A stretch of DNA of 64,000 nt, taken from NCBI GenBank assembly GCA_963677595.1, contig OY782041.1, positions 2,720,001-2,784,000 on the forward strand, in the 5' to 3' direction. A model generated the notes under the pieces. It was not told where the DNA came from. It worked only from the letters and a program-made list of their open reading frames with translations, and did not search any database. Source of the stretch: Spirochaetia bacterium (GTDB taxonomy: Bacteria; Spirochaetota; Spirochaetia; CAKZLE01). Shown here piece after piece: positions 1 through 64,000 of the stretch. The translations under genes were made by a program, and so were the position numbers. Numbering within the stretch: the stretch's first letter is position 1; every line of letters starts with the position of its first letter.

Positions 1-684
1 TGGGCGAGGAACTATGAGGACACCCACTACCTGCTCGGGTCTGCCCTCGGCCCCGCCCCCTATCCCGATATGGTGCGCGAGTTCCAGAGCGTCATCGGGA
101 AGGAGGTCTCATCCCAGTCGAAGGGGCTCGAGGTCGAGGCGATGGTCGCCTGCGTCGGAGGCGGGTCGAATGCGATCGGCTTCTTCTCGCCCTACATCGA
201 GTCGGGGACGCCCCGGCTCATCGGCGTCGAGGCCGGCGGGAGGGGCTCCTCCCCCGGGGAACATGCCGTCAGGATGGACGGCAGCGGTTCGGTGAGTGTC
301 GTCCAGGGGTATAAGAGCCGGTTCCTCCTCGATGGGGAGGGCCAGGTCCAGACGACCCATTCAGTCTCAGCCGGGCTCGACTATGCCGGGATAGGGCCAC
401 AGCTGGCCCACCTCGGGGAGATCGGGCGGCTCGAGTTCGCCAGGATCTCCGATGCGGAGGCGATCGATGCCGTGAAGTTCTTTGCCCGCCATGAGGGGCT
501 CTGCTTCGCCCTGGAATCGGCGCATGCCGGGGCCTATGCCATGAAGCTCGCGAAGGAGCTCCCGCCCGGAAAGGCGATCATCGTCAACATGTCCGGCCGC
601 GGCGACAAGGATATCTTCATCACCGCCCGGGCGATCGATGAGGATAACTGGATCTCTTTCCTTGAACAGGAGGCCGTACGATGA
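1..684 (+). CDS. trpB: Tryptophan synthase beta subunit (5'-truncated by window)
   Basis: Frame open from base 1 (WARNYEDTHYLLGSALGPAPYPDMVREFQ); motifs ACVGGGSNAIG, HSVSAGLDYAGIGP, ALESAHA, NMSGRGDKD. Confidence 0.96.
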   Translation, partial: WARNYEDTHYLLGSALGPAPYPDMVREFQSVIGKEVSSQSKGLEVEAMVACVGGGSNAIGFFSPYIESGTPRLIGVEAGGRGSSPGEHAVRMDGSGSVSVVQGYKSRFLLDGEGQVQTTHSVSAGLDYAGIGPQLAHLGEIGRLEFARISDAEAIDAVKFFARHEGLCFALESAHAGAYAMKLAKELPPGKAIIVNMSGRGDKDIFITARAIDEDNWISFLEQEAVR

Positions 685-1421
685 ACCGATCGATCATGTC
701 ACACCTTATCGCGGGCTACCCCGATATTGAGACCTCCAGGCAGGTCGCCCTCGGGCTCTCCCGGGGTGGGGCTGCCTACCTGGAGATACAGTTTCCCTTC
801 TCGGACCCTACCGCGGACGGTCCGGTCATCCAGGCTGCATGTACGGATGCATTAGAGGGCGGCTTCACGCTGAAGAGAGGGTTCGACCTCATCGGGGAGA
901 TCACCCGGACCGTCGATACCCCCGTCTACATCATGACCTATGCGGCGCCGGTCGTCCACATCGGGGTGGGGGAGTACCTCGGGAAGGTACAGGCCGCAGG
1001 GGCTGCGGGCTGCATCATCCCCGACCTCCCGGTAGGTTCGGATGAGGGACTCTACACCATCGCTGCAGAGCTCGGCCTTGATGCCGTTCCCGTCATCGCG
1101 CCGAACACGAGCGCCCGAAGGCTGGAGGAGATCCTGGAAGTAGGTCCGAAGCATATCTACTCCGCCCTGCGTGCAGGGATCACCGGCAGCAGGACCGAAC
1201 TCAGTGAAGATTCATTACAGTTCTTGAAGAAGGTACTCGGCAGGGGGGTATCAGTCCTGGGCGGTTTCGGGATCAGGTCCTCAGGGCAGGTGCATACCCT
1301 CGCACAGATGGATGTCACCGCAGTCATCGGTTCCTACTTCGTCGAGGAGCTCAATCGGCTCGTCAGTGAGGGAACTAATGTGGAAGAGGGCATGAGGGCC
1401 GCGATCGCGGCACTCCTCTGA
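681..1421 (+). CDS. trpA: Tryptophan synthase alpha subunit
   Basis: AGYPD, LEIQFPFSDPTADGPVIQ, IIPDLP, GITG, GFGI motifs; ATGA overlap with trpB. Confidence 0.96.
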   Translation: MNRSIMSHLIAGYPDIETSRQVALGLSRGGAAYLEIQFPFSDPTADGPVIQAACTDALEGGFTLKRGFDLIGEITRTVDTPVYIMTYAAPVVHIGVGEYLGKVQAAGAAGCIIPDLPVGSDEGLYTIAAELGLDAVPVIAPNTSARRLEEILEVGPKHIYSALRAGITGSRTELSEDSLQFLKKVLGRGVSVLGGFGIRSSGQVHTLAQMDVTAVIGSYFVEELNRLVSEGTNVEEGMRAAIAALL

Positions 1422-1426
1422 AGTTC

Positions 1427-2155
1427 TTACGGCCGGTGGTTCCAGCTGCAGAGGCGTCGCTCGAGCAGCGCGAAGAGGCCGAAGAGGAGGGATCCGAGCA
1501 GGCTCAATGATATGATGCCCGCATACATGTCCAGGTAATCGAGCCGTATCCACCCATCCATGATGTACCACCCCAGGCCGGTGACCGAGGCGAAGGTCTC
1601 TGCCAGGAATAGGACCGCTGCGGCGGTCCCGGTCGAGATACGCAGCGCGGTGAAGAGGTTCGGCAGGATCGCCGGGATGATCACATGCCGGAGTATCTCG
1701 AATCTCCCCGCCCCGAGACTCCTGATCGAGTCGATGTATCGCTCATCGATCGCATGGGCGGCATCCCTGACCACGAAGAAGAGCTGGAAGGTGATGACGA
1801 TCGTGATGAAGATGACCTTCGAGAGGTCGTTCAGTCCGAAGAAGAGCATGATCACCGGCAGCAGCGCGACCTTCGGGATCGGGTAGAGCGCCCCCGCGGC
1901 GGGGCTGATGAGGGCGTGGGCCCTCCGGTTCCTCCCTGCTGCCAATGCGGCGGGGACTGCCAGGAGTGAGGCGGCTCCGATCGCGAAGATGATCCTCTCT
2001 GCCGAGATCGCCGTATGGACCAGGAGCCTCCCGTGGAGGAACTCCTCAGCAGTCCTGATGACGGCATCTATCGGGGTCGGGAGGAAGGGCTTTGCGATCA
2101 GCAAAGATGCCAGGTGCCAGATGACTGTCAGGATGAGCAGGGCAAGTACCTTCAT
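1427..2155 (-). CDS. ABC transporter permease, SsuC/TauC/NitT family
   Basis: Hydrophobic; YPIPKVALLP and EAA-like loop 'DSIRSLGAGRFEILRHVIIPA'; GLGWYI. Confidence 0.88.
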   Translation of the reverse strand: MKVLALLILTVIWHLASLLIAKPFLPTPIDAVIRTAEEFLHGRLLVHTAISAERIIFAIGAASLLAVPAALAAGRNRRAHALISPAAGALYPIPKVALLPVIMLFFGLNDLSKVIFITIVITFQLFFVVRDAAHAIDERYIDSIRSLGAGRFEILRHVIIPAILPNLFTALRISTGTAAAVLFLAETFASVTGLGWYIMDGWIRLDYLDMYAGIISLSLLGSLLFGLFALLERRLCSWNHRP

Positions 2156-2889
2156 GCCTCAAGACCTCCCTTCAGTGCGGACCTGATCGTCCGGACCTGC
2201 TGAAAATAGGCCTCATCGGTCCGTGAGAGGGCTCCCGGTAGACGAGAGAAGCTGCGGGTGAAGGACGAGATCCCGTTCTCGGGGTCCTTCTCCATGAGAT
2301 GGACCTCCTCACTGAGGAAGGCGGCCTCCTCGATGCTGTGGGTGACCATCAGCACCGTCATATGGTGCGCCTCCTGGATGCGGAGCAGCAGCTCCTGCAT
2401 CTGCTCCCGCTTCATGGCATCGAGGGATGAGAAGGGCTCATCCATCAGCAGGATCGAGGGGTTGAGCACCAGCGTCCGCGCGATCGCGACCCGCTGCCGT
2501 TCACCTCCCGAGATCGCCTGGGGATAGGAATCTCTCAGGTGCGAGATCCCGAGCTCCTCCATCACCCCGTCAGTCAGGCGTCGGATCGTCTTCCGGTCCC
2601 TGCCCTGTATCTTCAGTCCCAAGCCTATGTTCTCACCCACGCGTTTCCACGGGAAGAGCCCGTAATCCTGGAGGATGATCGCCGTCCGGACCTCCTCGGC
2701 CGACCCGGGGATCTCGATAGACCCCGAGTCAGGCTTCAGGAGCTCGCTGATGAGATAGAGCAAGGTGGTCTTCCCGCAGCCGGAGGGCCCGATGATGCCA
2801 TGAACCTTCTCTCTCTCGAAGGTATGGCTCAACTCCTGGAAGATGGGATCTCCCCCAGGATAGGCGAACTGCAGGGAGTCCAGCTTCAC
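2152..2889 (-). CDS. ABC transporter ATP-binding protein, SsuB/TauB family
   Basis: Walker A GPSGCGKTT, LQDYGLFPW, signature ISGGERQR, Walker B LLMDEPFSSLD, VTH. Confidence 0.92.
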   Translation of the reverse strand: MKLDSLQFAYPGGDPIFQELSHTFEREKVHGIIGPSGCGKTTLLYLISELLKPDSGSIEIPGSAEEVRTAIILQDYGLFPWKRVGENIGLGLKIQGRDRKTIRRLTDGVMEELGISHLRDSYPQAISGGERQRVAIARTLVLNPSILLMDEPFSSLDAMKREQMQELLLRIQEAHHMTVLMVTHSIEEAAFLSEEVHLMEKDPENGISSFTRSFSRLPGALSRTDEAYFQQVRTIRSALKGGLEA

Positions 2890-3845
2890 GGCTGCAGGAA
2901 CTCCAGGTCCCAGTCCGGGTCGAAGAGGTCCGAGAAGTCTGACCGGGGACCGATCAGCCCCTTACCAGCCATCCAGTCAGCTACTGCTGAGATCTCCAGG
3001 TCTGCCGGGAGCCTGGGGGTCCCGTAGGTGACGAACTCGTAGGCATCCCTGACCGGTGCAGGGAAGCCTGCATGGTCGATGAGGAAGTCACGGTAGCCGT
3101 CCGGATCGGCATCGATACGGGAGGCAGCCTCCGCATAGGCTTTGTAGAGGGCCTCCATGTTGGCGCGTTTCGTCTGGACCACATCAGCTGTGAAGATGAG
3201 GATGCCGGGAGCACTCGGGAGGATCGTCGTGTCGATGATCGGTCTCGCACCGCGAGCGATCACGAGGGAGTAGAGCGGCTCCGGCAGCGTCGCTGCGTCG
3301 AGGCCTCCCTGGAGCAGCAGCTCCATGCGGATGGGGATCTTCGGTACTGCGGTGAGCCCCAGATCGTCGGTCGGTACCCCCTGGTCCTCGAGCAGGGCAT
3401 ATACGGCATACTCGATGATCGTGTTCGAGGAGATCCCGTTCGTTTTACCGATGAGGTCCTTCGGCTCCCTGATACTCGAGTCCGGGGAGGCTGCGATACC
3501 GTACCGGCCCTTCGTGTCAGAGGTGATCGTGATGTCGATCCCGGCCTCCTCCAGGAAGAGGGCTGCCAGGGTGTCGCCGATGAAGCCGTCTATCTCCCCG
3601 GCCTGGAAGGCTGCATCCCGTTCCACCGGACTGTGGAAGGAGACAAGCTCCACTTCAGCCCCATTGGTCTCGAAGAGCGACTCATACTCAGCCACGAGGA
3701 AGGGAAGGGAATCGGCATCGGGGAGTACCCCGAGCCTGATCGGTTCGAGGGAGGTCTCCGTAACACCTCCCGCGGTAAGGGCAGCAGTCGCTGCGGAGAG
3801 GATCAGTATGATCCCGATGATTCTCATTACACTACGTATTCTCAT
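2886..3845 (-). CDS. ABC transporter substrate-binding protein (SsuA/THI5-like)
   Basis: Signal peptide, IRLGVLPDADSLP, F.S..ERDAAFQAG.IDG, DAATLPEP; overlaps ATPase gene. Confidence 0.85.
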   Translation of the reverse strand: MRIRSVMRIIGIILILSAATAALTAGGVTETSLEPIRLGVLPDADSLPFLVAEYESLFETNGAEVELVSFHSPVERDAAFQAGEIDGFIGDTLAALFLEEAGIDITITSDTKGRYGIAASPDSSIREPKDLIGKTNGISSNTIIEYAVYALLEDQGVPTDDLGLTAVPKIPIRMELLLQGGLDAATLPEPLYSLVIARGARPIIDTTILPSAPGILIFTADVVQTKRANMEALYKAYAEAASRIDADPDGYRDFLIDHAGFPAPVRDAYEFVTYGTPRLPADLEISAVADWMAGKGLIGPRSDFSDLFDPDWDLEFLQP

Positions 3846-3951
3846 AATTACTCCATTAACTCATTTCTCTTGGTATATTTGAAACAGGGATGCAGCTCGT
3901 GCTGTCGCCTGTAGTATGTGGATGCCTCGATGATCATAGGTGCGTCACCTC

Positions 3952-4824
3952 TCACAGGTAGACCTCCAGGACGATGATGATGAGGAAGAGGACGCTGACG
4001 ATCTCGTTTATATGATAGGAGGCCCGCTTCACCTGCGTGAGGTTCTTCGGGGCGACGATGAGGTGCTCATAGGTGATCAAGGCCGTGATGGGGACGAGCC
4101 CGGTGTAGAAGATCCAGCTCACCGGGTAGAACCAGGCGATCGCTGCCAGGCAGACAAGGGCCGCAGCATGGGCGAGGGTGGAGATGACCAGCGCGCCATG
4201 CGCCCCGAAACGGGCCGGTACGGAGTGCAGTCCCTCCCTGCGGTCGAACTCGATATCGAGACAGGCATAGATGATGTCGAAGCCCGCGACCCAGAGCGTC
4301 ACAGCAGCGGCGATGGGGAAGAACCGCAGTTCGATCGACCCCGTCAGGGCGATCAGCGTACCCATCGGCGCGATCGCCACGCAGGCGCCGAGGATGAAGT
4401 GCGAGAGCCAGGTGAACCGCTTGCTGTAGGAGTAGAGGATGATCATCCCTGCCGCGACCGGTGTGAGGAGCAGGCAGAGGGGGTTGAGCATGTAGGCTGA
4501 GAAGAGCAGGACCAGCGTACAGAAGAGGATGAAGAGGGCGAGGTCCTTCTGCTTGAGCAGTCCTGAGACCAGGTGCCGGGCTGCAGTCCTCGGGTTCCTC
4601 GCATCGATCTTGCGGTCGACTACCCGGTTGAGGGCATTCGCCCCGTTCCGGCCGGCGGTGACTGCCAGCAGGATCCAGAGCAGTTTCCCGAAGGGGACCT
4701 TCCCCTGTGTTTCCAGGAGCATGGCCGCCAGGGCAAAGGGGAGGGAGAAGAGCGTATGCTCGATCATGACCGCCTCCGAGATGAAGGCGAGCTTCCGTCC
4801 GATACCGATCCCTTCCCGGTTCAC
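3952..4824 (-). CDS. ubiA: UbiA-family prenyltransferase (MqnP-like)
   Basis: EHTLFSLPFA, NRVVDRKIDARNPRT, YSYSKRFT, WVAGFDIIYACLD..FDR..GLHSVP. Confidence 0.9.
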   Translation of the reverse strand: MNREGIGIGRKLAFISEAVMIEHTLFSLPFALAAMLLETQGKVPFGKLLWILLAVTAGRNGANALNRVVDRKIDARNPRTAARHLVSGLLKQKDLALFILFCTLVLLFSAYMLNPLCLLLTPVAAGMIILYSYSKRFTWLSHFILGACVAIAPMGTLIALTGSIELRFFPIAAAVTLWVAGFDIIYACLDIEFDRREGLHSVPARFGAHGALVISTLAHAAALVCLAAIAWFYPVSWIFYTGLVPITALITYEHLIVAPKNLTQVKRASYHINEIVSVLFLIIIVLEVYL

Positions 4825-6266
4825 AGGCCGAGATCCTCCCAGATCGCATCGACTCTCTCCCGTACGTCCTCACTCATCGTGATATCATCGGGCCAGGGTC
4901 GGGTATGCCCGTCCATCGGCCCCTTCTTCGTGGCATCGATCCCGATCCGGGTGCCGTAGAGGGGCGTCGGGGAGGCATGGTCGAGGGCGTCGAGGGGACC
5001 GTCGGAGAAGATGAGGTCCCGCTTCCCGTCGATGTTGTTGAAGACCTTCCACATGACCGTCGACAGGTCATGCACATCGACGGAGCTGTCGACGATGATG
5101 ATCATCTTCGTGTACATCATCTGGCCGAGCCCCCAGATGCTGTGCAGGACCTTCCGTACCTGCCCGGGGTAGCGTTTGTGTATCGACACGATAGCGCAGT
5201 TATGGAAGACCCCTTCGAGGGGTAGTTCCATATCGACGATCTCGGGTATGAGCTGTCTGAGGAGCGGCAGGAAGAGCCGCTCGGTCGCCTTGGCCATATA
5301 GCAGTCCTCCATCGGGGGCTTCCCGACGATGGTGGCATGGTAGACCGGCTGCTCCTTCCGGGTGATGCAGGTCACATGGAAGACCGGGTATTCATCCTGG
5401 AGGGAGTAGTAGCCGGTATGGTCCCCGAAGGGGCCTTCTGTCCTGAAGGGTTCAGCCGGGTCGACATAGCCCTCAAGGACGAACTCCGCATGGGCTGGGA
5501 CCTTGAGGTCGTTGGTGATGCACTTCACCATCTCGACCGGGGCTCCCCTGAGGAAACCGGCAAAGAGGATCTCGTTGATGCCGGGGGGCAGGGGGGCAGT
5601 CGCCGCATAGGTGATCGACGGGTCACAGCCTATCGCCACAGAAACCGGCATCTTCTCGCCCCGTGACCGGTATTTCTCGAAGATACTCGACCCGTCTTTG
5701 TGGATATGCCAGTGCATGCCCGTCGTATCCTTTGAGAACCGCTGCATCCGGTACATGCCCATGTTCGAGGAACCGGTATCGGGGTCTTTGGTGAAGACGG
5801 CAGGCAGGGTGATGAACGGGCCGCCGTCACCGGGCCAGCAGGTCAGGATCGGCAGGGTGAAGAGATCCGGCTCCTGCTCGATCACCTGCTGGCAGGGGGC
5901 CTTCTTCACCGTCTTCGGGAAGAAGAGCCTCACATACTTGAGTTTCGGGATGATCGCAGTCAGGTCGATGGACCGGGCCTGGGAGAAGGCGAACTCGATG
6001 AGTTCCCCGATCTCGTCGGCCTTCGCGTCGAGTGACTCAGCCTCGAGGGCGAGCGCCATACGCTCATACGAGCCCATCGCGTTCATAAGTACCGGGAACT
6101 TGGATCCCTGCACCTGCTCGAAGAGCAGCGCAGGGCCATCCTTCTTGCTTACCCGGTCAGTGATCTCGGTGATCTCGAGGTAGGGATCCACGGGATGGGT
6201 GATCCGTTTGAGCTGGCTTGATTCTTCCAGCACCTGTATGAATGATAGCAGATCTTTATATGCCAT
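4821..6266 (-). CDS. ubiD: UbiD-family prFMN decarboxylase (MqnL-like menaquinone decarboxylase)
   Basis: WPGDGGPFIT, NMGMYRMQ, GMHWHIHKDG, EGPFGDHTGYY, GKPPMED, EGVFHN, DALDHAS, GIDAT. Confidence 0.92.
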   Translation of the reverse strand: MAYKDLLSFIQVLEESSQLKRITHPVDPYLEITEITDRVSKKDGPALLFEQVQGSKFPVLMNAMGSYERMALALEAESLDAKADEIGELIEFAFSQARSIDLTAIIPKLKYVRLFFPKTVKKAPCQQVIEQEPDLFTLPILTCWPGDGGPFITLPAVFTKDPDTGSSNMGMYRMQRFSKDTTGMHWHIHKDGSSIFEKYRSRGEKMPVSVAIGCDPSITYAATAPLPPGINEILFAGFLRGAPVEMVKCITNDLKVPAHAEFVLEGYVDPAEPFRTEGPFGDHTGYYSLQDEYPVFHVTCITRKEQPVYHATIVGKPPMEDCYMAKATERLFLPLLRQLIPEIVDMELPLEGVFHNCAIVSIHKRYPGQVRKVLHSIWGLGQMMYTKMIIIVDSSVDVHDLSTVMWKVFNNIDGKRDLIFSDGPLDALDHASPTPLYGTRIGIDATKKGPMDGHTRPWPDDITMSEDVRERVDAIWEDLGL

Positions 6267-6299
6267 AACTATAGTTATATTCCATTTAACGGAGGAATG

Positions 6300-6329
6300 A
6301 AAGGACTACCCGTTCCCAGGTAGTCCTTT
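6300..6329 (-). terminator. Intrinsic terminator-like hairpin downstream of the FMN-binding lipoprotein gene
   Basis: AAAGGACTACC-N8-GGTAGTCCTTT, 11-bp inverted repeat. Confidence 0.65.
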
Positions 6330-6378
6330 ACATCATAGGTTTTTAGGAGTATCCAGCATCAGATGCCGGTTCACTCGC

Positions 6379-7671
6379 TTATTCGGCCTCCACAGGTCCT
6401 GCAGCCAGTGCCTCGGCAGCAAGCTCAAAGAGGGAATTCACATGGATCGATGCTCCGGCGATCTCATCGACATGACCTTCGTCATCTGAGTAAACCACAG
6501 CTGACGGGTCCTGGATCTGGATCAGGTAAGCTTCAGCGGCAACAGCCTGTTCATGCCATTCAGCTATGGCTCCGCCGTGAGCGACCATCCCATAATTTCC
6601 TTCAGCGGAGTAGGTCTTCTTGTCGTTGCCGTCTGCATCAAGGGGGTTCCAGCTCACTGAGAAGATCCTCCCGTCGAGAACTGACAGGTCCACGACGTCC
6701 TTCCATCCGTTATCGCCCATCTCGCCCTCTGCATGGTAGGTACCGTCTGCATAGGGACCTGTGACGACAGGAGCTGACGCAAGGGCCTCGGCGGCGAGTT
6801 CGAAGAACTCGGTCACATGGATGGAGACACCGGCGATAGCATCAGTATGGCCTTCGTCATCGCTATAGGTGATAGCTGCAGGATCCTGGGTCTCAAGCAG
6901 ATAGGCTTCAGCAGCGGCAGCCTGTTCATGCCACTCAGCCTGGGCGTCGCCGTAGGCGACCATACCGTATGCCCCGCTTTCAGACCTGACTTTCTTCAGG
7001 GTACCGCCGTCAGTGCTTGCACCGTTCCAGCTGGCTGCCACGATGTTGCCGTTCACGACAGTGAGGTCAACTGCATATTTCCAGCCCGAACCTGAGAACT
7101 CAGGCTGCTCAGCATGGAAATGGCCGTCTGTATAGGGTCCCCGCCCTGCAGGACCGGCTGCCATGGCTTCCTCAGCGAGGTTGAAGAATTCAGCTACATG
7201 GATCGAGACCCCCGAAATAGCGTCAGTATGCCCTTCAGCATCGGTGTAGGTGATGGCTGCGGGATCCTGGGTCTCGACGAGGTATGCCTCAGCACGTTCA
7301 GCCTGCTCATGCCATTCTGCCTGTGCCCCGCCGAAAGCGACCATGTTGTACCGTCCCTTGGATGAGACACTCTTCTTGTCTTCCCCGCCGTTGACGTTGG
7401 CGCCGTTCCAGTCAGCGGAGACGATCTTGCCACCGTCGACGGTGATGGTTGCCATATACTTCCAACCGGTACTTCCGAAGCCGTCTTCCTGGGCAAAGTA
7501 GATACCGTCAGCATATGCGGCGGCTGCTTCAGCCTTCGGAGCAGGTTCTGCCGCAGGTGCGGGAGCTGCTGCCGGTGCAGGTGCTGCTTCCTCTTTCGCG
7601 CAGCCTACGAATACCAATACAAGAGACAGGCACAGCAAGAGTACCAATCCTTTTTGTAGAAAAAATCTCAT
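6379..7671 (-). CDS. Lipoprotein with three tandem FMN-binding (flavinylation) domains, PplA-like
   Basis: Lipobox FVGC (Cys24), Ala/Pro linker, three ~125-aa repeats Y.DG.Y/F...W..QA...QDP...D.I[SA]G[VA]S; adjacent apbE. Confidence 0.85.
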   Translation of the reverse strand: MRFFLQKGLVLLLCLSLVLVFVGCAKEEAAPAPAAAPAPAAEPAPKAEAAAAYADGIYFAQEDGFGSTGWKYMATITVDGGKIVSADWNGANVNGGEDKKSVSSKGRYNMVAFGGAQAEWHEQAERAEAYLVETQDPAAITYTDAEGHTDAISGVSIHVAEFFNLAEEAMAAGPAGRGPYTDGHFHAEQPEFSGSGWKYAVDLTVVNGNIVAASWNGASTDGGTLKKVRSESGAYGMVAYGDAQAEWHEQAAAAEAYLLETQDPAAITYSDDEGHTDAIAGVSIHVTEFFELAAEALASAPVVTGPYADGTYHAEGEMGDNGWKDVVDLSVLDGRIFSVSWNPLDADGNDKKTYSAEGNYGMVAHGGAIAEWHEQAVAAEAYLIQIQDPSAVVYSDDEGHVDEIAGASIHVNSLFELAAEALAAGPVEAE

Positions 7672-7748
7672 AACACACTCTCCTTACAGATTCTTCTTTT
7701 AACTTAGCAATATAATAAGCTATTTATTTATCGATAGCAAGTAGCACT

Positions 7749-7777
7749 TTGACATAACGCACCTTTGCTGGTATCTT
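7749..7777 (+). promoter_or_regulatory. Sigma70-type promoter, probably leaderless, for the NusG-II/EetA-like gene
   Basis: TTGACA(7749-54)-17 nt-TATCTT(7772-77) with TGn extension, 6 nt before ATG 7784, no Shine-Dalgarno. Confidence 0.65.
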
Positions 7778-7783
7778 CATCTC

Positions 7784-8158
7784 ATGAGACGAGTACGGAT
7801 CGGGGATATCATAATCGGTATCCTGTCATTGGCTGTCATCTTACTCATTGGGATCGAGTCCTGGTCACGGTCAGGCGGGAGTCCCGAACTCCATATACAG
7901 GTCGATGATGACAATTTCGTCTATTCCCTCGCTGCTGACCAGCACCTCGAGATCTCCGGGCCGATCGGTACCACCTATGTCACGATCGAGGACGGGCACG
8001 TCCATGTCGATGACTCTCCCTGCACGCAGAAGATCTGCGTAGCCGCAGGGGAGATCTCCCGGACCGGGGAGTGGATCATCTGTCTCCCGAACCATGTCTT
8101 CATCACCATAGAGGGGGTCGAGGAGACCTCGAAGGAAGTAGATGATGTTGTCTTCTGA
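7784..8158 (+). CDS. NusG domain II-containing membrane-anchored protein (EetA-like)
   Basis: N-terminal TM 'GDIIIG', G.IG...V.I.DG...V.DSPC.QKICV..G.IS..GEWIICLPNHVFITI. Confidence 0.85.
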   Translation: MRRVRIGDIIIGILSLAVILLIGIESWSRSGGSPELHIQVDDDNFVYSLAADQHLEISGPIGTTYVTIEDGHVHVDDSPCTQKICVAAGEISRTGEWIICLPNHVFITIEGVEETSKEVDDVVF

Positions 8159-9293
8159 GCTGCATGGGAAGAGGGCACTCCCCGTTGGGCTGATCGCACA
8201 GCTCGGGGCACTGGCACTCTTCCTCTCGACGATCGAGTACATGATCCCGAAACCGATCCCCTTCATGCGCCTCGGGCTGGCGAACGTCCCGATCATGCTC
8301 GCCCTCCCGCTGCTCGACCCCGCGGGGTTCTTCCTGCTCGTGCTGATGAAGATCCTCGGGCAGGCCCTGGTGAACGGGACGTTATTCTCCTATATCTTCC
8401 TCTTCTCCCTCTGCGGGTCGGTCTCGAGCAGCCTCGTGATGTTCCTCCTCTACCGCCGGCTCGGCAGGTTCGTCTCCTACCTGGGGATCAGTATGGCCGG
8501 TGCCTTGACGAGCAACCTCGTCCAGCTCCTGCTCTCCCGCTATATCATGTTCGGGCCCTCGGTCTGGATCATCGCCCCGCCGTTCCTGATCATGGGGTTG
8601 GTCACCTCCATCGTGTTGGGGCTCTTCGTCATGCGATTCTCTACGCAATCAGCCTGGTTCGCCGGGAAACTGCTGAACGGCAGTGAACCGGATGACCGCT
8701 ATGACCCGGCCGCCCCGGGCGGCTTCTCCTATGACCGTAGGGTCCTCATCGGGCTCCTTGCCCTCCCGGCATTCCTGCTCCAGCAGCGGCTCCCGGGAAC
8801 CCTGATCATCACCGTATGTGCGGTCATCCTTGCCGTGACCCACGGCAGGCGGTTCCGCCTCCTGCCAAACCTCCTGGTGATCATCTCCGTCACCGCAGCA
8901 AACCTGCTGCAGAAGAACGGGATCATCCTGACAGAGATCCTCGGCTTCCCGATCACCCTCGGGGCCCTGGAGCTGGGACTGAAGAAGGCCCTGACCCTGA
9001 TAGGATTGATCTACATCTCCCAGTTCATGGTCTCGAACAGGCCGCGTATCCCCGGGAGGCTCGGTGCGCTCATCTCCCTGCAGCTTTTCTACTTCGAGCG
9101 GATCACCGAGTCATGGGATCGGAAAGCCCAGGGGAACCTCCTGGGTAGGATCGATACGCTGCTCTTCACTGTCGAGGGCGCTGAGTATGCGAGTGAGGCG
9201 GGAACGGGGAGAGGCAAAGAGCCTGCTGTCGGCTGGCAGTGGTCTTTCGTGGTGATCAGCTGGGGAGTCCTGGTTGCGGGGTTCGTGCTCTAG
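8142..9293 (+). CDS. Gx transporter / heptaprenyl diphosphate synthase component I family (EetB-like) with extra EcfT/CbiQ-like C-terminal membrane domain
   Basis: LSTIEYMIPKPIPFMRLGLAN, GTLFSYIFLFSL.G, GISMAGALTSNLVQL; C-terminal 'GIILTEILGFPITLGALELGL'. Confidence 0.8.
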   Translation: MMLSSELHGKRALPVGLIAQLGALALFLSTIEYMIPKPIPFMRLGLANVPIMLALPLLDPAGFFLLVLMKILGQALVNGTLFSYIFLFSLCGSVSSSLVMFLLYRRLGRFVSYLGISMAGALTSNLVQLLLSRYIMFGPSVWIIAPPFLIMGLVTSIVLGLFVMRFSTQSAWFAGKLLNGSEPDDRYDPAAPGGFSYDRRVLIGLLALPAFLLQQRLPGTLIITVCAVILAVTHGRRFRLLPNLLVIISVTAANLLQKNGIILTEILGFPITLGALELGLKKALTLIGLIYISQFMVSNRPRIPGRLGALISLQLFYFERITESWDRKAQGNLLGRIDTLLFTVEGAEYASEAGTGRGKEPAVGWQWSFVVISWGVLVAGFVL

Positions 9294-10354
9294 CGGAAGG
9301 TGTAGGAATCATCCTGGAGGGTCAGGGTTATATCCCCTCCGGTCATGCCGGCACTCATCAGGAGCTCCTTGTCTGTCGTGACGAACACTGCCTCTGTACC
9401 TTCGTATGAATCCACAAGCTCCATGCCCCGTTCGATCCCGAGCGAGAACGCCGCCGTGGAGAGGGCATCAGCGAGGAAGGAGTCTTCCGTGATGATGGAG
9501 ACACCGAGCAGTCCCGATTCCACGGGGTAGCCTGTCGAGGTATCGAGAATATGGTGGTAGCGGACATCGTCGACGATGAAATACCGTTCATAGACACCGG
9601 AGGTGACCACCGCGTGTTCGGTCATGGCAGCGATCGCCAGGTACTCCCCCCGATCGGAGAGGGGGTCCTGGATCCCGATCTTCCATCGTGACCCGTCAGG
9701 CTTGGTCCCGACGGTGAGGACGTTCCCTCCCAGGTTGACGATGGCAGTCCCGATCCCGCGGTCGAGCAGGACCTCACGGACCGCATCCGCGGCATACCCC
9801 TTGGCGATCGCCCCAAGGTCGAGGGCCATCCCCGCCCTCGGCAGGAGCACGGAACCGGAGGCCTCATCGATCTCGACCTCCCGGTAGTCAACGTAGGCGA
9901 GGAGGTCAGTGATCTCCTGCGCTCCCGGAATCCTGGCATCATCGCTGCCGATCCCCCAGGCACTGACGAGCGGCCCTATGGTAGGGTCGAAGGCTCCATC
10001 ACTCACCTCGGCGATCAGGAGGGCCTCTTTGAGCACCTGCAGGGTGTCTTCGCTGAGTTTGGTGTAGATGCCGGACCCGGCCCGCTCATTGATCAGGGAG
10101 ATCTCGCTGTCGGCGATACTCCTGCTCATGAGCTGCTCGATCTCCCTGATCCTGTCGAAGGCGGCCGTGAAGTCAGCCTCCTCATGGTCGGAGTAGATCG
10201 TGATCCTGCAGGAGGTCCCGAGCAGCAGTTCACTCTCTGATTCAGGTGCTGCTGAAGTCGGGGTAGATTCAGCCTGCCGTGTGCAGGAGATACTAAAAAA
10301 AATTACAAAAAAACTAATGATTAGAGAAATAATTATCGACACTCTATTTTTCAT
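9290..10354 (-). CDS. apbE: FAD:protein FMN transferase (ApbE/FmnB), lipoprotein
   Basis: Lipobox SISC; LLGT, GAFDPTIGPLV..W, LDLGAIAKGYAAD, NLGGN, TSGVYERY, HHILD..TGYP, ADALST. Confidence 0.95.
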   Translation of the reverse strand: MKNRVSIIISLIISFFVIFFSISCTRQAESTPTSAAPESESELLLGTSCRITIYSDHEEADFTAAFDRIREIEQLMSRSIADSEISLINERAGSGIYTKLSEDTLQVLKEALLIAEVSDGAFDPTIGPLVSAWGIGSDDARIPGAQEITDLLAYVDYREVEIDEASGSVLLPRAGMALDLGAIAKGYAADAVREVLLDRGIGTAIVNLGGNVLTVGTKPDGSRWKIGIQDPLSDRGEYLAIAAMTEHAVVTSGVYERYFIVDDVRYHHILDTSTGYPVESGLLGVSIITEDSFLADALSTAAFSLGIERGMELVDSYEGTEAVFVTTDKELLMSAGMTGGDITLTLQDDSYTFR

Positions 10355-10447
10355 ACGTTATACTCTTCTTGAATGGTAAGGTATTATGTACGATTTATCG
10401 GTACATGTGCAAGATGTTAAATTTATATACTGGATCGGGGTTTTAAT

Positions 10448-12337
10448 ATGAACAAAAAGAGAGTTGTAGTCCTGGGTGGCGGTTATGCCGGTGTGCATGC
10501 CGTAAAGATACTCCTGAAGACGCTTAAGGGTCTGAAGGATCAGACTGAGATCGTTCTTATCGACAAGAATGAGTACCATACGCTGATGACCGAGCTTCAC
10601 GAGGTTGCCGGCGGCAGGGTGGAGGAGGAGTCCGTGAAGGTCTCCTACAAGAGGATCTTCGCAGGAAGGGACGTGAAGGTGATCAAGGATGAGATCGATG
10701 AGATCGATTTCGATAACCGTAAGCTGATCTCAGCCCATGCAACCTATGACTTCGACCAGCTGCTGATCTCTACCGGTGCCGAGGCCGCTGACTTCGGGGT
10801 CCCGGGGATCAGGGAACATGCCCTGATGCTCTGGAGCCTTGATGACGCCATCGCCATCAGGGAGCATGTCAGGGCGACTGTAGAGGCCGCCTCTGATGAG
10901 AAGGACCCCGAGAAGAGGAAGGAACTGATGACCTTCGTCGTCGCCGGTGCGGGATTCACCGGTGTCGAGATGGTCGGGGAGCTCATCGAATGGCTCCCGA
11001 TCCTCTGCGACGAGTATGAAGTGGATCATTCCGAGATCACCCTGATGAACATCGAGGGACTCGGCAAGATCCTCAACGTCCTCCCTGACAAGCCAAGGAA
11101 GAAGGCCGAGAAGTACATGAAGAAGAAGGGTGTCGACATCATGGTCAACTCCCTGATCGTCGAGGCTGATGATGACGGCTTCAAGCTGAAGAGCGGCGAA
11201 TATATCAAGACGAAGACCCTCATCTGGACCTGCGGCGTCCGGGGTAACCGGTTCTGTGAACGGCTCCCGCTCACGGACGGGAAGGTCGGCCGGAAGCAGG
11301 TCAACGAGTTCATGGGCTGCCCGGACCACAAGAACGTCTTCATCGCCGGGGACGGGTGCTGGTACCTGGAGAACGGGTCCCCGCTTCCCCAGATCGTCGA
11401 GGCAGCCGAGCAGACCGGTGCTACCGCAGCCCATGCCATGACTGCCAACATCTGCGAGGAACTCGGGATCGCGTACAAGGAGCCGAAGCCGTTCAAGTCA
11501 CGGTTCCATGGCCACATGGTCTCGATCGGCGGCCGGTACGGCGTCTCCCACAACATGAACATGTCGATGTCCGGGCTCTTCGCCATGGGCATCAAGCATG
11601 TGGTCAACGTCATCTACCTCAACAGCATCGCCGGCCTCAACGGCTGGTGGACCTACCTCAAGCATGAGATCTTCGATATCAAGAACAACCGCTCGTTCAT
11701 CGGCGGGCTGGCAGCAAACAAGGTGCCTGCCTACTGGACCACCTTCCTGAGGATCTTCCTCGGGGTCATGTGGTTCATCGAAGGGGTGAAGAAGATCATC
11801 GAGGGCTGGCTGACCGACGCGACCGGTTCCCATGTCTACTGGGTACAGGCTGCTGCTGATGCAGGCAGTGCTGCCAGTGAGGAGGCTGAGCAGGTCGCTG
11901 AGCAGGCGGTCGAGGCTGTACAGCAGTTCGCCCCGCCGTTGATCAGTGAACCGACTGCCCTCTATACCTGGGTCTCTGATACCTTCGTTGCGGCAGCTCC
12001 CTATTTCTTCCAGATACTCATCGTACTCGGTGAGGTCGGCCTCGGCCTCTGCTTCATCGGCGGGCTCTTCACCTTCCCTGCGGCAGTCGCCTCCATCGGG
12101 CTCTCGATCATGCTCATCATGGGTGCCATGGCAAGCAAGGAGATCCTCTGGTACATGGCTGTGGCCGTGGTGATGATGGGTGGTGCAGGCCGGTCGTTCG
12201 GTCTCGACTACTGGGTGATGCCGTGGCTGAAGAAGCAGTGGAACAAGACCTGGCTGGCTAAACGGACCCATCTCTTCATGGATGAACCCCAGTTCACACG
12301 CAAGCAGAAAGAGATGCGATCCAGGATCATGGACTAG
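10448..12337 (+). CDS. ndh: Type II NADH:quinone oxidoreductase with C-terminal DoxX-like membrane domain (FLEET Ndh2-like)
   Basis: VVVLGGGYAG, TELHEVAGGR, VAGAGFTGVEMVGEL, IWTCGV, IAGD, PQIVEAAEQTG; C-terminal LRIFLGVMWFIEGVKKI...GRSFGLDYWVMPWL. Confidence 0.9.
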   Translation: MNKKRVVVLGGGYAGVHAVKILLKTLKGLKDQTEIVLIDKNEYHTLMTELHEVAGGRVEEESVKVSYKRIFAGRDVKVIKDEIDEIDFDNRKLISAHATYDFDQLLISTGAEAADFGVPGIREHALMLWSLDDAIAIREHVRATVEAASDEKDPEKRKELMTFVVAGAGFTGVEMVGELIEWLPILCDEYEVDHSEITLMNIEGLGKILNVLPDKPRKKAEKYMKKKGVDIMVNSLIVEADDDGFKLKSGEYIKTKTLIWTCGVRGNRFCERLPLTDGKVGRKQVNEFMGCPDHKNVFIAGDGCWYLENGSPLPQIVEAAEQTGATAAHAMTANICEELGIAYKEPKPFKSRFHGHMVSIGGRYGVSHNMNMSMSGLFAMGIKHVVNVIYLNSIAGLNGWWTYLKHEIFDIKNNRSFIGGLAANKVPAYWTTFLRIFLGVMWFIEGVKKIIEGWLTDATGSHVYWVQAAADAGSAASEEAEQVAEQAVEAVQQFAPPLISEPTALYTWVSDTFVAAAPYFFQILIVLGEVGLGLCFIGGLFTFPAAVASIGLSIMLIMGAMASKEILWYMAVAVVMMGGAGRSFGLDYWVMPWLKKQWNKTWLAKRTHLFMDEPQFTRKQKEMRSRIMD

Positions 12338-12350
12338 CCCGGGGTACGAC

Positions 12351-13325
12351 GTGATACCATTCTGGGAAGAGGAGGCTGCCCTTGAAGGGCAGCTTCAGCA
12401 GGTCACCGACCTGATCCTGGAGCTCATCCAGGACGCAAATGATTATATCTCATCATATCTCCGGTCCATGGTGGAATCCCAGGGCAAGATGCTCAGGCCT
12501 GCCCTAGTCATGATCGGGTCCCGGCTCGGAAATGATCAGGATGAATCCAGGGCCGTCAGGCAGGCGGCCCTCCTTGAGATGATCCACCTGGCCTCCCTCG
12601 TCCATGACGACATCATCGATGATGCCGACATGAGGAGGGGAATCCCGTCGCTCCAGAAGCAGCTTGGGGTACGACGTGCCGTCGTTGCCGGGGACTACCT
12701 CCTCGTGCGGGCGATTTCCCTGCTGACGGACAAGGGGCGGACCCTAGAGCCTGCCGTCATGTCCCATGCGATCGGCAGGCTGTGCACCAGCGAGATCGAC
12801 CAGGACAGCGAGGAGTGGGACTTCTTCATCAGCCCGACGCATTACCTTCGCAGGATCGCCGGGAAGACAGCGACCCTCTTTGCCCTCAGTGCCTTCTCCG
12901 GTGCGTTCATCAGCGATGCTGAGCCCCTGGTCCAGCGGAGGATGCATGAGTTCGGTTACTGTCTCGGCATGGCATTCCAGATACGCGACGACATCCTTGA
13001 CCTGAAGGGGACGAAGGCCTCCATGGGGAAACCCGTAGGCAAGGATATCACATCGGGAGTCGCCACCCTGCCGCTGATCTATGCGCTCGAACGGGATGAG
13101 ACCGGTTCCCTGCAGCGCCTGCTGCAGGGAAAGCGGAAGTTCTCCAAGCGGAAGGTAGGGCTCATCATCAACCGGATCCTTGACTCCGGGGCACTGGCTT
13201 CAGCAGAATCTCTCTCAGAGAAGTACCTGAACCGTGCTTTAGCCCTCCTCGGTGAATTACCCGACCAGGAGACTGCAAAGATCCTATCCCGGATGATCGA
13301 ACGTCTCGTTTCCCGGGTCAGTTAA
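12351..13325 (+). CDS. Polyprenyl (heptaprenyl) diphosphate synthase (HepT/DmkB-like); start uncertain
   Basis: GKMLRP, HLASLVHDDIIDDADMRRG, GKTATLF, GMAFQIRDDILD, GKPVGKDI..G..TLP. Confidence 0.92.
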   Translation: MIPFWEEEAALEGQLQQVTDLILELIQDANDYISSYLRSMVESQGKMLRPALVMIGSRLGNDQDESRAVRQAALLEMIHLASLVHDDIIDDADMRRGIPSLQKQLGVRRAVVAGDYLLVRAISLLTDKGRTLEPAVMSHAIGRLCTSEIDQDSEEWDFFISPTHYLRRIAGKTATLFALSAFSGAFISDAEPLVQRRMHEFGYCLGMAFQIRDDILDLKGTKASMGKPVGKDITSGVATLPLIYALERDETGSLQRLLQGKRKFSKRKVGLIINRILDSGALASAESLSEKYLNRALALLGELPDQETAKILSRMIERLVSRVS

Positions 13326-13396
13326 AAAACAACGCTTTACCCCGTACGTTCCCTTTGGTATATTGAATAGATAGACTATGAAGAGGGGACAGATTA

Positions 13397-14866
13397 ATGG
13401 CACAGAACGCAGATATCGGATTGATCGGACTGGCTGTCATGGGACAGAACCTGGTGTTGAACATGAATGATCACGGCTACACCGTCGCCGTGTACAACCG
13501 GACGACCTCGAAGGTTGATGAGTTCAAGGCGACTGCCGCCGCCGGCCGGGAGACGATCATCGCCACCCATTCGGTCGAGGAGTTCATCAGTACGCTGGGG
13601 CGGCCGAGAAAGGTCATGCTCATGGTCAAGGCCGGCAAGGTCGTTGACCTCTTCATAGAACAACTAATTCCCTACCTCGAACCCGGTGATATCATCATCG
13701 ATGGGGGGAACTCCCAGTTCGGCGATACCGAACGGCGGGTCGCAACCCTGGCTGAGAAGGGTATCCTCTTCATCGGCTCCGGTATCTCCGGAGGCGAAGA
13801 GGGGGCGAGGCGAGGCCCTTCGATCATGCCGGGGGGTAACGCCGAGGCATGGCCTCTGGTGAAGGAGATCTTCCAGGGGATCGCCGCGAAGACCGATACC
13901 GGCGAGGCCTGCTGCGACTGGGTCGGCGAGGGTGGTGCCGGCCATTATGTGAAGATGGTCCATAACGGGATCGAGTACGGCGACATCCAGCTCATCGGCG
14001 AAGCATACCACCTGATGCATGAAGGGCTCTCCCTGGGCTACGATGAGCTGCACGATATCTTCTCCGAGTGGAATACCGGCGAGCTTGACAGCTACCTCAT
14101 CGAGATTACCCGCGACATCATGGCCTTCAAGGACACTGACGGCAGGCCGCTCGTGGAGAAGATCCTTGATACGGCAGGCCAGAAGGGGACCGGCAAGTGG
14201 ACGGGGATCAGCTCCCTGGAACTCGGTGTCCCGGTCTCCCTGATCTCCGAGGCGGTTTATGCGCGATGTCTCTCGGCGATGAAGGAGGAGCGTACGGCAG
14301 CCTCCCGTTTCTACGGGAAGCAGGATGGCGGTGCCGCGAAGCTGACGAAAGAAGAGAAGGCCGCCCTCATCGATGACATCAGGCAGGCATTGCTTGCCTC
14401 CAAGATCATCTCCTATGCACAGGGCTACATGCTCATGCGTGAGGCAGCCGCCCAGGAGGGTTGGGACCTCAACTTCGGCGGGGTAGCCCTCATGTGGCGT
14501 GAAGGCTGCATCATACGAAGCGTCTTCCTAGAGCACATCCGGGATGCCTATGAGAAGGACCCCGGGCTAAGCAGCTTGCTCATGGACAGCTATTTCAAGG
14601 AGCTGCTCCAGCGCTCTGAGGCTGCCTGGAGGCGGGTCGTCTCCTTTGCGGTGCAGCGAGCCATACCCGTGCCGGCTATCTCCTCGGCATTGACCTTCTT
14701 CGATGGGTACCGGACCGAACGGTTGCCTGCCAACTTGCTGCAGGCGCAGCGGGACTACTTCGGTGCGCATACCTATGAGAGGGTAGACGGCAAGAGGGGT
14801 GAGTTCCACCATACTAACTGGACCGGGACCGGCGGGGATGTCTCCTCGAGTACCTATGAGGTGTAG
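13397..14866 (+). CDS. gnd: 6-phosphogluconate dehydrogenase, decarboxylating
   Basis: IGLIGLAVMGQNL, GISGGEEGARRGPSIMPGG, YVKMVHNGIEYG, GQKGTGKWT, QAQRDYFGAHTY. Confidence 0.97.
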   Translation: MAQNADIGLIGLAVMGQNLVLNMNDHGYTVAVYNRTTSKVDEFKATAAAGRETIIATHSVEEFISTLGRPRKVMLMVKAGKVVDLFIEQLIPYLEPGDIIIDGGNSQFGDTERRVATLAEKGILFIGSGISGGEEGARRGPSIMPGGNAEAWPLVKEIFQGIAAKTDTGEACCDWVGEGGAGHYVKMVHNGIEYGDIQLIGEAYHLMHEGLSLGYDELHDIFSEWNTGELDSYLIEITRDIMAFKDTDGRPLVEKILDTAGQKGTGKWTGISSLELGVPVSLISEAVYARCLSAMKEERTAASRFYGKQDGGAAKLTKEEKAALIDDIRQALLASKIISYAQGYMLMREAAAQEGWDLNFGGVALMWREGCIIRSVFLEHIRDAYEKDPGLSSLLMDSYFKELLQRSEAAWRRVVSFAVQRAIPVPAISSALTFFDGYRTERLPANLLQAQRDYFGAHTYERVDGKRGEFHHTNWTGTGGDVSSSTYEV

Positions 14867-14884
14867 TTGCTGCTAATAAAAAGC

Positions 14885-14920
14885 AAAAGGCTGCAGTGGG
14901 GTAATCACTGCAGCCTTTTC
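14885..14920. terminator. Bidirectional intrinsic terminator between convergent genes
   Basis: AAAAGGCTGCAGTG-GGGTAAT-CACTGCAGCCTTTT. Confidence 0.85.
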
Positions 14921-14929
14921 AGGTGTATG

Positions 14930-15109
14930 CTACTTCTGACAGTCTGAGAACCAGAGGCAGTCTGTAAGACCGCAATTGGTTATCCCGCTGTCAAAGCAGG
15001 CAGCATTACCTTCTGCTTCCTGAATTGCACGGATCAGTTCCGTTTTCTTCTTCTTGCCCACTGACACATTGAGTGTCTTTGCGATTTCTTTGATTTCTTT
15101 TACTAACAT
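14930..15109 (-). CDS. Small 59-aa SAP/Rho-N-like domain protein with a four-Cys tail (absent from ORF track)
   Basis: Manual translation MLVKEIKEIAKTLNVSVGKKKKTELIRAIQEAEGNAACFDSGITNCGLTDCLWFSDCQK*; own promoter upstream and terminator downstream. Confidence 0.8.
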   Translation of the reverse strand: MLVKEIKEIAKTLNVSVGKKKKTELIRAIQEAEGNAACFDSGITNCGLTDCLWFSDCQK

Positions 15110-15115
15110 GCATAA

Positions 15116-15158
15116 ATCTTAGAGAGAAGCGGTTTGCGTGTCAAGAATACCGCTTCTC
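15116..15158 (-). promoter_or_regulatory. Leaderless sigma70 promoter with 10-bp inverted repeat bracketing the -35
   Basis: Minus strand TTGACA-17-TAAGAT-6 nt-ATG; GAGAAGCGGT(15124-33)/ACCGCTTCTC(15149-58). Confidence 0.65.
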
Positions 15159-15184
15159 CCTAGAGCGAAATAGCTGGTAATATG

Positions 15185-16378
15185 CTAATTAACCGCAGAT
15201 TCCAGTATCTTTTCCGAGTTGTAAAGCCTTGAAGTCCCGGTAATAAGCACCCCGATCATTGCTGAGAGCGAGATGACCGTGAGCAGGAGCTGCAGTATGG
15301 TCGAGGTCCCGAGGATCGCTCCCTTCATGAGGAATATCGAGTTCACGAAGGGTACGAGGAAGAGCAGCGGCTGTGTCGCCGGGTCGAAACTCATCGTCAG
15401 GACCCCCGTGAGCACCACGATGATGTAGATAGGCATCACGTAGCTCGTGGCTTCCTTGGCTGTCTTCGCCAGTGAGCCGAGTAGGACGATGATCGATGCT
15501 GCGAGCATGCTGGTGAAGGCGAGCGCGAAGAAGAGGGTGACCAGGGACGGGATGCTGAAGCCGGTGAAGTCGGTACCGTCAGTGAACATACCCCCGGTGG
15601 TGGAGAAGGCGATGAGCAGTCCTGCGAAGGTCATGAGGCTCGAGGCGATCCCGGCGCTCAGGACGTAGAGGACCTTCCCCAGTGCGATGGAAGACCTTGA
15701 TACCTGGTTCACCAGGATGATGGCAATACTCCCGCGCTCCTTCTCCCCGGCTGTGGTGTCGATCCCGACGCTCATGGAACCGGCGAAGGTGTAGATGATG
15801 ACCAGGTACGGGATCATCATGACGAGGAACTCAGTGCCCTGTGACTCCTCCGGTGCCGTGTCGACCCTGAAGGTCCTGATCGTGTAGAGCGAATCCAGGT
15901 CGAGCCCGACCGAGAGCAGGGTCTGGTTGGCTAGTACCTGATCATACCCCTGGAGGGCAGAGATGATCTGTCTTGATGCGAAGGATAACGCTTGGGATGT
16001 CGAATCATAGTAGATCGTGACATCGGCTTCGTCCCCGACCCGGTAGCCTTCGGGGAACTCGATGACCAGAGACCCTGGTGAAGGGGCCTGTGTCAGCTCG
16101 AAGTTGAGCTGCTTTGAGAGTTCTCCCTGAAGCCTGGGGTCATCGTTGTTCCTGATCTCCAGTGAGTAGACCTGCTCCTGGGCTTGGGCCTCCTGCCTGC
16201 TCATGACGGCATTCATGCCGATGAAGATCGCCGGCATGAGTACCAGGGGGAGGATGAGGGTCGCGAAGAGGGTCCGCCTGTCCTTGATGACGTTCCGCAG
16301 CTCCTTCCGGTAGATGATCATGGCGTCGCTGAACATCGAGCTCCTTGGCTTGGTTTGCTTTATTTGTCTATGCTTCAT
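15185..16378 (-). CDS. natB: ABC-2 type permease, NatB-like
   Basis: IYRKELRNVIKDRRTL, DTTAGEKERGSI, VSRSSIALGK, LAKTAKEATSY. Confidence 0.8.
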   Translation of the reverse strand: MKHRQIKQTKPRSSMFSDAMIIYRKELRNVIKDRRTLFATLILPLVLMPAIFIGMNAVMSRQEAQAQEQVYSLEIRNNDDPRLQGELSKQLNFELTQAPSPGSLVIEFPEGYRVGDEADVTIYYDSTSQALSFASRQIISALQGYDQVLANQTLLSVGLDLDSLYTIRTFRVDTAPEESQGTEFLVMMIPYLVIIYTFAGSMSVGIDTTAGEKERGSIAIILVNQVSRSSIALGKVLYVLSAGIASSLMTFAGLLIAFSTTGGMFTDGTDFTGFSIPSLVTLFFALAFTSMLAASIIVLLGSLAKTAKEATSYVMPIYIIVVLTGVLTMSFDPATQPLLFLVPFVNSIFLMKGAILGTSTILQLLLTVISLSAMIGVLITGTSRLYNSEKILESAVN

Positions 16379-17118
16379 GATACGATCCCCCGTTCCCGTG
16401 CAAGGTCGAAGAAGAGGTCATCCAGCCTGCCCGACGGCTGTGCTGAGAGGATGTCAGCCTTCTTCCCGTTAACCACGAGATCTCCCTCGAGGAGTATCCC
16501 GATATCATCACAGAGCATCTCCGCCTCCGAGAGGATGTGGGTGGAGAGGATCACGGTCTTCCCCCCGTCCCGGGAGTCCAGGAGGAAGTCGTTGACCACC
16601 TTCGTGGCGAGGATGTCGAGGTTGCTCGTCGGCTCATCGAAGATGATGACCTGCGGGTCGTGGATGATGCTGACGGCGATCGAGGTCTTCTGCTTCATGC
16701 CTGAGGAGAGCTTGTCGAGCGGCCGGTCGAGGTACTCCTCCATGCCGAGGCTCCCGGCGATAGAGACGATTCGCTCATCGATGAGCTCCCGCTTCATGTG
16801 GTTGAGTTCCCCGAAGAACCTGAGCGATTCCCGCGAGGAGAGGTTCCCTGAGAGTTTCATCTCCCCGGTAAGCAGCCCGATGCGGTCGCGGACAGCCCTG
16901 CTGTCACTGATCGTATCGAGCCCGTCAACGGTGATCGTCCCTGAATCGGGCTTCAGCAGGGTCGCGATGAGCCTGAGGCTCGTGGTCTTCCCTGCGCCGT
17001 TCGGGCCGAGCAGCCCGTATATCCTGCCGGGTTCAGCGGTGAAGGAGATACCGTTGAGTACCTCATTGCGCTGCTTCTTGGCCCGGAAGGACTTATGCAG
17101 TCCTTTCACTTCTACCAT
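16375..17118 (-). CDS. natA: ABC ATP-binding protein, NatA-like
   Basis: GLLGPNGAGKTTSLR, LSSGMKQK, HDPQVIIFDEPT, STH; GGAG 7 nt before ATG 17118. Confidence 0.82.
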   Translation of the reverse strand: MVEVKGLHKSFRAKKQRNEVLNGISFTAEPGRIYGLLGPNGAGKTTSLRLIATLLKPDSGTITVDGLDTISDSRAVRDRIGLLTGEMKLSGNLSSRESLRFFGELNHMKRELIDERIVSIAGSLGMEEYLDRPLDKLSSGMKQKTSIAVSIIHDPQVIIFDEPTSNLDILATKVVNDFLLDSRDGGKTVILSTHILSEAEMLCDDIGILLEGDLVVNGKKADILSAQPSGRLDDLFFDLARERGIVS

Positions 17119-17227
17119 GTACACACTCCATGTTCATACGTCTTGTTCACCAGATAGTGTATCATCTGCGCAATGGGTTGTACACCGGGATGAGGATTGC
17201 CGTCAACACCCCGTAAGAGAGCGATGG

Positions 17228-18832
17228 CTAGAAGAGCCCCGAGATCGTACCATCCCCTGCGATGTCTATATCGCAGGCGGAGGGGCGTGCGGGCAGCCCC
17301 GGCATGGTCATGATCTCGCCCGTATAGACCACGATGAACCCCGCGCCGGTCTTCGCCTCGACCTTCGAGACCGAGATCGGGAAGTCCCTGGGGCATCCCT
17401 CGAGCTTTGGGTTGTCAGACAGCGAGGACTGGGTCTTCGCCATGCAGATCGGGTAGGAGCCGAATCCCTGCTTCTCGAGCTTCCTCATCGTGGTGATCAC
17501 GCCCTTGGCATAGACCACCGAGCCGGCCCCGTACATCTCCCGGCAGACCTTCTCGATCTTCTCCCTGATTGGCTGACCCTCCTCGTAGAGCGGGTGATAG
17601 CAGTTTTTCTCCTCGCAGAGTTCCACCACGGTACGTGCAAGGTCGACTCCGCCGGCACCCCCTGACTCCCTGAAGTCGGTGATGTGGGCGGTGACGCCCT
17701 CGTCGGAGAGTTTTTCCTTCAGCCGGGCGAGTTCTTCCTCCGGGTCGTCGAGGAACCGGTTGATGGAGACGACCGGTTTGACGCCATGCTTCTTGATGTT
17801 GCCCACATGCTTGAGGATGTTGTCGAGCCCATGGATCCTGTAGGCCCGCAGGGTCACGACCAGGACCGCGACAGCAGGGGTGAACCCGCCGACCCTGCTC
17901 GTGATATTGAAGAACTTCTCCGCTCCCAGTTCCGATGCGAAACCTGCTTCGGTGACGGTGTAGTCTGCCAGGTTGAGGGCTGTTCTCGTCGCGATGATCG
18001 AGTTCGAACCGTGCGCGATGTTGGCGAAGGGCCCCCCGTGGATGAGGACCGGCACCCCCTCTATGCTCTGGACGAGGTTCGGCTCGATAGCCTGCTTCAG
18101 CAGGGCAGCCATGGCGCCTGCCGCTCCGATCTCCCCGGCCGTGACCGGTTTCCCCTCATAGGTATACCCGATGGTGATCCTCCCCAGCATCTCCTTGAGG
18201 TCGGTGATGTCTTCGGCGAGGCAGAGGATGGCCATGATCTCGGAGGCTGCCGTGATAGTGAAGCCGTCGACCCGGGCGATACCGTTCTCCCCATGGTCGC
18301 TCAACCCTACCGTGATGGAGCGCAGGGAACGGTCGTTCATGTCGATGACCCGATTCCAGATGACCTTGGCAGGGTGGAGCAGGGGCTCGTTCCGCTGGTG
18401 GATATGGTTGTCGATCATCGCCGAGAGGAGGTTATGGGCGATCGTCACCGCGTGGATATCACCGGTGAAGTGGAGGTTGATCTCCTCCATGGGGAGGACC
18501 TGGGAGTAGCCCCCGCCGGCAGCCCCTCCCTTGATCCCCATGCAGGGGCCGAGGGACGGTTCCCTGATCGCCGCTATGGAGGAACACCCGATCTTCTTCA
18601 GGGCCTGGGCAAGCCCGATCGTATTAGTCGTCTTTCCCTCGCCGTAGCGGGTGGGCGTCATGGCCGTCATAAGGATGAGGTGCCCGTGTCGGTCCCCCTT
18701 CGAGAAGGAAGTAGGCACCTTCGCGATATACCTCCCGTAGGGGTGGATATCCTGCTCGATACCCAGTGAAGCCGCGATCTCCGTGATCTTCTTCAGCTCT
18801 GCCTGCTGTGCGATCGTGATATCTGATACCAT
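17228..18832 (-). CDS. fhs: Formate--tetrahydrofolate ligase
   Basis: MVSDITIAQ, TPTRYGEGKTT, REPSLGP..GIKGGAAGGGYSQV, HGGPFANIAHG, TEAGF, CMAKTQ, IMTMPGLP. Confidence 0.96.
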   Translation of the reverse strand: MVSDITIAQQAELKKITEIAASLGIEQDIHPYGRYIAKVPTSFSKGDRHGHLILMTAMTPTRYGEGKTTNTIGLAQALKKIGCSSIAAIREPSLGPCMGIKGGAAGGGYSQVLPMEEINLHFTGDIHAVTIAHNLLSAMIDNHIHQRNEPLLHPAKVIWNRVIDMNDRSLRSITVGLSDHGENGIARVDGFTITAASEIMAILCLAEDITDLKEMLGRITIGYTYEGKPVTAGEIGAAGAMAALLKQAIEPNLVQSIEGVPVLIHGGPFANIAHGSNSIIATRTALNLADYTVTEAGFASELGAEKFFNITSRVGGFTPAVAVLVVTLRAYRIHGLDNILKHVGNIKKHGVKPVVSINRFLDDPEEELARLKEKLSDEGVTAHITDFRESGGAGGVDLARTVVELCEEKNCYHPLYEEGQPIREKIEKVCREMYGAGSVVYAKGVITTMRKLEKQGFGSYPICMAKTQSSLSDNPKLEGCPRDFPISVSKVEAKTGAGFIVVYTGEIMTMPGLPARPSACDIDIAGDGTISGLF

Positions 18833-19009
18833 ATCGTACCTCCCGGTCTGGATTGTCTCTGTATCCTTACTATACAACCACCTGCAACAGAACGCAACAA
18901 CTATCATCTATGAGGATTTTCCCCATACATCTTGGCTGCCTCTTGACCGGAACCCGTATCGAAGCCATGATAGGACCTAGGCGGTAATACGAATAGGAGA
19001 GAAGATCGT

Positions 19010-20248
19010 ATGAAACAGACAATTCCGTACGGACAGGGCATGGTGGAAGTCACCCTGCCCGGGCAGACCGTGAGTATCGAGCCGAAGGATGTGCCGGAGT
19101 ATAATGAGCAGGCCGTCCTGGCAGAGGCGATGAAGAACCCTGTAGGCGCTGGAAGCATCGAGGAGTTCCTCGCAGAAGGGGAGAAGGTCCTCATCATCGT
19201 CAACGACGGGACCAGGCCGACACCGACCGGTGCAGTCATGGAGTCGCTGCTGCCGCTGCTCGAGGGAAAGGACGTCACCGTCATGGTCGCAACCGGGGTA
19301 CACCGCGGTGCGACCGATAAGGAGATGAAGCGGATCCTTGGGCCGACCTATGAGGCCCTGAAGGATACCGTGGTCTCCCATGATGCCCGCAAGGACGAGG
19401 AGATGGTCTACCTCGGGGTCAGCAAGAACGGGACCGAACTCGCCGTGAACAAGGCCGTCATGGAGTCGGACCGGATCATCGCGATCGGGTCGGTCGAACC
19501 CCACTATTTCGCCGGCTATACCGGGGGCAGGAAGGCGATCATGCCCGGGGTGGCGGCATTCCGGTCGATCGAGATGAACCATAAGAATGCCCTCGACCCA
19601 CGGGCCAAGGCCCTTGCCCTCGAGGGGAACCCGGTCCATGAGGATATGATCGACGTGCTCGAACTCCTCGAGGAGAAGCAGATCTATGCGATCATGACCG
19701 TCATGAACAAGCACCACAAGGTCTATGCTGCCACTGCGGGGGACATCACCGACTCGTTCTATGCCGCGATAGACAAGGCGAACGAGGTCTTCTGCGTGGA
19801 CTTGGAATCGAAGGCTGACATCGTCCTCACCGTGGCGAAACCCCCGATGGACATCGACCTCTACCAGTCCCAGAAGGCGATGGACAATGCGAAGCTTGCC
19901 CTCAAGGAGGGAGGCATCATGATCCTGGTCTCCTCCTGTGCCGACGGGGTGGGGGAGAAGGCCTTCTATGACCTCCTCTCCTCCTGCGATACCGCAGCAG
20001 AGGTCCTTGAGAAGATCAAGGGAGAGTATCGCCTCGGGTACCATAAGGCCGGGAAGATGGCGGAAGTCATCAACATGGCCGATATCTGGGTCGTGAGCGA
20101 CCTCACTGATGAGCTGTGGAGCAGCATCTTCATCAGGCAGTTTCCCTCCATACAGGAGGCGATCGATGCCGCACTGGAGCAGAAGGGGAAAGATGCCTCC
20201 TTCGTATTCATGCCTGACGGCTGCGTGACCGTCCCGAGACTCGCCTGA
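19010..20248 (+). CDS. larA: Nickel-pincer-dependent lactate racemase (LarA) family alpha-hydroxyacid racemase/epimerase
   Basis: IIVNDGTRPTP, ATGVHR, SHDA, EPHYFAGYTGGRKAIMPG, NH, GNPVHEDM, DLYQSQKA. Confidence 0.88.
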   Translation: MKQTIPYGQGMVEVTLPGQTVSIEPKDVPEYNEQAVLAEAMKNPVGAGSIEEFLAEGEKVLIIVNDGTRPTPTGAVMESLLPLLEGKDVTVMVATGVHRGATDKEMKRILGPTYEALKDTVVSHDARKDEEMVYLGVSKNGTELAVNKAVMESDRIIAIGSVEPHYFAGYTGGRKAIMPGVAAFRSIEMNHKNALDPRAKALALEGNPVHEDMIDVLELLEEKQIYAIMTVMNKHHKVYAATAGDITDSFYAAIDKANEVFCVDLESKADIVLTVAKPPMDIDLYQSQKAMDNAKLALKEGGIMILVSSCADGVGEKAFYDLLSSCDTAAEVLEKIKGEYRLGYHKAGKMAEVINMADIWVVSDLTDELWSSIFIRQFPSIQEAIDAALEQKGKDASFVFMPDGCVTVPRLA

Positions 20249-20265
20249 CCCTACTACTGCAAGAG

Positions 20266-20290
20266 CCCCTGCCTGGAAATGAGGCAGGGG
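20266..20290 (+). terminator. Hairpin after larA
   Basis: CCCCTGCCT-GGAAATG-AGGCAGGGG followed by TGTTCTCT. Confidence 0.55.
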
Positions 20291-20363
20291 TGTTCTCTCT
20301 AAGCTCGAATGGGGCTCACAGGTAATCCGGATAAAAAATCCTGACAAAAAATACATCTTTTTA

Positions 20364-20392
20364 TTGACAGGCGAACGAACCCTGTGTAAAAT
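20364..20392 (+). promoter_or_regulatory. Sigma70 promoter for TRAP operon
   Basis: TTGACA(20364-69)-17-TAAAAT(20387-92). Confidence 0.7.
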
Positions 20393-20406
20393 CTATTCAT
20401 GAAATA

Positions 20407-20422
20407 AAGAATACGTAGTCAT
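20407..20422. promoter_or_regulatory. Putative LacI-family operator 1
   Basis: AAGAATACGTAGTCAT, near-palindrome with central CG just downstream of the -10. Confidence 0.65.
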
Positions 20423-20545
20423 GCAGATACGTATATCACCTTATGAAAATCAATAGAATAGTATGTATATGGTTCATAATTACGTTAAAGATTATACTAT
20501 ATAAAGTAGATAGTCTCTAACTATGTAGAATATGTTTATCTATAG

Positions 20546-20561
20546 AAGATTACGTAGTCAT
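20546..20561. promoter_or_regulatory. Putative LacI-family operator 2
   Basis: AAGATTACGTAGTCAT, 15/16 identical to operator 1. Confidence 0.62.
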
Positions 20562-20636
20562 ATAGCTATGTGTTGTTTTTACCCTGTCCACCTGGTGGCC
20601 GGGATAAGAGATCAAAAAAGGAAAAAGGAGAGAATT

Positions 20637-21647
20637 GTGAAACGATTACGAGTAATTGCATTGATGATCTGTCTGGTACTTGTCTCTGTGTCAGTCTTTG
20701 CCGGCGGGCAGCAGGAAGATGGTGTGAAAGTCATACGAGCTGGGCATGGTCAGCCGGTTGGAACAGGCCTGCACCAGGGATTCGTCTATTTCAAGGAAGC
20801 TGTCGAGAAGAAATCAAACGGAAAGATCACCGTCGAGATATATGACAGTGGGCAGTTAGGTGGAGACCGGGAGTTGACCGAAGGGGTACAGCTCGGGAAT
20901 GTGACGATGACTGCAGTATCCGCAGCTAACCTTGGGACGTTCGCCAAGGAGTTCTATGTCCTTGATACCTATTTCATGTTCAGGGATAGAGAGCATGTCT
21001 ACAATGTCCTTGATGGTGCTGCAGGACAGATGATGCTTGACGGGCTTACTGAAAAGGAGATCAAGGGGCTTGGCTACTGGGAGAATGGATTCAGGCATCT
21101 GACGAACAGCAAGCATGCGGTCAATGAGACTGCAGATATGAAGGGGCTGAAGATCAGGGTCCCTGACAACCCAGTACAGATCGCTGCCTGGAACTCTGTA
21201 GGGGCCGGTCCTGCACCGATGGCATGGGGAGAGCTCTTCACCGCCCTTCAGCAGAAGGCGCTCGATGCCCAGGAATCGACACTGGAATCGATCCAGACGA
21301 TGAAGTTCTACGAAGTACAGCCCTACATGACCCTTACCGGTCATAAGTACAGCCCCTATGTCATCCTGATGGGAAAATCCTTCTATGAGGGCCTGACTGC
21401 TGAGGAGAAGAAGTGGGTTGACGAGGCTGTCCTCGAGTCCATCGACAAACAGCGGGCATTCGCCCAGGAGAATGAGAAGAAGGCGCTTGATGCGATCGCT
21501 GCTTCCGGCAAGACCGAGATCGGTGAGCTTACCAATGAGGCAAAGATGGAATTCAGGCAGAAGATGTCCACGATCTACAGTATGGTAGAGGAGAAGAGCG
21601 GGAAGGAGATGTTCGACCTCTTCGTCTCCGAAGTCGACAAGTATTAG
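20637..21647 (+). CDS. dctP: TRAP transporter substrate-binding protein
   Basis: GTG start after AAGGAGAG; signal peptide FAGGQQE; GQLGGDREL, YWENGFRH, GLKIRVP, ELFTALQQ. Confidence 0.92.
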   Translation: MKRLRVIALMICLVLVSVSVFAGGQQEDGVKVIRAGHGQPVGTGLHQGFVYFKEAVEKKSNGKITVEIYDSGQLGGDRELTEGVQLGNVTMTAVSAANLGTFAKEFYVLDTYFMFRDREHVYNVLDGAAGQMMLDGLTEKEIKGLGYWENGFRHLTNSKHAVNETADMKGLKIRVPDNPVQIAAWNSVGAGPAPMAWGELFTALQQKALDAQESTLESIQTMKFYEVQPYMTLTGHKYSPYVILMGKSFYEGLTAEEKKWVDEAVLESIDKQRAFAQENEKKALDAIAASGKTEIGELTNEAKMEFRQKMSTIYSMVEEKSGKEMFDLFVSEVDKY

Positions 21648-21666
21648 GACGCGACCAAATCGCGTA

Positions 21667-21693
21667 GGGGCTGTCTCTTCGGGAGACAGCCTC
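21667..21693 (+). other. Intercistronic hairpin after dctP (mRNA stabiliser or partial terminator)
   Basis: GGCTGTCTC-TTCGG-GAGACAGCC. Confidence 0.55.
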
Positions 21694-21715
21694 TTCGAAC
21701 ACAAGGCTGGTTATT

Positions 21716-22294
21716 ATGAAAGTTTTACGTTGGTTGGATGACTATTTCGAAGCAATTTTCCTGATCGTGACCCTGTTCAGCATGAGTATCATCATCGCGG
21801 TCCAGGTCTTCTTCCGGTATGTGCTGCTCAACTCGATCTCCTGGTCTGAAGAGATCGCACGGTACCTCTTCATCTACATGGTCTATTTCGGGATATCATA
21901 TGCGGTCAGGACGAACCGTCATATCAGGGTGGAAGTGGTCCTGAACATGCTGCCAGACCGCGGCCGCAAGATCCTGACGATCATTGCTGATATCTTCTTC
22001 ATGATCTTTGCAACAGTGGTAACCGTGAAATCAGGTGTCGTTGTTGGAACGATCAGCAGGTTGGGGCAGATCGCTGGTGTGACGGGGATCCCGATGGGGA
22101 TCATCTACAGTGCCGTACCGGTCGGATACGGAATGGTCGTCGTACGGCTCCTGCAGAACCTGTATCATAAGATAACCCATATCAACGCTCCGTATGAGGA
22201 GTTCATCCATAGGAAGAATCCCGGGGAACGTTCCGGGGTCGGTACGGAGACTGTCGATGAGGCAGTCGCTGAAGCAGCCGGCGCTGCAGAGTAG
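21716..22294 (+). CDS. dctQ: TRAP transporter small permease
   Basis: QVFFRYV, SWSEEIARYLFI, HIRVEV; four TM segments. Confidence 0.9.
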   Translation: MKVLRWLDDYFEAIFLIVTLFSMSIIIAVQVFFRYVLLNSISWSEEIARYLFIYMVYFGISYAVRTNRHIRVEVVLNMLPDRGRKILTIIADIFFMIFATVVTVKSGVVVGTISRLGQIAGVTGIPMGIIYSAVPVGYGMVVVRLLQNLYHKITHINAPYEEFIHRKNPGERSGVGTETVDEAVAEAAGAAE

Positions 22295-22303
22295 GAGAGT
22301 AGT

Positions 22304-23587
22304 ATGGCAACAGCACTTTTATTCGGGGGCTTCATCTTCTTTGCGGCAGTAAGTGTGCCGATAGGTATATCGCTTGGTATGGCCGTGATGCTGGTGATCA
22401 TTGCGACCGGGACGGTGGATCTCACGTTCATGGCCCAGGGACTGACAACCGCAATGGACTCCTTTCCGCTGATGGCGGCCCCCTTCTTCATCCTGGCCGG
22501 TGAGGTCATGGGCCGTGGAGGTATCTCGCGACGCCTGCTCAAGCTGGCAGATATCGCATTCGGCAGGTTCACGGGAGGCCTGGGGCTGGTGACCGTAGTC
22601 GCCTGCATGCTCTTTGCCGCTATATCAGGCACGGGTTCCGCCACCGTGGCCGCGATCGGATCGGTCATGGTACCCGAGATGCTCAAGAAGGGGTATAACA
22701 AGGGGTTCGCAGGAGGGCTGGTCGCATCCTCCGGTGCGATCGGGGCTATGATCCCCCCGAGTATCACGATGGTCATCTATTGTGTCACGGCAGGTGTCTC
22801 CATCACAGCGCTCTTCAGCGCCGGGATCATACCGGGGATCGTCATAGGGATCTCCCTGATCATCTATACGCTGATCTTCTCGAAGAAGAACGGTTATACC
22901 GGTTCTACGAAGCGGTATAGCGGCAAGGAGGTACTCGCATCAGTCAAGGAGGGCATCCCGGCCATCCTGATGCCGGTGATCATCCTCGGCGGGATCTATG
23001 GGGGCGTCTTCACCCCGACTGAAGCTGCTGCCGTGGCAGTAGTCTATGGGTTCATCGTCGCCTTGTTCGTCTATAAGGAGATATCCTTCAAGGATATCGG
23101 TGATATCGTGCTGAAATCAGCACTGATGACCTCTGTCATCCTGGTCATCATCGGGACGTCTGCAGGCTTCGGCAGGATCCTGGCCCTCGAACGCATCCCG
23201 CAGGTGATCGCAAATGCCATAGTCGGGTTCTCCTCGAGTAAGATCGTCATCCTGCTGCTGCTGAACCTGCTGCTGCTCTTCGTGGGAACCTTCATGGAGA
23301 CCCTGGCAGCCGTCATCATCCTGACTCCCATCCTGCTTCCTATCGTGACGAGCTTCGGGATGAGCCCTGTCCACTTCGGTGTCATGATGGTCATCAACCT
23401 GGCTATCGGGTTCGTGACCCCGCCGCTGGGAGCCAACCTCTTCGTGACCACCCAGATCATGGACATCACGTTCGAGGAGGTGTCGAAGGCGATCATACCA
23501 TTCATCATAACCATGGTGATAGCCCTGCTGTTCATCACCTTCGTCCCTGTCATATCGATGGGGCTGCCGACACTATTAGGATTCTGA
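22304..23587 (+). CDS. dctM: TRAP transporter large permease
   Basis: SFPLMAAPFFILAG, FAAISGTGSAT, IPPSI, GGVFTPTEAA, GFVTPPLG. Confidence 0.94.
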   Translation: MATALLFGGFIFFAAVSVPIGISLGMAVMLVIIATGTVDLTFMAQGLTTAMDSFPLMAAPFFILAGEVMGRGGISRRLLKLADIAFGRFTGGLGLVTVVACMLFAAISGTGSATVAAIGSVMVPEMLKKGYNKGFAGGLVASSGAIGAMIPPSITMVIYCVTAGVSITALFSAGIIPGIVIGISLIIYTLIFSKKNGYTGSTKRYSGKEVLASVKEGIPAILMPVIILGGIYGGVFTPTEAAAVAVVYGFIVALFVYKEISFKDIGDIVLKSALMTSVILVIIGTSAGFGRILALERIPQVIANAIVGFSSSKIVILLLLNLLLLFVGTFMETLAAVIILTPILLPIVTSFGMSPVHFGVMMVINLAIGFVTPPLGANLFVTTQIMDITFEEVSKAIIPFIITMVIALLFITFVPVISMGLPTLLGF

Positions 23588-23642
23588 TCCCAGGGGTAGT
23601 TATCCCCAGGATAGTATACATACCTTGATAACGTTGTTCATT

Positions 23643-23662
23643 TGCCGCCCGCGAGGGCGGCA
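23643..23662 (+). terminator. Hairpin after dctM
   Basis: TGCCGCCC-GCGA-GGGCGGCA followed by TCTTGTGTCTTT. Confidence 0.6.
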
Positions 23663-23826
23663 TCTTGTGTCTTTGGGTGTATAGCCGGGATCCTTTTGTC
23701 AGTATCCTGCATGAACCTCCAGCGGACGTACCAGGATCCCTAGGTTACAGTATGTAAAAAAAACTCCTTGAAGACAGGTAGAAGGCCCTGTATACTGCAT
23801 GATGATACCAAGTAAAAGGATATATC

Positions 23827-25295
23827 ATGAAACGTCTTGCGATCATACTTTCCCTGTTACTCACCCTCCTGTTCTCTTCCTGCCTCACCTCGACCCAGCT
23901 TGCACAGCAGGCCCTCTCCGAGGGCTCCTACCATGAAGCGGTCAGGCTCGCGCTGACCTCGCTGCAGGAGGATCCTGATGATGTAGAAGCCCTGCTGGCC
24001 TTGACGGAGGGCTGGGATACGGCGAACCGGCAGTGGAGGGAAGCTATCGAGACACTCCTTGCGGAAGCGACCCCGGAGGGGAGGGAACCTGCCCTCGGGT
24101 ACTACCGGGACCTTGCCGCCCTGCATGGCCTGGTACAGGAAGCCGGCGGCTACCGCCTCGACCCTGATCCTGACGCGGTGAACCGGGAGGCGGAAGAGGC
24201 CGCAGCCGATATCGCACGGCAGTATCTCGATGCAGGGTCAGCTGCCTCTATACGGAGACACGAGAAGGAGCCCGGAAAGCCGTCCCCCTGATCGGGAAGG
24301 CTTTCGGCCTGGACCCGGGGCTGGAGGATGAATTCACCTACCTCTACGAGCGGGCAGTTGAACAGGCAACCCTCCGGGTCCTGGTGTTCACCGGACCTGA
24401 CGCGAACTTCAGGCTCAATGGGATCCGGGTCGTTGCCCATATCGAGGACCTCCTTGACCGGCTGGAGTTCGTCGAGGCGGTACGCGTCCCGCAGCGGTAT
24501 GCAGCCCCGGTGGATGATGACCACCATGCAAAGGACTGGGCCAGGGGGCACGGAGCTGACGTGATGCTCCATATCGAGCTTGATACCACCTACTCATCAG
24601 GCCTCAAGACGGCGAGCGAGCCCCTGGCTTCAGTCCCCTGGACCAGGGATACGGCATGGCTGGAGGCTGAAGGCTCTTCAGACGTTCGCCTCGTGCTCAT
24701 CGACCTGTCCGATGACTCGGTCATCAGTGATACCACGATCGTATCAGCTCGAAGGCAGTCAGGTGATATCGTGCTCTCGGGTATCCACGGCACTACCAGG
24801 CAGGCAGTCCTTCAGCTGGGCGGTATGAGTGCTCCCCGTGAGCTTATCGTGCAGGCCGCTCCGGTGGGAATGAGCAGCCCGACGCTGGCTTACCATCTAA
24901 CCCGGACTGATGGGCTCGACCTCCCGTCCTGGGGGTTCGAGACCGGTGCGGACCCGCTGGTGGGCGAGCGGCTCGACCCGACTTCCTACAGCACCCTCGA
25001 GGGGCTCGAATCCTTCAGCCGGATCACCGGCCATGATTTCCTGCTCTTCGATGTGCTCGAGTTCGATCCCTACGGTGACGGTAACCTGACCTACCAGTAT
25101 GCCTATGCCCCGATGGGGGAGGGAGCTGACGGCTGCCTTGCAGCCTCAGTCTATGAACGGGAACTCTATTACGGGCTGCAGGAAGCCATGGAGTCCCGCG
25201 AGGTGCAGCAGGAGTTTGCAGAACGGTTCTTCACCACCTTCTATGAGACCTCGATCGGTAACGATGTGGTAAAGGCAATAGCCCCGCTCCTCTGA
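23827..25295 (+). pseudogene. TPR-like helical lipoprotein gene split by a single-base frameshift near 24246 (or sequencing error)
   Basis: Lipobox FSSC; ORF 23827-24291 joins the frame of 24384-25295 if one C is added (..AGSAA|LYTETREGARKAVPLIGKAFGLDP..). Confidence 0.65.
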
Positions 25296-25300
25296 TCGGG

Positions 25301-25339
25301 AGGCTGCATCCTTCGGAGACTCCGGGGAGGATGCAGCCT
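25301..25339. terminator. Long hairpin after lipoprotein gene
   Basis: AGGCTGCATCCT...AGGATGCAGCCT 12-bp arms with inner CGGA/TCCG stem. Confidence 0.6.
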
Positions 25340-25353
25340 GTCTCCTATACGAT

Positions 25354-25380
25354 ATGACTACGTATCTGAAATCGTATTCA
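25354..25380. promoter_or_regulatory. Putative LacI operator pair 3
   Basis: ATGACTACGTATCTGA overlapping TGAAATCGTATTCA; reverse complement carries TACGTAGTCAT as in sites 1 and 2. Confidence 0.5.
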
Positions 25381-25653
25381 GATGAAAGTAAGTATGACAA
25401 TACTCTGCAACTTATTGTATAATAACTAGTAACAATGTTCTTCGCAGCCATGCGAAGGTGACCGTGCATCATATGACAGGTTTTCTCGCTTCGGGGACGA
25501 TAGGCCGGGAATCGGTATGTGCAGGCTTGTCCCAAGTGTTTGTCCGAAATAAGAGGAATCTTCTAAATGCCTATATTATAATAAGTAATATATATTTCAC
25601 CGCGCTTTTTCCTGGTGGTTCACAGGAAGCTGGTAATTTCATCAAGAAAAATA

Positions 25654-25698
25654 TGGACAAGTAACAGGGAGGTATGTATAATAAGACTACGTAATCAT
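25654..25698 (+). promoter_or_regulatory. Promoter of catabolic operon with overlapping operator 4
   Basis: TGGACA(25654-59)-17-TATAAT(25677-82) immediately followed by AAGACTACGTAATCAT(25683-98). Confidence 0.72.
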
Positions 25699-25739
25699 TC
25701 TGAGTCAGAGGTGAATCACCTGACTCGACAACAATAGAG

Positions 25740-26813
25740 GTGACCATGGAACAGCCGACCGTATCATATACCGACCTGAACGAATACCTGACCCGGCTCT
25801 ATGAGGCTGCAGGGGTGCCGACAGCGGATGCCGCTGTCTGTGCGGACTGCACGGTGAAGACCAATCTCTGGGGAGTCGATTCCCATGGGGTGCTCCGTAC
25901 CCCCGATTACATCGAACGGCTCCTGAAGAAGGCCGTCAACCCTGAGCCTGATGTAAAGCTTGTCGCGAAGGCTGACGGGCCCTTCTCCCTGATGGACGGT
26001 GATGCCGGCATGGGCTATGTCGTTGGGACGAAGGCTATGGAGGCCGCGATGGAGAAAGCGGAGAAGTTCGGGATCGGGATCGTCCTCGTGAAGAACAGCA
26101 ACCACTTCGGGGCTGCCTCCCTCTTTACCCGGATGGCGGCAGAGAAGGGGATGCTCGGGATCGCGACGACTAACGTGAGGCCCAACATCGGGATGCCTGG
26201 GGGGAAGGCCCCGGTCACCGGGAACAACCCGCTGGCGCTCGCTGCCCCGATCGGGCAGCCGTACCCGTTCTCCCTCGATATCTCGATGAGTGCCGTATCA
26301 GGGGGGAAGATCCTGCTGGCGCAGAAGAAGGGCGAGAAGATCCCCACGACCTGGGCGATCGACAAGGACGGGAACCCGACCGACGACCCCTTCGCCGGGT
26401 TCGCCGGTATCCTGCTCCCTACCGGGATGCATAAGGGACTCGGGCTCTCCTTCTTCATCGACATCGTCACCGGCGTCATGAGCGGCGGCCCCTTCCTCCA
26501 GGATATCAAGAGCATGTACAAGGACGCCGATGAGCCATCGCTCACCTCACACCTTGTGTGTGCGATCGACCCGACCATGTTCCAGAGTCGCGAGGAGTAC
26601 GAGGCGAGCATGGAGAAGTGGGTCGGCATGATCAAGGCGACCCCGATGGCAGACCCCGAGGCGACGCAGATCATTCCCGGGGAGATCGAGTACATGCTCG
26701 AGAACAAGCGAAAGACGGAAGGGATCCCGGTCCCGCCCCAGTTGATGAAGGACCTTGCAGCCCTGGACGAGAGACTCGGAATCTCTTCAGGACTGACAGC
26801 AGATAACCAATAA
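25740..26813 (+). CDS. Ldh_2 (malate/L-lactate/sulfolactate/ureidoglycolate dehydrogenase) family oxidoreductase
   Basis: GVDSHGV, DG..GMG, SNHFGA, GNNPLA, LDISMS, HKGLGL, IPGE. Confidence 0.9.
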   Translation: MTMEQPTVSYTDLNEYLTRLYEAAGVPTADAAVCADCTVKTNLWGVDSHGVLRTPDYIERLLKKAVNPEPDVKLVAKADGPFSLMDGDAGMGYVVGTKAMEAAMEKAEKFGIGIVLVKNSNHFGAASLFTRMAAEKGMLGIATTNVRPNIGMPGGKAPVTGNNPLALAAPIGQPYPFSLDISMSAVSGGKILLAQKKGEKIPTTWAIDKDGNPTDDPFAGFAGILLPTGMHKGLGLSFFIDIVTGVMSGGPFLQDIKSMYKDADEPSLTSHLVCAIDPTMFQSREEYEASMEKWVGMIKATPMADPEATQIIPGEIEYMLENKRKTEGIPVPPQLMKDLAALDERLGISSGLTADNQ

Positions 26814-26837
26814 TTCAAAGATTGCAGGAGTATAGAG

Positions 26838-27752
26838 ATGAAGAAACAGACAGAGTTCAAGCTGAACAAGAGAGATTCCGTATGGTTCCAGGAGAACAGC
26901 GCCCATGTAGTCGTCAACTACGCGAAAGAGGTATGTGACGTGGCGATCCTCCCGCTTGGGGCGATCGAGCAGCATGCTGCCCATGCACCGACCGGGATGG
27001 ATACCTACAACGCCATCGGCATCGCGGAGAAGGTCGGCGAGGCTACCGGTGCGATGGTCCTTCCCTGCCCGATGTACGGCTCCCATCCCCACCACCACTG
27101 GGGCATGCAGGGAACCATCCCACTGACCTATGAGACCCATATCGGGCTGATCATGGATATCATCAGGGGTGCTTCCGTTGCCGGCTATAACAAGTTCATC
27201 ATCATCTCTGCTCACGGCCAGGTCTCATCGGTGATCGTCGCCACCCACAAGCTCGGGATCGAGGGACTCTTCACCATCTCCTCTACCTGGTATGACTTCC
27301 TCCGTGACGACAAGAACGTCCTCGAGGACTATATGTGGCATGCTGACGAGGCAGAGACCTCGGTCGGGCTCTACCTCTATCCCCAGTGGATCCAGATGGA
27401 CCTCGCCGAGGCAGGCGGCGGTACCCCGCTGATCGACTCCAAATGGAAGATCGCCCCGGGACAGGTATGTGGACCCGGTATGCTCTACCACTTCGAGGGA
27501 ACCTTCGCGCTTCCCGAGAAAGATGACCTGGAAAACGGTGTCATCGGTGACCCAACTAAGGCTACCCTCGAGAAGGGCGAGGCCTGTGTCGAGCGGGTCG
27601 TCGGCTACTATGCTGAACTCATCGAGGAGATCAAGACGAAGTTCCCCATCGGGATCAACCCCCTTGGCTTCAGGAACCCGGGCGGCTATGCGACATCTGC
27701 TGACATCGTATATGACAAAGATCACGACGAGAAAGGACAGCTGAAGAAATGA
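26838..27752 (+). CDS. Creatininase-family hydrolase, IolN (3-dehydro-scyllo-inosose hydrolase)-like
   Basis: ILPLGAIEQHAAHAP.G.D, GSHPHHHWGMQGTI, AHGQ (instead of GHGGN), HADEAETS, GVIGDPTKAT. Confidence 0.8.
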   Translation: MKKQTEFKLNKRDSVWFQENSAHVVVNYAKEVCDVAILPLGAIEQHAAHAPTGMDTYNAIGIAEKVGEATGAMVLPCPMYGSHPHHHWGMQGTIPLTYETHIGLIMDIIRGASVAGYNKFIIISAHGQVSSVIVATHKLGIEGLFTISSTWYDFLRDDKNVLEDYMWHADEAETSVGLYLYPQWIQMDLAEAGGGTPLIDSKWKIAPGQVCGPGMLYHFEGTFALPEKDDLENGVIGDPTKATLEKGEACVERVVGYYAELIEEIKTKFPIGINPLGFRNPGGYATSADIVYDKDHDEKGQLKK

Positions 27753-28582
27753 GACTGAAGGACAAAGTAGCGGTGATCACCGGCGGTACCAAGGGTATCG
27801 GGCTGGGGATCGCTATCGAGTTCGCGAAGGAGGGGGCGTCTGTCGTGATCGGCGGGCGCAACCCCGAGACCGGAGAGGAGGGGCTCGCAGAGCTCCTCGC
27901 CCTCGGCGGCGAGGCGATGTATGTTCCCTGCGACGTGGGGAACCTGGAGAGCCTGCAGAACATCATAGACAAGACCGTGGAACGGTTCGGCCGTGTCGAC
28001 ATCTACGTCTCCAATGCGGGGATCAACGACTCGCAGAAGACACCCTACCTGGAGATCACCCCCGAGCAGTACGACCGCATCATGGACGTGAACCTGCGGG
28101 GGATGTTCTTCGGGGACCAGTATGCGGCACGCGAGATGGTGAAGCAGGGGACCGGCGGGGCGATCATCAACATGTCCTCGGTCAACGCCTACCTGGCGCT
28201 CAACAGCCAGATGGTCTACACCACGAGCAAGGGCGGGGTACAGCAGCTGACGAAGGTACAGGCGGTGGACCTGGTCCCCTACGGGATCAAGGTGAACGCA
28301 CTTGCCCCGGGACCGATCGAGACCGAGCTCATGAGGCGGGTCGGGTCGGACAAGCAGCTGATGGACACGATCCTCTCCCGGACACCGATGGGACGGATCG
28401 GGACCCCGAAGGAGTGCGGGAGACTGGCAGTCTTCCTCGCATGCGAGGATTCCGACTTCATCATGGGACAGACGATCTACAACGACGGGGGACGAGGCTT
28501 CCAGGCCTTCCCGAACCCGGGCTACAAGACCGTTACCGACGAAGACTATGCACTGCTGCAGCAGATGAAAGAAGGCGAATGA
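27749..28582 (+). CDS. Short-chain dehydrogenase/reductase
   Basis: VAVITGGTKGIG, SNAG, NMSSV, YTTSKGG, VNALAPG, RTPMGRIG. Confidence 0.92.
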   Translation: MRLKDKVAVITGGTKGIGLGIAIEFAKEGASVVIGGRNPETGEEGLAELLALGGEAMYVPCDVGNLESLQNIIDKTVERFGRVDIYVSNAGINDSQKTPYLEITPEQYDRIMDVNLRGMFFGDQYAAREMVKQGTGGAIINMSSVNAYLALNSQMVYTTSKGGVQQLTKVQAVDLVPYGIKVNALAPGPIETELMRRVGSDKQLMDTILSRTPMGRIGTPKECGRLAVFLACEDSDFIMGQTIYNDGGRGFQAFPNPGYKTVTDEDYALLQQMKEGE

Positions 28583-30006
28583 GTATGAGATACCCGAAAG
28601 CAGGACTGATCACCTTCGGTGACCACAGAGGCCCCGAGTGGGCGAAAGTATTCGAGGGACTGACCGTGCCTCGCCATGAGAAGGCGGCACAGATCCTAGG
28701 GGAGCTCCCGCTGGAGCTGGTCTCGTTCCCGACGGTCGCACGTACCCGCGACGAGATCAATGAACAGGTGGATGCCCTCAAGCAGGCAGGGGTGGAGGTG
28801 TTCATCGCCCATACCCCCTGCTGGACCTCCCCGAACCTGGTCGTGCACGGGGTGCAGAGGATGGGGATCTATACCATCGTCCTCGGTAACCGCGACATGG
28901 GAACGCACGGCTGCGTCGGACTCTTCGGTGCCGCAGGGGCCCTTTCCCAGATCGGCAGCGAGCACAAGCGCATCAGGATGGACTATGAGACTCCCACCTA
29001 TGAGCAGAAGCTCCTGCCCATCATCAGGGCGGCCTCCGCAGCAGCACGGCTGAAGGGCTCGGTCATGGGACACTTCGGCGGGCGGTCCATCGGGATCGAC
29101 ACCGCGACCTTCGACCCGATGGGCTGGAGGAAGCAGTTCGGTGTAGATGTCGAGCATATCGACCAGGTCGAGATCCTGAGGATCGCAGAGACAATCGAAC
29201 AGGGGCGGATCGACAGGATGCGCACCTGGATCGAGCAGAATGCCAAAGAGGTCCTCTACAACGATGACAAGTTCACGAAGGAGAAATTCGACTTCCAGCT
29301 TGCCTGCTATATCGCGACGAAGGATATCTGCAGGGAATCGGGACTCGACTTCACGGCGATCAAGTGCATGCCGGAACTCTCGAACTCCTATGTACCCCAG
29401 TGCATGACCGCGACCTTCCTTCCCAATGACTATGACGGGGAAGAGGGCGAGAAGGATGCCATCGTCATGGCCTGTGAGGCCGATGCCGACGGGGCACTCA
29501 CCCAGCAGATCCTCAAGCTGCTCTCGGGCGGGATGCCGACCTTCTTCGCAGATGTCAGCCACATCGATGATGCACGGAAGACGATCTACTGCGTCAACTG
29601 CGGGGCAGTATGCGCCTGGTATGCCGGGCGGGATGCCGACCCCAACAAGAACCTCAACCAGATCGTGATCAAGCAGTCGATCAGGCCCGGAGGGGCTGCG
29701 ATCTCAGGCTTCTTCGCCGCAGAGGGACCGATGCAGCTCGCACGGCTCTATCGCGTGGACGGGAAGTACCGGATGGCGATCATCCCCTGCGATGCCGTCA
29801 CCCCGAGCGAGGAGATCCTCGATGAGTTCGTGGAGGCTCGCGGCCCGCACCAGCTCCCGGCACTCTTTGCCAAGGTCGATTTCGACCTGGATGCGTTCGT
29901 CGACGAGTACGGTTCCAACCATATCTCCGGTGTAGCCGGCGCATATGTCGAGGAACTCGTGGAACTCTGCCGCATGCTCGATATCGAGCCGGTCGTGTTC
30001 AGATAG
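28579..30006 (+). CDS. L-fucose/L-arabinose isomerase-family protein
   Basis: FGGRSIGI, FGVDVEHIDQ.EI, AIKCMPEL, ACEADADGALT, FADV, NCG, YGSNHI. Confidence 0.82.
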   Translation: MSMRYPKAGLITFGDHRGPEWAKVFEGLTVPRHEKAAQILGELPLELVSFPTVARTRDEINEQVDALKQAGVEVFIAHTPCWTSPNLVVHGVQRMGIYTIVLGNRDMGTHGCVGLFGAAGALSQIGSEHKRIRMDYETPTYEQKLLPIIRAASAAARLKGSVMGHFGGRSIGIDTATFDPMGWRKQFGVDVEHIDQVEILRIAETIEQGRIDRMRTWIEQNAKEVLYNDDKFTKEKFDFQLACYIATKDICRESGLDFTAIKCMPELSNSYVPQCMTATFLPNDYDGEEGEKDAIVMACEADADGALTQQILKLLSGGMPTFFADVSHIDDARKTIYCVNCGAVCAWYAGRDADPNKNLNQIVIKQSIRPGGAAISGFFAAEGPMQLARLYRVDGKYRMAIIPCDAVTPSEEILDEFVEARGPHQLPALFAKVDFDLDAFVDEYGSNHISGVAGAYVEELVELCRMLDIEPVVFR

Positions 30007-30017
30007 GAAGGAATGAG

Positions 30018-30803
30018 ATGGAAATAACCAATACGAACAGGGTCAAGAGACTCCTGAAAGAGGGAAAGCGCGTGACCGGGGCCTGGGCCCAGGCTGCGAG
30101 CAACATCACCACGGAGATCCTCGCAGATGCGGGCTTCGACGTGATCATGGTCGACATGGAGCATGGTCCCGGGAACATCCTGACCCTGATCTCACAGATC
30201 CAGGGGATGAAGGGACAGCCGACCGTACCATTCGTGCGGGCTCCCTGGAATGACTTCGTGCAGATCAAGAAGATCCTCGATGCCGGCACCTTCGGGCTGC
30301 TTGTCCCCTACGTTAACACGAAAGAAGAGGCAGAAGCGGCAGTCAAGGCTGTCAAATACCCGCTGACCGGGATCAGGGGAGTCTCAGGCTCACCGAGAGG
30401 GCCCCACTTCGGGAACAACTCGATGGACTACCTCAAGCAGGCGAATGATGAGATCTTCCTCATGACTGCAGTCGAGACCCTCGAGGCGGCAGAGAACATC
30501 GATGAACTGCTCACCGTCGAGGGACTCGACGGGATCTTCATCGGGCCGATGGACCTTGCCACGAGCATGGGCTACTTCGGGGACGCCTCAGTCCCTGAAG
30601 TCCAGGCCGTGATCAGGAAGGTGGAAGAGAAGGTCTTCGCCAGCGACAAGATCCTGGCTACCGTCGGCGGCAGCTGGGAGCAGGCGACAGCGAAGTACGA
30701 GCGAGGATACCAGCTGCTGATGCTGATGTCCGACACCGTCTCGCTCGGTGCCTATGCACGGGGCCTCGTGAACAGTTTCTCCCAGGCATTCCCTGAGAGA
30801 TAG
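30018..30803 (+). CDS. HpcH/HpaI-family class II pyruvate aldolase
   Basis: GFDVIMVDMEHGP, VRAPWND...IKKILDAG, KYPLTGIRG, VET, DGIFIGPMDLA.SMG. Confidence 0.9.
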   Translation: MEITNTNRVKRLLKEGKRVTGAWAQAASNITTEILADAGFDVIMVDMEHGPGNILTLISQIQGMKGQPTVPFVRAPWNDFVQIKKILDAGTFGLLVPYVNTKEEAEAAVKAVKYPLTGIRGVSGSPRGPHFGNNSMDYLKQANDEIFLMTAVETLEAAENIDELLTVEGLDGIFIGPMDLATSMGYFGDASVPEVQAVIRKVEEKVFASDKILATVGGSWEQATAKYERGYQLLMLMSDTVSLGAYARGLVNSFSQAFPER

Positions 30804-30837
30804 AGCCTCAAGACTATAACGAATGATGGAGAGACAT

Positions 30838-31854
30838 ATGGGAAAGGTAAAAGTAGGAGTAGCAGGATACGGCGTGATCGGGCAGCGACTGGCAGACGGG
30901 GTAGCGGCCCAGGGAGACATGGAGCTCGTAGGTGTTGCCGACATAGCCCCGACGATATCGGTGCGGGCGCTCAAGCACCGGGGCATGCCGTATAAGATGT
31001 TCAACGTGGACCCGAAGAACACGTCGATGGCAGATGCCGGGATCCCGGTATCGGGGAGCTTCGAGGAACTCGTACAGGAGTGCGACATCATGCTCGACAG
31101 CTCACCTGGCGGCATCGGCGCGCGGAACAAGGAGCTGTACGTCAAACATGGGACGAAGGCCGTGTTCCAGGGCGGCGAGAAGAACGATATCGCAGACGTC
31201 TTCTTCCACGGGTATGCGAACTACGAGCAGGGCATCGGGGCGGACTACCTGAAGCTCACGAGCTGCAATACCACCGGGCTCATCCGTGCGGTAGATATGC
31301 TCGACCGGAGTGTAGGCCTTGAGAAAGTGGCGATCACGATCATCCGTCGGGTGGCAGACCCGGGTGACTACCATCGGGGGCTGACCAATGCCCTGCAGGT
31401 GGAGAAGGCACCGAGCCACCAGGCACTCGACCTGATGACGATCATGCCCCATATCCCGTGTACGGGAATCCTGGTACACACCCCGGTGACCCACGGCCAC
31501 ATCATCACGGTGACGGCAACGCCGAAGAACAAGATCGAGAAGGAAGAGCTGTGGGAGATGGCGCAAAACCACCCGCGGATCATGCCGGTACGACTGGCAG
31601 ACGGGTTCTTAGGGAACGCATCGATGTTCCGCTGGGCACGCGATATCGGGAATGCACGAGGTGACATGTATGAGATCGGGCTGTGGGAAGAGTCGATCGT
31701 GAAGTCAGGAGATGACATCATGTTCGCGATCAACATCCCGCAGGAGTCCGTGGTGATCCCGGAGAACATCGACGGGATCAGGGCCGCGATGGGGATGCAG
31801 GCGACCAGGGAAGAGGGGACGGCAGCAACGAACCAGTACCTGGGCATGAAGTAA
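30838..31854 (+). CDS. gap: Type II (archaeal-type) phosphorylating glyceraldehyde-3-phosphate dehydrogenase homolog
   Basis: VAGYGVIGQRLADGV..Q.DM.LVGV, FQGGEK, SCNTTGL, IRRVADP, QESVVIPENIDGIRA. Confidence 0.88.
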   Translation: MGKVKVGVAGYGVIGQRLADGVAAQGDMELVGVADIAPTISVRALKHRGMPYKMFNVDPKNTSMADAGIPVSGSFEELVQECDIMLDSSPGGIGARNKELYVKHGTKAVFQGGEKNDIADVFFHGYANYEQGIGADYLKLTSCNTTGLIRAVDMLDRSVGLEKVAITIIRRVADPGDYHRGLTNALQVEKAPSHQALDLMTIMPHIPCTGILVHTPVTHGHIITVTATPKNKIEKEELWEMAQNHPRIMPVRLADGFLGNASMFRWARDIGNARGDMYEIGLWEESIVKSGDDIMFAINIPQESVVIPENIDGIRAAMGMQATREEGTAATNQYLGMK

Positions 31855-31864
31855 GAGAGCACCG

Positions 31865-33133
31865 ATGAAAGAGCATACGTTAGGGTTCAAGCCGATGGAG
31901 GAATTTGATGTCTCGGGTAAGCGGGTATTGCTGCGGGTGGACATCAACTCCCCGGTGGACCCGAAGACGAAGGCAATAGTCAACGAGAACCGGCTGGAGA
32001 AGAGCGTGCCGACGGTGAAATGGCTGCTCGATAACGGGGCGAAGCTTGCGTTGATCGCGCACCAGGGGGATACGCTCGATTACCAGAACCTGATCCCGTT
32101 GAGAGAGCATGCGCAGAAGCTGAGTCAGAAACTCGGCCGGAAGGTCAGGTACATCGACGATGTATGCGGGCCGATGGCGCAGAGCGCGGTAGAGGCATTG
32201 GATGAGGGTGAAGCGGTACTGTTGGGGAACCTGCGGTATCTGTGCGAGGAGATCTCGACCTTCGAGGATGCGGTGAAGCTGAAACCGGAAGAGATGCTCG
32301 ACACCTGGCTGGTGCGGTCATTGGCCCCGCTGTTCGACCTCTACGTCAATGACGCATTCGCCGCGGCGCACCGGAACTGCCCGAGCATGGTGGCCTTCCA
32401 GGAGCTGCTGCCGAGTGCTGCGGGACCGCTGTTCTTTAACGAGGTATCGGCACTCAACCAGGTGATGACTGCCCCTTCCCACCCATCGGTGTTCGTGCTC
32501 GGGGGCGCGAAGATCTCGGATGCGTTCGGGATGATGGAGCAGGTGTTATCAAACGGGACAGCAGACGAGATCCTGACCTGCGGGGTGACCGGGGAAGTGT
32601 TTCTCATCGCCTCAGGACAGTCCCTTGGCAGCAAGGTCGATGAGTTCCTGGCGGGGAAGGGGCTGACGAAGTTCATCGGTCAGGCAAAGGAGCTGCTGGA
32701 TACCTATGGGGCCAAGATCAGGATGCCCGAAGATCTGGCGTATGAACAGGAAGGAGCGAGAGCGGAGATCAGCATCTCTGAGCTCCCTGCCGAACTGATG
32801 TACCTGGATGTGGGGCATAAGACGATCGCCTCCTACCGGGAGAGCATCAACGGAGCAGGGACGGTCTTCGTGAACGGGCCTGCGGGCGTATTCGAGGATG
32901 AGAAGTTCGAGGTCGGGACGAGAGAGATCTGGCAGGCGATCGCGAAGGCGCCTGGCTATACGGTGATCGGGGGCGGGGATAGCGTGAGCGCGACCTCGCG
33001 GTTCTGTGATCCTGCAGATATGGATTATATCTGCACCGCAGGTGGTGCCATGGTGCGGTACCTGTCAGGGAAGAAGCTGCCGCTTATCTCCGCGATGGAG
33101 AAGGCAGGAAAAAAAATGTATACGAACCCATAA
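31865..33133 (+). CDS. pgk: Phosphoglycerate kinase homolog, archaeal-like
   Basis: GKRVLLRVDINSP, AHQG, NLRY, YVNDAFAAAHR, LGGAKISD, NGPAGVFE, IGGGDS, CTAGGA. Confidence 0.9.
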   Translation: MKEHTLGFKPMEEFDVSGKRVLLRVDINSPVDPKTKAIVNENRLEKSVPTVKWLLDNGAKLALIAHQGDTLDYQNLIPLREHAQKLSQKLGRKVRYIDDVCGPMAQSAVEALDEGEAVLLGNLRYLCEEISTFEDAVKLKPEEMLDTWLVRSLAPLFDLYVNDAFAAAHRNCPSMVAFQELLPSAAGPLFFNEVSALNQVMTAPSHPSVFVLGGAKISDAFGMMEQVLSNGTADEILTCGVTGEVFLIASGQSLGSKVDEFLAGKGLTKFIGQAKELLDTYGAKIRMPEDLAYEQEGARAEISISELPAELMYLDVGHKTIASYRESINGAGTVFVNGPAGVFEDEKFEVGTREIWQAIAKAPGYTVIGGGDSVSATSRFCDPADMDYICTAGGAMVRYLSGKKLPLISAMEKAGKKMYTNP

Positions 33134-33141
33134 CCGCCGAA

Positions 33142-33183
33142 GGGGGGGCACCTCCGTTGGATGTGCCCCCCCGCTTTCTTTCT
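33142..33183 (+). terminator. Intrinsic terminator after pgk
   Basis: GGGGGGGCAC-N11-GTGCCCCCCC then GCTTTCTTTCT. Confidence 0.7.
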
Positions 33184-33228
33184 ATGATCGGCAGTTGGAT
33201 GAAATAGGATAGGATAGGAGAGAGAACC

Positions 33229-33891
33229 ATGAAAAAGAAGGTAGGAGTGATCCATACATTCCTCTACTCGGTAGAGGATCTGAAAGCCCTGTTCGCAGAG
33301 CTCATACCGGAAGTCGAGATGGTCAACATCATCGATGACAGCCTACTCAAGGAAGTGCTGTCAAACGGGGGGCCATCGCCGGCAGTCGTGAGGAGGATGA
33401 CTGAATATGCGGTAGAGCTGGAAGAGCTCGGCTGCGACATGATCCTCAACCAGTGTTCGTCGGTGGGTGAAGTATCTGAGATCGCGCAGAAGTCAGTCTC
33501 GATCCCGTACGTGAAGGTCGATGAACCGATGGCCCATGAGGCTATCTCATTAGGGAAGAAGATCGGTGTGGTCGGGACTGCATACACCACCCTGGGGCCA
33601 TCGGTGCGGCTGGTCGAGAATGTAGCTAAGAAACTTGGCCGGGATGATGTGGTGGTCAATACCTGCTACGCGGACGGAGCCTACGATGCGCTGCTCAATG
33701 AAGGTGACAAGCCCAAGCATGACCGGATCCTTATGGAGACGATCGACAAGGCCTGTGCTGAGAACGAGGTCGTCTGCCTTGCTCAGGGATCGATGATCTC
33801 CCTGGTAGAGGTCTGCAAGAGCAAGCCGGTTCCGGTACTCCACAGTTTCCGCAGCGGGGTCGCCCAGATCCGGGATATACTTGCGCTCTGA
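33229..33891 (+). CDS. Asp/Glu/hydantoin racemase-family protein (single-Cys, AQxSM subtype)
   Basis: VIHT, NIIDDSLL, ILNQCSSVG, KVDEPMA, TTLGPS, LAQGSM. Confidence 0.8.
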   Translation: MKKKVGVIHTFLYSVEDLKALFAELIPEVEMVNIIDDSLLKEVLSNGGPSPAVVRRMTEYAVELEELGCDMILNQCSSVGEVSEIAQKSVSIPYVKVDEPMAHEAISLGKKIGVVGTAYTTLGPSVRLVENVAKKLGRDDVVVNTCYADGAYDALLNEGDKPKHDRILMETIDKACAENEVVCLAQGSMISLVEVCKSKPVPVLHSFRSGVAQIRDILAL

Positions 33892-33992
33892 CGAGTTGGT
33901 AGGATATAATCTATCCAAAGGACCGGGGGGCACATGCCTCACGGTCCCGAGGTATGGTCTGACGAACAGCATCCTCCTGGAGAGTGACAGGC

Positions 33993-35009
33993 ATGGCAAA
34001 GAACAACAAGCGAGTATCATCCAAGGACGTGGCACGGGAGGCAGGGGTCTCCCAGTCGACGGTTTCGCGGGTATTCAATGACAGCGGGATCCCGGTATCG
34101 GAGGACAAGAAGGCACTGGTCCTCGAGACTGCTGCCCGGCTCGGGTACCGCCCGAGCCTGATCGCGCGATCGCTGAACCAGCAGCGCACCAGCATGATCG
34201 GCCTGCTGATCCGGAACTTCTCCAACCAGTTCTATATCGATGCCATGAAGATGTTCACGGAGAAGTTCCAGGAGCATGGGTACACGATCATGCTCTTCAA
34301 CATCAAGGATGATGAGAACGTCGAACAGGACCTGATTCGGGCGATGGAGTATCAGGTAGACGGCCTGGTCATCACCTCCGCGAGCCTGGACTCCGACATC
34401 GTGGGTCAGTTCCATACCTATGAGACGCCGGTCATCCTCTTCAACCGCCTCAATGAGGGGCAGAGCGTGAACGCGGTCTGCTGCGACAATGTCGCAGGCG
34501 GGGAGGCTGTCGCTGAGTATCTGGTCTCAAGGGGCCATAAGAAATTAGTCTATGTCGCCGGTGAGGAGGACTCCTCGACGAACCGCGACAGGAAGAAGGG
34601 GTTCTTCTCCTATGCGAAGTCTGCAGGCCTCGATGACATCATCGTCGTGCATGGGGATTTCTCCTATAAGTCGGGGCTTGCCGCGGCTGGGGAGCTGATC
34701 GCTTCCGGGCGTGAGTTCGACGGGGTGTTCTGTCCTTCCGATACCATGGCGCTCGGGTTCATGGATTATATCCACCATAAGACCGACCTTTCGATCCCGG
34801 GGGATTTCTCCCTTGTCGGGTTCGACGGTTTGCCGGTGCCGGACGAGGATATCTATCCGCTGACAACCTATGAGCAGCCGCTCGGGCGGATGGTCCAGCG
34901 GACGGTGGACTTCATGATCGAGAAGATCGAGAATTTCTCCCCGGACCCGGTCTCCTACCTCTTCAACGGAAGGATCCTTGAACGGGGGTCGGTGAAGGAC
35001 CGGAACTGA
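33993..35009 (+). CDS. LacI-family transcriptional regulator
   Basis: VSSKDVAREAGVSQSTVSRVF, LGYRPSLIARSL, N.FY, YQVDG, SLVGFDG, LTT. Confidence 0.94.
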   Translation: MAKNNKRVSSKDVAREAGVSQSTVSRVFNDSGIPVSEDKKALVLETAARLGYRPSLIARSLNQQRTSMIGLLIRNFSNQFYIDAMKMFTEKFQEHGYTIMLFNIKDDENVEQDLIRAMEYQVDGLVITSASLDSDIVGQFHTYETPVILFNRLNEGQSVNAVCCDNVAGGEAVAEYLVSRGHKKLVYVAGEEDSSTNRDRKKGFFSYAKSAGLDDIIVVHGDFSYKSGLAAAGELIASGREFDGVFCPSDTMALGFMDYIHHKTDLSIPGDFSLVGFDGLPVPDEDIYPLTTYEQPLGRMVQRTVDFMIEKIENFSPDPVSYLFNGRILERGSVKDRN

Positions 35010-35031
35010 ATAGCCGTAAAGGGAAACCAGC

Positions 35032-35922
35032 ATGAGAGAGAGAACCATCGAGGCGGTAACAACTGCCTTCACCCACTACATTACCGATTCCAGTGAACTG
35101 TACCCCGTACGTACAGGCTTCAGGTTCCTCGAGGGACCCGTATGGGATGCCGCAGAAGCACGTCTCTTCTTCAATGACATCAAGGGCAATGCCATCTATG
35201 TCTACCGGGAGGATGGGACGCTTGAGACCTTCCGGGACAACAGCTACCTTGCCAACGGCAACACCCTCGATCGGGAGGGGAGCCTCATCACCTGTGAGCA
35301 TGGGACGAGCAGGGTCTCGAAGACGACGCGCGACGGGGAGTACTCGGTCCTTACCTCACAGTACCAGGGGAAGGAGCTCAACAGCCCGAACGACGTGATC
35401 GTCCGCAGTGACGGGCTCATCCTCTTCACCGACCCGACCTCCGGGCGGGGGGCAGGCTTCGGGATCCCGAGGACCCCCGAACTCGATTTCCTGGGGGTAT
35501 ACTCCTATGATCCGGCTACCGGTGAGACGAAGCTTCTCATCGATGACTTTACCTTCCCCAACGGGCTCTGCCTCTCGGCTGATGAGCGGCTGCTCTATGT
35601 CAACGATACCCGAGACCAGCTGATCAAAGTCTATGATATCGACGGGGAAGGGAAGGTATCGAACGGGAGGCTCTTTACCAAGTTCGTCGAGGACCTCCCT
35701 GGCAAGGCTGACGGCCTGAAGATCGACAGCGAGGGTAATGTCTTCTCGACCGGTCCCGGGGGTATTCTCATCTTCGATGCGGCAGGCACGCTGATCGGGA
35801 GGATCTACATCCCCGAACAGGCGGCGAACTTCTGCTGGGGCGGGGAGGACCTGAAGACCCTCTACATCACGGCCTCGACCACGCTCTATGCGATCAGGCT
35901 CGCAGTCCCGGGCAGGGCTTGA
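35032..35922 (+). CDS. SMP-30/gluconolactonase family protein
   Basis: FLEGPVW, LITCEHG, LNSPNDV, PNGLCLS, ADGLKIDSEGN, ANFCWGG.D.KTLYITA. Confidence 0.92.
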   Translation: MRERTIEAVTTAFTHYITDSSELYPVRTGFRFLEGPVWDAAEARLFFNDIKGNAIYVYREDGTLETFRDNSYLANGNTLDREGSLITCEHGTSRVSKTTRDGEYSVLTSQYQGKELNSPNDVIVRSDGLILFTDPTSGRGAGFGIPRTPELDFLGVYSYDPATGETKLLIDDFTFPNGLCLSADERLLYVNDTRDQLIKVYDIDGEGKVSNGRLFTKFVEDLPGKADGLKIDSEGNVFSTGPGGILIFDAAGTLIGRIYIPEQAANFCWGGEDLKTLYITASTTLYAIRLAVPGRA

Positions 35923-35980
35923 CTACGGGGCCTGCTGTTCACCTATTGCCATAGCCCCCTATTTGTATTACTGTCTTTGT

Positions 35981-37321
35981 ATGAAGCATGCATTCGGTTC
36001 AGATCGTGTGATCCTGTTCACCTACTTTCTGGGCCTTATACTGATCGGCACAATCCTCTTGAGTCTCCCACCGGCTTGGGCCGGTGCCGGCAGTCTGTCA
36101 GGGCTCGATGCCCTGTTCACCTCGGTCTCGGCTGTCTGCGTGACCGGGCTCATCACCGTCGATACCGCACAGTTCTCCATCTACGGGAAGTTCGTCATCA
36201 TGTTCCTGATCCAGTTCGGGGGACTCGGCATCCTGACCTTCACCACGGTCATCTTCTTCTCCTCGAACAAGAGCAAGAAGGTATCCCTGCGTAATCTCCA
36301 GATGGTCAGGAGCTTCTACCTTGATTCCATCGAGTTCAAGGCCTACCATATCCTCAGGAACATCCTGAAGCTGACCTTCATCATTGAGGCATTCGGCGGG
36401 TTCCTCCTCTTCCTCAAGTTCAGGAACAGTATGGATACCCTTCCCGCGCTCTTCTACGGGCTGTTCCATGCAGTCTCGGCCTTCTGCAATGCCGGGTTCT
36501 CGCTCTTCAGCGACAGCCTCATGGGATACAGCTCCGATCCGGCGCTGATGCTCATCATCATGGTACTCGTCATCGCCGGTGGACTCGGGTTCCTCGTCTT
36601 CAACGATGTGCTGAATGTGGCCAGGAAGCAGCGGAAGCGGCTCTCTCTCCATACGAACATGGTCCTGAGGACGACGGCCGTCCTCATCCTTACCGGCTGG
36701 ATCCTCTTCCTCATCCTTGAATGGCATGCATCAGCTGCCGGGATGCCCGTCTTCGACCGGATCATGAATGCCCTGTTCCAGTCGGTCACCCCGAGGACAG
36801 CGGGCTTCAACACCGTGGACCAGGCTGGTCTTTCCGCTGCCTCGAAGGTCCTCACCATCTTCCTGATGTTCATCGGGGGCTCTCCCGCCTCGATCGCGGG
36901 AGGGATCAAGACGACGACCTTCGCGATCGTCTTCCTCACCGTCGTCAAGGGGCTGGACCATAACGGGAGGATCCGCCTGAAGGGGCGGGCCCTCTCGTCA
37001 GGCATCGTGACGAAAGCGATGATCTTCCTCGGGAAGGCGTTCACAATCCTGGTGGGAAGCATCTTCCTCTTGACGATCACCGAGATGGGAAGCCGCAGCG
37101 ATGTGAGCTTCCTCTCCATCATGTTCGAGAGTGTTTCCGCGTTCGGTACGGTCGGTCTCTCGACCGGGGTAACACCGGACTTGACCGCAGTCGGCAAGCT
37201 GGTCATCATCATGACGATGTTCGCCGGACGAGTCGGTCTTATTTCGATGACCATACCCCTGTTCAGGGAACAGGATTCGAATATGGTTGATTACCCGGAG
37301 GAGGAGGTCCTGATAGGCTGA
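35981..37321 (+). CDS. trkH: TrkH/KtrB potassium uptake membrane protein
   Basis: SAVCVTGL, IQFGGLG, SAFCNAGF, TPRTAGF, MFIGGSPASIAGGIK, SAFGTVGLS, MFAGRVG; TTGCCA-17-TACTGT-6 nt-ATG. Confidence 0.93.
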   Translation: MKHAFGSDRVILFTYFLGLILIGTILLSLPPAWAGAGSLSGLDALFTSVSAVCVTGLITVDTAQFSIYGKFVIMFLIQFGGLGILTFTTVIFFSSNKSKKVSLRNLQMVRSFYLDSIEFKAYHILRNILKLTFIIEAFGGFLLFLKFRNSMDTLPALFYGLFHAVSAFCNAGFSLFSDSLMGYSSDPALMLIIMVLVIAGGLGFLVFNDVLNVARKQRKRLSLHTNMVLRTTAVLILTGWILFLILEWHASAAGMPVFDRIMNALFQSVTPRTAGFNTVDQAGLSAASKVLTIFLMFIGGSPASIAGGIKTTTFAIVFLTVVKGLDHNGRIRLKGRALSSGIVTKAMIFLGKAFTILVGSIFLLTITEMGSRSDVSFLSIMFESVSAFGTVGLSTGVTPDLTAVGKLVIIMTMFAGRVGLISMTIPLFREQDSNMVDYPEEEVLIG

Positions 37322-38025
37322 TGAAACAGTATGCGATCATAGGAATGAGTACATTCGGTAAGTATATGCTCGAGGAGCTCGCGAACATCGACTGCGAGGT
37401 CCTTGTCATCGACAAGAAGCGGGATTTGATCGAAGCCCTGAAAGACAAGGTGACCAGCGCGTATATCGCGGACGCGATCAACGAGGAGACGATCTTTCGC
37501 TTGGTCCCGAAGAGCATCGATGCAGCGATCATCGATCTCGGGGACCGGATCGAGGTCTCGGTCCTGGTGACCAACTACCTGAAGAAGCTGGGCATCAAGA
37601 ACATCATCGCGAAGGCCCAGTCCCGTGAACACGGGGAGATCCTCGAGATCATCGGGGCGACCCACGTTGTCTTCCCCAACCGGGAAGCCGCCAAACGGCT
37701 GGTGCCGATGATCCTCTCAGAGGGACTGTTCAACTACTTCCCGATCGGGGATGACCTCGTCATCGCGGAGGTGAAGATTCCCGAGGAGTATGCCGGCAAG
37801 ACGATCGTCGAGGCTGACCTCCGGAGGAATGCAGGGGTGAACATCATCGCCTTGAAGCGTGATGACGGGTACCACCAGTTCATCAACCGGGACTATACCC
37901 TCGATCATGAGGAAGTGGTCCTCGTGGCATGCTCACCCCAGGCTCTCGCCGCATTCAGCGGGGCTCCCATCGCCGAACCTGAAGTGAAGAAGCGGGGAGC
38001 CGGCCTCATGAATCTCTTCGGGTAG
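37321..38025 (+). CDS. trkA: TrkA/KtrA potassium uptake regulatory (RCK) protein
   Basis: YAIIGMSTFG, VLVID, IIAKA...HGEILEIIGA..VVFP, C-terminal TrkA_C (DLRR..GVNIIALK). Confidence 0.9.
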   Translation: MKQYAIIGMSTFGKYMLEELANIDCEVLVIDKKRDLIEALKDKVTSAYIADAINEETIFRLVPKSIDAAIIDLGDRIEVSVLVTNYLKKLGIKNIIAKAQSREHGEILEIIGATHVVFPNREAAKRLVPMILSEGLFNYFPIGDDLVIAEVKIPEEYAGKTIVEADLRRNAGVNIIALKRDDGYHQFINRDYTLDHEEVVLVACSPQALAAFSGAPIAEPEVKKRGAGLMNLFG

Positions 38026-38034
38026 GGGAGCGTA

Positions 38035-39258
38035 ATGAAAGACTCATCGTTCGATTTCCAGGTATTCTCGGAGATAGCCCCCCTGAAGAGCGTGCTGCTC
38101 CACCGGCCGGGACGTGAACTCGAGACCCTCACCCCGCGCTACCTCGACTCCATGCTCTTCGAGGATATTCCCTTCCTCGAGCGGATGCAGTCCGAACATG
38201 ACCAGTTCGCAGCGCTGTTGAGGAAGGAGGGGAGCGAGGTCCTCTACTTCGATGACCTCCTTACCGAGGTCCTGCAGGATGATGCTGTCCGTGCTGATGT
38301 GATCAGAAGGAGTGTCGGGACCTCAGAGGTCCGTGACGTGCGGATCAGGGAAGCGCTCATCTCGATGCTCTCCTCCCTGGAGCCGGAGGCCCTTACTTCC
38401 TACCTCATCGGGGGCGTACAGAAGACCGATGTGGGGGAGACCACGGAAGCCAAGGATCTCTCGTATTACATCAGGGACGAGTATCCCTACTACATCAGCC
38501 CGCTGCCGAACCTCTACTTCACCCGAGATCCCGGTACCACGGTCGGAAGGCGGTTCTCCGTCAATACCATGAATACCTCAGCGAGGAGGCGGGAGACCCT
38601 GCTGCTCTCGGTGATCATGCACAACCAGGGTGAGTCCCTCCCCGGCAGGCTGCTGGAGGACTATACCGGCGGGGCCTCGATCGAGGGAGGGGACATCCTC
38701 ATCCTCGATGAGCATACGCTGGCGGTCGGGTGCAGTGCGCGCAGCGAGGCCTGGGCGATCGAAAGGCTGGCTGACCGAGTGCTCACTCAGGAGGGGTTCT
38801 CACGGCTGCTGGTCATCCAGATTCCCTTCACGAGGGCTTACATGCACCTTGATACGGTCTTCACCATGGTAGACCATGACAAGTTCACGATCTACCCCGG
38901 GGTGGAGCGCAGGCTGAAGGTCTTCAGCCTGACCAAGGACCACAGGGGTTCACTCGGGGTGACGCAGGAGCGGGACCTCGGCAGTGCACTTGCAGGTGCC
39001 CTTGGACTTCCTGCAGTGGACCTGATCGCCACCGGCGGCGGCGATATGATCACTGCCGCACGGGAACAGTGGAATGACAGCACAAATACCCTGGCAGTGG
39101 CCCCGGGGAAGGTTGTCACATACCGTAGAAATGTGGTATCTAATGAGACACTGACCACTCACGGGATTGAGGTCTTGCCGATCGATGGATCGGAACTCGT
39201 ACGGGGAAGGGGCGGCCCAAGATGCATGAGCATGCCGTTGTACCGGTCCCGTCTGTGA
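38035..39258 (+). CDS. arcA: Arginine deiminase
   Basis: [65 protein letters not shown]. Confidence 0.96.
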
Positions 39259-39286
39259 GGGGAATCATCTGCGAGGAGGGTGTGCG

Positions 39287-40282
39287 ATGCCTGTGAATTT
39301 ACGAGGAAGGAGTCTGCTGACTCTGAAGGATTTCTCACCGGAGGAGATCCGGTACCTGCTCGATCTCTCGAGAGAGCTGAAGATGAAGAAGCGTTCCGGA
39401 CTGCGCGGCGACCTGCTTGCCGGGAAGAACGTCGTCCTGATCTTCGAGAAGACCTCCACCCGTACACGCTGTGCATTCGAAGTCGCTGCCTTAGACGAGG
39501 GCGGCTGCGTGACCTTCCTGACCAACTCCCAGATGGGTAAGAAAGAGTCCATCGAGGATACCGCGAAGGTCCTCGGCAGGTTCTATGACGGGATCGAGTT
39601 CAGGGGCTACAAGCAGGAGACCGTGGAAGCGCTCGCTGAGTACTCAGGAGTCCCTGTATGGAACGGGCTGACCGACCTCTACCACCCGACCCAGGTACTT
39701 GCTGACTTCCTCACTGCTGAAGAACACCTGAACAAGCCGGTGAGCAAGATGAAGATGGTCTTCGTCGGGGATGCGAGGAACAACGTCGCGAACTCCCTCA
39801 TGCTCTCTGCCGCAAAGATGGGGATGGATTACACCGCCCTCGCACCGAAGGAGCTCTTCCCCTCGGATGACCTCCTCAAAGAAGTGAACGAGTATGCTGC
39901 CTACAGCGGTTCGGTCATCGAGGTGACCGATGATATGGAGCAGGCCGTCAAGGGTGCCGATATCATCTATACCGACGTATGGGTCTCCATGGGAGAGGAA
40001 GATATGTTCGAGGAGCGGATCAAGCTCCTGAAACCCTACCAGGTGACCATGGAGATGCTGAATGCCACGGGGAATCCCGACGTGATCTTCGAGCACTGCC
40101 TCCCGTCCTTCCATGACCTGGATACCCAGGTGGGCAGGGAAGTGTACGAGAAGTACGGACTGAAGGAGATGGAAGTGACTGACGAGGTCTTCAGGAGCCG
40201 TCACTCAGTCGTCTTCGACGAGGCAGAGAACCGTATGCATACCATCAAGGCCGTGATGGTCGCTACTGCGGGCAACCTGTAG
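39287..40282 (+). CDS. argF: Ornithine carbamoyltransferase (probably catabolic ArcB given context)
   Basis: [49 protein letters not shown]. Confidence 0.96.
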
Positions 40283-40291
40283 TAGATAACC

Positions 40292-40322
40292 GGGGAGAGC
40301 GATGCTCTCCCTTTGTTTTTTC
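40292..40322 (+). terminator. Intrinsic terminator after argF
   Basis: GGGAGAGC-GAT-GCTCTCCC-TTTGTTTTTT. Confidence 0.85.
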
Positions 40323-40437
40323 TGGGTGTGTAATAAATAGTTGCATTATTTGGAATATACCTTGATACAAATCAGTAAGATGATATAATAAATTGCAAAT
40401 CGGTCTGCAGTACCAGACCTGTTGGAGGAGTTTCGCT

Positions 40438-40788
40438 GTGAAAAAGCTATCGACTGAGAAACTGGCGCTCGAAGTTAAGACAAAGAGAGCTCAGCAGGAA
40501 CTGACACAAGACAGATTGGGAGAACTCACAGGCATTAATCGGGTCATGATAGGTAAGATTGAAAAAGGATCATTCATCCCTTCCATTATGCAGCTGGAAG
40601 CATTGTCTTCCTGCCTGGGGTTTGCTATTGAGAAACTCTTCATCGAGGAGACACAGGCTCCTTCCTTTATGGCCTTGAGAAGTGAAAGCCTTTCGGATAC
40701 TGAAGGGGATGGCTTCGATACCCTGATCTCCATGATGCTGACTCTCAGGAAACAGATCATGTTACGGAAGAATACACTGCATGCATAG
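40438..40788 (+). CDS. XRE-family HTH regulator
   Basis: GTG start after GGAGGAG; LTQDRLGELTGINRVMIGKIEKG...PS. Confidence 0.88.
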   Translation: MKKLSTEKLALEVKTKRAQQELTQDRLGELTGINRVMIGKIEKGSFIPSIMQLEALSSCLGFAIEKLFIEETQAPSFMALRSESLSDTEGDGFDTLISMMLTLRKQIMLRKNTLHA

Positions 40789-41665
40789 AACATATGAGCT
40801 TTCCCCGATAGAACTGCAGGAGATACGCAAATTAGCCGCTGATAAACGCCGGGAACTTGGCTTTATCGGGAATACTCCCATCGGATGCGAACTGTTCCCC
40901 CTCCTGAAGGAGATTGGCATAGAGTTGGTTGAGTTTCCCGTAGACAGTGGTGTTGAGCGGCAATCGTTCTCTGCCGTCCTCCTGTATGTGAGAGTCGATG
41001 GGAGTGAATTGGCATGTATCGGATTGAACACTGCTGATTATCTCGATAACCAGGTTTTTGCTCTGGCACATGAATTGTACCATTATTTTGAGAAATCTGA
41101 ACCTCACCTCTGCCGTCTCGAAGATCTCACTGACAGCAATGGTATAGAGGCGAGAGCCAACCGATTTGCAGCGGTGTTCCTGCTTCCAGAAGAGAGTGTA
41201 AGGGATATTATTTCGAATGAGTTCAAAACAGTTGACTTGAAGTCAATACCGGAGCAGGTCATCCTGAGATTGACCGCGAGGATCCATTGTCGGTGGTGGG
41301 TCCCGTACCGTTCCATCATCAACAGGTTCAGGGAACTCGAGATTATCACGGCTGAACAGTATGATCTCCTGTACACACAAGATGTACGGTCCCCGGACAG
41401 TTATTATGGGAAAGTCGGATTGGCTACGCAGGAGGAGACGTTTCGGAAGTTGAACAGCCGGCCTAGAACCATCGGGACCTCTCCTGAGAATATCGATATG
41501 ATAATCAGGAACTACGAGGAAGCTCTCATTGATGAGGATGAGTTTCATGAGACTATGGCCGTATTCAATAAGTCCCCTGCTGACTTCGGGTATGAACGGG
41601 GTATATCACAAGAGGACCTGGATGAACTAGCTGAGTTCTTCAACGGGGATGGGAATGAAAGTTGA
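40781..41665 (+). CDS. ImmA/IrrE-family metallo-endopeptidase
   Basis: IGLNT, FALAHELYHY (HExxH), E.RANRFAA.FLLP; overlaps XRE gene. Confidence 0.88.
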   Translation: MHRTYELSPIELQEIRKLAADKRRELGFIGNTPIGCELFPLLKEIGIELVEFPVDSGVERQSFSAVLLYVRVDGSELACIGLNTADYLDNQVFALAHELYHYFEKSEPHLCRLEDLTDSNGIEARANRFAAVFLLPEESVRDIISNEFKTVDLKSIPEQVILRLTARIHCRWWVPYRSIINRFRELEIITAEQYDLLYTQDVRSPDSYYGKVGLATQEETFRKLNSRPRTIGTSPENIDMIIRNYEEALIDEDEFHETMAVFNKSPADFGYERGISQEDLDELAEFFNGDGNES

Positions 41666-41747
41666 GACAGGAAGGCAGAATCCTGCTTTGATACGTATAA
41701 TCGAGAATAGAGATCAAATCATAACGCTTGATGTGCTTCATCCATAG
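41655..41747 (+). pseudogene. Possible 30-codon remnant of a third gene of the XRE-ImmA operon
   Basis: ATG overlapping the ImmA 3' end; MKVETGRQNPALIRIIENRDQIITLDVLHP*, ending at the 3' end of the opposite-strand MNT gene. Confidence 0.35.
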
Positions 41748-42070
41748 AGAAGTACCCCTTCGTTGACAATAGCCCGCTCAAGACTGGGAAGTAATGATTT
41801 TTCATTGAACATGGTCTTATTACTTACCAGAAGATCAACGGGATGGGTCTTGTGTAGCCCAATAGCTCTTCGTATTCTTCTCGTAATGGATAAGGGTCTT
41901 TCTGACTGATCATGCATAACAACATAAAAATCATAGTCACTGTCAGGGTTCGGTGTTCCCTTCGCAAAGGAACCGAACAGGTATACCCGTTCTGGATGTA
42001 CCGTCTGTACGATGATCTCTGTAAGCAGTGAGATCTCTTCAAGCTGTGTGGTTCGAACCTTATCAAGCAC
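41738..42070 (-). CDS. Minimal nucleotidyltransferase (MNT) domain protein, no adjacent HEPN downstream
   Basis: VYLFGSFAKG....DSDYDF, PVDLLV, EGVLLYG; likely GTG start 42070 (TATACT-6 nt-GTG). Confidence 0.85.
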   Translation of the reverse strand: MLDKVRTTQLEEISLLTEIIVQTVHPERVYLFGSFAKGTPNPDSDYDFYVVMHDQSERPLSITRRIRRAIGLHKTHPVDLLVSNKTMFNEKSLLPSLERAIVNEGVLLYG

Positions 42071-42221
42071 GTTTGCAGTATATACCAAAATTCATTTGGA
42101 TAAAAGGATTCCCTTGTCTCAGCATAGAATCCCCACCCAACAGCATCATTGAATGTAGAACCTGTTTTCCTAGCCAAACAAAAGGGTTACCTGATCCCCT
42201 GACCAGGACAGGGAGGGATGA

Positions 42222-42551
42222 TTACCTTGGAGACACCTTGGAGAAGACAGGTCTAGCGTAGAGGAGCTTACCGACTCTCTCGATATGATCGATAAGCGCT
42301 CGGTTCTGCAGCGTTTCGAGCTGGCATATATCTACCTGGTAGGGGAGGTCAAGTTCCTCAACAGCAGCCTTGAGCGAGACGATCGTCTCGAACGTGAGAT
42401 CTTCACCTGTCAAGGCTATGTCTATATCGGAACCATTCGTATTGGTTCCTATGGCCCTCGATCCATACAAGATAACGGTATCGATCTCAGGGAACTGTGA
42501 GAAAGTTTCCTGAAGCAGTTCCCATAGGGTAGCCTTGGGATCTGGGCTCAT
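42222..42551 (-). CDS. MNT antitoxin (HI0073-like)
   Basis: VILYGSRAIG....GSDIDIA, LPYQVDI, LIDHIERVG. Confidence 0.88.
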   Translation of the reverse strand: MSPDPKATLWELLQETFSQFPEIDTVILYGSRAIGTNTNGSDIDIALTGEDLTFETIVSLKAAVEELDLPYQVDICQLETLQNRALIDHIERVGKLLYARPVFSKVSPR

Positions 42552-42964
42552 GCCTCCTCCTTACGGAAGTGTTCCATGGTGCCTGAGAATGTAACGAACA
42601 GGTCAAGGTAGACATCAGAGATCAGCTCAAGCACATTGGTCATGGTAGACTCATCATAGGTATGGGTACAGAGGTTCCTGGTCTGGATCATCTTCATCCA
42701 CGGTTCCCCGTCTGTCACAAGATTCAGCCTGAACGCTTCCCGTATGGCATCCCGTGACCCATAGAGGTCAGAGACCCCTCTGGCCTGGAGGAAGTCCTTC
42801 ATGACCTTCCAGGAGAGCTCATAGGTCAACTCGAACAACCTGATCATGCCAAGTCGTTCCAAAACAGACAACTTGCGGGAATTCGATGACCCGTGGGCTT
42901 CTTTCAGACTTTCCAGTGCACGTTTGAAATTACCATAACGCTGAACCCATCGTATATCCGTCAT
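42548..42964 (-). CDS. HEPN / nucleotidyltransferase substrate-binding protein (HI0074-like), putative RNase toxin
   Basis: RWVQR..NF.RAL, FELTYELSWKVMKD, GSRDAIREAF, W.KMI..RNLCTHTY (RX4H). Confidence 0.88.
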   Translation of the reverse strand: MTDIRWVQRYGNFKRALESLKEAHGSSNSRKLSVLERLGMIRLFELTYELSWKVMKDFLQARGVSDLYGSRDAIREAFRLNLVTDGEPWMKMIQTRNLCTHTYDESTMTNVLELISDVYLDLFVTFSGTMEHFRKEEA

Positions 42965-43003
42965 ATACAGTTCCCTTTACCTGATCATACCATAGATTGA
43001 CCC

Positions 43004-43318
43004 TTATTCAAACGTGATGCTCATATCGGTCGGCAGGGCAAGGCCGGCTGCCACCTCGGTCGCCCTGAGGATGCCTGAGAAGACCGGGCAGGAGGGGTGG
43101 GGACACCCCTTCATCATGACCTGGAATACTTCAGGTCCCCCCTCGGACTGGAAGGCCATCTCCCGGAACGGGTCGAGGCTCTCCAGCTCTCCTGCCATCT
43201 TCGTTATATGTGCACATTCGCTCTCTATGGTGAGATGGACCCGGAAGTCATCTCCCATCTTCGTCTCTACGGTCGTGGTGAAGTTGCAGTTCCCTGCGAA
43301 GATCGTCGCTTTTGCCAT
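43004..43318 (-). CDS. Small Cys/His-containing conserved protein (DUF6951-like)
   Basis: MAKATIFAGNCNFTT, SECAHI, CPHPSCPVFSGILRA.EVAAGLALP; GGGAG RBS. Confidence 0.7.
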   Translation of the reverse strand: MAKATIFAGNCNFTTTVETKMGDDFRVHLTIESECAHITKMAGELESLDPFREMAFQSEGGPEVFQVMMKGCPHPSCPVFSGILRATEVAAGLALPTDMSITFE

Positions 43319-43331
43319 GGTAGTGGTCTCC

Positions 43332-44774
43332 CTACAGTCTTTGAGAATTCCTGAGTAATTCAATATAGAATATAATACCTTTCTCGATATTTTCAAGGGA
43401 GATCCTCTCATTGTAGCTGTGCATCCTCCCGAGCTCCTCTGACGGGAGCTGGTAGGGGCCGAACCGGTAGACCTTGTCCGAGACCTCCTCGTACTTCCTG
43501 GCATCAGAGCCTCCCACCATGAGGTAGGGGGAGACGACCGCCTCGGTGAAGACCGAGGCGACAGTGTCAGCGATGAGGGTGAACTCGGGACAGTTTACGG
43601 GGGAGAGGTTTGATGGGTTCTCGGCCCTGACCGGGGTGATGGTCACCTCTTCGTCAGCTATGGTCTTCCTCAGGTACTCGACCGTCCTCTCGACCGTGTC
43701 GCCATGGAGCTGCCTGATGTTGAGCATGACCGATGCCTCGGTCGGCAGGACGTTGGCGGCATCGCTCCCCTTTGCCATCGTGGCCGCGATCGTCGTCCGG
43801 ATCATGGCGTTGCTCGCATGGTTGTTGGTCATGACGGAGAGGAAGAGCGGCTTGAAGAGCCAGAGGTTGGAGAGGATGATCCGGTTGGTCAGTGACATAT
43901 GGGGGCCGAGGGAGGCGAACATGGCCTTTGGGGCGAACTCCAGGCGGGTAGGCATCGGGTGCTTCTGTACTCGGGTAACGGCTGCAGCGACCCGGCTGAG
44001 TGCCGTATGGGGCATCGGCATGGAGGAGTGCCCTCCCGGGGAGGTGCTCTCCAGCTTCACGTCGAGATATCCCTTCTCCCCGATGCCGATCGTGGCGATC
44101 GGTTTGTCGATGCCGGAGATCATCCCTTCGGAGACGGCACCGCCCTCATCGAGGACATAGGCGAACCGCATGCCGCGCTCCTTGAAGAGCTCCACGGCTG
44201 CGCCGGCGCCGGCGTAGCCGCCGACCTCCTCATCGTGACCGAAGCAGAGATGGATCGAACGTGAAGGGTTGAACCCCTCAGAGAGGAGGTGCTCGACCGC
44301 CTCGAGGATCCCGATGATCTGGATCTTCACATCCAGTGTCCCGCGTCCCCAGACATAGGTGTCGTCGATGAATCCTTCGAAGGGACCGTGTTCCCAGCCA
44401 GAGAGCTCTCCAGGGGGGACGACGTCCTGGTGGGCAAGCAGGAGGACCGGCTCCTTCTGAGGATCCGATCCCTTCCAGGTATAGTGGAGGGTATGGACCC
44501 CGATCTTCTCGAGGGAGAGTTCTTCATGGACCTTCGGGTAGGTCTCTTTGAGCCACTCCTGAAAGGCCTCGAAGGCATCCCAGTCGACTCCTTCCCCATG
44601 AGGGTACGAGATCGTCTGGAAGGAGACCGCCCGTGCCAGGTGTTCTGCCCCGCTGTTCTTCGGCGGGGTGAGAGGTTCTGCGGCTGCCTTCACGGCAGGC
44701 TTGAACCGGATGGTCCTGATGGTGATGATCCCTACCAGGACCAGGATGAGCGCGATGATGATGATCCACAGCAT
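43332..44774 (-). CDS. M20-family peptidase/aminoacylase (carboxypeptidase S / PM20D1-like) with N-terminal membrane anchor
   Basis: LLAHQDVVP, WGRGTLDVK, FGHDEEVGG, VLDEGG, GGHSS, GGSDAR, MHSYNERI. Confidence 0.9.
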   Translation of the reverse strand: MLWIIIIALILVLVGIITIRTIRFKPAVKAAAEPLTPPKNSGAEHLARAVSFQTISYPHGEGVDWDAFEAFQEWLKETYPKVHEELSLEKIGVHTLHYTWKGSDPQKEPVLLLAHQDVVPPGELSGWEHGPFEGFIDDTYVWGRGTLDVKIQIIGILEAVEHLLSEGFNPSRSIHLCFGHDEEVGGYAGAGAAVELFKERGMRFAYVLDEGGAVSEGMISGIDKPIATIGIGEKGYLDVKLESTSPGGHSSMPMPHTALSRVAAAVTRVQKHPMPTRLEFAPKAMFASLGPHMSLTNRIILSNLWLFKPLFLSVMTNNHASNAMIRTTIAATMAKGSDAANVLPTEASVMLNIRQLHGDTVERTVEYLRKTIADEEVTITPVRAENPSNLSPVNCPEFTLIADTVASVFTEAVVSPYLMVGGSDARKYEEVSDKVYRFGPYQLPSEELGRMHSYNERISLENIEKGIIFYIELLRNSQRL

Positions 44775-44783
44775 GAGAGCCTC

Positions 44784-46211
44784 CTAATAGCCGATCCCCA
44801 CTGCCAGCAGCAGGAAGAGGATCGAGACAGCGAAGATGATGAGTTCGATCTTCCAGATGAACCTGAACCACCTGCCGTAGCTGATGCCCGTGATCGAGAG
44901 ACAGATGAGCAGCAGGGCGTTGGTGGGGTAGAATATGTTCGAGAAACCGTCCCCGAAGACGAAGGCGAGGATCGCCGTCTGTCGGGAGAGCCCGACCAGG
45001 TCAGCCAGCGGGGTGATGATCGGTATGATCAGGAATGCCTTGGCAGAACCTGATGAGATGAAGAAGTTGAGCACGAGCACGAGCAGGTAGATCATCAGCA
45101 CAGCAGTCAACGGACCGGAGCCTGAGATCTTCGTCGATGCGACATAGAGGATCGTGTCCATGATCCCCGCCTGTGCCATGATGTACTTGATGCTCGATGC
45201 CATCAGCACCAGGACGGCACCGGGAAGGACGTTGAGGATGCCTTCACCCATATAGGAGCCGAGCTGCCTGGCTCCCATGCCGGAGATGATCCCTGAGCCG
45301 AGGCCCGCGATGAGGAAGAAGAGCATGACCACGACGAGCACCAGGGAGGAGAGGGCCTCGATGTTCGAGGCGATGATGATCATGGCGACCATGATGATCA
45401 TGACCGTCACGAACCAGGTCACCGCCCGGCGCATCTTCGGGTTCGTCTCCCCCGATACCGCTAACGTCTCCTGCAGGGCAGCAGGGTCGATCGACTCGAT
45501 GCTGTTCGACCGTTTCGAGTGGTAGATGACATAACCGGTATAGAGGAGGTAGATGACGATGAAGATCACGATGCGGTAGGGGGCTCCCGAGAAGAGCGGC
45601 ACATCGGCGATCTTCTGCGCCACCCCGACGGTGAAGGGGTTCGAGATCGCCGATGCAAACCCGAAGGCTATAGCCCCAAGACTCAATCCCAGGCCGGTGA
45701 GGGAGTCCCAGCCCATCGACCTGGCAAGCAGGACGAGGATCGGCACGAGGACGATCACCTCCTCCATGCTGCCGAGGATAGAGCCGAAGAGCATGAAGAT
45801 GAGGATGATGGAAGCCTCCATCAGGAACCGCTTCTCGGAGAACCTCCCCACGATGGAGATGATGATGTAGGAGAGGATGTCCCCCTTGTTCATGACGTGC
45901 ATGGCGCCGGCGATGAGGCACATGAAGAGGATGATGCTGATGATCGTCACGGCATCAGGTCCCCAGAGGACCTCGACCGGGGCGGTGAACCATCGCCAGA
46001 CGGGGACCGGTTCGGACTCGGTATAGGCGAACGAGCCCTCGACGACTTCTGCCCGTCCGCCGGTCTCGATCCGTTCATACGAACCGGACGGGATCGCCCG
46101 GGAGAGGACTCCCGTGAGGATGATCAGGACCAGGAGGATCGAGGCGGCAAGCGCAAGGGAGCGCAGGCCGATCTTCAGCTCGATCGAAGGCTGCTGTTCT
46201 TTCGTGTTCAT
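44784..46211 (-). CDS. YfcC / C4-dicarboxylate anaerobic carrier family transporter
   Basis: IPSGSYER, GSMEE, NPFTVGVAQKIA.VPLFSG..YR, FFISSGSAKA, FGDGFSN.FYPTN. Confidence 0.88.
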   Translation of the reverse strand: MNTKEQQPSIELKIGLRSLALAASILLVLIILTGVLSRAIPSGSYERIETGGRAEVVEGSFAYTESEPVPVWRWFTAPVEVLWGPDAVTIISIILFMCLIAGAMHVMNKGDILSYIIISIVGRFSEKRFLMEASIILIFMLFGSILGSMEEVIVLVPILVLLARSMGWDSLTGLGLSLGAIAFGFASAISNPFTVGVAQKIADVPLFSGAPYRIVIFIVIYLLYTGYVIYHSKRSNSIESIDPAALQETLAVSGETNPKMRRAVTWFVTVMIIMVAMIIIASNIEALSSLVLVVVMLFFLIAGLGSGIISGMGARQLGSYMGEGILNVLPGAVLVLMASSIKYIMAQAGIMDTILYVASTKISGSGPLTAVLMIYLLVLVLNFFISSGSAKAFLIIPIITPLADLVGLSRQTAILAFVFGDGFSNIFYPTNALLLICLSITGISYGRWFRFIWKIELIIFAVSILFLLLAVGIGY

Positions 46212-46247
46212 GGCACACAGTATAGCACGGAATGCCTCACGTGCGTA

Positions 46248-47594
46248 CTAGGTATTCCAGCTTCTCCCGTCGGCCTCTATGAGCTTCTGTGCCGCAATGG
46301 GCATCGTATGGTCGGGGTAGGTCTCGACGACGTTCCCGCTCAAGGTCGGGGTGATGATCCGCCAGGCCTCGCTGATCTCCTCGAAGAAGGGGAAGAGCGA
46401 CTTGTCCGACTGGAGGATCTTCTCCACGATCTGCTCATAGGCTTCGGGGGTGTTTGCCCGGAAGGTCTTCGCATGGTCGAAGTTGAACCTGACCGGCTGG
46501 GTCTCCCACTTCCTGTTGGGAACCTTCATGTTCAGCGTGATGTCGATCGTCATCTCCGGGTTCGTGGTGATGATCACCGAGTTCCCCGACAGCCCGGCAT
46601 CATCCATAACACGGCCCATGGTGTTCTTGAAGTTGACGAAGATCTGGGAGCGCGCCTCCTTCTGCATCTTCCCGGTACGCACGTAGATGGGGACCCCGGC
46701 GAACTCGTAGGTGTCGACATAGAACTTCAAGGCGGTGTAGGTCGGGGTAGCCTTGTGCCCCTCCTGCTTCTTCGCCAGACTCTCGTACCTGCAGAGCGAG
46801 AAATCCTCGACGGGCTTCATGGCCCGGAGTACCCTCGTCTTCTCATGGGAGATCTCCTCGGGAGTGAACTGGGAGGGTTCGGACATCGTCAGGTGGGTGA
46901 TGATCTGCAGGATGTGGTTCTGGACCGTGTCCCGGACGACCCCGATCTGCTCATAGAAGCCGAGACGCTGGTCCACCCCAAGCGTCTCATCGAAGATGAT
47001 CTGGATATTGTCGATGAAGTGGTTGTTCCAGATGCCCCGTATGATGTCATTGTGGAACCGCATGATCAGGAGGTTCTGCATGAACTCTTTCCCCAGGTAG
47101 TGGTCTACCCGGTAGATCTCCTTATCGTCGAAGACCTGGGTCAGGATGTTGTTGTAGACCCCGGCACTCTCACGGTTGAACCCGAAGGGCTTCTCCACGA
47201 CGATCTTCTTGTGGATGCTGCAGTGTACCCCTTCATTGACCCTCTGGATCTGCTTGATCGCCGTCTCGTAGAGGGTAGGCTGTAAGGCGATGTAGTAGAT
47301 GAGCTCGGAATCGCAGTCAGGAGTGATCCTGCTGTTGATCTCATCGATGAGGCCCCGTTCGCAGTCCTCGGCCTTCATGTCATAGTGAAGGTAGGATACC
47401 CGCGAGGTGAACTCCTCGCTCACCGTCGGGATGACCTCGTTCATGAAGTCGGAAGCCTCGGTATACCGCCGCCCGAGGGCTATCAGGTGGAAGTCATAGC
47501 CCTTCTTCAATAGGTTGATATAAGCGGGGATGAGTTTCTTGCGGAACAGGTCCCCCGTCCCGCCGAACTGTATGATGATCTGCTTCATCTTCAT
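46248..47594 (-). CDS. zwf: Glucose-6-phosphate 1-dehydrogenase
   Basis: FGGTGDL..KKL.PA, VVEKPFG, IYRVDHYLGKE, RD.VQNHILQ, GVPIYVRTGK, AYE. Confidence 0.94.
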   Translation of the reverse strand: MKMKQIIIQFGGTGDLFRKKLIPAYINLLKKGYDFHLIALGRRYTEASDFMNEVIPTVSEEFTSRVSYLHYDMKAEDCERGLIDEINSRITPDCDSELIYYIALQPTLYETAIKQIQRVNEGVHCSIHKKIVVEKPFGFNRESAGVYNNILTQVFDDKEIYRVDHYLGKEFMQNLLIMRFHNDIIRGIWNNHFIDNIQIIFDETLGVDQRLGFYEQIGVVRDTVQNHILQIITHLTMSEPSQFTPEEISHEKTRVLRAMKPVEDFSLCRYESLAKKQEGHKATPTYTALKFYVDTYEFAGVPIYVRTGKMQKEARSQIFVNFKNTMGRVMDDAGLSGNSVIITTNPEMTIDITLNMKVPNRKWETQPVRFNFDHAKTFRANTPEAYEQIVEKILQSDKSLFPFFEEISEAWRIITPTLSGNVVETYPDHTMPIAAQKLIEADGRSWNT

Positions 47595-48232
47595 GTGTGT
47601 ACCTCCTGCAGGTCTGTGATGACCGTGACGCTGTTCATGGTATCGCGGAAGAACGCTGACGGGAGGGCATAGGGAGACTCCCCGGTCATGAACCGCCTCA
47701 AAGCATCGCGTTTTGCCTCCCCGAGGAAGAGCAGGAGATACTCAGCATCCCCAGCCAGCTCCCTGAACCCCCGGTAGGTGATCGTCACCCGGCGTTTCGG
47801 CGGCTTCGGTGAATTCGAGATCTCAGTTCTTGCCGGGGTATCATCCCGGTCAAGGTGGGGGAAGGATCTTGGGAAGAGTGAGGCGACGTGGCCGTCCTCC
47901 CCGACCCCGAGGAAGACCAGCTGCATGGGTGCAGGCCCGGTAAGGACCTGACTCGATGAGAACCTCCCTGCGGCGATCAGGTCCGCCAGGCCTGACTCCA
48001 TGATCCCATCAATATTCTTCTCTCCCTCGAGCCGCTCATCGACGAGCAGCAGCCTGATGCGGCTCAGCTGCCCATCCCCAATGGAGGCAAGTGCCGTGAT
48101 GATGTGCTTCACCGACCTCCCGCCGGGGATCCCGATGGTGATGGTCCCCCGTGCCCCGAGAGCCTTCATGATATGTTCCCGGATGGTATCGACCAGCTGG
48201 CCGGTACTCTCCTGATACTGGACTTCAAACAT
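47591..48232 (-). CDS. pgl: 6-phosphogluconolactonase (short form)
   Basis: IPGGRS, LVDER, LGVGEDGHVASLFP, SPKPPKRRVTIT, GEAKRDAL; overlaps zwf. Confidence 0.85.
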   Translation of the reverse strand: MFEVQYQESTGQLVDTIREHIMKALGARGTITIGIPGGRSVKHIITALASIGDGQLSRIRLLLVDERLEGEKNIDGIMESGLADLIAAGRFSSSQVLTGPAPMQLVFLGVGEDGHVASLFPRSFPHLDRDDTPARTEISNSPKPPKRRVTITYRGFRELAGDAEYLLLFLGEAKRDALRRFMTGESPYALPSAFFRDTMNSVTVITDLQEVHT

Positions 48233-48421
48233 CTTACTCCCCCCGTATGCTATAAACATACGATATCGGTCAGGCATTGTGAAGAGAAAAAGAACTATTC
48301 AGCGATGTTCTTCTCGCTCGGAGGGATACGCGCCGGGGAAGGATACCAATGTTCCTGCTGAACAGTTTACTTGCGAATCGTGCAGGCTTATACTGAGATT
48401 ACCTTGAAGAGGGAGGTCCCC

Positions 48422-48841
48422 GTGAAGAACCTGCGGTATCTGCTGGTACTCATCGCCATAGTGCTCGTCACCGGCTGTGCCACGTCTCATGAGGTGTATC
48501 TCGATCCCCATCTCAGCCTTGATGCCCGCGGGTCTGCGATCCCGGTCATGCTCAGCATGACAGATACGCCTGCCGACAGCCGTGAGGACACCTTCAAGAG
48601 CGGCAGGACCGAGAGTTTCCAGATCCTCAATATGGGGTACGTCACCATGACGATCAATGAGAGCTCGTATGTGGACGCTCCGCTGGGAGAACAACTGCAG
48701 GCGGTGTATGCTGCGGGACCGGAGTGTATCATGGTGCGGGAGCTGGAGATCCATGAGCAGGACCTCATCTCCTTCCTCATGGGGATGTTCATGAGCCAGA
48801 CCAGCCTGGTCATGACTACCGAATCCGGGGGCCTGCCGTGA
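48422..48841 (+). CDS. Hypothetical lipoprotein
   Basis: GTG start after GGGAGG; lipobox VTGC. Confidence 0.7.
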   Translation: MKNLRYLLVLIAIVLVTGCATSHEVYLDPHLSLDARGSAIPVMLSMTDTPADSREDTFKSGRTESFQILNMGYVTMTINESSYVDAPLGEQLQAVYAAGPECIMVRELEIHEQDLISFLMGMFMSQTSLVMTTESGGLP

Positions 48842-49401
48842 GAAGCTACCTGCATACCCTGCTCGCGCTCCTCCTATCCCTGGTCATGCTGGCCTCCTGC
48901 GCCACCTTCGAACAGACCGTGTCGGTTCTCCCGATCGATGTCGGGTTTCCGGTATCGGCAAGCTCTGCATTCCTGGTGCAGGACCGCATCTACCAGACGG
49001 GAGCCTACCGCGTGATCGAGGAGTTCTCCTTCAGGTCTACGGTAGAGAGCCCGGTCAGGGGCATGGATACGCTGGATCTTGACTTGAGTGGCGAGTTGAG
49101 GAGGATCCTCGATGAGACCGGGGCCGATGCCCTCGTAGAGCTGAGGTTCCAGCTCGTCGAGGCGAACACGGCCCCCCTGTCATGGATGAGCATCGCCTCA
49201 TCGTTCGCGGTATTGGGTGCAGGCTGGCTCGGCTACGGCATCTACTACCAGCTCGCAGAAGACCCCGATATCCTGGCGTATACGATCTCAGGCGGGAGCA
49301 CAGCAGCCCTCGGTCTCGGGGCCTACGTTCTCCTCCAGGCGACCGGCAGGGTCGTCTATGTGTATGAGGTATCAGGGAAAGCTGTTCGTATTGAAGAGTA
49401 A
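48838..49401 (+). CDS. Hypothetical lipoprotein with internal hydrophobic hairpin
   Basis: Lipobox LASC; FPVSASS, GADALVEL, two hydrophobic segments; GTGA overlap with previous gene. Confidence 0.7.
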   Translation: MRSYLHTLLALLLSLVMLASCATFEQTVSVLPIDVGFPVSASSAFLVQDRIYQTGAYRVIEEFSFRSTVESPVRGMDTLDLDLSGELRRILDETGADALVELRFQLVEANTAPLSWMSIASSFAVLGAGWLGYGIYYQLAEDPDILAYTISGGSTAALGLGAYVLLQATGRVVYVYEVSGKAVRIEE

Positions 49402-49661
49402 CGGGAAACAGGTACAGATGATCTTTTCGGGCAAAAAAGTATGCCGAGTTGCCCCGGCATGTAGAGTTGGTTGAGTGCTTACCAAAGAGATATGTATCTT
49501 TGGTAGATTTAAAATAACATAACTATGCTTAAATGTCAATATAAACAGTATCATAATATTTGTTAATAAAAATACCCGGCATCCTCCCTGTTTTTTCTGG
49601 ATATTTCTGACAAAATGGACTAAAGTGTTACTAATAGTAACAGCCTAGAAAAGGAACCATC

Positions 49662-50264
49662 ATGCCCAAGATCATTGACCACGAAGAGCGAAAAGATGAG
49701 ATACTCACCACTGCTCTGAAGGTTTTCGCCCGGGAAGGGTACAAGGACAGCAATCTCTCCCTCATCGCACAGGAGTGCGGGCTCTCCCGGCCAACGATCT
49801 ACCAGTACTTCCATGACAAGGAAGAGATCTACTATTATGCGGTGAAGCTCGTCACCGGGGATATGTTCCGCAAGTATGCCGATATAGCCTGGAACTCGGC
49901 CGGTTCCATCTCGGAGAAGCTCAAGGCGATCTGCATCGACATCATCACCATGGGGTACCGGAACCAGAAGTCGCTCATGGCCCTGGTGGATGTCATGATC
50001 CTCCTGCGCAAGGAGGGGAAGAACTTCACCGACGTCATACTCAAGCGGACCGCCAAGCTCAACATCCTCCTCAAGCGGCTGCTGAGGCTCGGGATCGAGA
50101 GTGGGGAACTCAAGCCGCTTTCGGTGAACGATGTCACCGGGCACCTGATGACCCTGCTCGAGGCCTTCTGTTTCCAGATCGCCTTCCTCGACTCCTATAA
50201 CCCGAAGGCCTCGATCGATCTGCTCACACTCTTCGTTGACGGCCTGAAGCAGGACGCCGCATAA
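49662..50264 (+). CDS. TetR/AcrR-family regulator
   Basis: MPKIIDHEERKDEIL..AL.VF...GY....L..IA..CGLSRPTIYQYF.DKEEI. Confidence 0.92.
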   Translation: MPKIIDHEERKDEILTTALKVFAREGYKDSNLSLIAQECGLSRPTIYQYFHDKEEIYYYAVKLVTGDMFRKYADIAWNSAGSISEKLKAICIDIITMGYRNQKSLMALVDVMILLRKEGKNFTDVILKRTAKLNILLKRLLRLGIESGELKPLSVNDVTGHLMTLLEAFCFQIAFLDSYNPKASIDLLTLFVDGLKQDAA

Positions 50265-50318
50265 GGTTTCACCATATTCTCATAGAGCTCCTCACTGGTT
50301 TCGCTGTATACTGTGTGT

Positions 50319-51056
50319 ATGAACAGACGACAACGTATTCGTGGATGGATCATCTTTCTCTCATTCCTGCTCTTCCCCGTCACCCTCAACTTCCTCTCCC
50401 CCTACCTGATCGCCGCGGGGGCAGGTGAGGGGATCCTCTCAGGCAGCTCCCTGTTCTTCCTCGGGCTGCTTGGTACCTCCCTCTTCTTCGGCAGAGGCTG
50501 GTGCGGCTGGGTCTGCCCTGCAGCAGGCTGTCAGGAGGCAGCCTCCCGTCTCACGGGAATGACTCCCCCGAAGCGGGTCCGCACCTGGGTGCAGTTCCTC
50601 ATCTTCGGCCTATGGATGGCGGGAATCATCGCGCTCTTCATCTCAGCCGGAGGGATCATCGCCGCCGACCCGCTCTACATGAGCGATTCGGTCATCTCAG
50701 TGGATGCACCGGCGAAGTACATCGTCTATTACGGAGTGCTCCTCATCATCCTCCTGCTGAACAGGTTCATCGGGAGCAGGGGGTTCTGCCTCTACCTCTG
50801 CTGGATGGCACCTTTCATGATCTTTGGCAGGAAGATCAGGAACCTCACCCACCTGCCGGCACTGGTGCTGAAAGCTGAAAGGTCACTCTGTATTTCCTGT
50901 CGTAGATGTGATAGAGTATGTCCAATGGGACTCCCGGTCACCGACAGTGTCCAGCAGGGGAGGATGGAGCATCAGAACTGCATCCTCTGCGGTTCTTGTG
51001 CTGATACCTGTCCCAAAAACGTACTGAAACTCACATGGAGCAGAGATGAGTCATAA
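50319..51056 (+). CDS. Membrane 4Fe-4S binding protein (NapH/MauN-like)
   Basis: FGRGWCGWVCP, FCLYLCW, CISCRRCDRVCPMG, CILCGSCADTCP; TATACT-6 nt-ATG. Confidence 0.88.
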   Translation: MNRRQRIRGWIIFLSFLLFPVTLNFLSPYLIAAGAGEGILSGSSLFFLGLLGTSLFFGRGWCGWVCPAAGCQEAASRLTGMTPPKRVRTWVQFLIFGLWMAGIIALFISAGGIIAADPLYMSDSVISVDAPAKYIVYYGVLLIILLLNRFIGSRGFCLYLCWMAPFMIFGRKIRNLTHLPALVLKAERSLCISCRRCDRVCPMGLPVTDSVQQGRMEHQNCILCGSCADTCPKNVLKLTWSRDES

Positions 51057-51750
51057 GAAGATACTGATCGTTGAGGATGAATACCCCATCGCCAAGGCGA
51101 TCCATGACGGCCTGGTCGACGAGGGCTATGAACCTGAGATCGCAGGGAGCGGGGAGGAGGCGTTCAAGAAGGATATCGCATCCTTCTCGATGGCCATCCT
51201 CGACATCAGGCTGCCGGGGATGGATGGCTACGAGGTCTGCCGGAGGATCCGGCAGGAGGAGCACAACTTCCCCGTCATCTTCCTCTCGGCACGCGATGAG
51301 GTGACCGATAGGGTGATCGGCCTCGAGATGGGGGCTGATGACTATATGGTCAAGCCCTTCTCCTTCCGGGAGCTCCTCTCCCGGGTGAAGGCCCAGCTGA
51401 GACGGGCCTACGGGACGCTGGCGAACGAGCCCAAGAGTCCTGACCGGCTCGTCATCGGGCAGCTCGCCGTGGACCAGAAGTCCATGCGGGTCTTCCGGGA
51501 CGGGAAGGATGTCTATCTTACCCCGATCGAGTACCGCATCCTCTCGCTCTTCCTCGAATACCCGGGACAGGTCCTCACCCGCGACCAGATCATCACCCAT
51601 GTCTGGGGTGATGCCTGGACGGTGGACGATCCCAGGAGCGTCAATGTCCATATCAGGCATCTGCGGGAGAAGATCGAGGAAGACCCTGCCCAGCCGGAGC
51701 TGGTGAAGACCATCAGGGGCTACGGGTACCGGTTCGATCTCCAAGATTGA
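51046..51750 (+). CDS. OmpR-family response regulator
   Basis: ILIVEDE, ILDIRLPGMDG, GADDYMVKPF, LTPIEY, RSVNVHIRHLREKIE, KTIRGYGY. Confidence 0.95.
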   Translation: MSHKKILIVEDEYPIAKAIHDGLVDEGYEPEIAGSGEEAFKKDIASFSMAILDIRLPGMDGYEVCRRIRQEEHNFPVIFLSARDEVTDRVIGLEMGADDYMVKPFSFRELLSRVKAQLRRAYGTLANEPKSPDRLVIGQLAVDQKSMRVFRDGKDVYLTPIEYRILSLFLEYPGQVLTRDQIITHVWGDAWTVDDPRSVNVHIRHLREKIEEDPAQPELVKTIRGYGYRFDLQD

Positions 51751-51839
51751 GAAATCTTAATCTTGGCACAACCTGGTTTGAATACTCGATGACTATAGTA
51801 GAGACATCAAGAGAATGAGTATTCGAATGGAGGAATATC

Positions 51840-52847
51840 ATGAAACGAATTGATCGATACCTGAGTATCCTGGTACTTGGAGGACTGATTTTCTCAACAT
51901 CAGCCATATTCGCGAATGGGACGCAGGAACAGTCCTCTGAAACCCCGGAATACATCGGGGAGGCCGAGAAGCCGGAAGCAGCCGCAGCACCTGAAGCAGC
52001 CCTCCCTCAAGACGAGGCGACTGAGACAGCCGACGATGAACTGGCGCTCGTTGCCGGTGCAGGCGTGGTGATCACTGACGTGGTCGAGGACAGTGCCGCT
52101 GCCAAGGCAGGTCTGCTCCGGGGAGATGTCATCCTCTCTGTGAACGGTACCGAGGTAGCATCTGTCGCTGGGATCACCGACAGCATCAGCGGTCTCTCCC
52201 ATGGCGACGCGGTTACCCTGGCAGTCACCAGGGGTGGTGAGGATATGGAGATCACCCTCAACCTGGAGACAAGGATCGGCTGGCCGCTGATCGGCATCTA
52301 CGGGATGGGACAGCAGGAGTCACGAGGCCAGCGAGGCGGTATGATGAACAACGGCTGGCAGGACCTTGAGGACCTGTTCGGGCGTATGGGCGGCGGTAAT
52401 AACTACCGATGGGAGGACATGACCCCCGGTAACGGCCTGAGCCTCCGCTTCGACGAGAACTTCCCCGAGGAATACCTTGACCAGTATTATGCAGGGGATG
52501 CGGTCATCGTCACCGATGTCGTCGCTGACAGCCCTGCAGCAACAGGCGGGATCAACGCTGGTGCGGTCATCCTCGATGTTGACGGAAAAGAAGTTGCTGA
52601 CGGGGACCTGAAGAGCGTCATCCTCAGCTACAAGAGTAATGACGAGATCACGCTGACCGTCTACCAGGACGAGGAAGTGAGCGACATCACCATCACCCTC
52701 GGCGATGCCGACGGGAACCCGTCCCTCGGTGTCTACTACCATCCGGCAGGCGAAGCCATGATGCAGTACAACAACCAGTACGGCGGACAGGGGAATATGA
52801 TGCCCCAGGGCTTCCCCCGGAACAACTTCGACAGGCAGGACGGCTGA
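51840..52847 (+). CDS. Secreted protein with two PDZ domains and no protease domain
   Basis: Signal peptide FANGTQE; GVVITDVVEDSAAAKAGLLRGDVILSVNG and VIVTDVVADSPAATGGINAGAVILDVDG. Confidence 0.85.
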   Translation: MKRIDRYLSILVLGGLIFSTSAIFANGTQEQSSETPEYIGEAEKPEAAAAPEAALPQDEATETADDELALVAGAGVVITDVVEDSAAAKAGLLRGDVILSVNGTEVASVAGITDSISGLSHGDAVTLAVTRGGEDMEITLNLETRIGWPLIGIYGMGQQESRGQRGGMMNNGWQDLEDLFGRMGGGNNYRWEDMTPGNGLSLRFDENFPEEYLDQYYAGDAVIVTDVVADSPAATGGINAGAVILDVDGKEVADGDLKSVILSYKSNDEITLTVYQDEEVSDITITLGDADGNPSLGVYYHPAGEAMMQYNNQYGGQGNMMPQGFPRNNFDRQDG

Positions 52848-52869
52848 CCAAGAAGCTGTCCCGTAAGGA

Positions 52870-54366
52870 ATGAGTACGATGAAGAGTTTGAAGAATAGGC
52901 TGATCCTGAGCTACTTCGGTTTGACCCTGCTGACACTGCTGACGCTCGGGGGGCTGTTCTTCTTCATGGTGAACCGGTATTCCCAACAGGCCGAATCGGC
53001 GCTGTCCGAAGAGGTCCGGCAGCGGGCTTTGGGCCAGGTCTACGAGTTCATGCAGGAGTCCCCCGATATCGGGGAACTCCGCATCTTCATCGACAGTATC
53101 GAACGCGCACAGGGTGTGGACATCCAGCTCTCCGATGGGGAGGGTGAGGATGTCTTCTCCCAGTATACCGACAGTGCCATCTTCACGATCTCATCAGATG
53201 ATGAACTCTCCCAGATGCTCAACATGATGGGGCAGCAGGGGATGCGCAGCAACCCGAGGGGCCCCGGGATCCAGTGGCAGTTCTTCTTCGGGAAGTCGGA
53301 CCATGAGGACCTCGCAGGCCTCCTTTCTGACGGCCTGATCGATTTCTCCATAGCGGGAAGCGTCCAGACCGGTGAGCTTACCGTACACCCACCTGCCGGT
53401 GACCGGTTGAGCTATTTCAACCCCATCGGCATCATCTTCCTCATCGCAGCAGGATTCGTCCTGCTCATATCGGGTATCCTCGGGTGGAGGATCGGCGATT
53501 CCCTCACCAGGCCGCTGAGAGACCTGACCGGGGTGGTGAACCGGATGAGCGAGGGCGACCTGGATGCCAGGGTGGAGACCTCCTTGAAAGATGAGGAACT
53601 CAGCCAGCTTGCCGAGCAGATCAACACCATGGCCGGTGAACTCCAGGGGACGATCACGAGCCTGCAGCAGGAGCGTGACATCATGCAGCGGTTCCTCATG
53701 GATGCATCCCATGAACTGCGGACCCCGGTCACCGCATTGAGTGCCTATCTCGAACTCCTCTCCGGCAAGGCCGGATATGACCCGGACCGCAGGAACGAGT
53801 ACATCGAGATGTGCATCTCCCAGAATGACCGCAGTCGCGATATCATCGTGAACCTCCTCGACCTCCTGCGCATCGAGCAGTTCGAGGGGAAGGAGCAGAA
53901 GCACCTCGAGTCGATCAGTGTCCCTGAGCTTACCGACCAGGTCGTATCGATGATTAGCCCCATAGCTGAGGCCAAGGGAATCGGAATCTCCGAGACCGGC
54001 AGCCTCCCGGAGGATGCCTCCATCATCGGGGATAAGTTCCAGCTGACTACTGCATTGAAGAACGTCCTCGAGAACAGCATCAAGTACTCCCCAGCCCAGA
54101 GCCATATCTCGCTTGCCTCAGATATCACAGGTGGCGATGTGCGGTTCACCATCACCGACGAGGGCCCCGGGATACCCGAGGAGGACCTCGAACGGGTCTA
54201 TGACCGGTTCTTCCGGTCTACCAAGGCCACGGGTACCGGCTCCGGTCTCGGGCTTTCCATGGTCAAGCGCATCATTGAGAACCATGGCGGGCACATCGAG
54301 ATCACTAACAGGACGGAGAGTCCCGGACTGCAGGCTGTGATCAGTCTGCCGTTGGCAGAAGCTTGA
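52870..54366 (+). CDS. HAMP-domain sensor histidine kinase
   Basis: Two TM, HAMP (RPLRDL...M..GDL.ARV), DASHELRTP, NVLENSIKY, DEGPGI, GSGLGL. Confidence 0.95.
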   Translation: MSTMKSLKNRLILSYFGLTLLTLLTLGGLFFFMVNRYSQQAESALSEEVRQRALGQVYEFMQESPDIGELRIFIDSIERAQGVDIQLSDGEGEDVFSQYTDSAIFTISSDDELSQMLNMMGQQGMRSNPRGPGIQWQFFFGKSDHEDLAGLLSDGLIDFSIAGSVQTGELTVHPPAGDRLSYFNPIGIIFLIAAGFVLLISGILGWRIGDSLTRPLRDLTGVVNRMSEGDLDARVETSLKDEELSQLAEQINTMAGELQGTITSLQQERDIMQRFLMDASHELRTPVTALSAYLELLSGKAGYDPDRRNEYIEMCISQNDRSRDIIVNLLDLLRIEQFEGKEQKHLESISVPELTDQVVSMISPIAEAKGIGISETGSLPEDASIIGDKFQLTTALKNVLENSIKYSPAQSHISLASDITGGDVRFTITDEGPGIPEEDLERVYDRFFRSTKATGTGSGLGLSMVKRIIENHGGHIEITNRTESPGLQAVISLPLAEA

Positions 54367-54422
54367 GCTCTGCCTTTGCAAATTGTGACTGTATCAGGTA
54401 TACTGGTCATAAGGAGCGGGGG

Positions 54423-54974
54423 ATGCCGAGAAAGTTCACGACAGCAGAACAGGAACTCATATCTGGGAAACTGGTCACCGAAGGGATCGACCTCTTCACC
54501 GCATCAGGCTATGCCCATGTAACAGTCGATGAACTCGTGGAACGAGCAGGCATCTCGAAGGGGGCATTCTACCTCTTCTTTGACTCCAAGCTCTCACTCT
54601 ACTGGGAGGTCGTCCGCATCATCTCGGAACGGGTCGATGAACAGGTCCCGGAGTTGATCGACCAGGAACGAAAGCATCCTGACCGCATATTCCTGAGCCT
54701 TATAGAATTGTCCCATGACGTGCAGCAGCGCTATGCACTCTTGAATTCCACGGAGACCGCTCTCCTCACCGGGACCCCGCAGGTCAGGATCTCCGGGAAG
54801 ACGGTCGTGAACACCCTCAAGTCGATCGGGGTGGCCTGCGACTTCACACCGGCAGCTGTCGAACAGCTGCTTGCTGCTGTGGGGAGGGTCTCCTTCGGGG
54901 AGACAGAGACCGAGGGCGAACGGCTGTTGAACGAAGTGCTCGACACCGGGTTCTCGGCTTTCATACGGTACTGA
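54423..54974 (+). CDS. TetR-family regulator
   Basis: MPRKFT..EQE.I, LF...GY..VTVDELVERAGISKGAFYLFFDSK; AAGGAG RBS. Confidence 0.88.
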   Translation: MPRKFTTAEQELISGKLVTEGIDLFTASGYAHVTVDELVERAGISKGAFYLFFDSKLSLYWEVVRIISERVDEQVPELIDQERKHPDRIFLSLIELSHDVQQRYALLNSTETALLTGTPQVRISGKTVVNTLKSIGVACDFTPAAVEQLLAAVGRVSFGETETEGERLLNEVLDTGFSAFIRY

Positions 54975-54990
54975 TCCGCAGTCTACGAAC

Positions 54991-55626
54991 TTATGATGCC
55001 CGTATCTCCTTGAGGTAGTTGTAGAGGGTGGCTTGCGAGATGCTCAGCAGTTCGCAGACCTTGGGTACAGCCTTGCGGACATCGAAGACCCCTTTCTCAT
55101 CCAACTGCTTCAGGATGTTCAGGCGCGCATCCCGGGAGTTGATGTCGATACCAGTGTGCTTCATGCGTTCGATCTCGCTGAAGATCAGGTTGTTGGTCAA
55201 CAGGTCGATAGAATCTTCAGGATTCACCTCGGTGTGGTTCTGCTGCTTCGAGAACGGTTCCCTGATGTCCGTGAAGAAGGAGAGGAAGCTCTGGAAGCGT
55301 TCTATCTCGGCGATGTTCTGGTTGACGCAGAGGACATAGCGCAGCTCCCCGGAATCATCCCGGATGAACATGTTCGATGACCTCAACGGCAGCGAGTTGC
55401 TTGAGGTCCCCCGATACCCGCAGACGAAATCCTTGTTATGCTCGGCGAGTTTCTCCATGATCCGCACCAGGGCGGCATCGTCCTTGGCCCCGACCTGCCG
55501 GCCGGTGATCACCCCGTTCTCGAGTGCGATGATCTCTTGCTTCACCACATCATGCAGGGCGATCTCCGCGGAGGGCCCGATCACTTCAGCGACGAACTGT
55601 ACAAATTGTTTCAGTAACTGTTCCAT
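54991..55626 (-). CDS. YheO/DauR-like PAS + HTH regulator
   Basis: IG.SAEIALHD, NG.ITGRQVG, LRSS.MFIRD, LCVN, LDEKGVF.VRKAV..V...L.ISQATLYNYL. Confidence 0.9.
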   Translation of the reverse strand: MEQLLKQFVQFVAEVIGPSAEIALHDVVKQEIIALENGVITGRQVGAKDDAALVRIMEKLAEHNKDFVCGYRGTSSNSLPLRSSNMFIRDDSGELRYVLCVNQNIAEIERFQSFLSFFTDIREPFSKQQNHTEVNPEDSIDLLTNNLIFSEIERMKHTGIDINSRDARLNILKQLDEKGVFDVRKAVPKVCELLSISQATLYNYLKEIRAS

Positions 55627-55661
55627 ACATTCAACCTTCTCTTTCTATTATATGCATGGTT

Positions 55662-55739
55662 TAGAAAAAAATTACAAGTACTATTGACATATTTGAAATA
55701 TGGATGTAAAAATATTATTGCTACTAGAAAAATATTACA
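55662..55739 (+). promoter_or_regulatory. Promoter with two AT-rich operator-like sites, upstream of SLC13 gene
   Basis: TAGAAAAAAATTACA(55662-76), TTGACA(55684-89)-17-TAAAAA, TAGAAAAATATTACA(55725-39). Confidence 0.6.
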
Positions 55740-55843
55740 ATTTTTCATAGTGATCGATCTTGGGGAGAAAGACGGTCATGGGAGATCAGGTTCACGATCA
55801 ACATTCTGGATAGGATGAAAGCACTGCAAAAAGAGGTAATGAG

Positions 55844-57118
55844 ATGAGTTTTCAATTGATCGCTACATTGATTATTATAGCTGTCACTATAATAATGTTC
55901 GTGTCAAATAAAGTGGATTATGGTTTGGTCTGCTTCTTCATCGTTGTGTCCTTGACTCTTACGAAAGTCATGACAGCGCAGGATGCCCTGGCAAGTTTCG
56001 CGAATAACAACGTAATCCTGCTCGGTGCCATGTTCATCGTAGGTGCAGGTCTGACCAAGACGGGTATCACAGCGAATATAGCATCCCTGCTCTATGGAGC
56101 CAAGGGAAAACCGAAACTGCTGATTGCGATTGCCAGTATTGCCGGAGCTCTTATCTCTGCCTTGGTGAGTCCCGTCATCGCAGTCCCGGTATTGCTTCCT
56201 GTGTTGGCAGAGTTGGCTAATGAGAGCGGCATCAGCAGAAGCCGCCTCCTTTTCCCCATGGCAGCCAGCGTGAACTATGGTGCAGCTGTCACAATTTTAG
56301 GGTTTGGAGCATTCAACCCGATCTCCAACAACCTCATGATGCAGGCAGGTGGTACGATTCCGCTTCGCATGATCGATTTTACCATCGCAAGGGCGCCTTT
56401 TGTCGTCATCGCGATCCTCTACTTTGTATTCATCGGGTATAAACTACTGCCTGACACCCCTAACAGCAGTTTTAACGACTCATTTTCGTACAACCCTGAG
56501 AAAGAGGCAGAGATTGGCAAGCATAAGAAGCACCAGGCAGCTGTTATCTCAATCCTGACTGTTGCTGGGCTGTTTGTCTCTGATTATATCGCAATAGCAC
56601 CCTGGATCATCGCAGTTGCTGGAGCTGCTGCATTTATTGCCTTCGGCATCCTGAAACCCAATGACGCATACAGTTCCATCAGTGCCCCGACCATGTTCCT
56701 GTTTATTGGTATCCTGACCCTGAACAATGCGATGAATGCTTCTGGAGCATCCGAATTTGTCGGCGGGGTCCTGGCTAATGCCCTGGGAGGAGCGGTGAAT
56801 CCTTACTTCGTGCTCTTCATGCTGATGCTCGTCACGTTGGTCATGACCCAGTTCATGTCAAATATGATCATCGTTGTCTTTGCCGGAATCGTCGCCATGG
56901 TCTGTGTCCAGCTCGGATTCGATCCTCGAGCGGCTGTCATGGGAGTGCAGATCGCAGGAAGTGCTTCGATCCTGACTCCGATGGCCAGTCCCGTACAAGC
57001 TATGATCGCTGTTCCAGGACAATACCAGATCAAGGATTTCGTGAAGAGCGGGTTGCCGCTCGTTATCATAACCATCGTGATCGCGACGTTCTTCCTGCCG
57101 ATGCTGTTCCCGTTCTGA
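55844..57118 (+). CDS. SLC13/DASS-family permease
   Basis: About 12 TM; MFIVGAGL.KTG, SRLLFPMA, TQFMSN, LTPMASP, GQY..KDFVKSGLP. Confidence 0.88.
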   Translation: MSFQLIATLIIIAVTIIMFVSNKVDYGLVCFFIVVSLTLTKVMTAQDALASFANNNVILLGAMFIVGAGLTKTGITANIASLLYGAKGKPKLLIAIASIAGALISALVSPVIAVPVLLPVLAELANESGISRSRLLFPMAASVNYGAAVTILGFGAFNPISNNLMMQAGGTIPLRMIDFTIARAPFVVIAILYFVFIGYKLLPDTPNSSFNDSFSYNPEKEAEIGKHKKHQAAVISILTVAGLFVSDYIAIAPWIIAVAGAAAFIAFGILKPNDAYSSISAPTMFLFIGILTLNNAMNASGASEFVGGVLANALGGAVNPYFVLFMLMLVTLVMTQFMSNMIIVVFAGIVAMVCVQLGFDPRAAVMGVQIAGSASILTPMASPVQAMIAVPGQYQIKDFVKSGLPLVIITIVIATFFLPMLFPF

Positions 57119-57126
57119 GGTTATAG

Positions 57127-58302
57127 ATGAAAAACATATTGATCCATGGTGGTGATATCATACCATGTACGGGAGATGGGATTCTCAAGAACCATTCAGT
57201 TCTTATAGAGGAAGGCCGTATTGCTGCAATAATCCCTCAAGATACCCAATTGGATACAGAGGAGGCAGAAATCATTGATGCTGCAGGGAAATTCATCCTT
57301 CCTGGACTCATCAACTGTCACGAGCATGTCTTGTCGAATCCGGACAACCTGTCTTCTGCACCGGAAGTCTATGAGCACGTGATCATGTATGGGACCAAGA
57401 ACCTGGAGACCCTGTTGAACCATGGGTTTACGACGGTTCGCTCCATGGCTGACTTCCACAACCTTGAGATGGTGTTCCGGGATGCCGTCGAAGAGGGGAT
57501 CATCAATGGACCGTCACTGGTGGTCACCGGTATTGCCCTGTCCGCGACCGGGGGACACCTCAGTGAGAAGCTGCACTGCTGTGATACGGTCGCTCTTGCT
57601 GAACAGTATACGCAGGAGCAGTTGGCGAAAGGGGCTGATTTCATCAAGGTAATGGTGACTGGAGGAGTCACTACTGCCGGTACAGCAGACGAAGTCAAAA
57701 TTGATGAGGAGTGTCTGCGTGCAATCGTGAAGATCGCCCATGCGTCCGGGAAGAAGGTCTCAACGCACTGTATTGGCGGTAAGGGAGTCCAGATGGCTGT
57801 AAGAGCTGGTGTTGACTGCATTGAACATGGAAGCGGCTTGGCTGCGGAGAGTGCTGCACTCATGAAGCAGAACAATATATTTCTGGTGCCTACACTGATG
57901 CCTGCTTACATGAACGCAGTCTGCCCGAAGAACAAAGGCTTGCCTGAATTCATCAAAACTAAATCCGAGGAGTACCTTGCAGCTTCACGAGAAGCCATAG
58001 CGCTTGCACATCGTGAGGGACTCAGGATTGTCATGGGGACGGACGGTGGTGCGGTTAACACCCCGCATGAGACGGGTGCCTTCGAATTGAAACTGCTGCA
58101 TGATGCGGGATTGACTCCCATGGAATGTATCCTCGCTGCTACGAGGGACGCAGCGGACCTTCTGGAACTCCTGGAAGACAGGGGTACAGTAGAGGTCGGG
58201 AAACGTGCTGACCTCATCATTGTGGATGAGAACCCCCTGGACAACCTAGAGGTCCTTCAGCACGTGACCCATGTAATACAGATGGGTATGCTGGTGCGCT
58301 GA
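57127..58302 (+). CDS. Amidohydrolase (Xaa-Pro dipeptidase / metal-dependent hydrolase A subgroup), copy 1
   Basis: LPGLINCHEH, GFTTVR, ATGGH, GADFIK, STHC.G, CIEHG, MGTDGG, GTVEVGKRADL. Confidence 0.9.
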   Translation: MKNILIHGGDIIPCTGDGILKNHSVLIEEGRIAAIIPQDTQLDTEEAEIIDAAGKFILPGLINCHEHVLSNPDNLSSAPEVYEHVIMYGTKNLETLLNHGFTTVRSMADFHNLEMVFRDAVEEGIINGPSLVVTGIALSATGGHLSEKLHCCDTVALAEQYTQEQLAKGADFIKVMVTGGVTTAGTADEVKIDEECLRAIVKIAHASGKKVSTHCIGGKGVQMAVRAGVDCIEHGSGLAAESAALMKQNNIFLVPTLMPAYMNAVCPKNKGLPEFIKTKSEEYLAASREAIALAHREGLRIVMGTDGGAVNTPHETGAFELKLLHDAGLTPMECILAATRDAADLLELLEDRGTVEVGKRADLIIVDENPLDNLEVLQHVTHVIQMGMLVR

Positions 58303-58389
58303 TCGGGACTCTTGTACGATCCCGTGGTTCATCTTCTTAGTTCGTGGGGTCGGCATCAGGTATGATACAAGTCAAGGAAGGTCGAGACG

Positions 58390-59565
58390 ATGAAGTCAAT
58401 ACTGCTGAAGAATGCCCAGGTGATCAGCTGCAATGGGGATGAGGTCTTACACCACCAGAACATCCTGATCGAAGATGGTGTCATCAGATCCATACAGGGA
58501 GATGATACGTTATCCATCCCGGATGGTGCTGAGGTGATCGATGTTGATGGGGGCTACGTCCTTCCCGGCCTGATCACCTGTCATGAGCATGTGCTCATGC
58601 GACCTGACAGGATGCCTACTGATCCCGAGGTCTATGAGCATGTCATCATGTACGGTGCGGTGAATGCCCTGGAACTGCTCCAGAATGGTTTCACCACGGT
58701 ACGGTCGATGTCTGACTTCTGGAACCTCGAGATGGTGCTGCGGGATGCGATCGATACCGGGGTCATCGAAGGTCCGTCCCTAGTCGTCACCGGTAAAGGT
58801 ATGACCGCGACCGGCGGCCATTTCGATGATAAGCTGCACTGCTGTGATACCGCCCAGCTGGCTGAGAAGTATACACAGGAACAGCTGGACAAGGGTGGTG
58901 ACTTCATCAAGGTCTTCCTGACCGGTGGAGTCACCACCGTCGGGACAACCGATGAGGCAAAACTGGGTGAGGCGCAGCTGAAGGCGATCATCTCAACGGC
59001 TCATGCCGCAGGGAAGAAAGTGGCTGCCCACTGTATCGGGCAGAAGGGTGTGATCCTGGCGGCACAAGCCGGAGTCGATTCCATCGAGCATGGGTGCGGC
59101 CTGGATGAAGAGAGCATCCGCTATATATTGGAGAAGAATATCATCCTGGTTCCCACGATCCTGCCCGGGTACATGAACTATATATCGCCGAAGAGGAAGT
59201 TCTTTCCCAAGTTCTTCCTGGAGAAATCTGACCAGTACCTTGCGGACTGCAGGAAGGCTGCCGTCATGGCAAGGGAAGCTGGTGTGAGGATCGCCATGGG
59301 CACTGATGGCGGAGCTCCGAACACGCCCCATTCAGGAGGGGCACAGGAGCTCATCCTCCTTTCCGAGCTTGGGTATACACCCATGGAATGCCTGCATGCT
59401 GCAACGGATACTGCAGCGGAACTCCTTGGTCTTCTGGATGACCGGGGGACGGTTGAGGAAGGCAAGAGGGCAGATCTCATCATCGTCGATGAGAATCCGT
59501 TAGAGAACCTTGCAGTGTTGAAGGATGTAAAGCATGTCCTGAAGGCGGGGAAGATTATTCGCTAG
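58390..59565 (+). CDS. Amidohydrolase, copy 2 (tandem paralog)
   Basis: LPGLITCHEH, GFTTVR, ATGGH, GGDFIK, AAHC.G, SIEHG, MGTDGG, GTVEEGKRADL. Confidence 0.9.
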   Translation: MKSILLKNAQVISCNGDEVLHHQNILIEDGVIRSIQGDDTLSIPDGAEVIDVDGGYVLPGLITCHEHVLMRPDRMPTDPEVYEHVIMYGAVNALELLQNGFTTVRSMSDFWNLEMVLRDAIDTGVIEGPSLVVTGKGMTATGGHFDDKLHCCDTAQLAEKYTQEQLDKGGDFIKVFLTGGVTTVGTTDEAKLGEAQLKAIISTAHAAGKKVAAHCIGQKGVILAAQAGVDSIEHGCGLDEESIRYILEKNIILVPTILPGYMNYISPKRKFFPKFFLEKSDQYLADCRKAAVMAREAGVRIAMGTDGGAPNTPHSGGAQELILLSELGYTPMECLHAATDTAAELLGLLDDRGTVEEGKRADLIIVDENPLENLAVLKDVKHVLKAGKIIR

Positions 59566-59575
59566 TCACTGCAGT

Positions 59576-59606
59576 ATCCCCTATGGATGAATCATCCATA
59601 GGGGAT
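59576..59606. repeat. Perfect 31-bp palindrome (15-bp arms, 1-nt spacer)
   Basis: ATCCCCTATGGATGA-A-TCATCCATAGGGGAT. Confidence 0.85.
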
Positions 59607-59651
59607 CTTCATCTCTTTAGCCTGTGATTACAACGTAAGGAGCATAGATCG

Positions 59652-60857
59652 ATGAACCACCTGTTTGCAGGACGGATGTCCAGGATGAAGAGTTCAGATA
59701 TCAGGGAGATCCTCAAATTCACGAAGAACCCAGAGGTGATCTCATTTGCCGGCGGCCTTCCAGCCCCCGAGCACTTCCCGGTAGCTGAAGTCATCGAGGC
59801 AAACCGGTTGGTGCTGGAGGAAGAAGGAGCGAAAGCGCTCCAGTATGCTCCAACAGAGGGGTACCTGCCCTTGAGGACCTGGATCGCCGAACGGATGAAC
59901 CGGATTCTCCAGACTACCTATACAGCTGATGAGATCCTCATCACGAACGGGGCACAGCAGGCCCTGGACCTTACCGGCATGGTATTCCTCGATCCCGGTG
60001 ACATCGTGGTATGCGAATCCCCAACCTACATGGCGGCGCTCAGTGCGTTCAAAGCCTATGAATGCCGGTTCCTGGAAGTCCCGACCGATGAAGAGGGGAT
60101 GGACCCGGCTGTACTCGAGGATATCCTGAGCCGGCATGAGCAGGTGAAGCTCATCTACACGGTCCCCGATTTCCAGAATCCCACCGGGAGGACCTGGAGC
60201 GCAGAGCGCAGAAAGCAGGTCGCGGCGCTGGCTGAGCGGTTCGGGGTTATGATCGTCGAGGACAATCCCTATGGTGAACTGCGCTTCGAGGGTGAAGCAC
60301 TGCCCTCCATACGGTCCTTCGTCCGAAGCGGGCAGGTGGTGAACCTCGGGACCTTCTCCAAGATCTTCTGTCCCGGTTACCGGATCGGCTGGATAGCCGG
60401 GAATGCAGAGCTCATCAGCAAGTTCGTCCAGGTGAAGCAGGGTGTGGACCTGCAGAGCAGCACGTTATCGCAGATGGTGATCTCCAAGTACCTGGAACTG
60501 AACGATATCGATGTGCAGATCGCCAGGATAGTCGAGACCTACCGCAGCAGGCGTGATACAGCCATTCGTACGATGGAAGAGGTCTTCCCGGACAGTATTG
60601 CCTTCACCAGGCCGCAGGGAGGACTCTTTATCTGGGTGGAACTGCCCGAATACCTCAATGCAAGGGAGCTGCTTGAGCGCTGCATCGAACACAACGTCGC
60701 CTTCGTTCCCGGAGGAGCGTTCTTCCCCAACAGCAGTCGTGAGAATACCTTGAGGATCAACTTCTCCTTCATGGATGAAGGACTCATCGAACAGGGCCTC
60801 ACGACCATGGGTGAGGTGATCAGGGAGATGGTCCAGGCAACCTGCGCTTTCGTATAA
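59652..60857 (+). CDS. PLP-dependent class I aminotransferase (LysN/aromatic amino acid type)
   Basis: SDIREILK, ISFAGGLP, LQY, ITNGAQQALDL, PDFQNPTG, EDNPY, GTFSKIFCPGYRIGW. Confidence 0.92.
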   Translation: MNHLFAGRMSRMKSSDIREILKFTKNPEVISFAGGLPAPEHFPVAEVIEANRLVLEEEGAKALQYAPTEGYLPLRTWIAERMNRILQTTYTADEILITNGAQQALDLTGMVFLDPGDIVVCESPTYMAALSAFKAYECRFLEVPTDEEGMDPAVLEDILSRHEQVKLIYTVPDFQNPTGRTWSAERRKQVAALAERFGVMIVEDNPYGELRFEGEALPSIRSFVRSGQVVNLGTFSKIFCPGYRIGWIAGNAELISKFVQVKQGVDLQSSTLSQMVISKYLELNDIDVQIARIVETYRSRRDTAIRTMEEVFPDSIAFTRPQGGLFIWVELPEYLNARELLERCIEHNVAFVPGGAFFPNSSRENTLRINFSFMDEGLIEQGLTTMGEVIREMVQATCAFV

Positions 60858-60967
60858 CGAATCCAGTCTTTCCCTCTCCACAGATCGATCTTACGTACTC
60901 CCTTCGCCGCTTTTCCAGTTCACGCTTCCATCAGTTCTAAGATGAGATATAAAAATATTATAGAAAA

Positions 60968-61046
60968 TATAAAAAATTTCTAAATACATATTGACGACTG
61001 CGAAATGATGGTGTAAAAAATATATAAGTACTAGAAAATAATTCTA
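60968..61046 (+). promoter_or_regulatory. Promoter with two operator-like sites, upstream of buk
   Basis: TATAAAAAATTTCTA(60968-82), TTGACG(60991-96)-17-TAAAAA, TAGAAAATAATTCTA(61032-46). Confidence 0.6.
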
Positions 61047-61060
61047 ACAGGAGTTGTACA

Positions 61061-62113
61061 TTGAAGATCCTTGTGATAAACCCCGGTGCGACATCGACGA
61101 AGATCGCGGTATTCGATGAAGACGAAGAAGTCATGAAGCAGACGATCGACCACAGCGCAGCTGATCTTGAACCGTTTCGCCGCATCATCGACCAGGCGGC
61201 ATACCGGAAAGAACGGATCCTTGCGACTCTGGAGACTGAAGGTTGGAGGATCGCAGATTTCTCTGCTGTCTGCGGCCGGGGTGGACTGCTGAAGCCGATC
61301 TCATCCGGGACCTATGCCGTGAATGAGTCGGTCGTGGATGATATCGTCAATGCAACCTATGGGGAGCATGCATCAAACCTGGGAGCATACCTGGCGAAGG
61401 AACTCGCGGATGAGGCCTCGATTCCTTCATTCTTCGTTGACCCCGTTTGTGTCGATGAGATGTCTCAGATTGCCCATATGACGGGATTCAAGAGGATGCG
61501 GCGTGTGAGCTTCTTCCATGCACTCAATCACAAGAGCATTGCCCGCAAGGCTGCCGCTAAGCTGGGGAAGACCTATGAGGAACTCAACCTCATCGTTGTG
61601 CACCTCGGCGGCGGGGTATCGGTTGCAGCGCATGAGAAGGGGAAAGCCGTCGATGTCTTCAATGTTACCGATGAGGGCAGTTTCAGCATGGACAGGGCAG
61701 GCGGACTCCCCGTACGTGCCCTGATAGACTACTGTTTCACCGGGAAGTCGAAGGCGGAGATCAAGCTGGAGTTCGCGAAGTCTGCAGGGGTATTCTCATA
61801 TCTCGGCACGAAAGACTTCCGTGAGGTGGTATCCCGTGCTTTCGGCGGGGATGATGAGGCTATGGAGGTATTCAAGGCGCTCGCCTACCAGCTATCCAAA
61901 GATATCGGGGCGATGGCCGCGGTCCTGCGGTACAGGATCGATGCCGTGGTCCTGACAGGCGGGATGGCCTATAACGAGGAGTTCTGCCGGGAGATCAAAA
62001 GCTATGTGGAACCGTTGGGCAAGGTCCTCGTCCTACCCGGGGAGGAGGAGATGAGGTCCTTAGCTGAAGGGGCCCTGCGGGTGCTGCATGGTGAGCCTGC
62101 GGGTACCTATTGA
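61061..62113 (+). CDS. buk: Butyrate (branched-chain carboxylate) kinase
   Basis: ILVINPGATSTKIA, GRGGLLKP, HASNLG, VDPV.VDE, FHALN.K, HLGGG.SV, PGEEEM. Confidence 0.95.
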   Translation: MKILVINPGATSTKIAVFDEDEEVMKQTIDHSAADLEPFRRIIDQAAYRKERILATLETEGWRIADFSAVCGRGGLLKPISSGTYAVNESVVDDIVNATYGEHASNLGAYLAKELADEASIPSFFVDPVCVDEMSQIAHMTGFKRMRRVSFFHALNHKSIARKAAAKLGKTYEELNLIVVHLGGGVSVAAHEKGKAVDVFNVTDEGSFSMDRAGGLPVRALIDYCFTGKSKAEIKLEFAKSAGVFSYLGTKDFREVVSRAFGGDDEAMEVFKALAYQLSKDIGAMAAVLRYRIDAVVLTGGMAYNEEFCREIKSYVEPLGKVLVLPGEEEMRSLAEGALRVLHGEPAGTY

Positions 62114-62129
62114 TGGAGGGGAAGAAGTT

Positions 62130-63038
62130 ATGATGAAGACGATAGTCCAGATCATGGATAGAGCTGCCGGCTTCGGCGGCAGCACGATAGCGGTAGCTGC
62201 CGCACACGATGAGGAGGTGCTTCAGGCCGTCGTCACGGCACGGAAGCAGAAGATCGCAGAGCCGATCCTGATCGGTGATGAAGCGAGGATCATCGACCTG
62301 CTGCGATCTATCGGAGAATCACCCGAAGTATATGAGATCATACCTGCTTCCGATGATGCCGACAGCGCCGCACAGGCGGTAGCCTGCATCAGGGAGGGAA
62401 GGGCAGGGTTCCTGATGAAGGGGATCCTCTCCACCGGTGACCTTATGCGGGCAGTCCTGAACAGTGAGACTGGGATCAAGGCGGGGAACCTCATCAGCCA
62501 TGTTATGGTCTATGAGTCAGCTTCCTACCATAAACTGCTCTTCCTCACTGACGGGGGGGTCAACACCTTCCCGGACCTGGAGAAGAAGGCAGGGATCTTA
62601 GAGAATGCCGCGAAAGTTGTGAGAGCTCTGGGGTATGGGAGCATCAATGCTTCCTGTGTCTGCGGGGCGGAAGCGGTTGACCCGAAGATCCAGTCGACGC
62701 TCGATGCCGATGCGCTCTCCGGGATGAAGGATCGCTGGGAACCGTACGGCATGGAGGTCATCGGGCCCGTAGGCCTCGATATGGCCTTGAGCAAGGAGGC
62801 CTGCCGCCATAAGAACTACCACGGACCGGGTGCCGGTGATGCGGACATCCTGCTGATGCCGAACTACGAGATGGGGAACGGGATTGGGAAGAGCTTGAGT
62901 TTCTGCGGTGCCGGGAATGCGGGGATCGTCGTCGGGGCGAGGGTCCCCATCGTCCTGGTCTCACGTTCCGACAGTGCTGAGTCGAAGCTCGCCTCGATCG
63001 CACTGGGGACCGTGATCGCACATGAGAATAGTCGTTAA
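62130..63038 (+). CDS. ptb: Phosphate butyryltransferase / phosphate acyltransferase
   Basis: IAVAAAHD..VL, LMKG..ST, ISHV, TDGGVN.FP, AEAVDPK, GP..LD.A, GARVPIVLVSRSD. Confidence 0.92.
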   Translation: MMKTIVQIMDRAAGFGGSTIAVAAAHDEEVLQAVVTARKQKIAEPILIGDEARIIDLLRSIGESPEVYEIIPASDDADSAAQAVACIREGRAGFLMKGILSTGDLMRAVLNSETGIKAGNLISHVMVYESASYHKLLFLTDGGVNTFPDLEKKAGILENAAKVVRALGYGSINASCVCGAEAVDPKIQSTLDADALSGMKDRWEPYGMEVIGPVGLDMALSKEACRHKNYHGPGAGDADILLMPNYEMGNGIGKSLSFCGAGNAGIVVGARVPIVLVSRSDSAESKLASIALGTVIAHENSR

Positions 63039-63056
63039 CATGAAGGAATCTGAGTT

Positions 63057-64000
63057 ATGAAAGAGTTACTTACCGGGAACGAGGCCGTCGCACGCGGGGC
63101 CTATGAAGCCGGGGTCCGGGTCTGCTCAGCATACCCGGGGACACCGAGCACGGAGATCTTCGAGAATCTTCCGCAGTATAAGGATGCACTCTACAGTGAG
63201 TGGGCGCCGAACGAGAAGGTCGCCACTGAGGTTGCCTATGGTGCCTCTATTGCCGGGGTGCGGTCCCTTTGCGCGATGAAGCATGTCGGGGTCAACGTCG
63301 CAGCAGATCCTATATTCACTGCGACCTACAACGGGATCGGCGGCGGTTTCGTGATCGTCTCCGCAGATGATCCCTCCATGCACTCGTCGCAGAACGAGCA
63401 GGATAACCGGTACTATGCCAAGGCTGCCAAGATGCCCATGGTCGAACCTTCTGACAGCCAGGAGTGCAAGGACTTCCTGAAGGAGGCATATGCTGTCTCA
63501 GAGCGATTCGACCTCCCCGTGCTGTTTCGCATGACGACCCGGGTCTGCCATTCCAAGAGTGTGGTCGAGACCGGGGAACGGGTAGTAGTCGAACCCCTTG
63601 CCTACAAGAGGAATGCCAGGAAGTTCGTCTGTACCCCAGCTAATGCTTATGAGAATCACCCACTCCTTGAGAAGAAACTGCAGGAGCTCGAGATCTTCGG
63701 CAATACCAGCGGACTGAACAGGATCGAGCGAAACGGTTCCGCTGTCGGGGTCATCACGGCTTCTGTCGCCTACCAGTATGCGAAGGAGGCATTCCCGATT
63801 GACACATCCTTCCTGAAGCTCGGACTGACCTATCCCCTGCCGATGGGCTTGATCAGGGAGTTCGCAGCAAGTGTCGAGAAGCTCTACATCGTAGAGGAAC
63901 TCGAGGGTTTCATGGAGGAACAGATCAAGGCTGCCGGGATAGCCTGTGAGGGAAAGGAACAGCTCGGGAACATCCATGAGCTGAACCCCCAGCTCTTACG
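63057..64000 (+). CDS. iorA: Indolepyruvate:ferredoxin oxidoreductase alpha subunit (3'-truncated by window; not in ORF track)
   Basis: Manual translation MKELLTGNEAVARGAYEAG..SAYPGTPSTEI..EWAPNEKVA..MKHVGVNVAADP..ADDPSMHSSQNEQDNR. Confidence 0.95.
   Translation, partial: MKELLTGNEAVARGAYEAGVRVCSAYPGTPSTEIFENLPQYKDALYSEWAPNEKVATEVAYGASIAGVRSLCAMKHVGVNVAADPIFTATYNGIGGGFVIVSADDPSMHSSQNEQDNRYYAKAAKMPMVEPSDSQECKDFLKEAYAVSERFDLPVLFRMTTRVCHSKSVVETGERVVVEPLAYKRNARKFVCTPANAYENHPLLEKKLQELEIFGNTSGLNRIERNGSAVGVITASVAYQYAKEAFPIDTSFLKLGLTYPLPMGLIREFAASVEKLYIVEELEGFMEEQIKAAGIACEGKEQLGNIHELNPQLL

Follow-up and report, generated by a model that had tools for sequence, protein, structure and literature searches.

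A FLEET-type electron-export locus in a spirochaete with an attached cassette for predicted quinone-ring salvage

Introduction

In Listeria monocytogenes, flavin-based electron export (FLEET, or EET) is encoded by eight genes, which specify the NADH dehydrogenase Ndh2, the flavin transferase ApbE/FmnB, the lipoprotein PplA, EetA, EetB, FmnA, the polyprenyl diphosphate synthase DmkB and DmkA, a MenA-type DHNA prenyltransferase. FLEET/EET loci have been defined operationally by an NADH dehydrogenase with a transmembrane helix that lies in a flavinylation cluster (PMC8238504); EetB is described as a flavin exporter subunit in PMC9973259, a paper whose Data Set S1 already lists FLEET in a spirochaete.

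Cross-feeding of quinones influences which anaerobes are able to grow. Lactiplantibacillus plantarum and gut anaerobes salvage DHNA with MenA/DmkA alone (PMC10746273, PMC5738691), and in L. plantarum both dmkA and dmkB are reported to be dispensable for EET when quinone is added (PMC10746273). For the late futalosine steps, roles have been predicted for MqnP, MqnL and MqnM, whose genes were seen, in a survey of gut genomes, only alongside the full pathway (PMC4746308). Importers of menaquinone precursors were predicted in 2016 (PMC4746308) and called undescribed in 2017 (PMC5738691), and the quinone-precursor uptake route of L. plantarum was still given as unidentified in 2023 (PMC10746273).

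Here we analyze a FLEET-type locus in a window of 64,000 nucleotides (the whole stretch of DNA under study) from a Spirochaetia genome. On balance, and with moderate confidence, we read it as a set of FLEET-type genes linked to a cassette whose probable role is to take up a preformed naphthoquinone ring and complete it as demethylmenaquinone. In the literature searched, which comprised papers outside subscription and part of the supplementary tables, neither an mqnLP-ABC cassette nor its link to FLEET is described.

Results and discussion

Layout of the locus

Profile searches confirmed eleven genes between 1427 and 13325 and the families given for them in the preliminary description (Table 1). 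The nearest homologs support a spirochaete source for the DNA. The locus consists of two divergent pairs and is not a single operon; its promoter-like sites fall in the intervals 7712-7777 and 10336-10411. The ubiD, ubiA and ABC genes share one orientation and are separated by gaps of -4, 106, -4 and -4 bases. The hairpin preceding mqnL, a possible terminator or RNA stabilizer judging from its intergenic sequence, is absent from the terminator-scan output.

Table 1. Features of the FLEET-type locus and the attached cassette, in window coordinates
Feature	Positions	Strand	Basis
ABC permease, NitT/TauT class	1427..2155	-	PF00528; TauC/SsuC models below cut-off
ABC ATPase, NitT/TauT class	2152..2889	-	PF00005; best NCBIfam model is taurine ATPase, below cut-off
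Periplasmic binding protein, putative receptor for a quinone head group	2886..3845	-	NMT1-like; fold; linkage to MqnLP or MenA-like genes
MqnP-like aromatic prenyltransferase	3952..4824	-	TIGR01475 over cut-off; Asp-rich motifs
MqnL-type UbiD decarboxylase	4821..6266	-	TIGR03701 648 bits, cut-off 496
Perfect 11-bp hairpin, lipoprotein gene/mqnL interval	6300..6329	-	Read from intergenic sequence
PplA-like lipoprotein, three repeated domains	6379..7671	-	Lipobox; flavinylation-like motifs
EetA, NusG domain II, membrane-anchored	7784..8158	+	PF07009; also labeled in this way in Data Set S1 of PMC9973259
EetB (ECF-S) fused to predicted FmnA-like ECF-T domain	8142..9293	+	PF07456; structure matches
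ApbE/FmnB flavin transferase	9290..10354	-	PF02424; motifs
Ndh2, type II NADH dehydrogenase with membrane tail	10448..12337	+	PF07992; hydrophobic stretches
DmkB-like polyprenyl diphosphate synthase	12282..13325	+	PF00348; two DDxxD motifs

Flavin electron-export genes

Of the eight FLEET functions known from Listeria, seven are present (Ndh2 with a tail, ApbE/FmnB, a PplA-like lipoprotein, EetA, EetB, an FmnA-like domain and a DmkB-like synthase) and DmkA is missing. The elements of the operational definition are found in an Ndh2 matching PF07992, its two hydrophobic stretches at residues 509-558 and an ApbE gene 93 bases away. The tail had been called DoxX in the preliminary description; the type II dehydrogenase assignment stands, and the tail is matched weakly by DoxD (E 0.03) and DoxX (E 0.5). 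A motif survey placed a single flavinylation-like motif in Ndh2, at residue 471. ApbE (308 bits) carries a hydrophobic N-terminal stretch, in keeping with an export signal, and is the sole tblastn match genome-wide.

The lipoprotein has a lipobox, and each of its three domains ends with a flavinylation-like motif (residues 150, 277 and 402). All three motifs deviate from D-x-x-[S/T]-G-A-[S/T], yet they are kept in ten relatives, three of which have canonical forms only. Model scores are low (NF041941, 63 bits against a cut-off of 325; FMN_bind, 18 bits, below cut-off), and residues 54-171 match PDB 2kzx with an E value of 1e-41.

EetA and EetB were found with their NusG II and ECF-S domains. 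The list of PplA, EetA, EetB, FmnB, Ndh2 and DmkB drawn up earlier holds, with the lipoprotein as PplA-like, but it overlooked a probable FmnA: the EetB protein is 383 residues long, PF07456 spans residues 21-163, and an additional C-terminal domain with an ECF-T fold follows, predicted from the structure model to be FmnA fused to EetB. In this model (pLDDT 81), residues 11-181 align with the ECF-S chain 4huq_S (Z 12.6, rmsd 3.1, 163 aligned) and residues 196-382 with the ECF chains 5d3m_D (Z 9.7, rmsd 4.1, 136 aligned) and 5x41_Q (Z 6.7), values for the latter domain that are moderate for a helical domain. These ECF matches came from a wide structure search; Foldseek returned nothing at E <= 0.001, and Pfam CbiQ gave no match in the window protein and one of E 0.08 among 12 homologs. 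The fusion is predicted to export FAD.

The polyprenyl synthase probably starts at an in-frame GTG at 12351, since the annotated start overlaps ndh2 and homologs are shorter. Its one paralog in the genome is weak (28% identity).

Compared with the Listeria locus (PMC9973259), this one has MqnP, MqnL and an ABC importer without DmkA, a fused EetB and FmnA, and a three-domain lipoprotein with non-canonical Ser motifs, in a double-membrane host where ring-synthesis genes were not found.

Quinone enzymes and the missing early pathway

The absence of a MenA-like gene noted earlier extends from the locus to the genome, in which menA, menB, menD and menG have no match; the one UbiA-family gene (a single PF01040 match) is MqnP-like and scores 23 bits with MenA models. 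After TIGR01475, three MqnP models rank next on this protein, at 261, 244 and 227 bits, below their cut-offs of 375-430. Together with the TIGR03701 assignment of the UbiD, this upholds MqnL/MqnP-type enzymes rather than MenA, the UbiA being closest to MqnP though below cut-off. The early mqnA, mqnC, mqnD and mqnE genes are likewise unmatched in the genome, which, with the missing men genes, agrees with the earlier expectation that the early pathway is absent. Candidates for pathway genes were dismissed: the TIGR00423 matches are hydrogenase maturases, with HydE over its cut-off; a weak PF02621 match considered for MqnA/D is an ABC binding protein; and the other two UbiDs of the genome were rejected as MqnL, being VdcC-like (one of the two was scored).

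A UbiX, whose presence the preliminary description had left to a genome search, was found at C1:4162122-4162691 (TIGR00421, 266 bits), 1.4 Mb from the locus; it is VdcB-like and lies near other UbiDs. That the UbiA falls under every MqnP cut-off and that UbiX lies outside the operon count against the ring-salvage reading preferred here. The non-consensus lipoprotein motifs and the dispensability of dmkA and dmkB reported for L. plantarum weigh on the same side. Relative to the late futalosine steps as predicted (PMC4746308), the locus shares an MqnL passing TIGR03701 and a UbiA nearest MqnP models, and relatives have UbiX in the operon; it differs in the early genes not found, the distant UbiX and the attached importer.

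The cargo could instead be of benzoate type, for example 4-hydroxybenzoate, leading to a prenylated phenol or benzoquinone and no naphthoquinone. UbiA, UbiD and UbiX do use 4-hydroxybenzoate elsewhere, in sister clades to MqnP and MqnL (PMC11874023). Further hints come from a Halothermothrix cluster in which a U32 protein adjoins UbiX and from another locus (L019) with U32-like and aminotransferase-like genes, recognized by eye; U32 proteins are known as anaerobic hydroxylases. Against this, the window UbiD fails the ubiquinone UbiD model (434 against 788) while passing TIGR03701, the proteobacterial UbiA model reaches 103 bits against 261 for MqnP, the locus lacks a hydroxylase, and the same binding-protein family adjoins MenA and MenG. 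We consider a benzoate-type cargo quite unlikely.

Proposed pathway

In the naphthoquinone salvage pathway that we favor, ligand, product, flux and terminal acceptor are all inferred. The cargo of the ABC system would be a soluble aromatic acid, and the most likely one is 1,4-dihydroxy-6-naphthoate given off by neighbors that run the futalosine pathway. By homology, the tail would come from the polyprenyl synthase and be joined to the ring by the MqnP-like enzyme, and MqnL would remove the carboxyl group with prenylated FMN supplied by the distant UbiX; the product would be demethylmenaquinone, because MenG has no match. By analogy with Listeria, Ndh2 would use NADH to reduce demethylmenaquinone and hand electrons on to the three-domain lipoprotein; ApbE would flavinylate this lipoprotein in the periplasm, drawing on FAD that the EetB-FmnA fusion would export. 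An auxotroph finishing a scavenged ring, coupled to Ndh2 and PplA, would be shared with MenA/DmkA-only DHNA salvage (PMC10746273, PMC5738691), from which this pathway differs in prenyltransferase class and probably in ring isomer. It suggests that late futalosine enzymes may be a source of quinone for FLEET, and that such anaerobes might be easier to cultivate or stimulate if given the right ring isomer.

Binding protein and candidate ligands

The binding protein reaches 84 bits with SsuA_fam (cut-off 163) and has no match to taurine or nitrate binding models. Its structure model (pLDDT 92.8) adopts the SsuA/NrtA/PqqT fold, and SsuA, NrtA, PqqT and others align at Z 24-27 and 14-19% identity, a fold class that names no ligand. 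With SsuA, TauA, NrtA and PqqT it shares this fold class, at identities of 14-21%, and lies below all family cut-offs. The best single-sequence PDB match is PqqT (PDB 9B1U, E 1e-5), and SsuA outranks PqqT by profile and by structure. PqqT binds PQQ, an earlier case of a NitT/TauT fold taking a quinone ligand (PMC11331073).

It appears highly improbable that the ABC system imports riboflavin, a sulfonate, nitrate or a thiamine precursor, whether for the flavin side of the locus or for no function in it. Such a cargo would accord with SsuA structures being the top Foldseek matches and with the lack of a lumazine synthase match in the genome, which therefore likely needs flavin uptake. The one FMN riboswitch of the genome, however, heads a separate ABC system (C1:2565596-2565719), whose lipoprotein matches Treponema pallidum 4iil (E 5e-94), which we take to be the riboflavin binder RfuA. 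No FMN riboswitch was found in the window or in five related loci, and RibH occurs in 32 of 51 carriers of the binding protein against 73 of 150 other genomes, without enrichment of riboflavin auxotrophs. Import of riboflavin by the locus ABC system is largely rejected on these grounds, the separate riboswitch-linked transporter in particular making it an unlikely cargo. Of 28 family members, none scored best in a way that pointed to a named equivalog.

Distribution across genomes

In a survey of 201 Spirochaetia genomes, the binding protein is present in all 25 with MqnL and in 26 of the 176 others. The gene lies within 2 kb of mqnL in 21 of the 25 and within 20 kb in 24, so the linkage of ABC genes to ubiA/ubiD seen in the window recurs in relatives. 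Among the best 80 binding-protein loci, MqnP and MqnL occur together in 52 and UbiX in 61; for the 25 loci with neither, MqnL is encoded elsewhere in the genome in 20, and menA is in the locus in two. The analysis thereby shows gene identities, genomic absences and linkage.

MqnC was found in none of the 25 MqnL genomes of the class and in none of 36 other non-Selenomonadaceae genomes tested. In Selenomonadaceae, by contrast, the binding protein is retained in 10 of 14 genomes despite the presence of MqnC, a point against ring salvage. The co-occurrence of both in Anaerovibrio would suit a ring made in the cell by an unrecognized early pathway, with the ABC system carrying some other need of quinone synthesis, as would an absence that rests on known families in a genome 95.4% complete (contamination 6.3%). 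We regard this as very unlikely, given the distribution of MqnC outside Selenomonadaceae and the lack of any early gene conserved beside the cassette in the loci read.

Among class loci without Mqn genes, nine of 26 have an adjacent MenA-like gene, one of them also with MenG, and 17 have no prenyltransferase nearby. Two nearly complete FLEET loci (L102 and L128) hold a MenA-like gene and ABC genes where the window holds mqnLP and ABC genes. The binding protein accompanies both MqnLP and MenA-like genes; the importer therefore tracks quinone prenylation. The earlier proposal that the importer and UbiA/UbiD together take the place of DmkA is accordingly narrowed: in the best reading, it is MqnP and MqnL that stand in for DmkA. 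The importer, which is found with MenA-like genes in FLEET loci too, is no replacement itself and would act as a front end common to both routes. The locus supplies one soluble protein as a candidate for the predicted transporter type. More tentatively, and short of an even chance, this family may be the missing class of menaquinone-precursor importers, serving MqnP and MqnL or MenA through isomer-specific subfamilies, with the Mqn form revealing that anaerobic spirochaetes and clostridia drive flavin-based electron export with the cross-fed futalosine intermediate 1,4-dihydroxy-6-naphthoate. Partner labels cluster on the binding-protein tree, a quick tree with long branches that is not evidence of co-evolution.

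The tie to FLEET is looser. A same-family genome (G003) has an identical FLEET order and no match to MqnL, the binding protein or MenA, so the cassette is not obligatory for FLEET. Of the best 80 binding-protein loci, 63 have no FLEET gene in the flanking sequence retrieved, and the 17 counted with one include five weak Ndh2 matches (27-28%) in Anaerovibrio that are probably ordinary NADH dehydrogenases. FLEET can do without the cassette, which mostly lies apart from FLEET genes.

These observations would fit a cassette that salvages the ring for the general quinone pool, its place behind pplA being convenient clustering and FLEET independent of it. The hairpin between pplA and mqnL points the same way, as does an NQR/Rnf-like cluster at C1:2134588-2138428 (identity read from sequence, no model applied), which could also use quinone. 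We judge a general-pool role rather unlikely: cytochrome bd is unmatched in the genome, the FLEET polyprenyl synthase has just the one weak paralog, and adjacency to Ndh2, DmkB and ApbE recurs in both Spirochaetia and Clostridia, with varied gene orders. Among genomes with the binding protein, 42 of 51 have Ndh2-like genes against 33 of 150 others, kin not being independent in this comparison, and 29 class genomes have such genes without the binding protein or MenA. The cassette stands beside at least two FLEET genes in eight of the 16 class MqnL regions fetched and in the Clostridia loci L061 (Maledivibacter halophilus), L067, L076, L092, L093, L095 and L099 (Caloramator quimbayensis).

Gene content of the locus

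The locus comprises eleven intact genes whose four transcription directions form two divergent pairs. The gene families named in the preliminary description were confirmed by Pfam and NCBIfam, and the suspected spirochaete host was supported by the closest homologues of the locus, which come from Spirochaetota. Of the proposed quinone enzymes, the MqnL type of the UbiD stood (648 bits, against a cut-off of 496 for the futalosine decarboxylase model TIGR03701); the MqnP assignment stood in part, as the UbiA passed ubiA_other and was nearest to the MqnP models yet below their cut-offs, while the MenA models gave 23 bits.

Features of the locus, of the source genome (C1, its contig) and of comparison loci (L numbers)
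Feature	Position	Direction
pplA-mqnL-mqnP-ABC		leftwards
Binding-protein gene	window 2886-3845	leftwards (-)
eetA-eetB		rightwards
Putative EetB-FmnA-like fusion	window 8142-9293	rightwards
apbE		leftwards
ndh2-dmkB		rightwards
Ndh2	window 10448-12337	rightwards
Whole locus	window 1427-13325	
Neighbours: trpBA, 6-phosphogluconate dehydrogenase, NatAB-like ABC exporter pair, formate-tetrahydrofolate ligase, LarA-family nickel racemase	window 1-1421 and 13397-20248	
UbiX, near two further UbiDs	C1:4162122	
Probable aromatic-acid decarboxylation island (L001): two VdcC-like UbiD genes, UbiX, another NitT/TauT ABC system, several flavodoxin-like reductases	C1:4141123-4162691	
NQR/Rnf-like cluster with FMN-binding subunit	C1:2134588-2138428	
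Full Rnf cluster with FMN-binding subunit	C1:3810860-3815853	
FMN riboswitch and BMP-family ABC transporter (L147), resembling the Treponema riboflavin importer	C1:2562000-2565719	
U32-like and aminotransferase-like genes between binding protein and dmkB/ndh2	L019:12006-15181	
Interval of ~8 kb between ubiX and binding-protein gene	L034, L038, L045, L059, L080: about 2000-10000	

Late quinone enzymes and their linkage to the importer

The source genome (one contig, 4.33 Mb; 95.4% complete, 6.3% contaminated) contains one UbiA-family gene, that of the window. Absence of the early pathway had been proposed as a sign of scavenging, and the genome search gave zero matches for MenB and none over cut-off for MenD, MenG or MqnC/E; thus MqnP and MqnL occur without a recognised internal ring source, with UbiX encoded elsewhere. 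Radical SAM matches considered as MqnC/E were hydrogenase maturases, and a weak MqnA/D-family match was a binding protein upstream of an ABC permease and ATPase. Cytochrome bd was not found in the genome, and the one strong FAD_binding_2 match has neighbours that, read by eye, are NAD-synthesis-like.

Among 201 Spirochaetia genomes that are at least 90% complete (related, hence not independent, so that no significance is claimed for linkage counts), MqnL was found in 25 and the binding protein in 51, including all 25. The two genes lay no more than 2 kb apart in 21 of the 25 and no more than 20 kb apart in 24 (the remaining pair being divided across contig ends), as expected from the suggested linkage of the ABC genes to ubiA/ubiD in relatives; MqnC was found in none of the 25. 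A genome-wide scan found 409 binding-protein relatives, of which the best 80 loci carried MqnP with MqnL in 52 cases and UbiX in 61. Twenty-five of these 80 lacked both MqnP and MqnL (MqnL elsewhere in 20 genomes, menA in the locus in two, short or truncated contigs in three). MqnC accompanied 10 of 14 Selenomonadaceae carriers versus 0 of 36 others (50 loci tested of the best 80).

In the 26 binding-protein genomes of the class without MqnL, a MenA-like gene adjoins the importer in nine loci; among those scored, one exceeded the MenA cut-off, with MenG also present, and four others were MenA-like but below it. Two loci (L102, L128) have the order eetA-eetB-menA-like-ABC-apbE-ndh2-dmkB, so the importer accompanies either finishing chemistry, inside FLEET loci too. 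In a quick tree built from 123 binding-protein sequences, the window protein belonged to a supported group of 54 (47 Mqn-linked, none MenA-linked). Divergent MenA-like genes, 28-36% identical to a true MenA, are transcribed away from the importer in L116-L119, from four spirochaete families. In L034 and L059, the two loci read, the interval between ubiX and the binding-protein gene is occupied by large secreted-looking proteins, and in Halothermothrix a U32 gene adjoins ubiX; a role of the U32/aminotransferase-like genes in ring tailoring is possible.

The cassette is optional. A same-family genome has identical FLEET order (50-72% identity) and gave no match for MqnL, binding protein or MenA, and both same-genus genomes are without MqnL. 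Apart from the window, the class has 24 MqnL regions, of which 16 were retrieved; FLEET genes adjoin the cassette in 8 of these 16. Of the best 80 of 409 binding-protein loci, 63 have no FLEET gene nearby.

Candidate cargo and proposed scheme

The binding-protein model (pLDDT 92.8) has the fold shared by SsuA, NrtA, TauA and PqqT, none of which stands out as the best match. PqqT, which binds the quinone PQQ (PMC11331073), offers a precedent only for a quinone ligand in this fold. Import of riboflavin instead would fit the lack of a lumazine synthase match in the genome; however, the single FMN riboswitch, found in all six family genomes, precedes a different ABC system, and riboflavin auxotrophs are no commoner among genomes with the candidate importer than among the others. 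The lipoprotein of the riboswitch-headed system matches T. pallidum 4iil (E 5e-94), which we take to be RfuA. An ABC riboflavin importer, RfuABCD, is described in T. pallidum (PMC4436053).

On the observed gene content and linkage, the most likely overall scheme, in which we infer every biochemical step, leads from ring import through demethylmenaquinone and Ndh2 to the flavolipoprotein. The importer would take up a dihydroxynaphthoate, MqnP would prenylate it using the DmkB product and MqnL would decarboxylate the prenylated ring to demethylmenaquinone, which Ndh2 would reduce, electrons then passing to the periplasmic flavolipoprotein; the MqnP and MqnL roles are themselves predictions (PMC4746308).

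A Spirochaetia Ndh2 cluster is already labelled 'EET' in PMC9973259 (Data Set S1, row 1446), and the same data set places UbiD in at least five eetB neighbourhoods, Halothermothrix and Maledivibacter included; its main text nowhere mentions UbiD, UbiA, MqnP or futalosine. Our literature search found no description of the mqnLP-ABC cassette. The locus is real and a FLEET variant not described before in the literature searched, its main value being a well-supported candidate for a quinone-ring importer, one that can be tested directly.

The electron-export genes

The electron-export portion of the locus is ordinary. Its EetB protein has 383 residues, double the usual domain length. In a structure model built from 17 sequences (pLDDT 81), residues 11-181 superpose on ECF-S structures (Z 12.6). 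The later part, residues 196-382, aligns with the ECF chain 5d3m_D over 136 residues (Z 9.7, rmsd 4.1) and with chain Q of CbiMQO (Z 6.7); both chains are presumably T subunits. Marispirochaeta has a separate CbiQ gene after eetB. We read the single window protein as an EetB-FmnA-like fusion, giving seven of the eight FLEET functions; the arrangement recurs in 16 further long homologues, and split forms also exist. In Listeria, EetB (PF07456) is an ECF substrate subunit exporting FAD with the ECF-T subunit FmnA (PMC9973259).

The PplA-like lipoprotein carries a lipobox as well as three repeats, and its residues 54-171 match PDB 2kzx. Its motifs end in Ser and depart from the flavinylation consensus D-x-x-[S/T]-G-A-[S/T] (PMC12052999); since the variants recur in relatives, three of which have canonical forms, flavinylation is likely on sequence grounds. 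The single ApbE match in the genome probably also serves the two Rnf/NQR-like clusters. Ndh2 has a flavinylation-like D-x-x-S-A-A-S at residue 471, between membrane stretches. Of 22 long homologues, 14 share the pattern within residues 470-578, in up to four copies (background 0.002 per 100 residues); it is possible that Ndh2 itself bears FMN on its periplasmic face.

Follow-up and report, generated by a model that had tools for sequence, protein, structure and literature searches.

Type II GAPDHs of archaea carry a PSHH[G/A] motif that we take to be the element holding the substrate phosphate. In PGK, the available text of one source has Arg65 of the pig enzyme binding the 3-phosphate (PMC7729029). 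Malate chemistry of a related kind has been described as well. In the accessible part of one report, malic semialdehyde derived from carnitine is oxidized to D-malate (PMC11353897), and the available text of a second presents malate kinase and malate semialdehyde dehydrogenase activities as previously unreported (PMC5481828). The racemase LarAH6/Mar2 has been assigned to malate by measurement, according to the accessible part of PMC7583248.

Here, we analyze a GAPDH/PGK pair within a 64,000-nucleotide stretch of a Spirochaetia bacterium contig (OY782041.1; hereafter the window). From the motifs, copies and neighbors that we observe, we infer that the pair probably oxidizes D-malic semialdehyde to D-malate with formation of ATP. 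The operon that would feed it appears to be an undescribed pathway, a predicted ring-opening route for a methylated cyclic compound. In the literature searched, which included few subscription papers, such a GAPDH/PGK pair is not described; nor are inositol catabolism by transketolase cleavage or genes that break down deoxygadusol. A search on the structure of the type II GAPDH histidine pair returned nothing useful.

An altered GAPDH/PGK pair

The two genes lie side by side:

30838..31854, + strand: type II GAPDH-like enzyme, 338 aa; predicted phosphorylating NAD+-dependent D-malic semialdehyde dehydrogenase
31865..33133, + strand: archaeal-type PGK-like enzyme, 422 aa, in which Asp69 takes the place of pig Arg65; predicted to transfer phosphate from D-malyl-1-phosphate to ADP

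Open reading frames, profiles, PDB matches and alignment confirm the initial annotation, which had read 30838..33133 as a type II GAPDH and an archaeal-type PGK with altered motifs, placed after hpcH. We took the GAPDH start at 30838 (the longest frame opens at 30823); a length of 337–343 aa is found in nearly all of the best 120 of its 5043 relatives. The protein passes both NF003251 (391.7 bits, cut-off 185) and TIGR01546 (294.9 bits, cut-off 232.9), and its four PDB sequence matches are all type II enzymes, with 2czc at the top. The catalytic S142-C143-N-T is present here and in all 120 of these best relatives. By contrast, the His-His element found in three aligned solved type II enzymes is absent: the window protein reads P192-S-H-Q-A, and H194-Q195 recurs in 120/120 of the same set. 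The change from PSHHG to PSHQA had been proposed as a marker of altered specificity; its His-to-Gln half stands, while the Gly-to-Ala half has no diagnostic value, given that PSHHA occurs in 1b7g, a type II enzyme of solved structure. In the coenzyme loop, these 120 relatives uniformly carry Asp35, which is a predicted NAD-type residue, where the solved enzymes have Lys-Thr.

The PGK-like protein matches PF00162 with 362 bits, and its predicted model (pLDDT 89.4) reaches a TM score of 0.81 to Pyrococcus horikoshii 2cun, the top PDB match by sequence and fold alike. Its motif residues are R24-D26-N28, R43, H66-Q-G-D69, R124 and H169-R170, leaving the basic patch (pig His62, Arg65, Arg122 and Arg170) incomplete, with Asp69 at the Arg65 site and the rest kept. 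Alignment places no basic residue within positions 67–75, and the suspicion that another basic side chain might refill the arginine site is not borne out in this loop. Asp69 is found in 29 of 29 aligned members of the family; at the same site, more distant archaeal-type representatives have Arg (103/116) or, in 2/116, Lys. All Asp69-type PGKs fall within a single clade of 41 sequences (FastTree support 0.985), none of which has Arg at the site, and they span spirochaetes, Firmicutes, Desulfospira and one gammaproteobacterium. Being fixed in its aligned relatives and confined to a single clade that lacks Arg, the substitution is not due to chance. Loss of the arginine alone is no proof of a new substrate, because the yeast PGK R65Q mutant, a solved structure of which is in the PDB (1qpg), reportedly retains activity on 3-phosphoglycerate.

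In the mechanism that we propose, the GAPDH-like enzyme would convert D-malic semialdehyde ((R)-3-hydroxy-4-oxobutanoate, the carboxylate analog of G3P), NAD+ and phosphate to D-malyl-1-phosphate through a thioacyl intermediate on Cys143, as in GAPDH, and the PGK-like enzyme would use this product and ADP to form D-malate and ATP. His66, Arg124 and Arg170 of the kinase would grip the terminal carboxylate, and Asp69 in place of Arg would disfavor a phosphate dianion.

Four accessory copies in the host genome

The host genome holds a separate canonical gap-pgk-tpi set at C1:3786.5–3789.5 kb, whose presence the initial annotation had left to be checked, and another PGK occurs in 27 of 28 genomes tested (whole in 25, in pieces in 2). 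The window pair is accessory. Three more copies lie in other operons of the host genome, encoding proteins 91–98% identical to those of the window; DNA identity among the four is 90–93% and their flanks are unlike. This fourfold cassette, which we count as new here, is a mosaic. An assembly artifact was rejected as its origin on the grounds of those differing flanks and that level of identity. In sequencing run X1, possibly the source sample, contig depth rises from ~38 to 114–294 across the pair, and loose ends there run on into different flanks. Pairs of GAPDH copies differ at 33–51 synonymous and 5–11 non-synonymous codons, and by this codon pattern the four copies are conserved at the protein level.

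The earlier statement that no sugar kinase is present holds for the window operon but not for the other copies, as PfkB kinases lie closely upstream of two of the three (B and C). One copy in the host genome is adjoined by a transketolase and by iolG/E/D/B. Asp35, the three further pair copies and the larA gene at 19010–20248 were all absent from the initial annotation.

Neighboring genes point to malic semialdehyde

We counted neighboring genes at 48 related loci, many of them close kin, so that the counts overstate independence. An HQGD-type PGK occurs together with an HQ-type GAPDH at 45 of the 48, and at the other three the contig stops at most 42 bases upstream of pgk. This co-occurrence had been put forward as a check; a general tie to aldolases, put forward with it, is not supported, as HpcH is found at only 6/48 loci. 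A split transketolase is present at 19/48, iol genes at 16/48, a 4-aminobutyrate-aminotransferase-like gene at 2/48 and TPI at none of the 48. The malate-handling genes are LarA at 29 loci, malic enzyme at 12 and a tartrate/D-malate dehydrogenase at 3, with at least one of these at 32, against a baseline of 3.8% of 21-kb windows in the host genome. Set beside the HpcH and transketolase counts, these 32 loci point to malic semialdehyde as the substrate. The three dehydrogenase loci all lack LarA, and both dehydrogenases tested pass TIGR02089.

The window has its own candidate:

19010..20248, + strand: LarA-family protein; best family LarAH6 malate racemase, best PDB match Mar2 6d6z, with the His-Lys malate-racemase signature

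A minus-strand frame at 18977–20356 was rejected as a shadow of this gene. The LarA protein scores 404.2 bits against LarAH6 (NF052593), still its best family but below the cut-off of 500; aligned to Mar2 6d6z, it keeps the His/Gln-Lys specificity pair and the catalytic and cofactor-binding His and Lys. Among pair-adjacent LarA proteins LarAH6 was the best family in 20 of 20 tested (13 above cut-off), and 27 of 28 open reading frames carry the His-Lys signature, the 28th being incomplete. That signature is defined in section 6 of PMC11770544, as far as its available text goes. Table S1 of PMC7583248, in the part accessible, lists LarAH group 6 with malic enzyme and without GAPDH or PGK; its PGK entry belongs to group 4, and GAPDH appears together with TPI for group 17. 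The host genome (95.4% complete) contains no larB, no larC and no larE above cut-off, and larB is found in only 7 of 26 genomes that have larA beside the pair. The host's sole tartrate-dehydrogenase-like match, at 39% identity, is part of a 926-codon frame. Like the low LarAH6 score of the window LarA, these results count against the malic semialdehyde reading. D-malate from the pair would be removed in one of two ways: by a racemase of the LarAH6 type followed by malic enzyme, or by D-malate dehydrogenase.

Three upstream contexts appear to converge on malic semialdehyde, which argues for it as substrate. In inositol operons, transketolase acting on 2-deoxy-5-keto-gluconate would yield the aldehyde with no part for IolC and IolJ; of 17 iol genomes just 2 have IolC above cut-off, and the host genome has none. 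At the aminotransferase loci, 4-amino-3-hydroxybutyrate would be converted to malic semialdehyde. The third context is the HpcH aldolase, where LarA lies within the 10-kb flank at 3 of 6 loci (the window's begins at 19010). Other loci fit less well. Sixteen of the 48, some on short contigs, have no malate gene, which counts against the malic semialdehyde reading; four have DeoC and transketolase alone among the genes queried, and at two Desulfospira loci, malate genes give way to one that resembles tartronate semialdehyde reductase but scores below the cut-off. Clustering at 90% groups a protein of the cultured Kosmotoga pacifica with an HQGD-type PGK.

Tartaric semialdehyde, a tetruronate, is an unlikely alternative substrate, and so is a broad range of small 2-hydroxy aldehyde-acids; ATP would then be formed along with tartrate or with several acids. 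LarAH6-type racemases do epimerize tartrate as a side activity, which counts against a malate-only reading, TIGR02089 enzymes are named tartrate dehydrogenase, four-carbon acid-sugar kinases (DUF1537) terminate the same upstream operon in gut bacteria, and four copies in dissimilar operons suggest more than one feed. Malic enzyme at 12 loci speaks the other way, as does the aminotransferase context, which suits malic aldehyde alone. IolB and IolD, moreover, yield a 2-deoxy compound, from which malic rather than tartaric aldehyde would arise.

A predicted ring-opening route into the pair

Around the pair, the window encodes an importer, a catabolic operon and a regulator:

20409..20420, no strand: palindrome GAnTACGTAnTC resembling an operator, ahead of dctP and repeated at 20548–20559
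20532..23587, + strand: TRAP importer dctPQM; dctP start uncertain
25685..25696, no strand: operator-like site GAnTACGTAnTC before the ldh2...pgk operon; conserved ahead of ldh2 in relatives
25740..26813, + strand: Ldh_2-family dehydrogenase; predicted 2-hydroxyacid to 2-oxoacid step
26838..27752, + strand: creatininase-family hydrolase, closest to IolN; predicted ring C-C hydrolase
27749..28582, + strand: short-chain dehydrogenase (SDR); predicted lactol-to-lactone step
28585..30006, + strand: L-fucose-isomerase-like protein; predicted ketose-to-aldose step
30018..30803, + strand: HpcH/HpaI-family pyruvate aldolase, below all four matched NCBIfam cut-offs; predicted source of the C4 unit
33134..33185, + strand: terminator-like hairpin with U-rich tail between pgk and the Asp/Glu-racemase-family gene, called on folding energy
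33229..33891, + strand: Asp/Glu-racemase-family protein with Cys at the first catalytic position (NQCSS); candidate isomerase
33984..35009, + strand: LacI-family regulator, likely regulating the operon
35032..35922, + strand: SMP-30/gluconolactonase-family lactonase, by family match

The operator-like site also precedes a UroD/MtaA-like gene and, counted as new here, would link importer, operon and methyltransferase-like gene. The hairpin folds with −28 kcal/mol (z −3.58), a stability that none of 200 shuffled sequences reached; it is missing from the list of a separate scan. We found no PDB sequence relative of the L-fucose-isomerase-like protein, and atlas searches returned only already known families.

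Gene swaps among operons suggest an outline of the feeding route, which is likewise counted as new: the hydrolase, isomerase, dehydrogenase, lactonase, 2-hydroxyacid dehydrogenase and HpcH aldolase would act in this order to release a C4 unit. The aldolase would free either malic semialdehyde directly or its ketone isomer 4-hydroxy-3-oxobutanoate for a second isomerase, and we put the ketone slightly ahead as the presumed aldolase product; to our knowledge, no linear C7 substrate gives malic semialdehyde directly via HpcH, which counts against the proposal. The Asp/Glu-racemase-family protein is a candidate for interconverting malic semialdehyde and what the aldolase releases.

As parent compound we tentatively suggest 4-deoxygadusol, the O-methylated 1,3-diketone core of mycosporine UV sunscreens, whose anaerobic breakdown is a possible, if doubtful, role for the window regulon. 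The ring would be demethylated and opened, the chain oxidized to a branched 2-oxo acid, and this split by HpcH into pyruvate and 4-hydroxy-3-oxobutanoate; with the Asp/Glu-racemase-like protein as TPI analog and the pair forming D-malate and ATP, the sequence would be a carboxylate copy of lower glycolysis. It fits this parent compound that the dehydrogenases of the window operon number just two, both required for later steps, so that none is left for making a diketone, that the operator-like site also precedes the UroD/MtaA-like gene, and that corrinoid proteins join the ring-opening operon in relatives. Bacteria are reported to form 4-deoxygadusol from mycosporines, according to the available text of PMC3083659. 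The operon is also common in human-gut contigs without a methyltransferase, a misfit for 4-deoxygadusol; there, the substrate is no less likely to be quinate-like or some other cyclitol. Elsewhere among relatives the operon ends differently: in a 4-hydroxybutyryl-CoA-dehydratase-like gene with CoA transferases and thiolase, in a DUF1537 kinase, or in aldehyde:ferredoxin oxidoreductase with malic enzyme and a cupin. Three Firmicutes genomes have the ring-opening operon without an HQGD-type PGK, each operon with aldehyde:ferredoxin oxidoreductase and two of the three with malic enzyme. To judge by their genes, all these endings suit a 4-hydroxy-3-oxo C4 acid.

We give little credence to a different order of steps, in which the pair would act mid-pathway on a larger aldose-acid from the fucose-isomerase-like enzyme and the aldolase would come last, releasing for example oxaloacetate from quinate-derived 4-carboxy-4-hydroxy-2-oxoadipate. 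The window holds SDR, lactonase and pair together, its copy is 91–98% identical to the one beside transketolase and iol genes, and this order leaves the malate racemase without a role. The SDR is missing from pair-bearing operons L026, L027, L052, L105 and L108, as mid-pathway action might lead one to expect, but a second operon copy in genome G081 (L196) has it. Also in its favor, a LigK/RraA-type aldolase replaces HpcH in L141, L181 and L182, and malic enzymes are able to decarboxylate oxaloacetate.

Glyceraldehyde, lactaldehyde, tartronate semialdehyde and sulfolactaldehyde, which the initial annotation had named as possible sources of acid and ATP, are hardly probable substrates. Aldehydes of this kind are released by the families closest to HpcH, which lies immediately upstream, the top family of the Ldh_2 protein is L-sulfolactate dehydrogenase (below cut-off), and the two Desulfospira loci carry the tartronate-semialdehyde-reductase-like gene. 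The retained PGK residues Arg124, Arg170 and His66, however, suggest an anionic tail and speak against neutral aldehydes; tartronate is achiral and therefore needs no racemase; and the neighboring LarA proteins bear the malate rather than the lactate signature. With 32 of 48 loci pointing to malic semialdehyde, the named aldehydes are not supported. The wider idea that ATP is gained from an aldehyde other than G3P does draw support from accessory status, motifs and neighbors, albeit with a different proposed substrate.

Least plausible is that the pair are ordinary G3P or erythrose-4-phosphate isoenzymes raising flux from transketolase or aldolase products in sugar operons: the GAPDH scores above type II cut-offs, the remaining basic residues of PGK are retained, transketolase is the commonest enzyme neighbor after LarA, and PfkB kinases and DeoC lie near some copies, but Asp is fixed at the phosphate-contact site from spirochaetes to a gammaproteobacterium, the pair has no TPI next to it, the genomes keep their canonical genes and malate genes mark 32 of 48 loci.

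Comparison with known systems

Were D-malic semialdehyde the substrate, thousands of anaerobe genes annotated as GAPDH or PGK would encode a different enzyme pair, a figure that refers to 5043 GAPDH matches of which the best 120 were examined and the remainder include true archaeal GAPDHs. Its kinase activity on malate would be the first from a natural source, and the substrate-level phosphorylation would be new. The pair would also explain inositol use by genomes with iolG/E/D/B but without iolC/iolJ, a gap noted in gut metagenomes in the available text of PMC13617567.

The canonical and Dysosmobacter routes of myo-inositol catabolism (PMC13311982, PMC13617567) share iolG/E/D/B with the 16 of 48 pairs that these genes adjoin. 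In the parts accessible, they proceed through a kinase and C3–C4 aldol cleavage to 3-oxopropionate, unlike our transketolase proposal, and neither "malate" nor transketolase appears in their main texts. Dysosmobacter was rejected as support for a transketolase route since that paper proposes C3–C4 cleavage.

The window hydrolase belongs to the creatininase family, as in the Thermotoga inositol route IolG-IolM-IolN-IolO, and is closest to IolN, presumably the ring-opening diketo-inositol hydrolase of that route. It differs in scoring 153.5 bits against NF041098, below the IolN cut-off of 245, and is not a member. The window operon further differs by its isomerase, dehydrogenase, lactonase, 2-hydroxyacid dehydrogenase and pyruvate aldolase, and often, among relatives, by a corrinoid methyltransferase system.

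Compared with archaeal type II GAPDHs (2czc, 1b7g, 1cf2, 2yyy), the window enzyme shares the SCNT, IRR and QES motifs, passes TIGR01546 and NF003251 and adjoins pgk; it differs in His-Gln for His-His and Asp35 for Lys-Thr, and in being bacterial, accessory, multi-copy and set among catabolic and malate genes. The PGK shares the fold of PF00162 enzymes (2cun; pig, human) and keeps D26, N28, R43, H66, R124, H169, R170 and K216, whereas its family is set apart by Asp69, by a loop that reads HQGDTLDY without exception and by extra residues following position 129.

For the proposed reaction, carnitine catabolism of Acinetobacter baumannii has the same substrate and product, and there too D-malate is then removed, by a beta-decarboxylating dehydrogenase; in the accessible text of that report (PMC11353897), its enzyme takes the aldehyde straight to D-malate without ATP, whereas the window pair would do so in two phosphorylating steps. 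The engineered malate kinase and malate semialdehyde dehydrogenase of PMC5481828 likewise link malate, malyl-phosphate and the semialdehyde. As given in the available part of that source, they derive from aspartate kinase and Asd and work reductively on L-malate through the 4-phosphate, while the window pair is proposed to be natural and oxidative, with D-malate and the 1-phosphate.

A fixed change at the substrate sites of GAPDH and PGK

The two proteins, whose nearest solved structures are type II GAPDHs and Pyrococcus horikoshii PGK respectively, are encoded as follows:

30838–31854: type II GAPDH, 338 residues, directly 3' of the HpcH aldolase gene
31865–33133: PGK, 422 residues

The PGK carries Asp69 at the position equivalent to pig PGK Arg65, which PMC7729029 counts among three arginines binding the 3-phosphate. 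Distant archaeal-type representatives have Arg (103/116) or Lys (2/116) at this site, and in a tree of the comparison set (151 rows, lengths of 360–480 residues only) every Asp sequence falls within a single 41-member clade from which Arg is absent. The initial annotation is thereby confirmed on the PGK, and on the altered GAPDH PSHHG motif it holds in part: His-Gln replaces His-His in 120/120 hits (the best 120 of 5043), whereas the Gly-to-Ala change is not diagnostic, Ala being present in 1b7g as well. These features are real and fixed throughout a wide clade. Because Asp35 replaces Lys-Thr in the GAPDH coenzyme loop, a difference that we take to mark NAD+ preference, the coenzyme is suggested to be NAD+. 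Among sister PGKs, some have HQGS or HQGG at the Asp69 site, and a divergent form, HQGD[S/T]-[L/I]-DY (42–45% identity), occurs with transketolase in small-genome relatives (loci L199:9869–14005 and L200).

An accessory cassette in four mosaic copies

The separate canonical gap-pgk-tpi looked for after the initial annotation is present on the same contig (C1:3786.5–3789.5 kb), the genome having only one TPI, and another PGK occurs in 27 of the 28 genomes reached via related loci. The altered pair itself forms a 2.3-kb cassette with four copies on C1:

2750.8 kb: window copy
937–939 kb: 938-kb copy
3555.7–3558 kb: 3556-kb copy
633–636 kb: 634-kb copy

The other three are 97–98% (GAPDH) and 91–95% (PGK) identical to the window proteins, and DNA identity of 90–93% does not reach beyond the two genes; only in the 938-kb copy does it continue upstream, by ~180 bases that take in the 3' end of hpcH. 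The level of identity varies along the cassette, and differing copy pairs are 100% identical over 200-base stretches; this patchwork suggests gene conversion among the four copies, and is consistent with conversion that is perhaps ongoing. Sequencing depth across the pair is elevated in run X1, which may be the source sample. The other copies neighbour transketolase, PfkB kinase and ABC genes; lactonase, ABC and TRAP importers and PfkB kinase; or two transketolases and inositol genes. The closest relatives are spirochaetes.

Neighbouring genes and D-malate

A genome_contigs scan yielded 48 loci from spirochaetes, Firmicutes, Desulfospira and one gammaproteobacterium. HQGDTLD was read in 46 (of the other two, one ORF is truncated and one was not extracted). 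Co-occurrence of such PGKs with the GAPDH partner is borne out (45/48), but that with aldolases is not (HpcH in 6/48). LarA is found in 29 loci, malic enzyme in 12 and tartrate/D-malate dehydrogenase in 3; at least one such malate-type gene lies in 32/48 and none in 16, against 3.8% of 21-kb windows of this genome, the loci including non-independent kin. Split transketolase (19/48), at least two iol genes (16/48), the racemase-like gene (8/48) and DeoC (4/48) also recur. LarAH6 malate racemase is the best family for the neighbouring LarA proteins (above cut-off in 13/20); the window LarA (19010–20248) scores 404 against a cut-off of 500, and aligns to the malate racemase Mar2 with the His-Lys signature present. 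Judged from gene content, the neighbours would point to malate.

Among individual loci, L026:9953–12499 and L105:11583–14129 encode an in-frame PGK-LarA fusion of 848 aa. The pair adjoins TPP-dependent E1 alpha/beta genes in L043 and in the Desulfospira loci L034/L035, where an aldehyde dehydrogenase is inserted between gap and pgk. L033, L042, L061 and L064 have gap-pgk-transketolase beside opposite-strand deoC and phosphomutase, with no malate gene in the flanks available and larB in 4/4 genomes.

The pair is probably malate-forming, this being its most likely role. The substrate would be (R)-3-hydroxy-4-oxobutanoate, which by its structure shares the 2-hydroxy-aldehyde head of D-G3P and has a carboxylate tail for the phosphate; oxidation would give D-malate, a product that would account for the racemase or D-malate dehydrogenase next door. 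For carnitine-derived malic semialdehyde, PMC11353897 reports D-malate as the measured oxidation product. Transketolase may release the same aldehyde from 2-deoxy-5-keto-gluconate, the product of IolB (above-cut-off IolC occurs in only 2 of 17 iol-type genomes, and not in this one), as might transamination of 4-amino-3-hydroxybutyrate (an aminotransferase lies in 2/48 loci). We found no description of the pair in the literature.

This genome has six larA homologues:

C1: 2739.0, 718.3, 2032.4, 2016.2, 3300.9 and 1706.0 kb

A search of it for larB, larC and larE found none. Among genomes with larA beside the pair, larB is present in 7/26 and missing from 19, versus present in 9/11 without; the LarA proteins here may depend on a scavenged cofactor or on some other route.

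A proposed aldolase-fed route

A total of 80 loci, many of which are short or nearly the same as others, came from a metagenome scan with the creatininase-like hydrolase; two gene sets recur in them, swapped function for function:

Ldh_2 for D-2-hydroxyacid dehydrogenase
SDR for Zn-dehydrogenase
fucose-isomerase-like for IolB-like isomerase
SGL lactonase for metallo-beta-lactamase lactonase
HpcH aldolase for LigK-like aldolase

These sets would fit a route in which ring hydrolysis yields a ketose acid that is isomerised and oxidised via a lactone; a second oxidation would then give a 2-oxo acid for the aldolase to cleave. The operons end in the pair with LarA; in AOR (6 loci, 2 with malic enzyme); in a DUF1537 kinase for four-carbon acids (12 loci among those of at least 7 kb, mostly close gut kin); in a 4-hydroxybutyryl-CoA-dehydratase-like gene accompanied by genes for CoA transferase, crotonase and acyl-CoA dehydrogenase (4 loci); or in CoA transferase with thiolase. 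Each of these endings fits a C4 acid that carries oxygen on C3 and C4. The three AOR-ending Firmicutes genomes, found among 401 searched, have canonical PGKs only, and cupins in all three operons.

Other features of the operon and its surroundings are:

C1:2209500–2225000 (locus L015): second upstream-operon copy lacking the pair; TRAP, LacI, transaldolase-like, hydrolase, lactonase, Ldh_2, SDR, isomerase, HpcH, UroD-like
23827–25295: two ORFs lacking a Pfam match, which separate the TRAP genes from the operon; the N-terminus of the first is lipoprotein-like, and the two may be a single frameshifted gene
35888–40282: trkH, trkA, arginine deiminase and ornithine carbamoyltransferase, 3' of the operon, in the same order in locus L021

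The palindrome GAnTACGTAnTC occurs five times in the genome versus 1.7 expected from base composition:

before dctP (two sites)
before ldh2
before a UroD/MtaA-like gene, 736.7 kb
before a cupin-hydrolase-hpcH operon, 906 kb

Of 36 related loci, 15 have an exact site in the 400 bases 5' of ldh2, and 22 have one if a single mismatch is allowed; in many of the remainder ldh2 sits inside the operon. The 670 kb of other pair loci contain no such site.

The racemase-like gene (33229–33891) looks like a candidate ketol isomerase acting between aldolase and aldehyde oxidation. Close relatives occur in 9/40 genomes: in 8 of the 9 that carry both the pair and the hydrolase, and in one where the gene lies directly 5' of HpcH and GAPDH genes in a different operon. 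Among the 48 loci it was never seen beside the pair in those of the iol/transketolase type. However, the eight carriers are related spirochaetes, genome G079 has hydrolase and pair but lacks the gene, and a terminator-like hairpin (33134–33185) divides it from pgk.

As parent compound, 4-deoxygadusol is a tentative and rather unlikely choice. It is an O-methylated 2-hydroxy-1,3-cyclohexanedione with a hydroxymethyl carbinol, and these steps would convert it to pyruvate and 4-hydroxy-3-oxobutanoate. Several relatives join SnoaL-like genes and an ABC importer to the operon. PMC3083659 describes 4-deoxygadusol as a beta-diketone that bacteria form from mycosporines. Quinate-like or other cyclitol substrates may be the parent instead, especially for gut versions. 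A similar SnoaL/ABC set lacking the operator lies at C1:2928–2935 kb (2928228–2935143). It consists of an ABC importer, whose permease resembles the operon-joined one of L026 and L105, and of four ORFs: two match the SnoaL-like query, and the other two are shorter and unassigned. Divergent from larA, with no operator seen there, is a formate-tetrahydrofolate ligase (17228–18907, minus strand), which would suit methyl-group disposal.

The window thus contributes a fourfold mosaic cassette, an operator-defined regulon and the outline of an aldolase-fed route, for a pair predicted to perform GAPDH/PGK-like chemistry yet missing one substrate-binding feature of each family.
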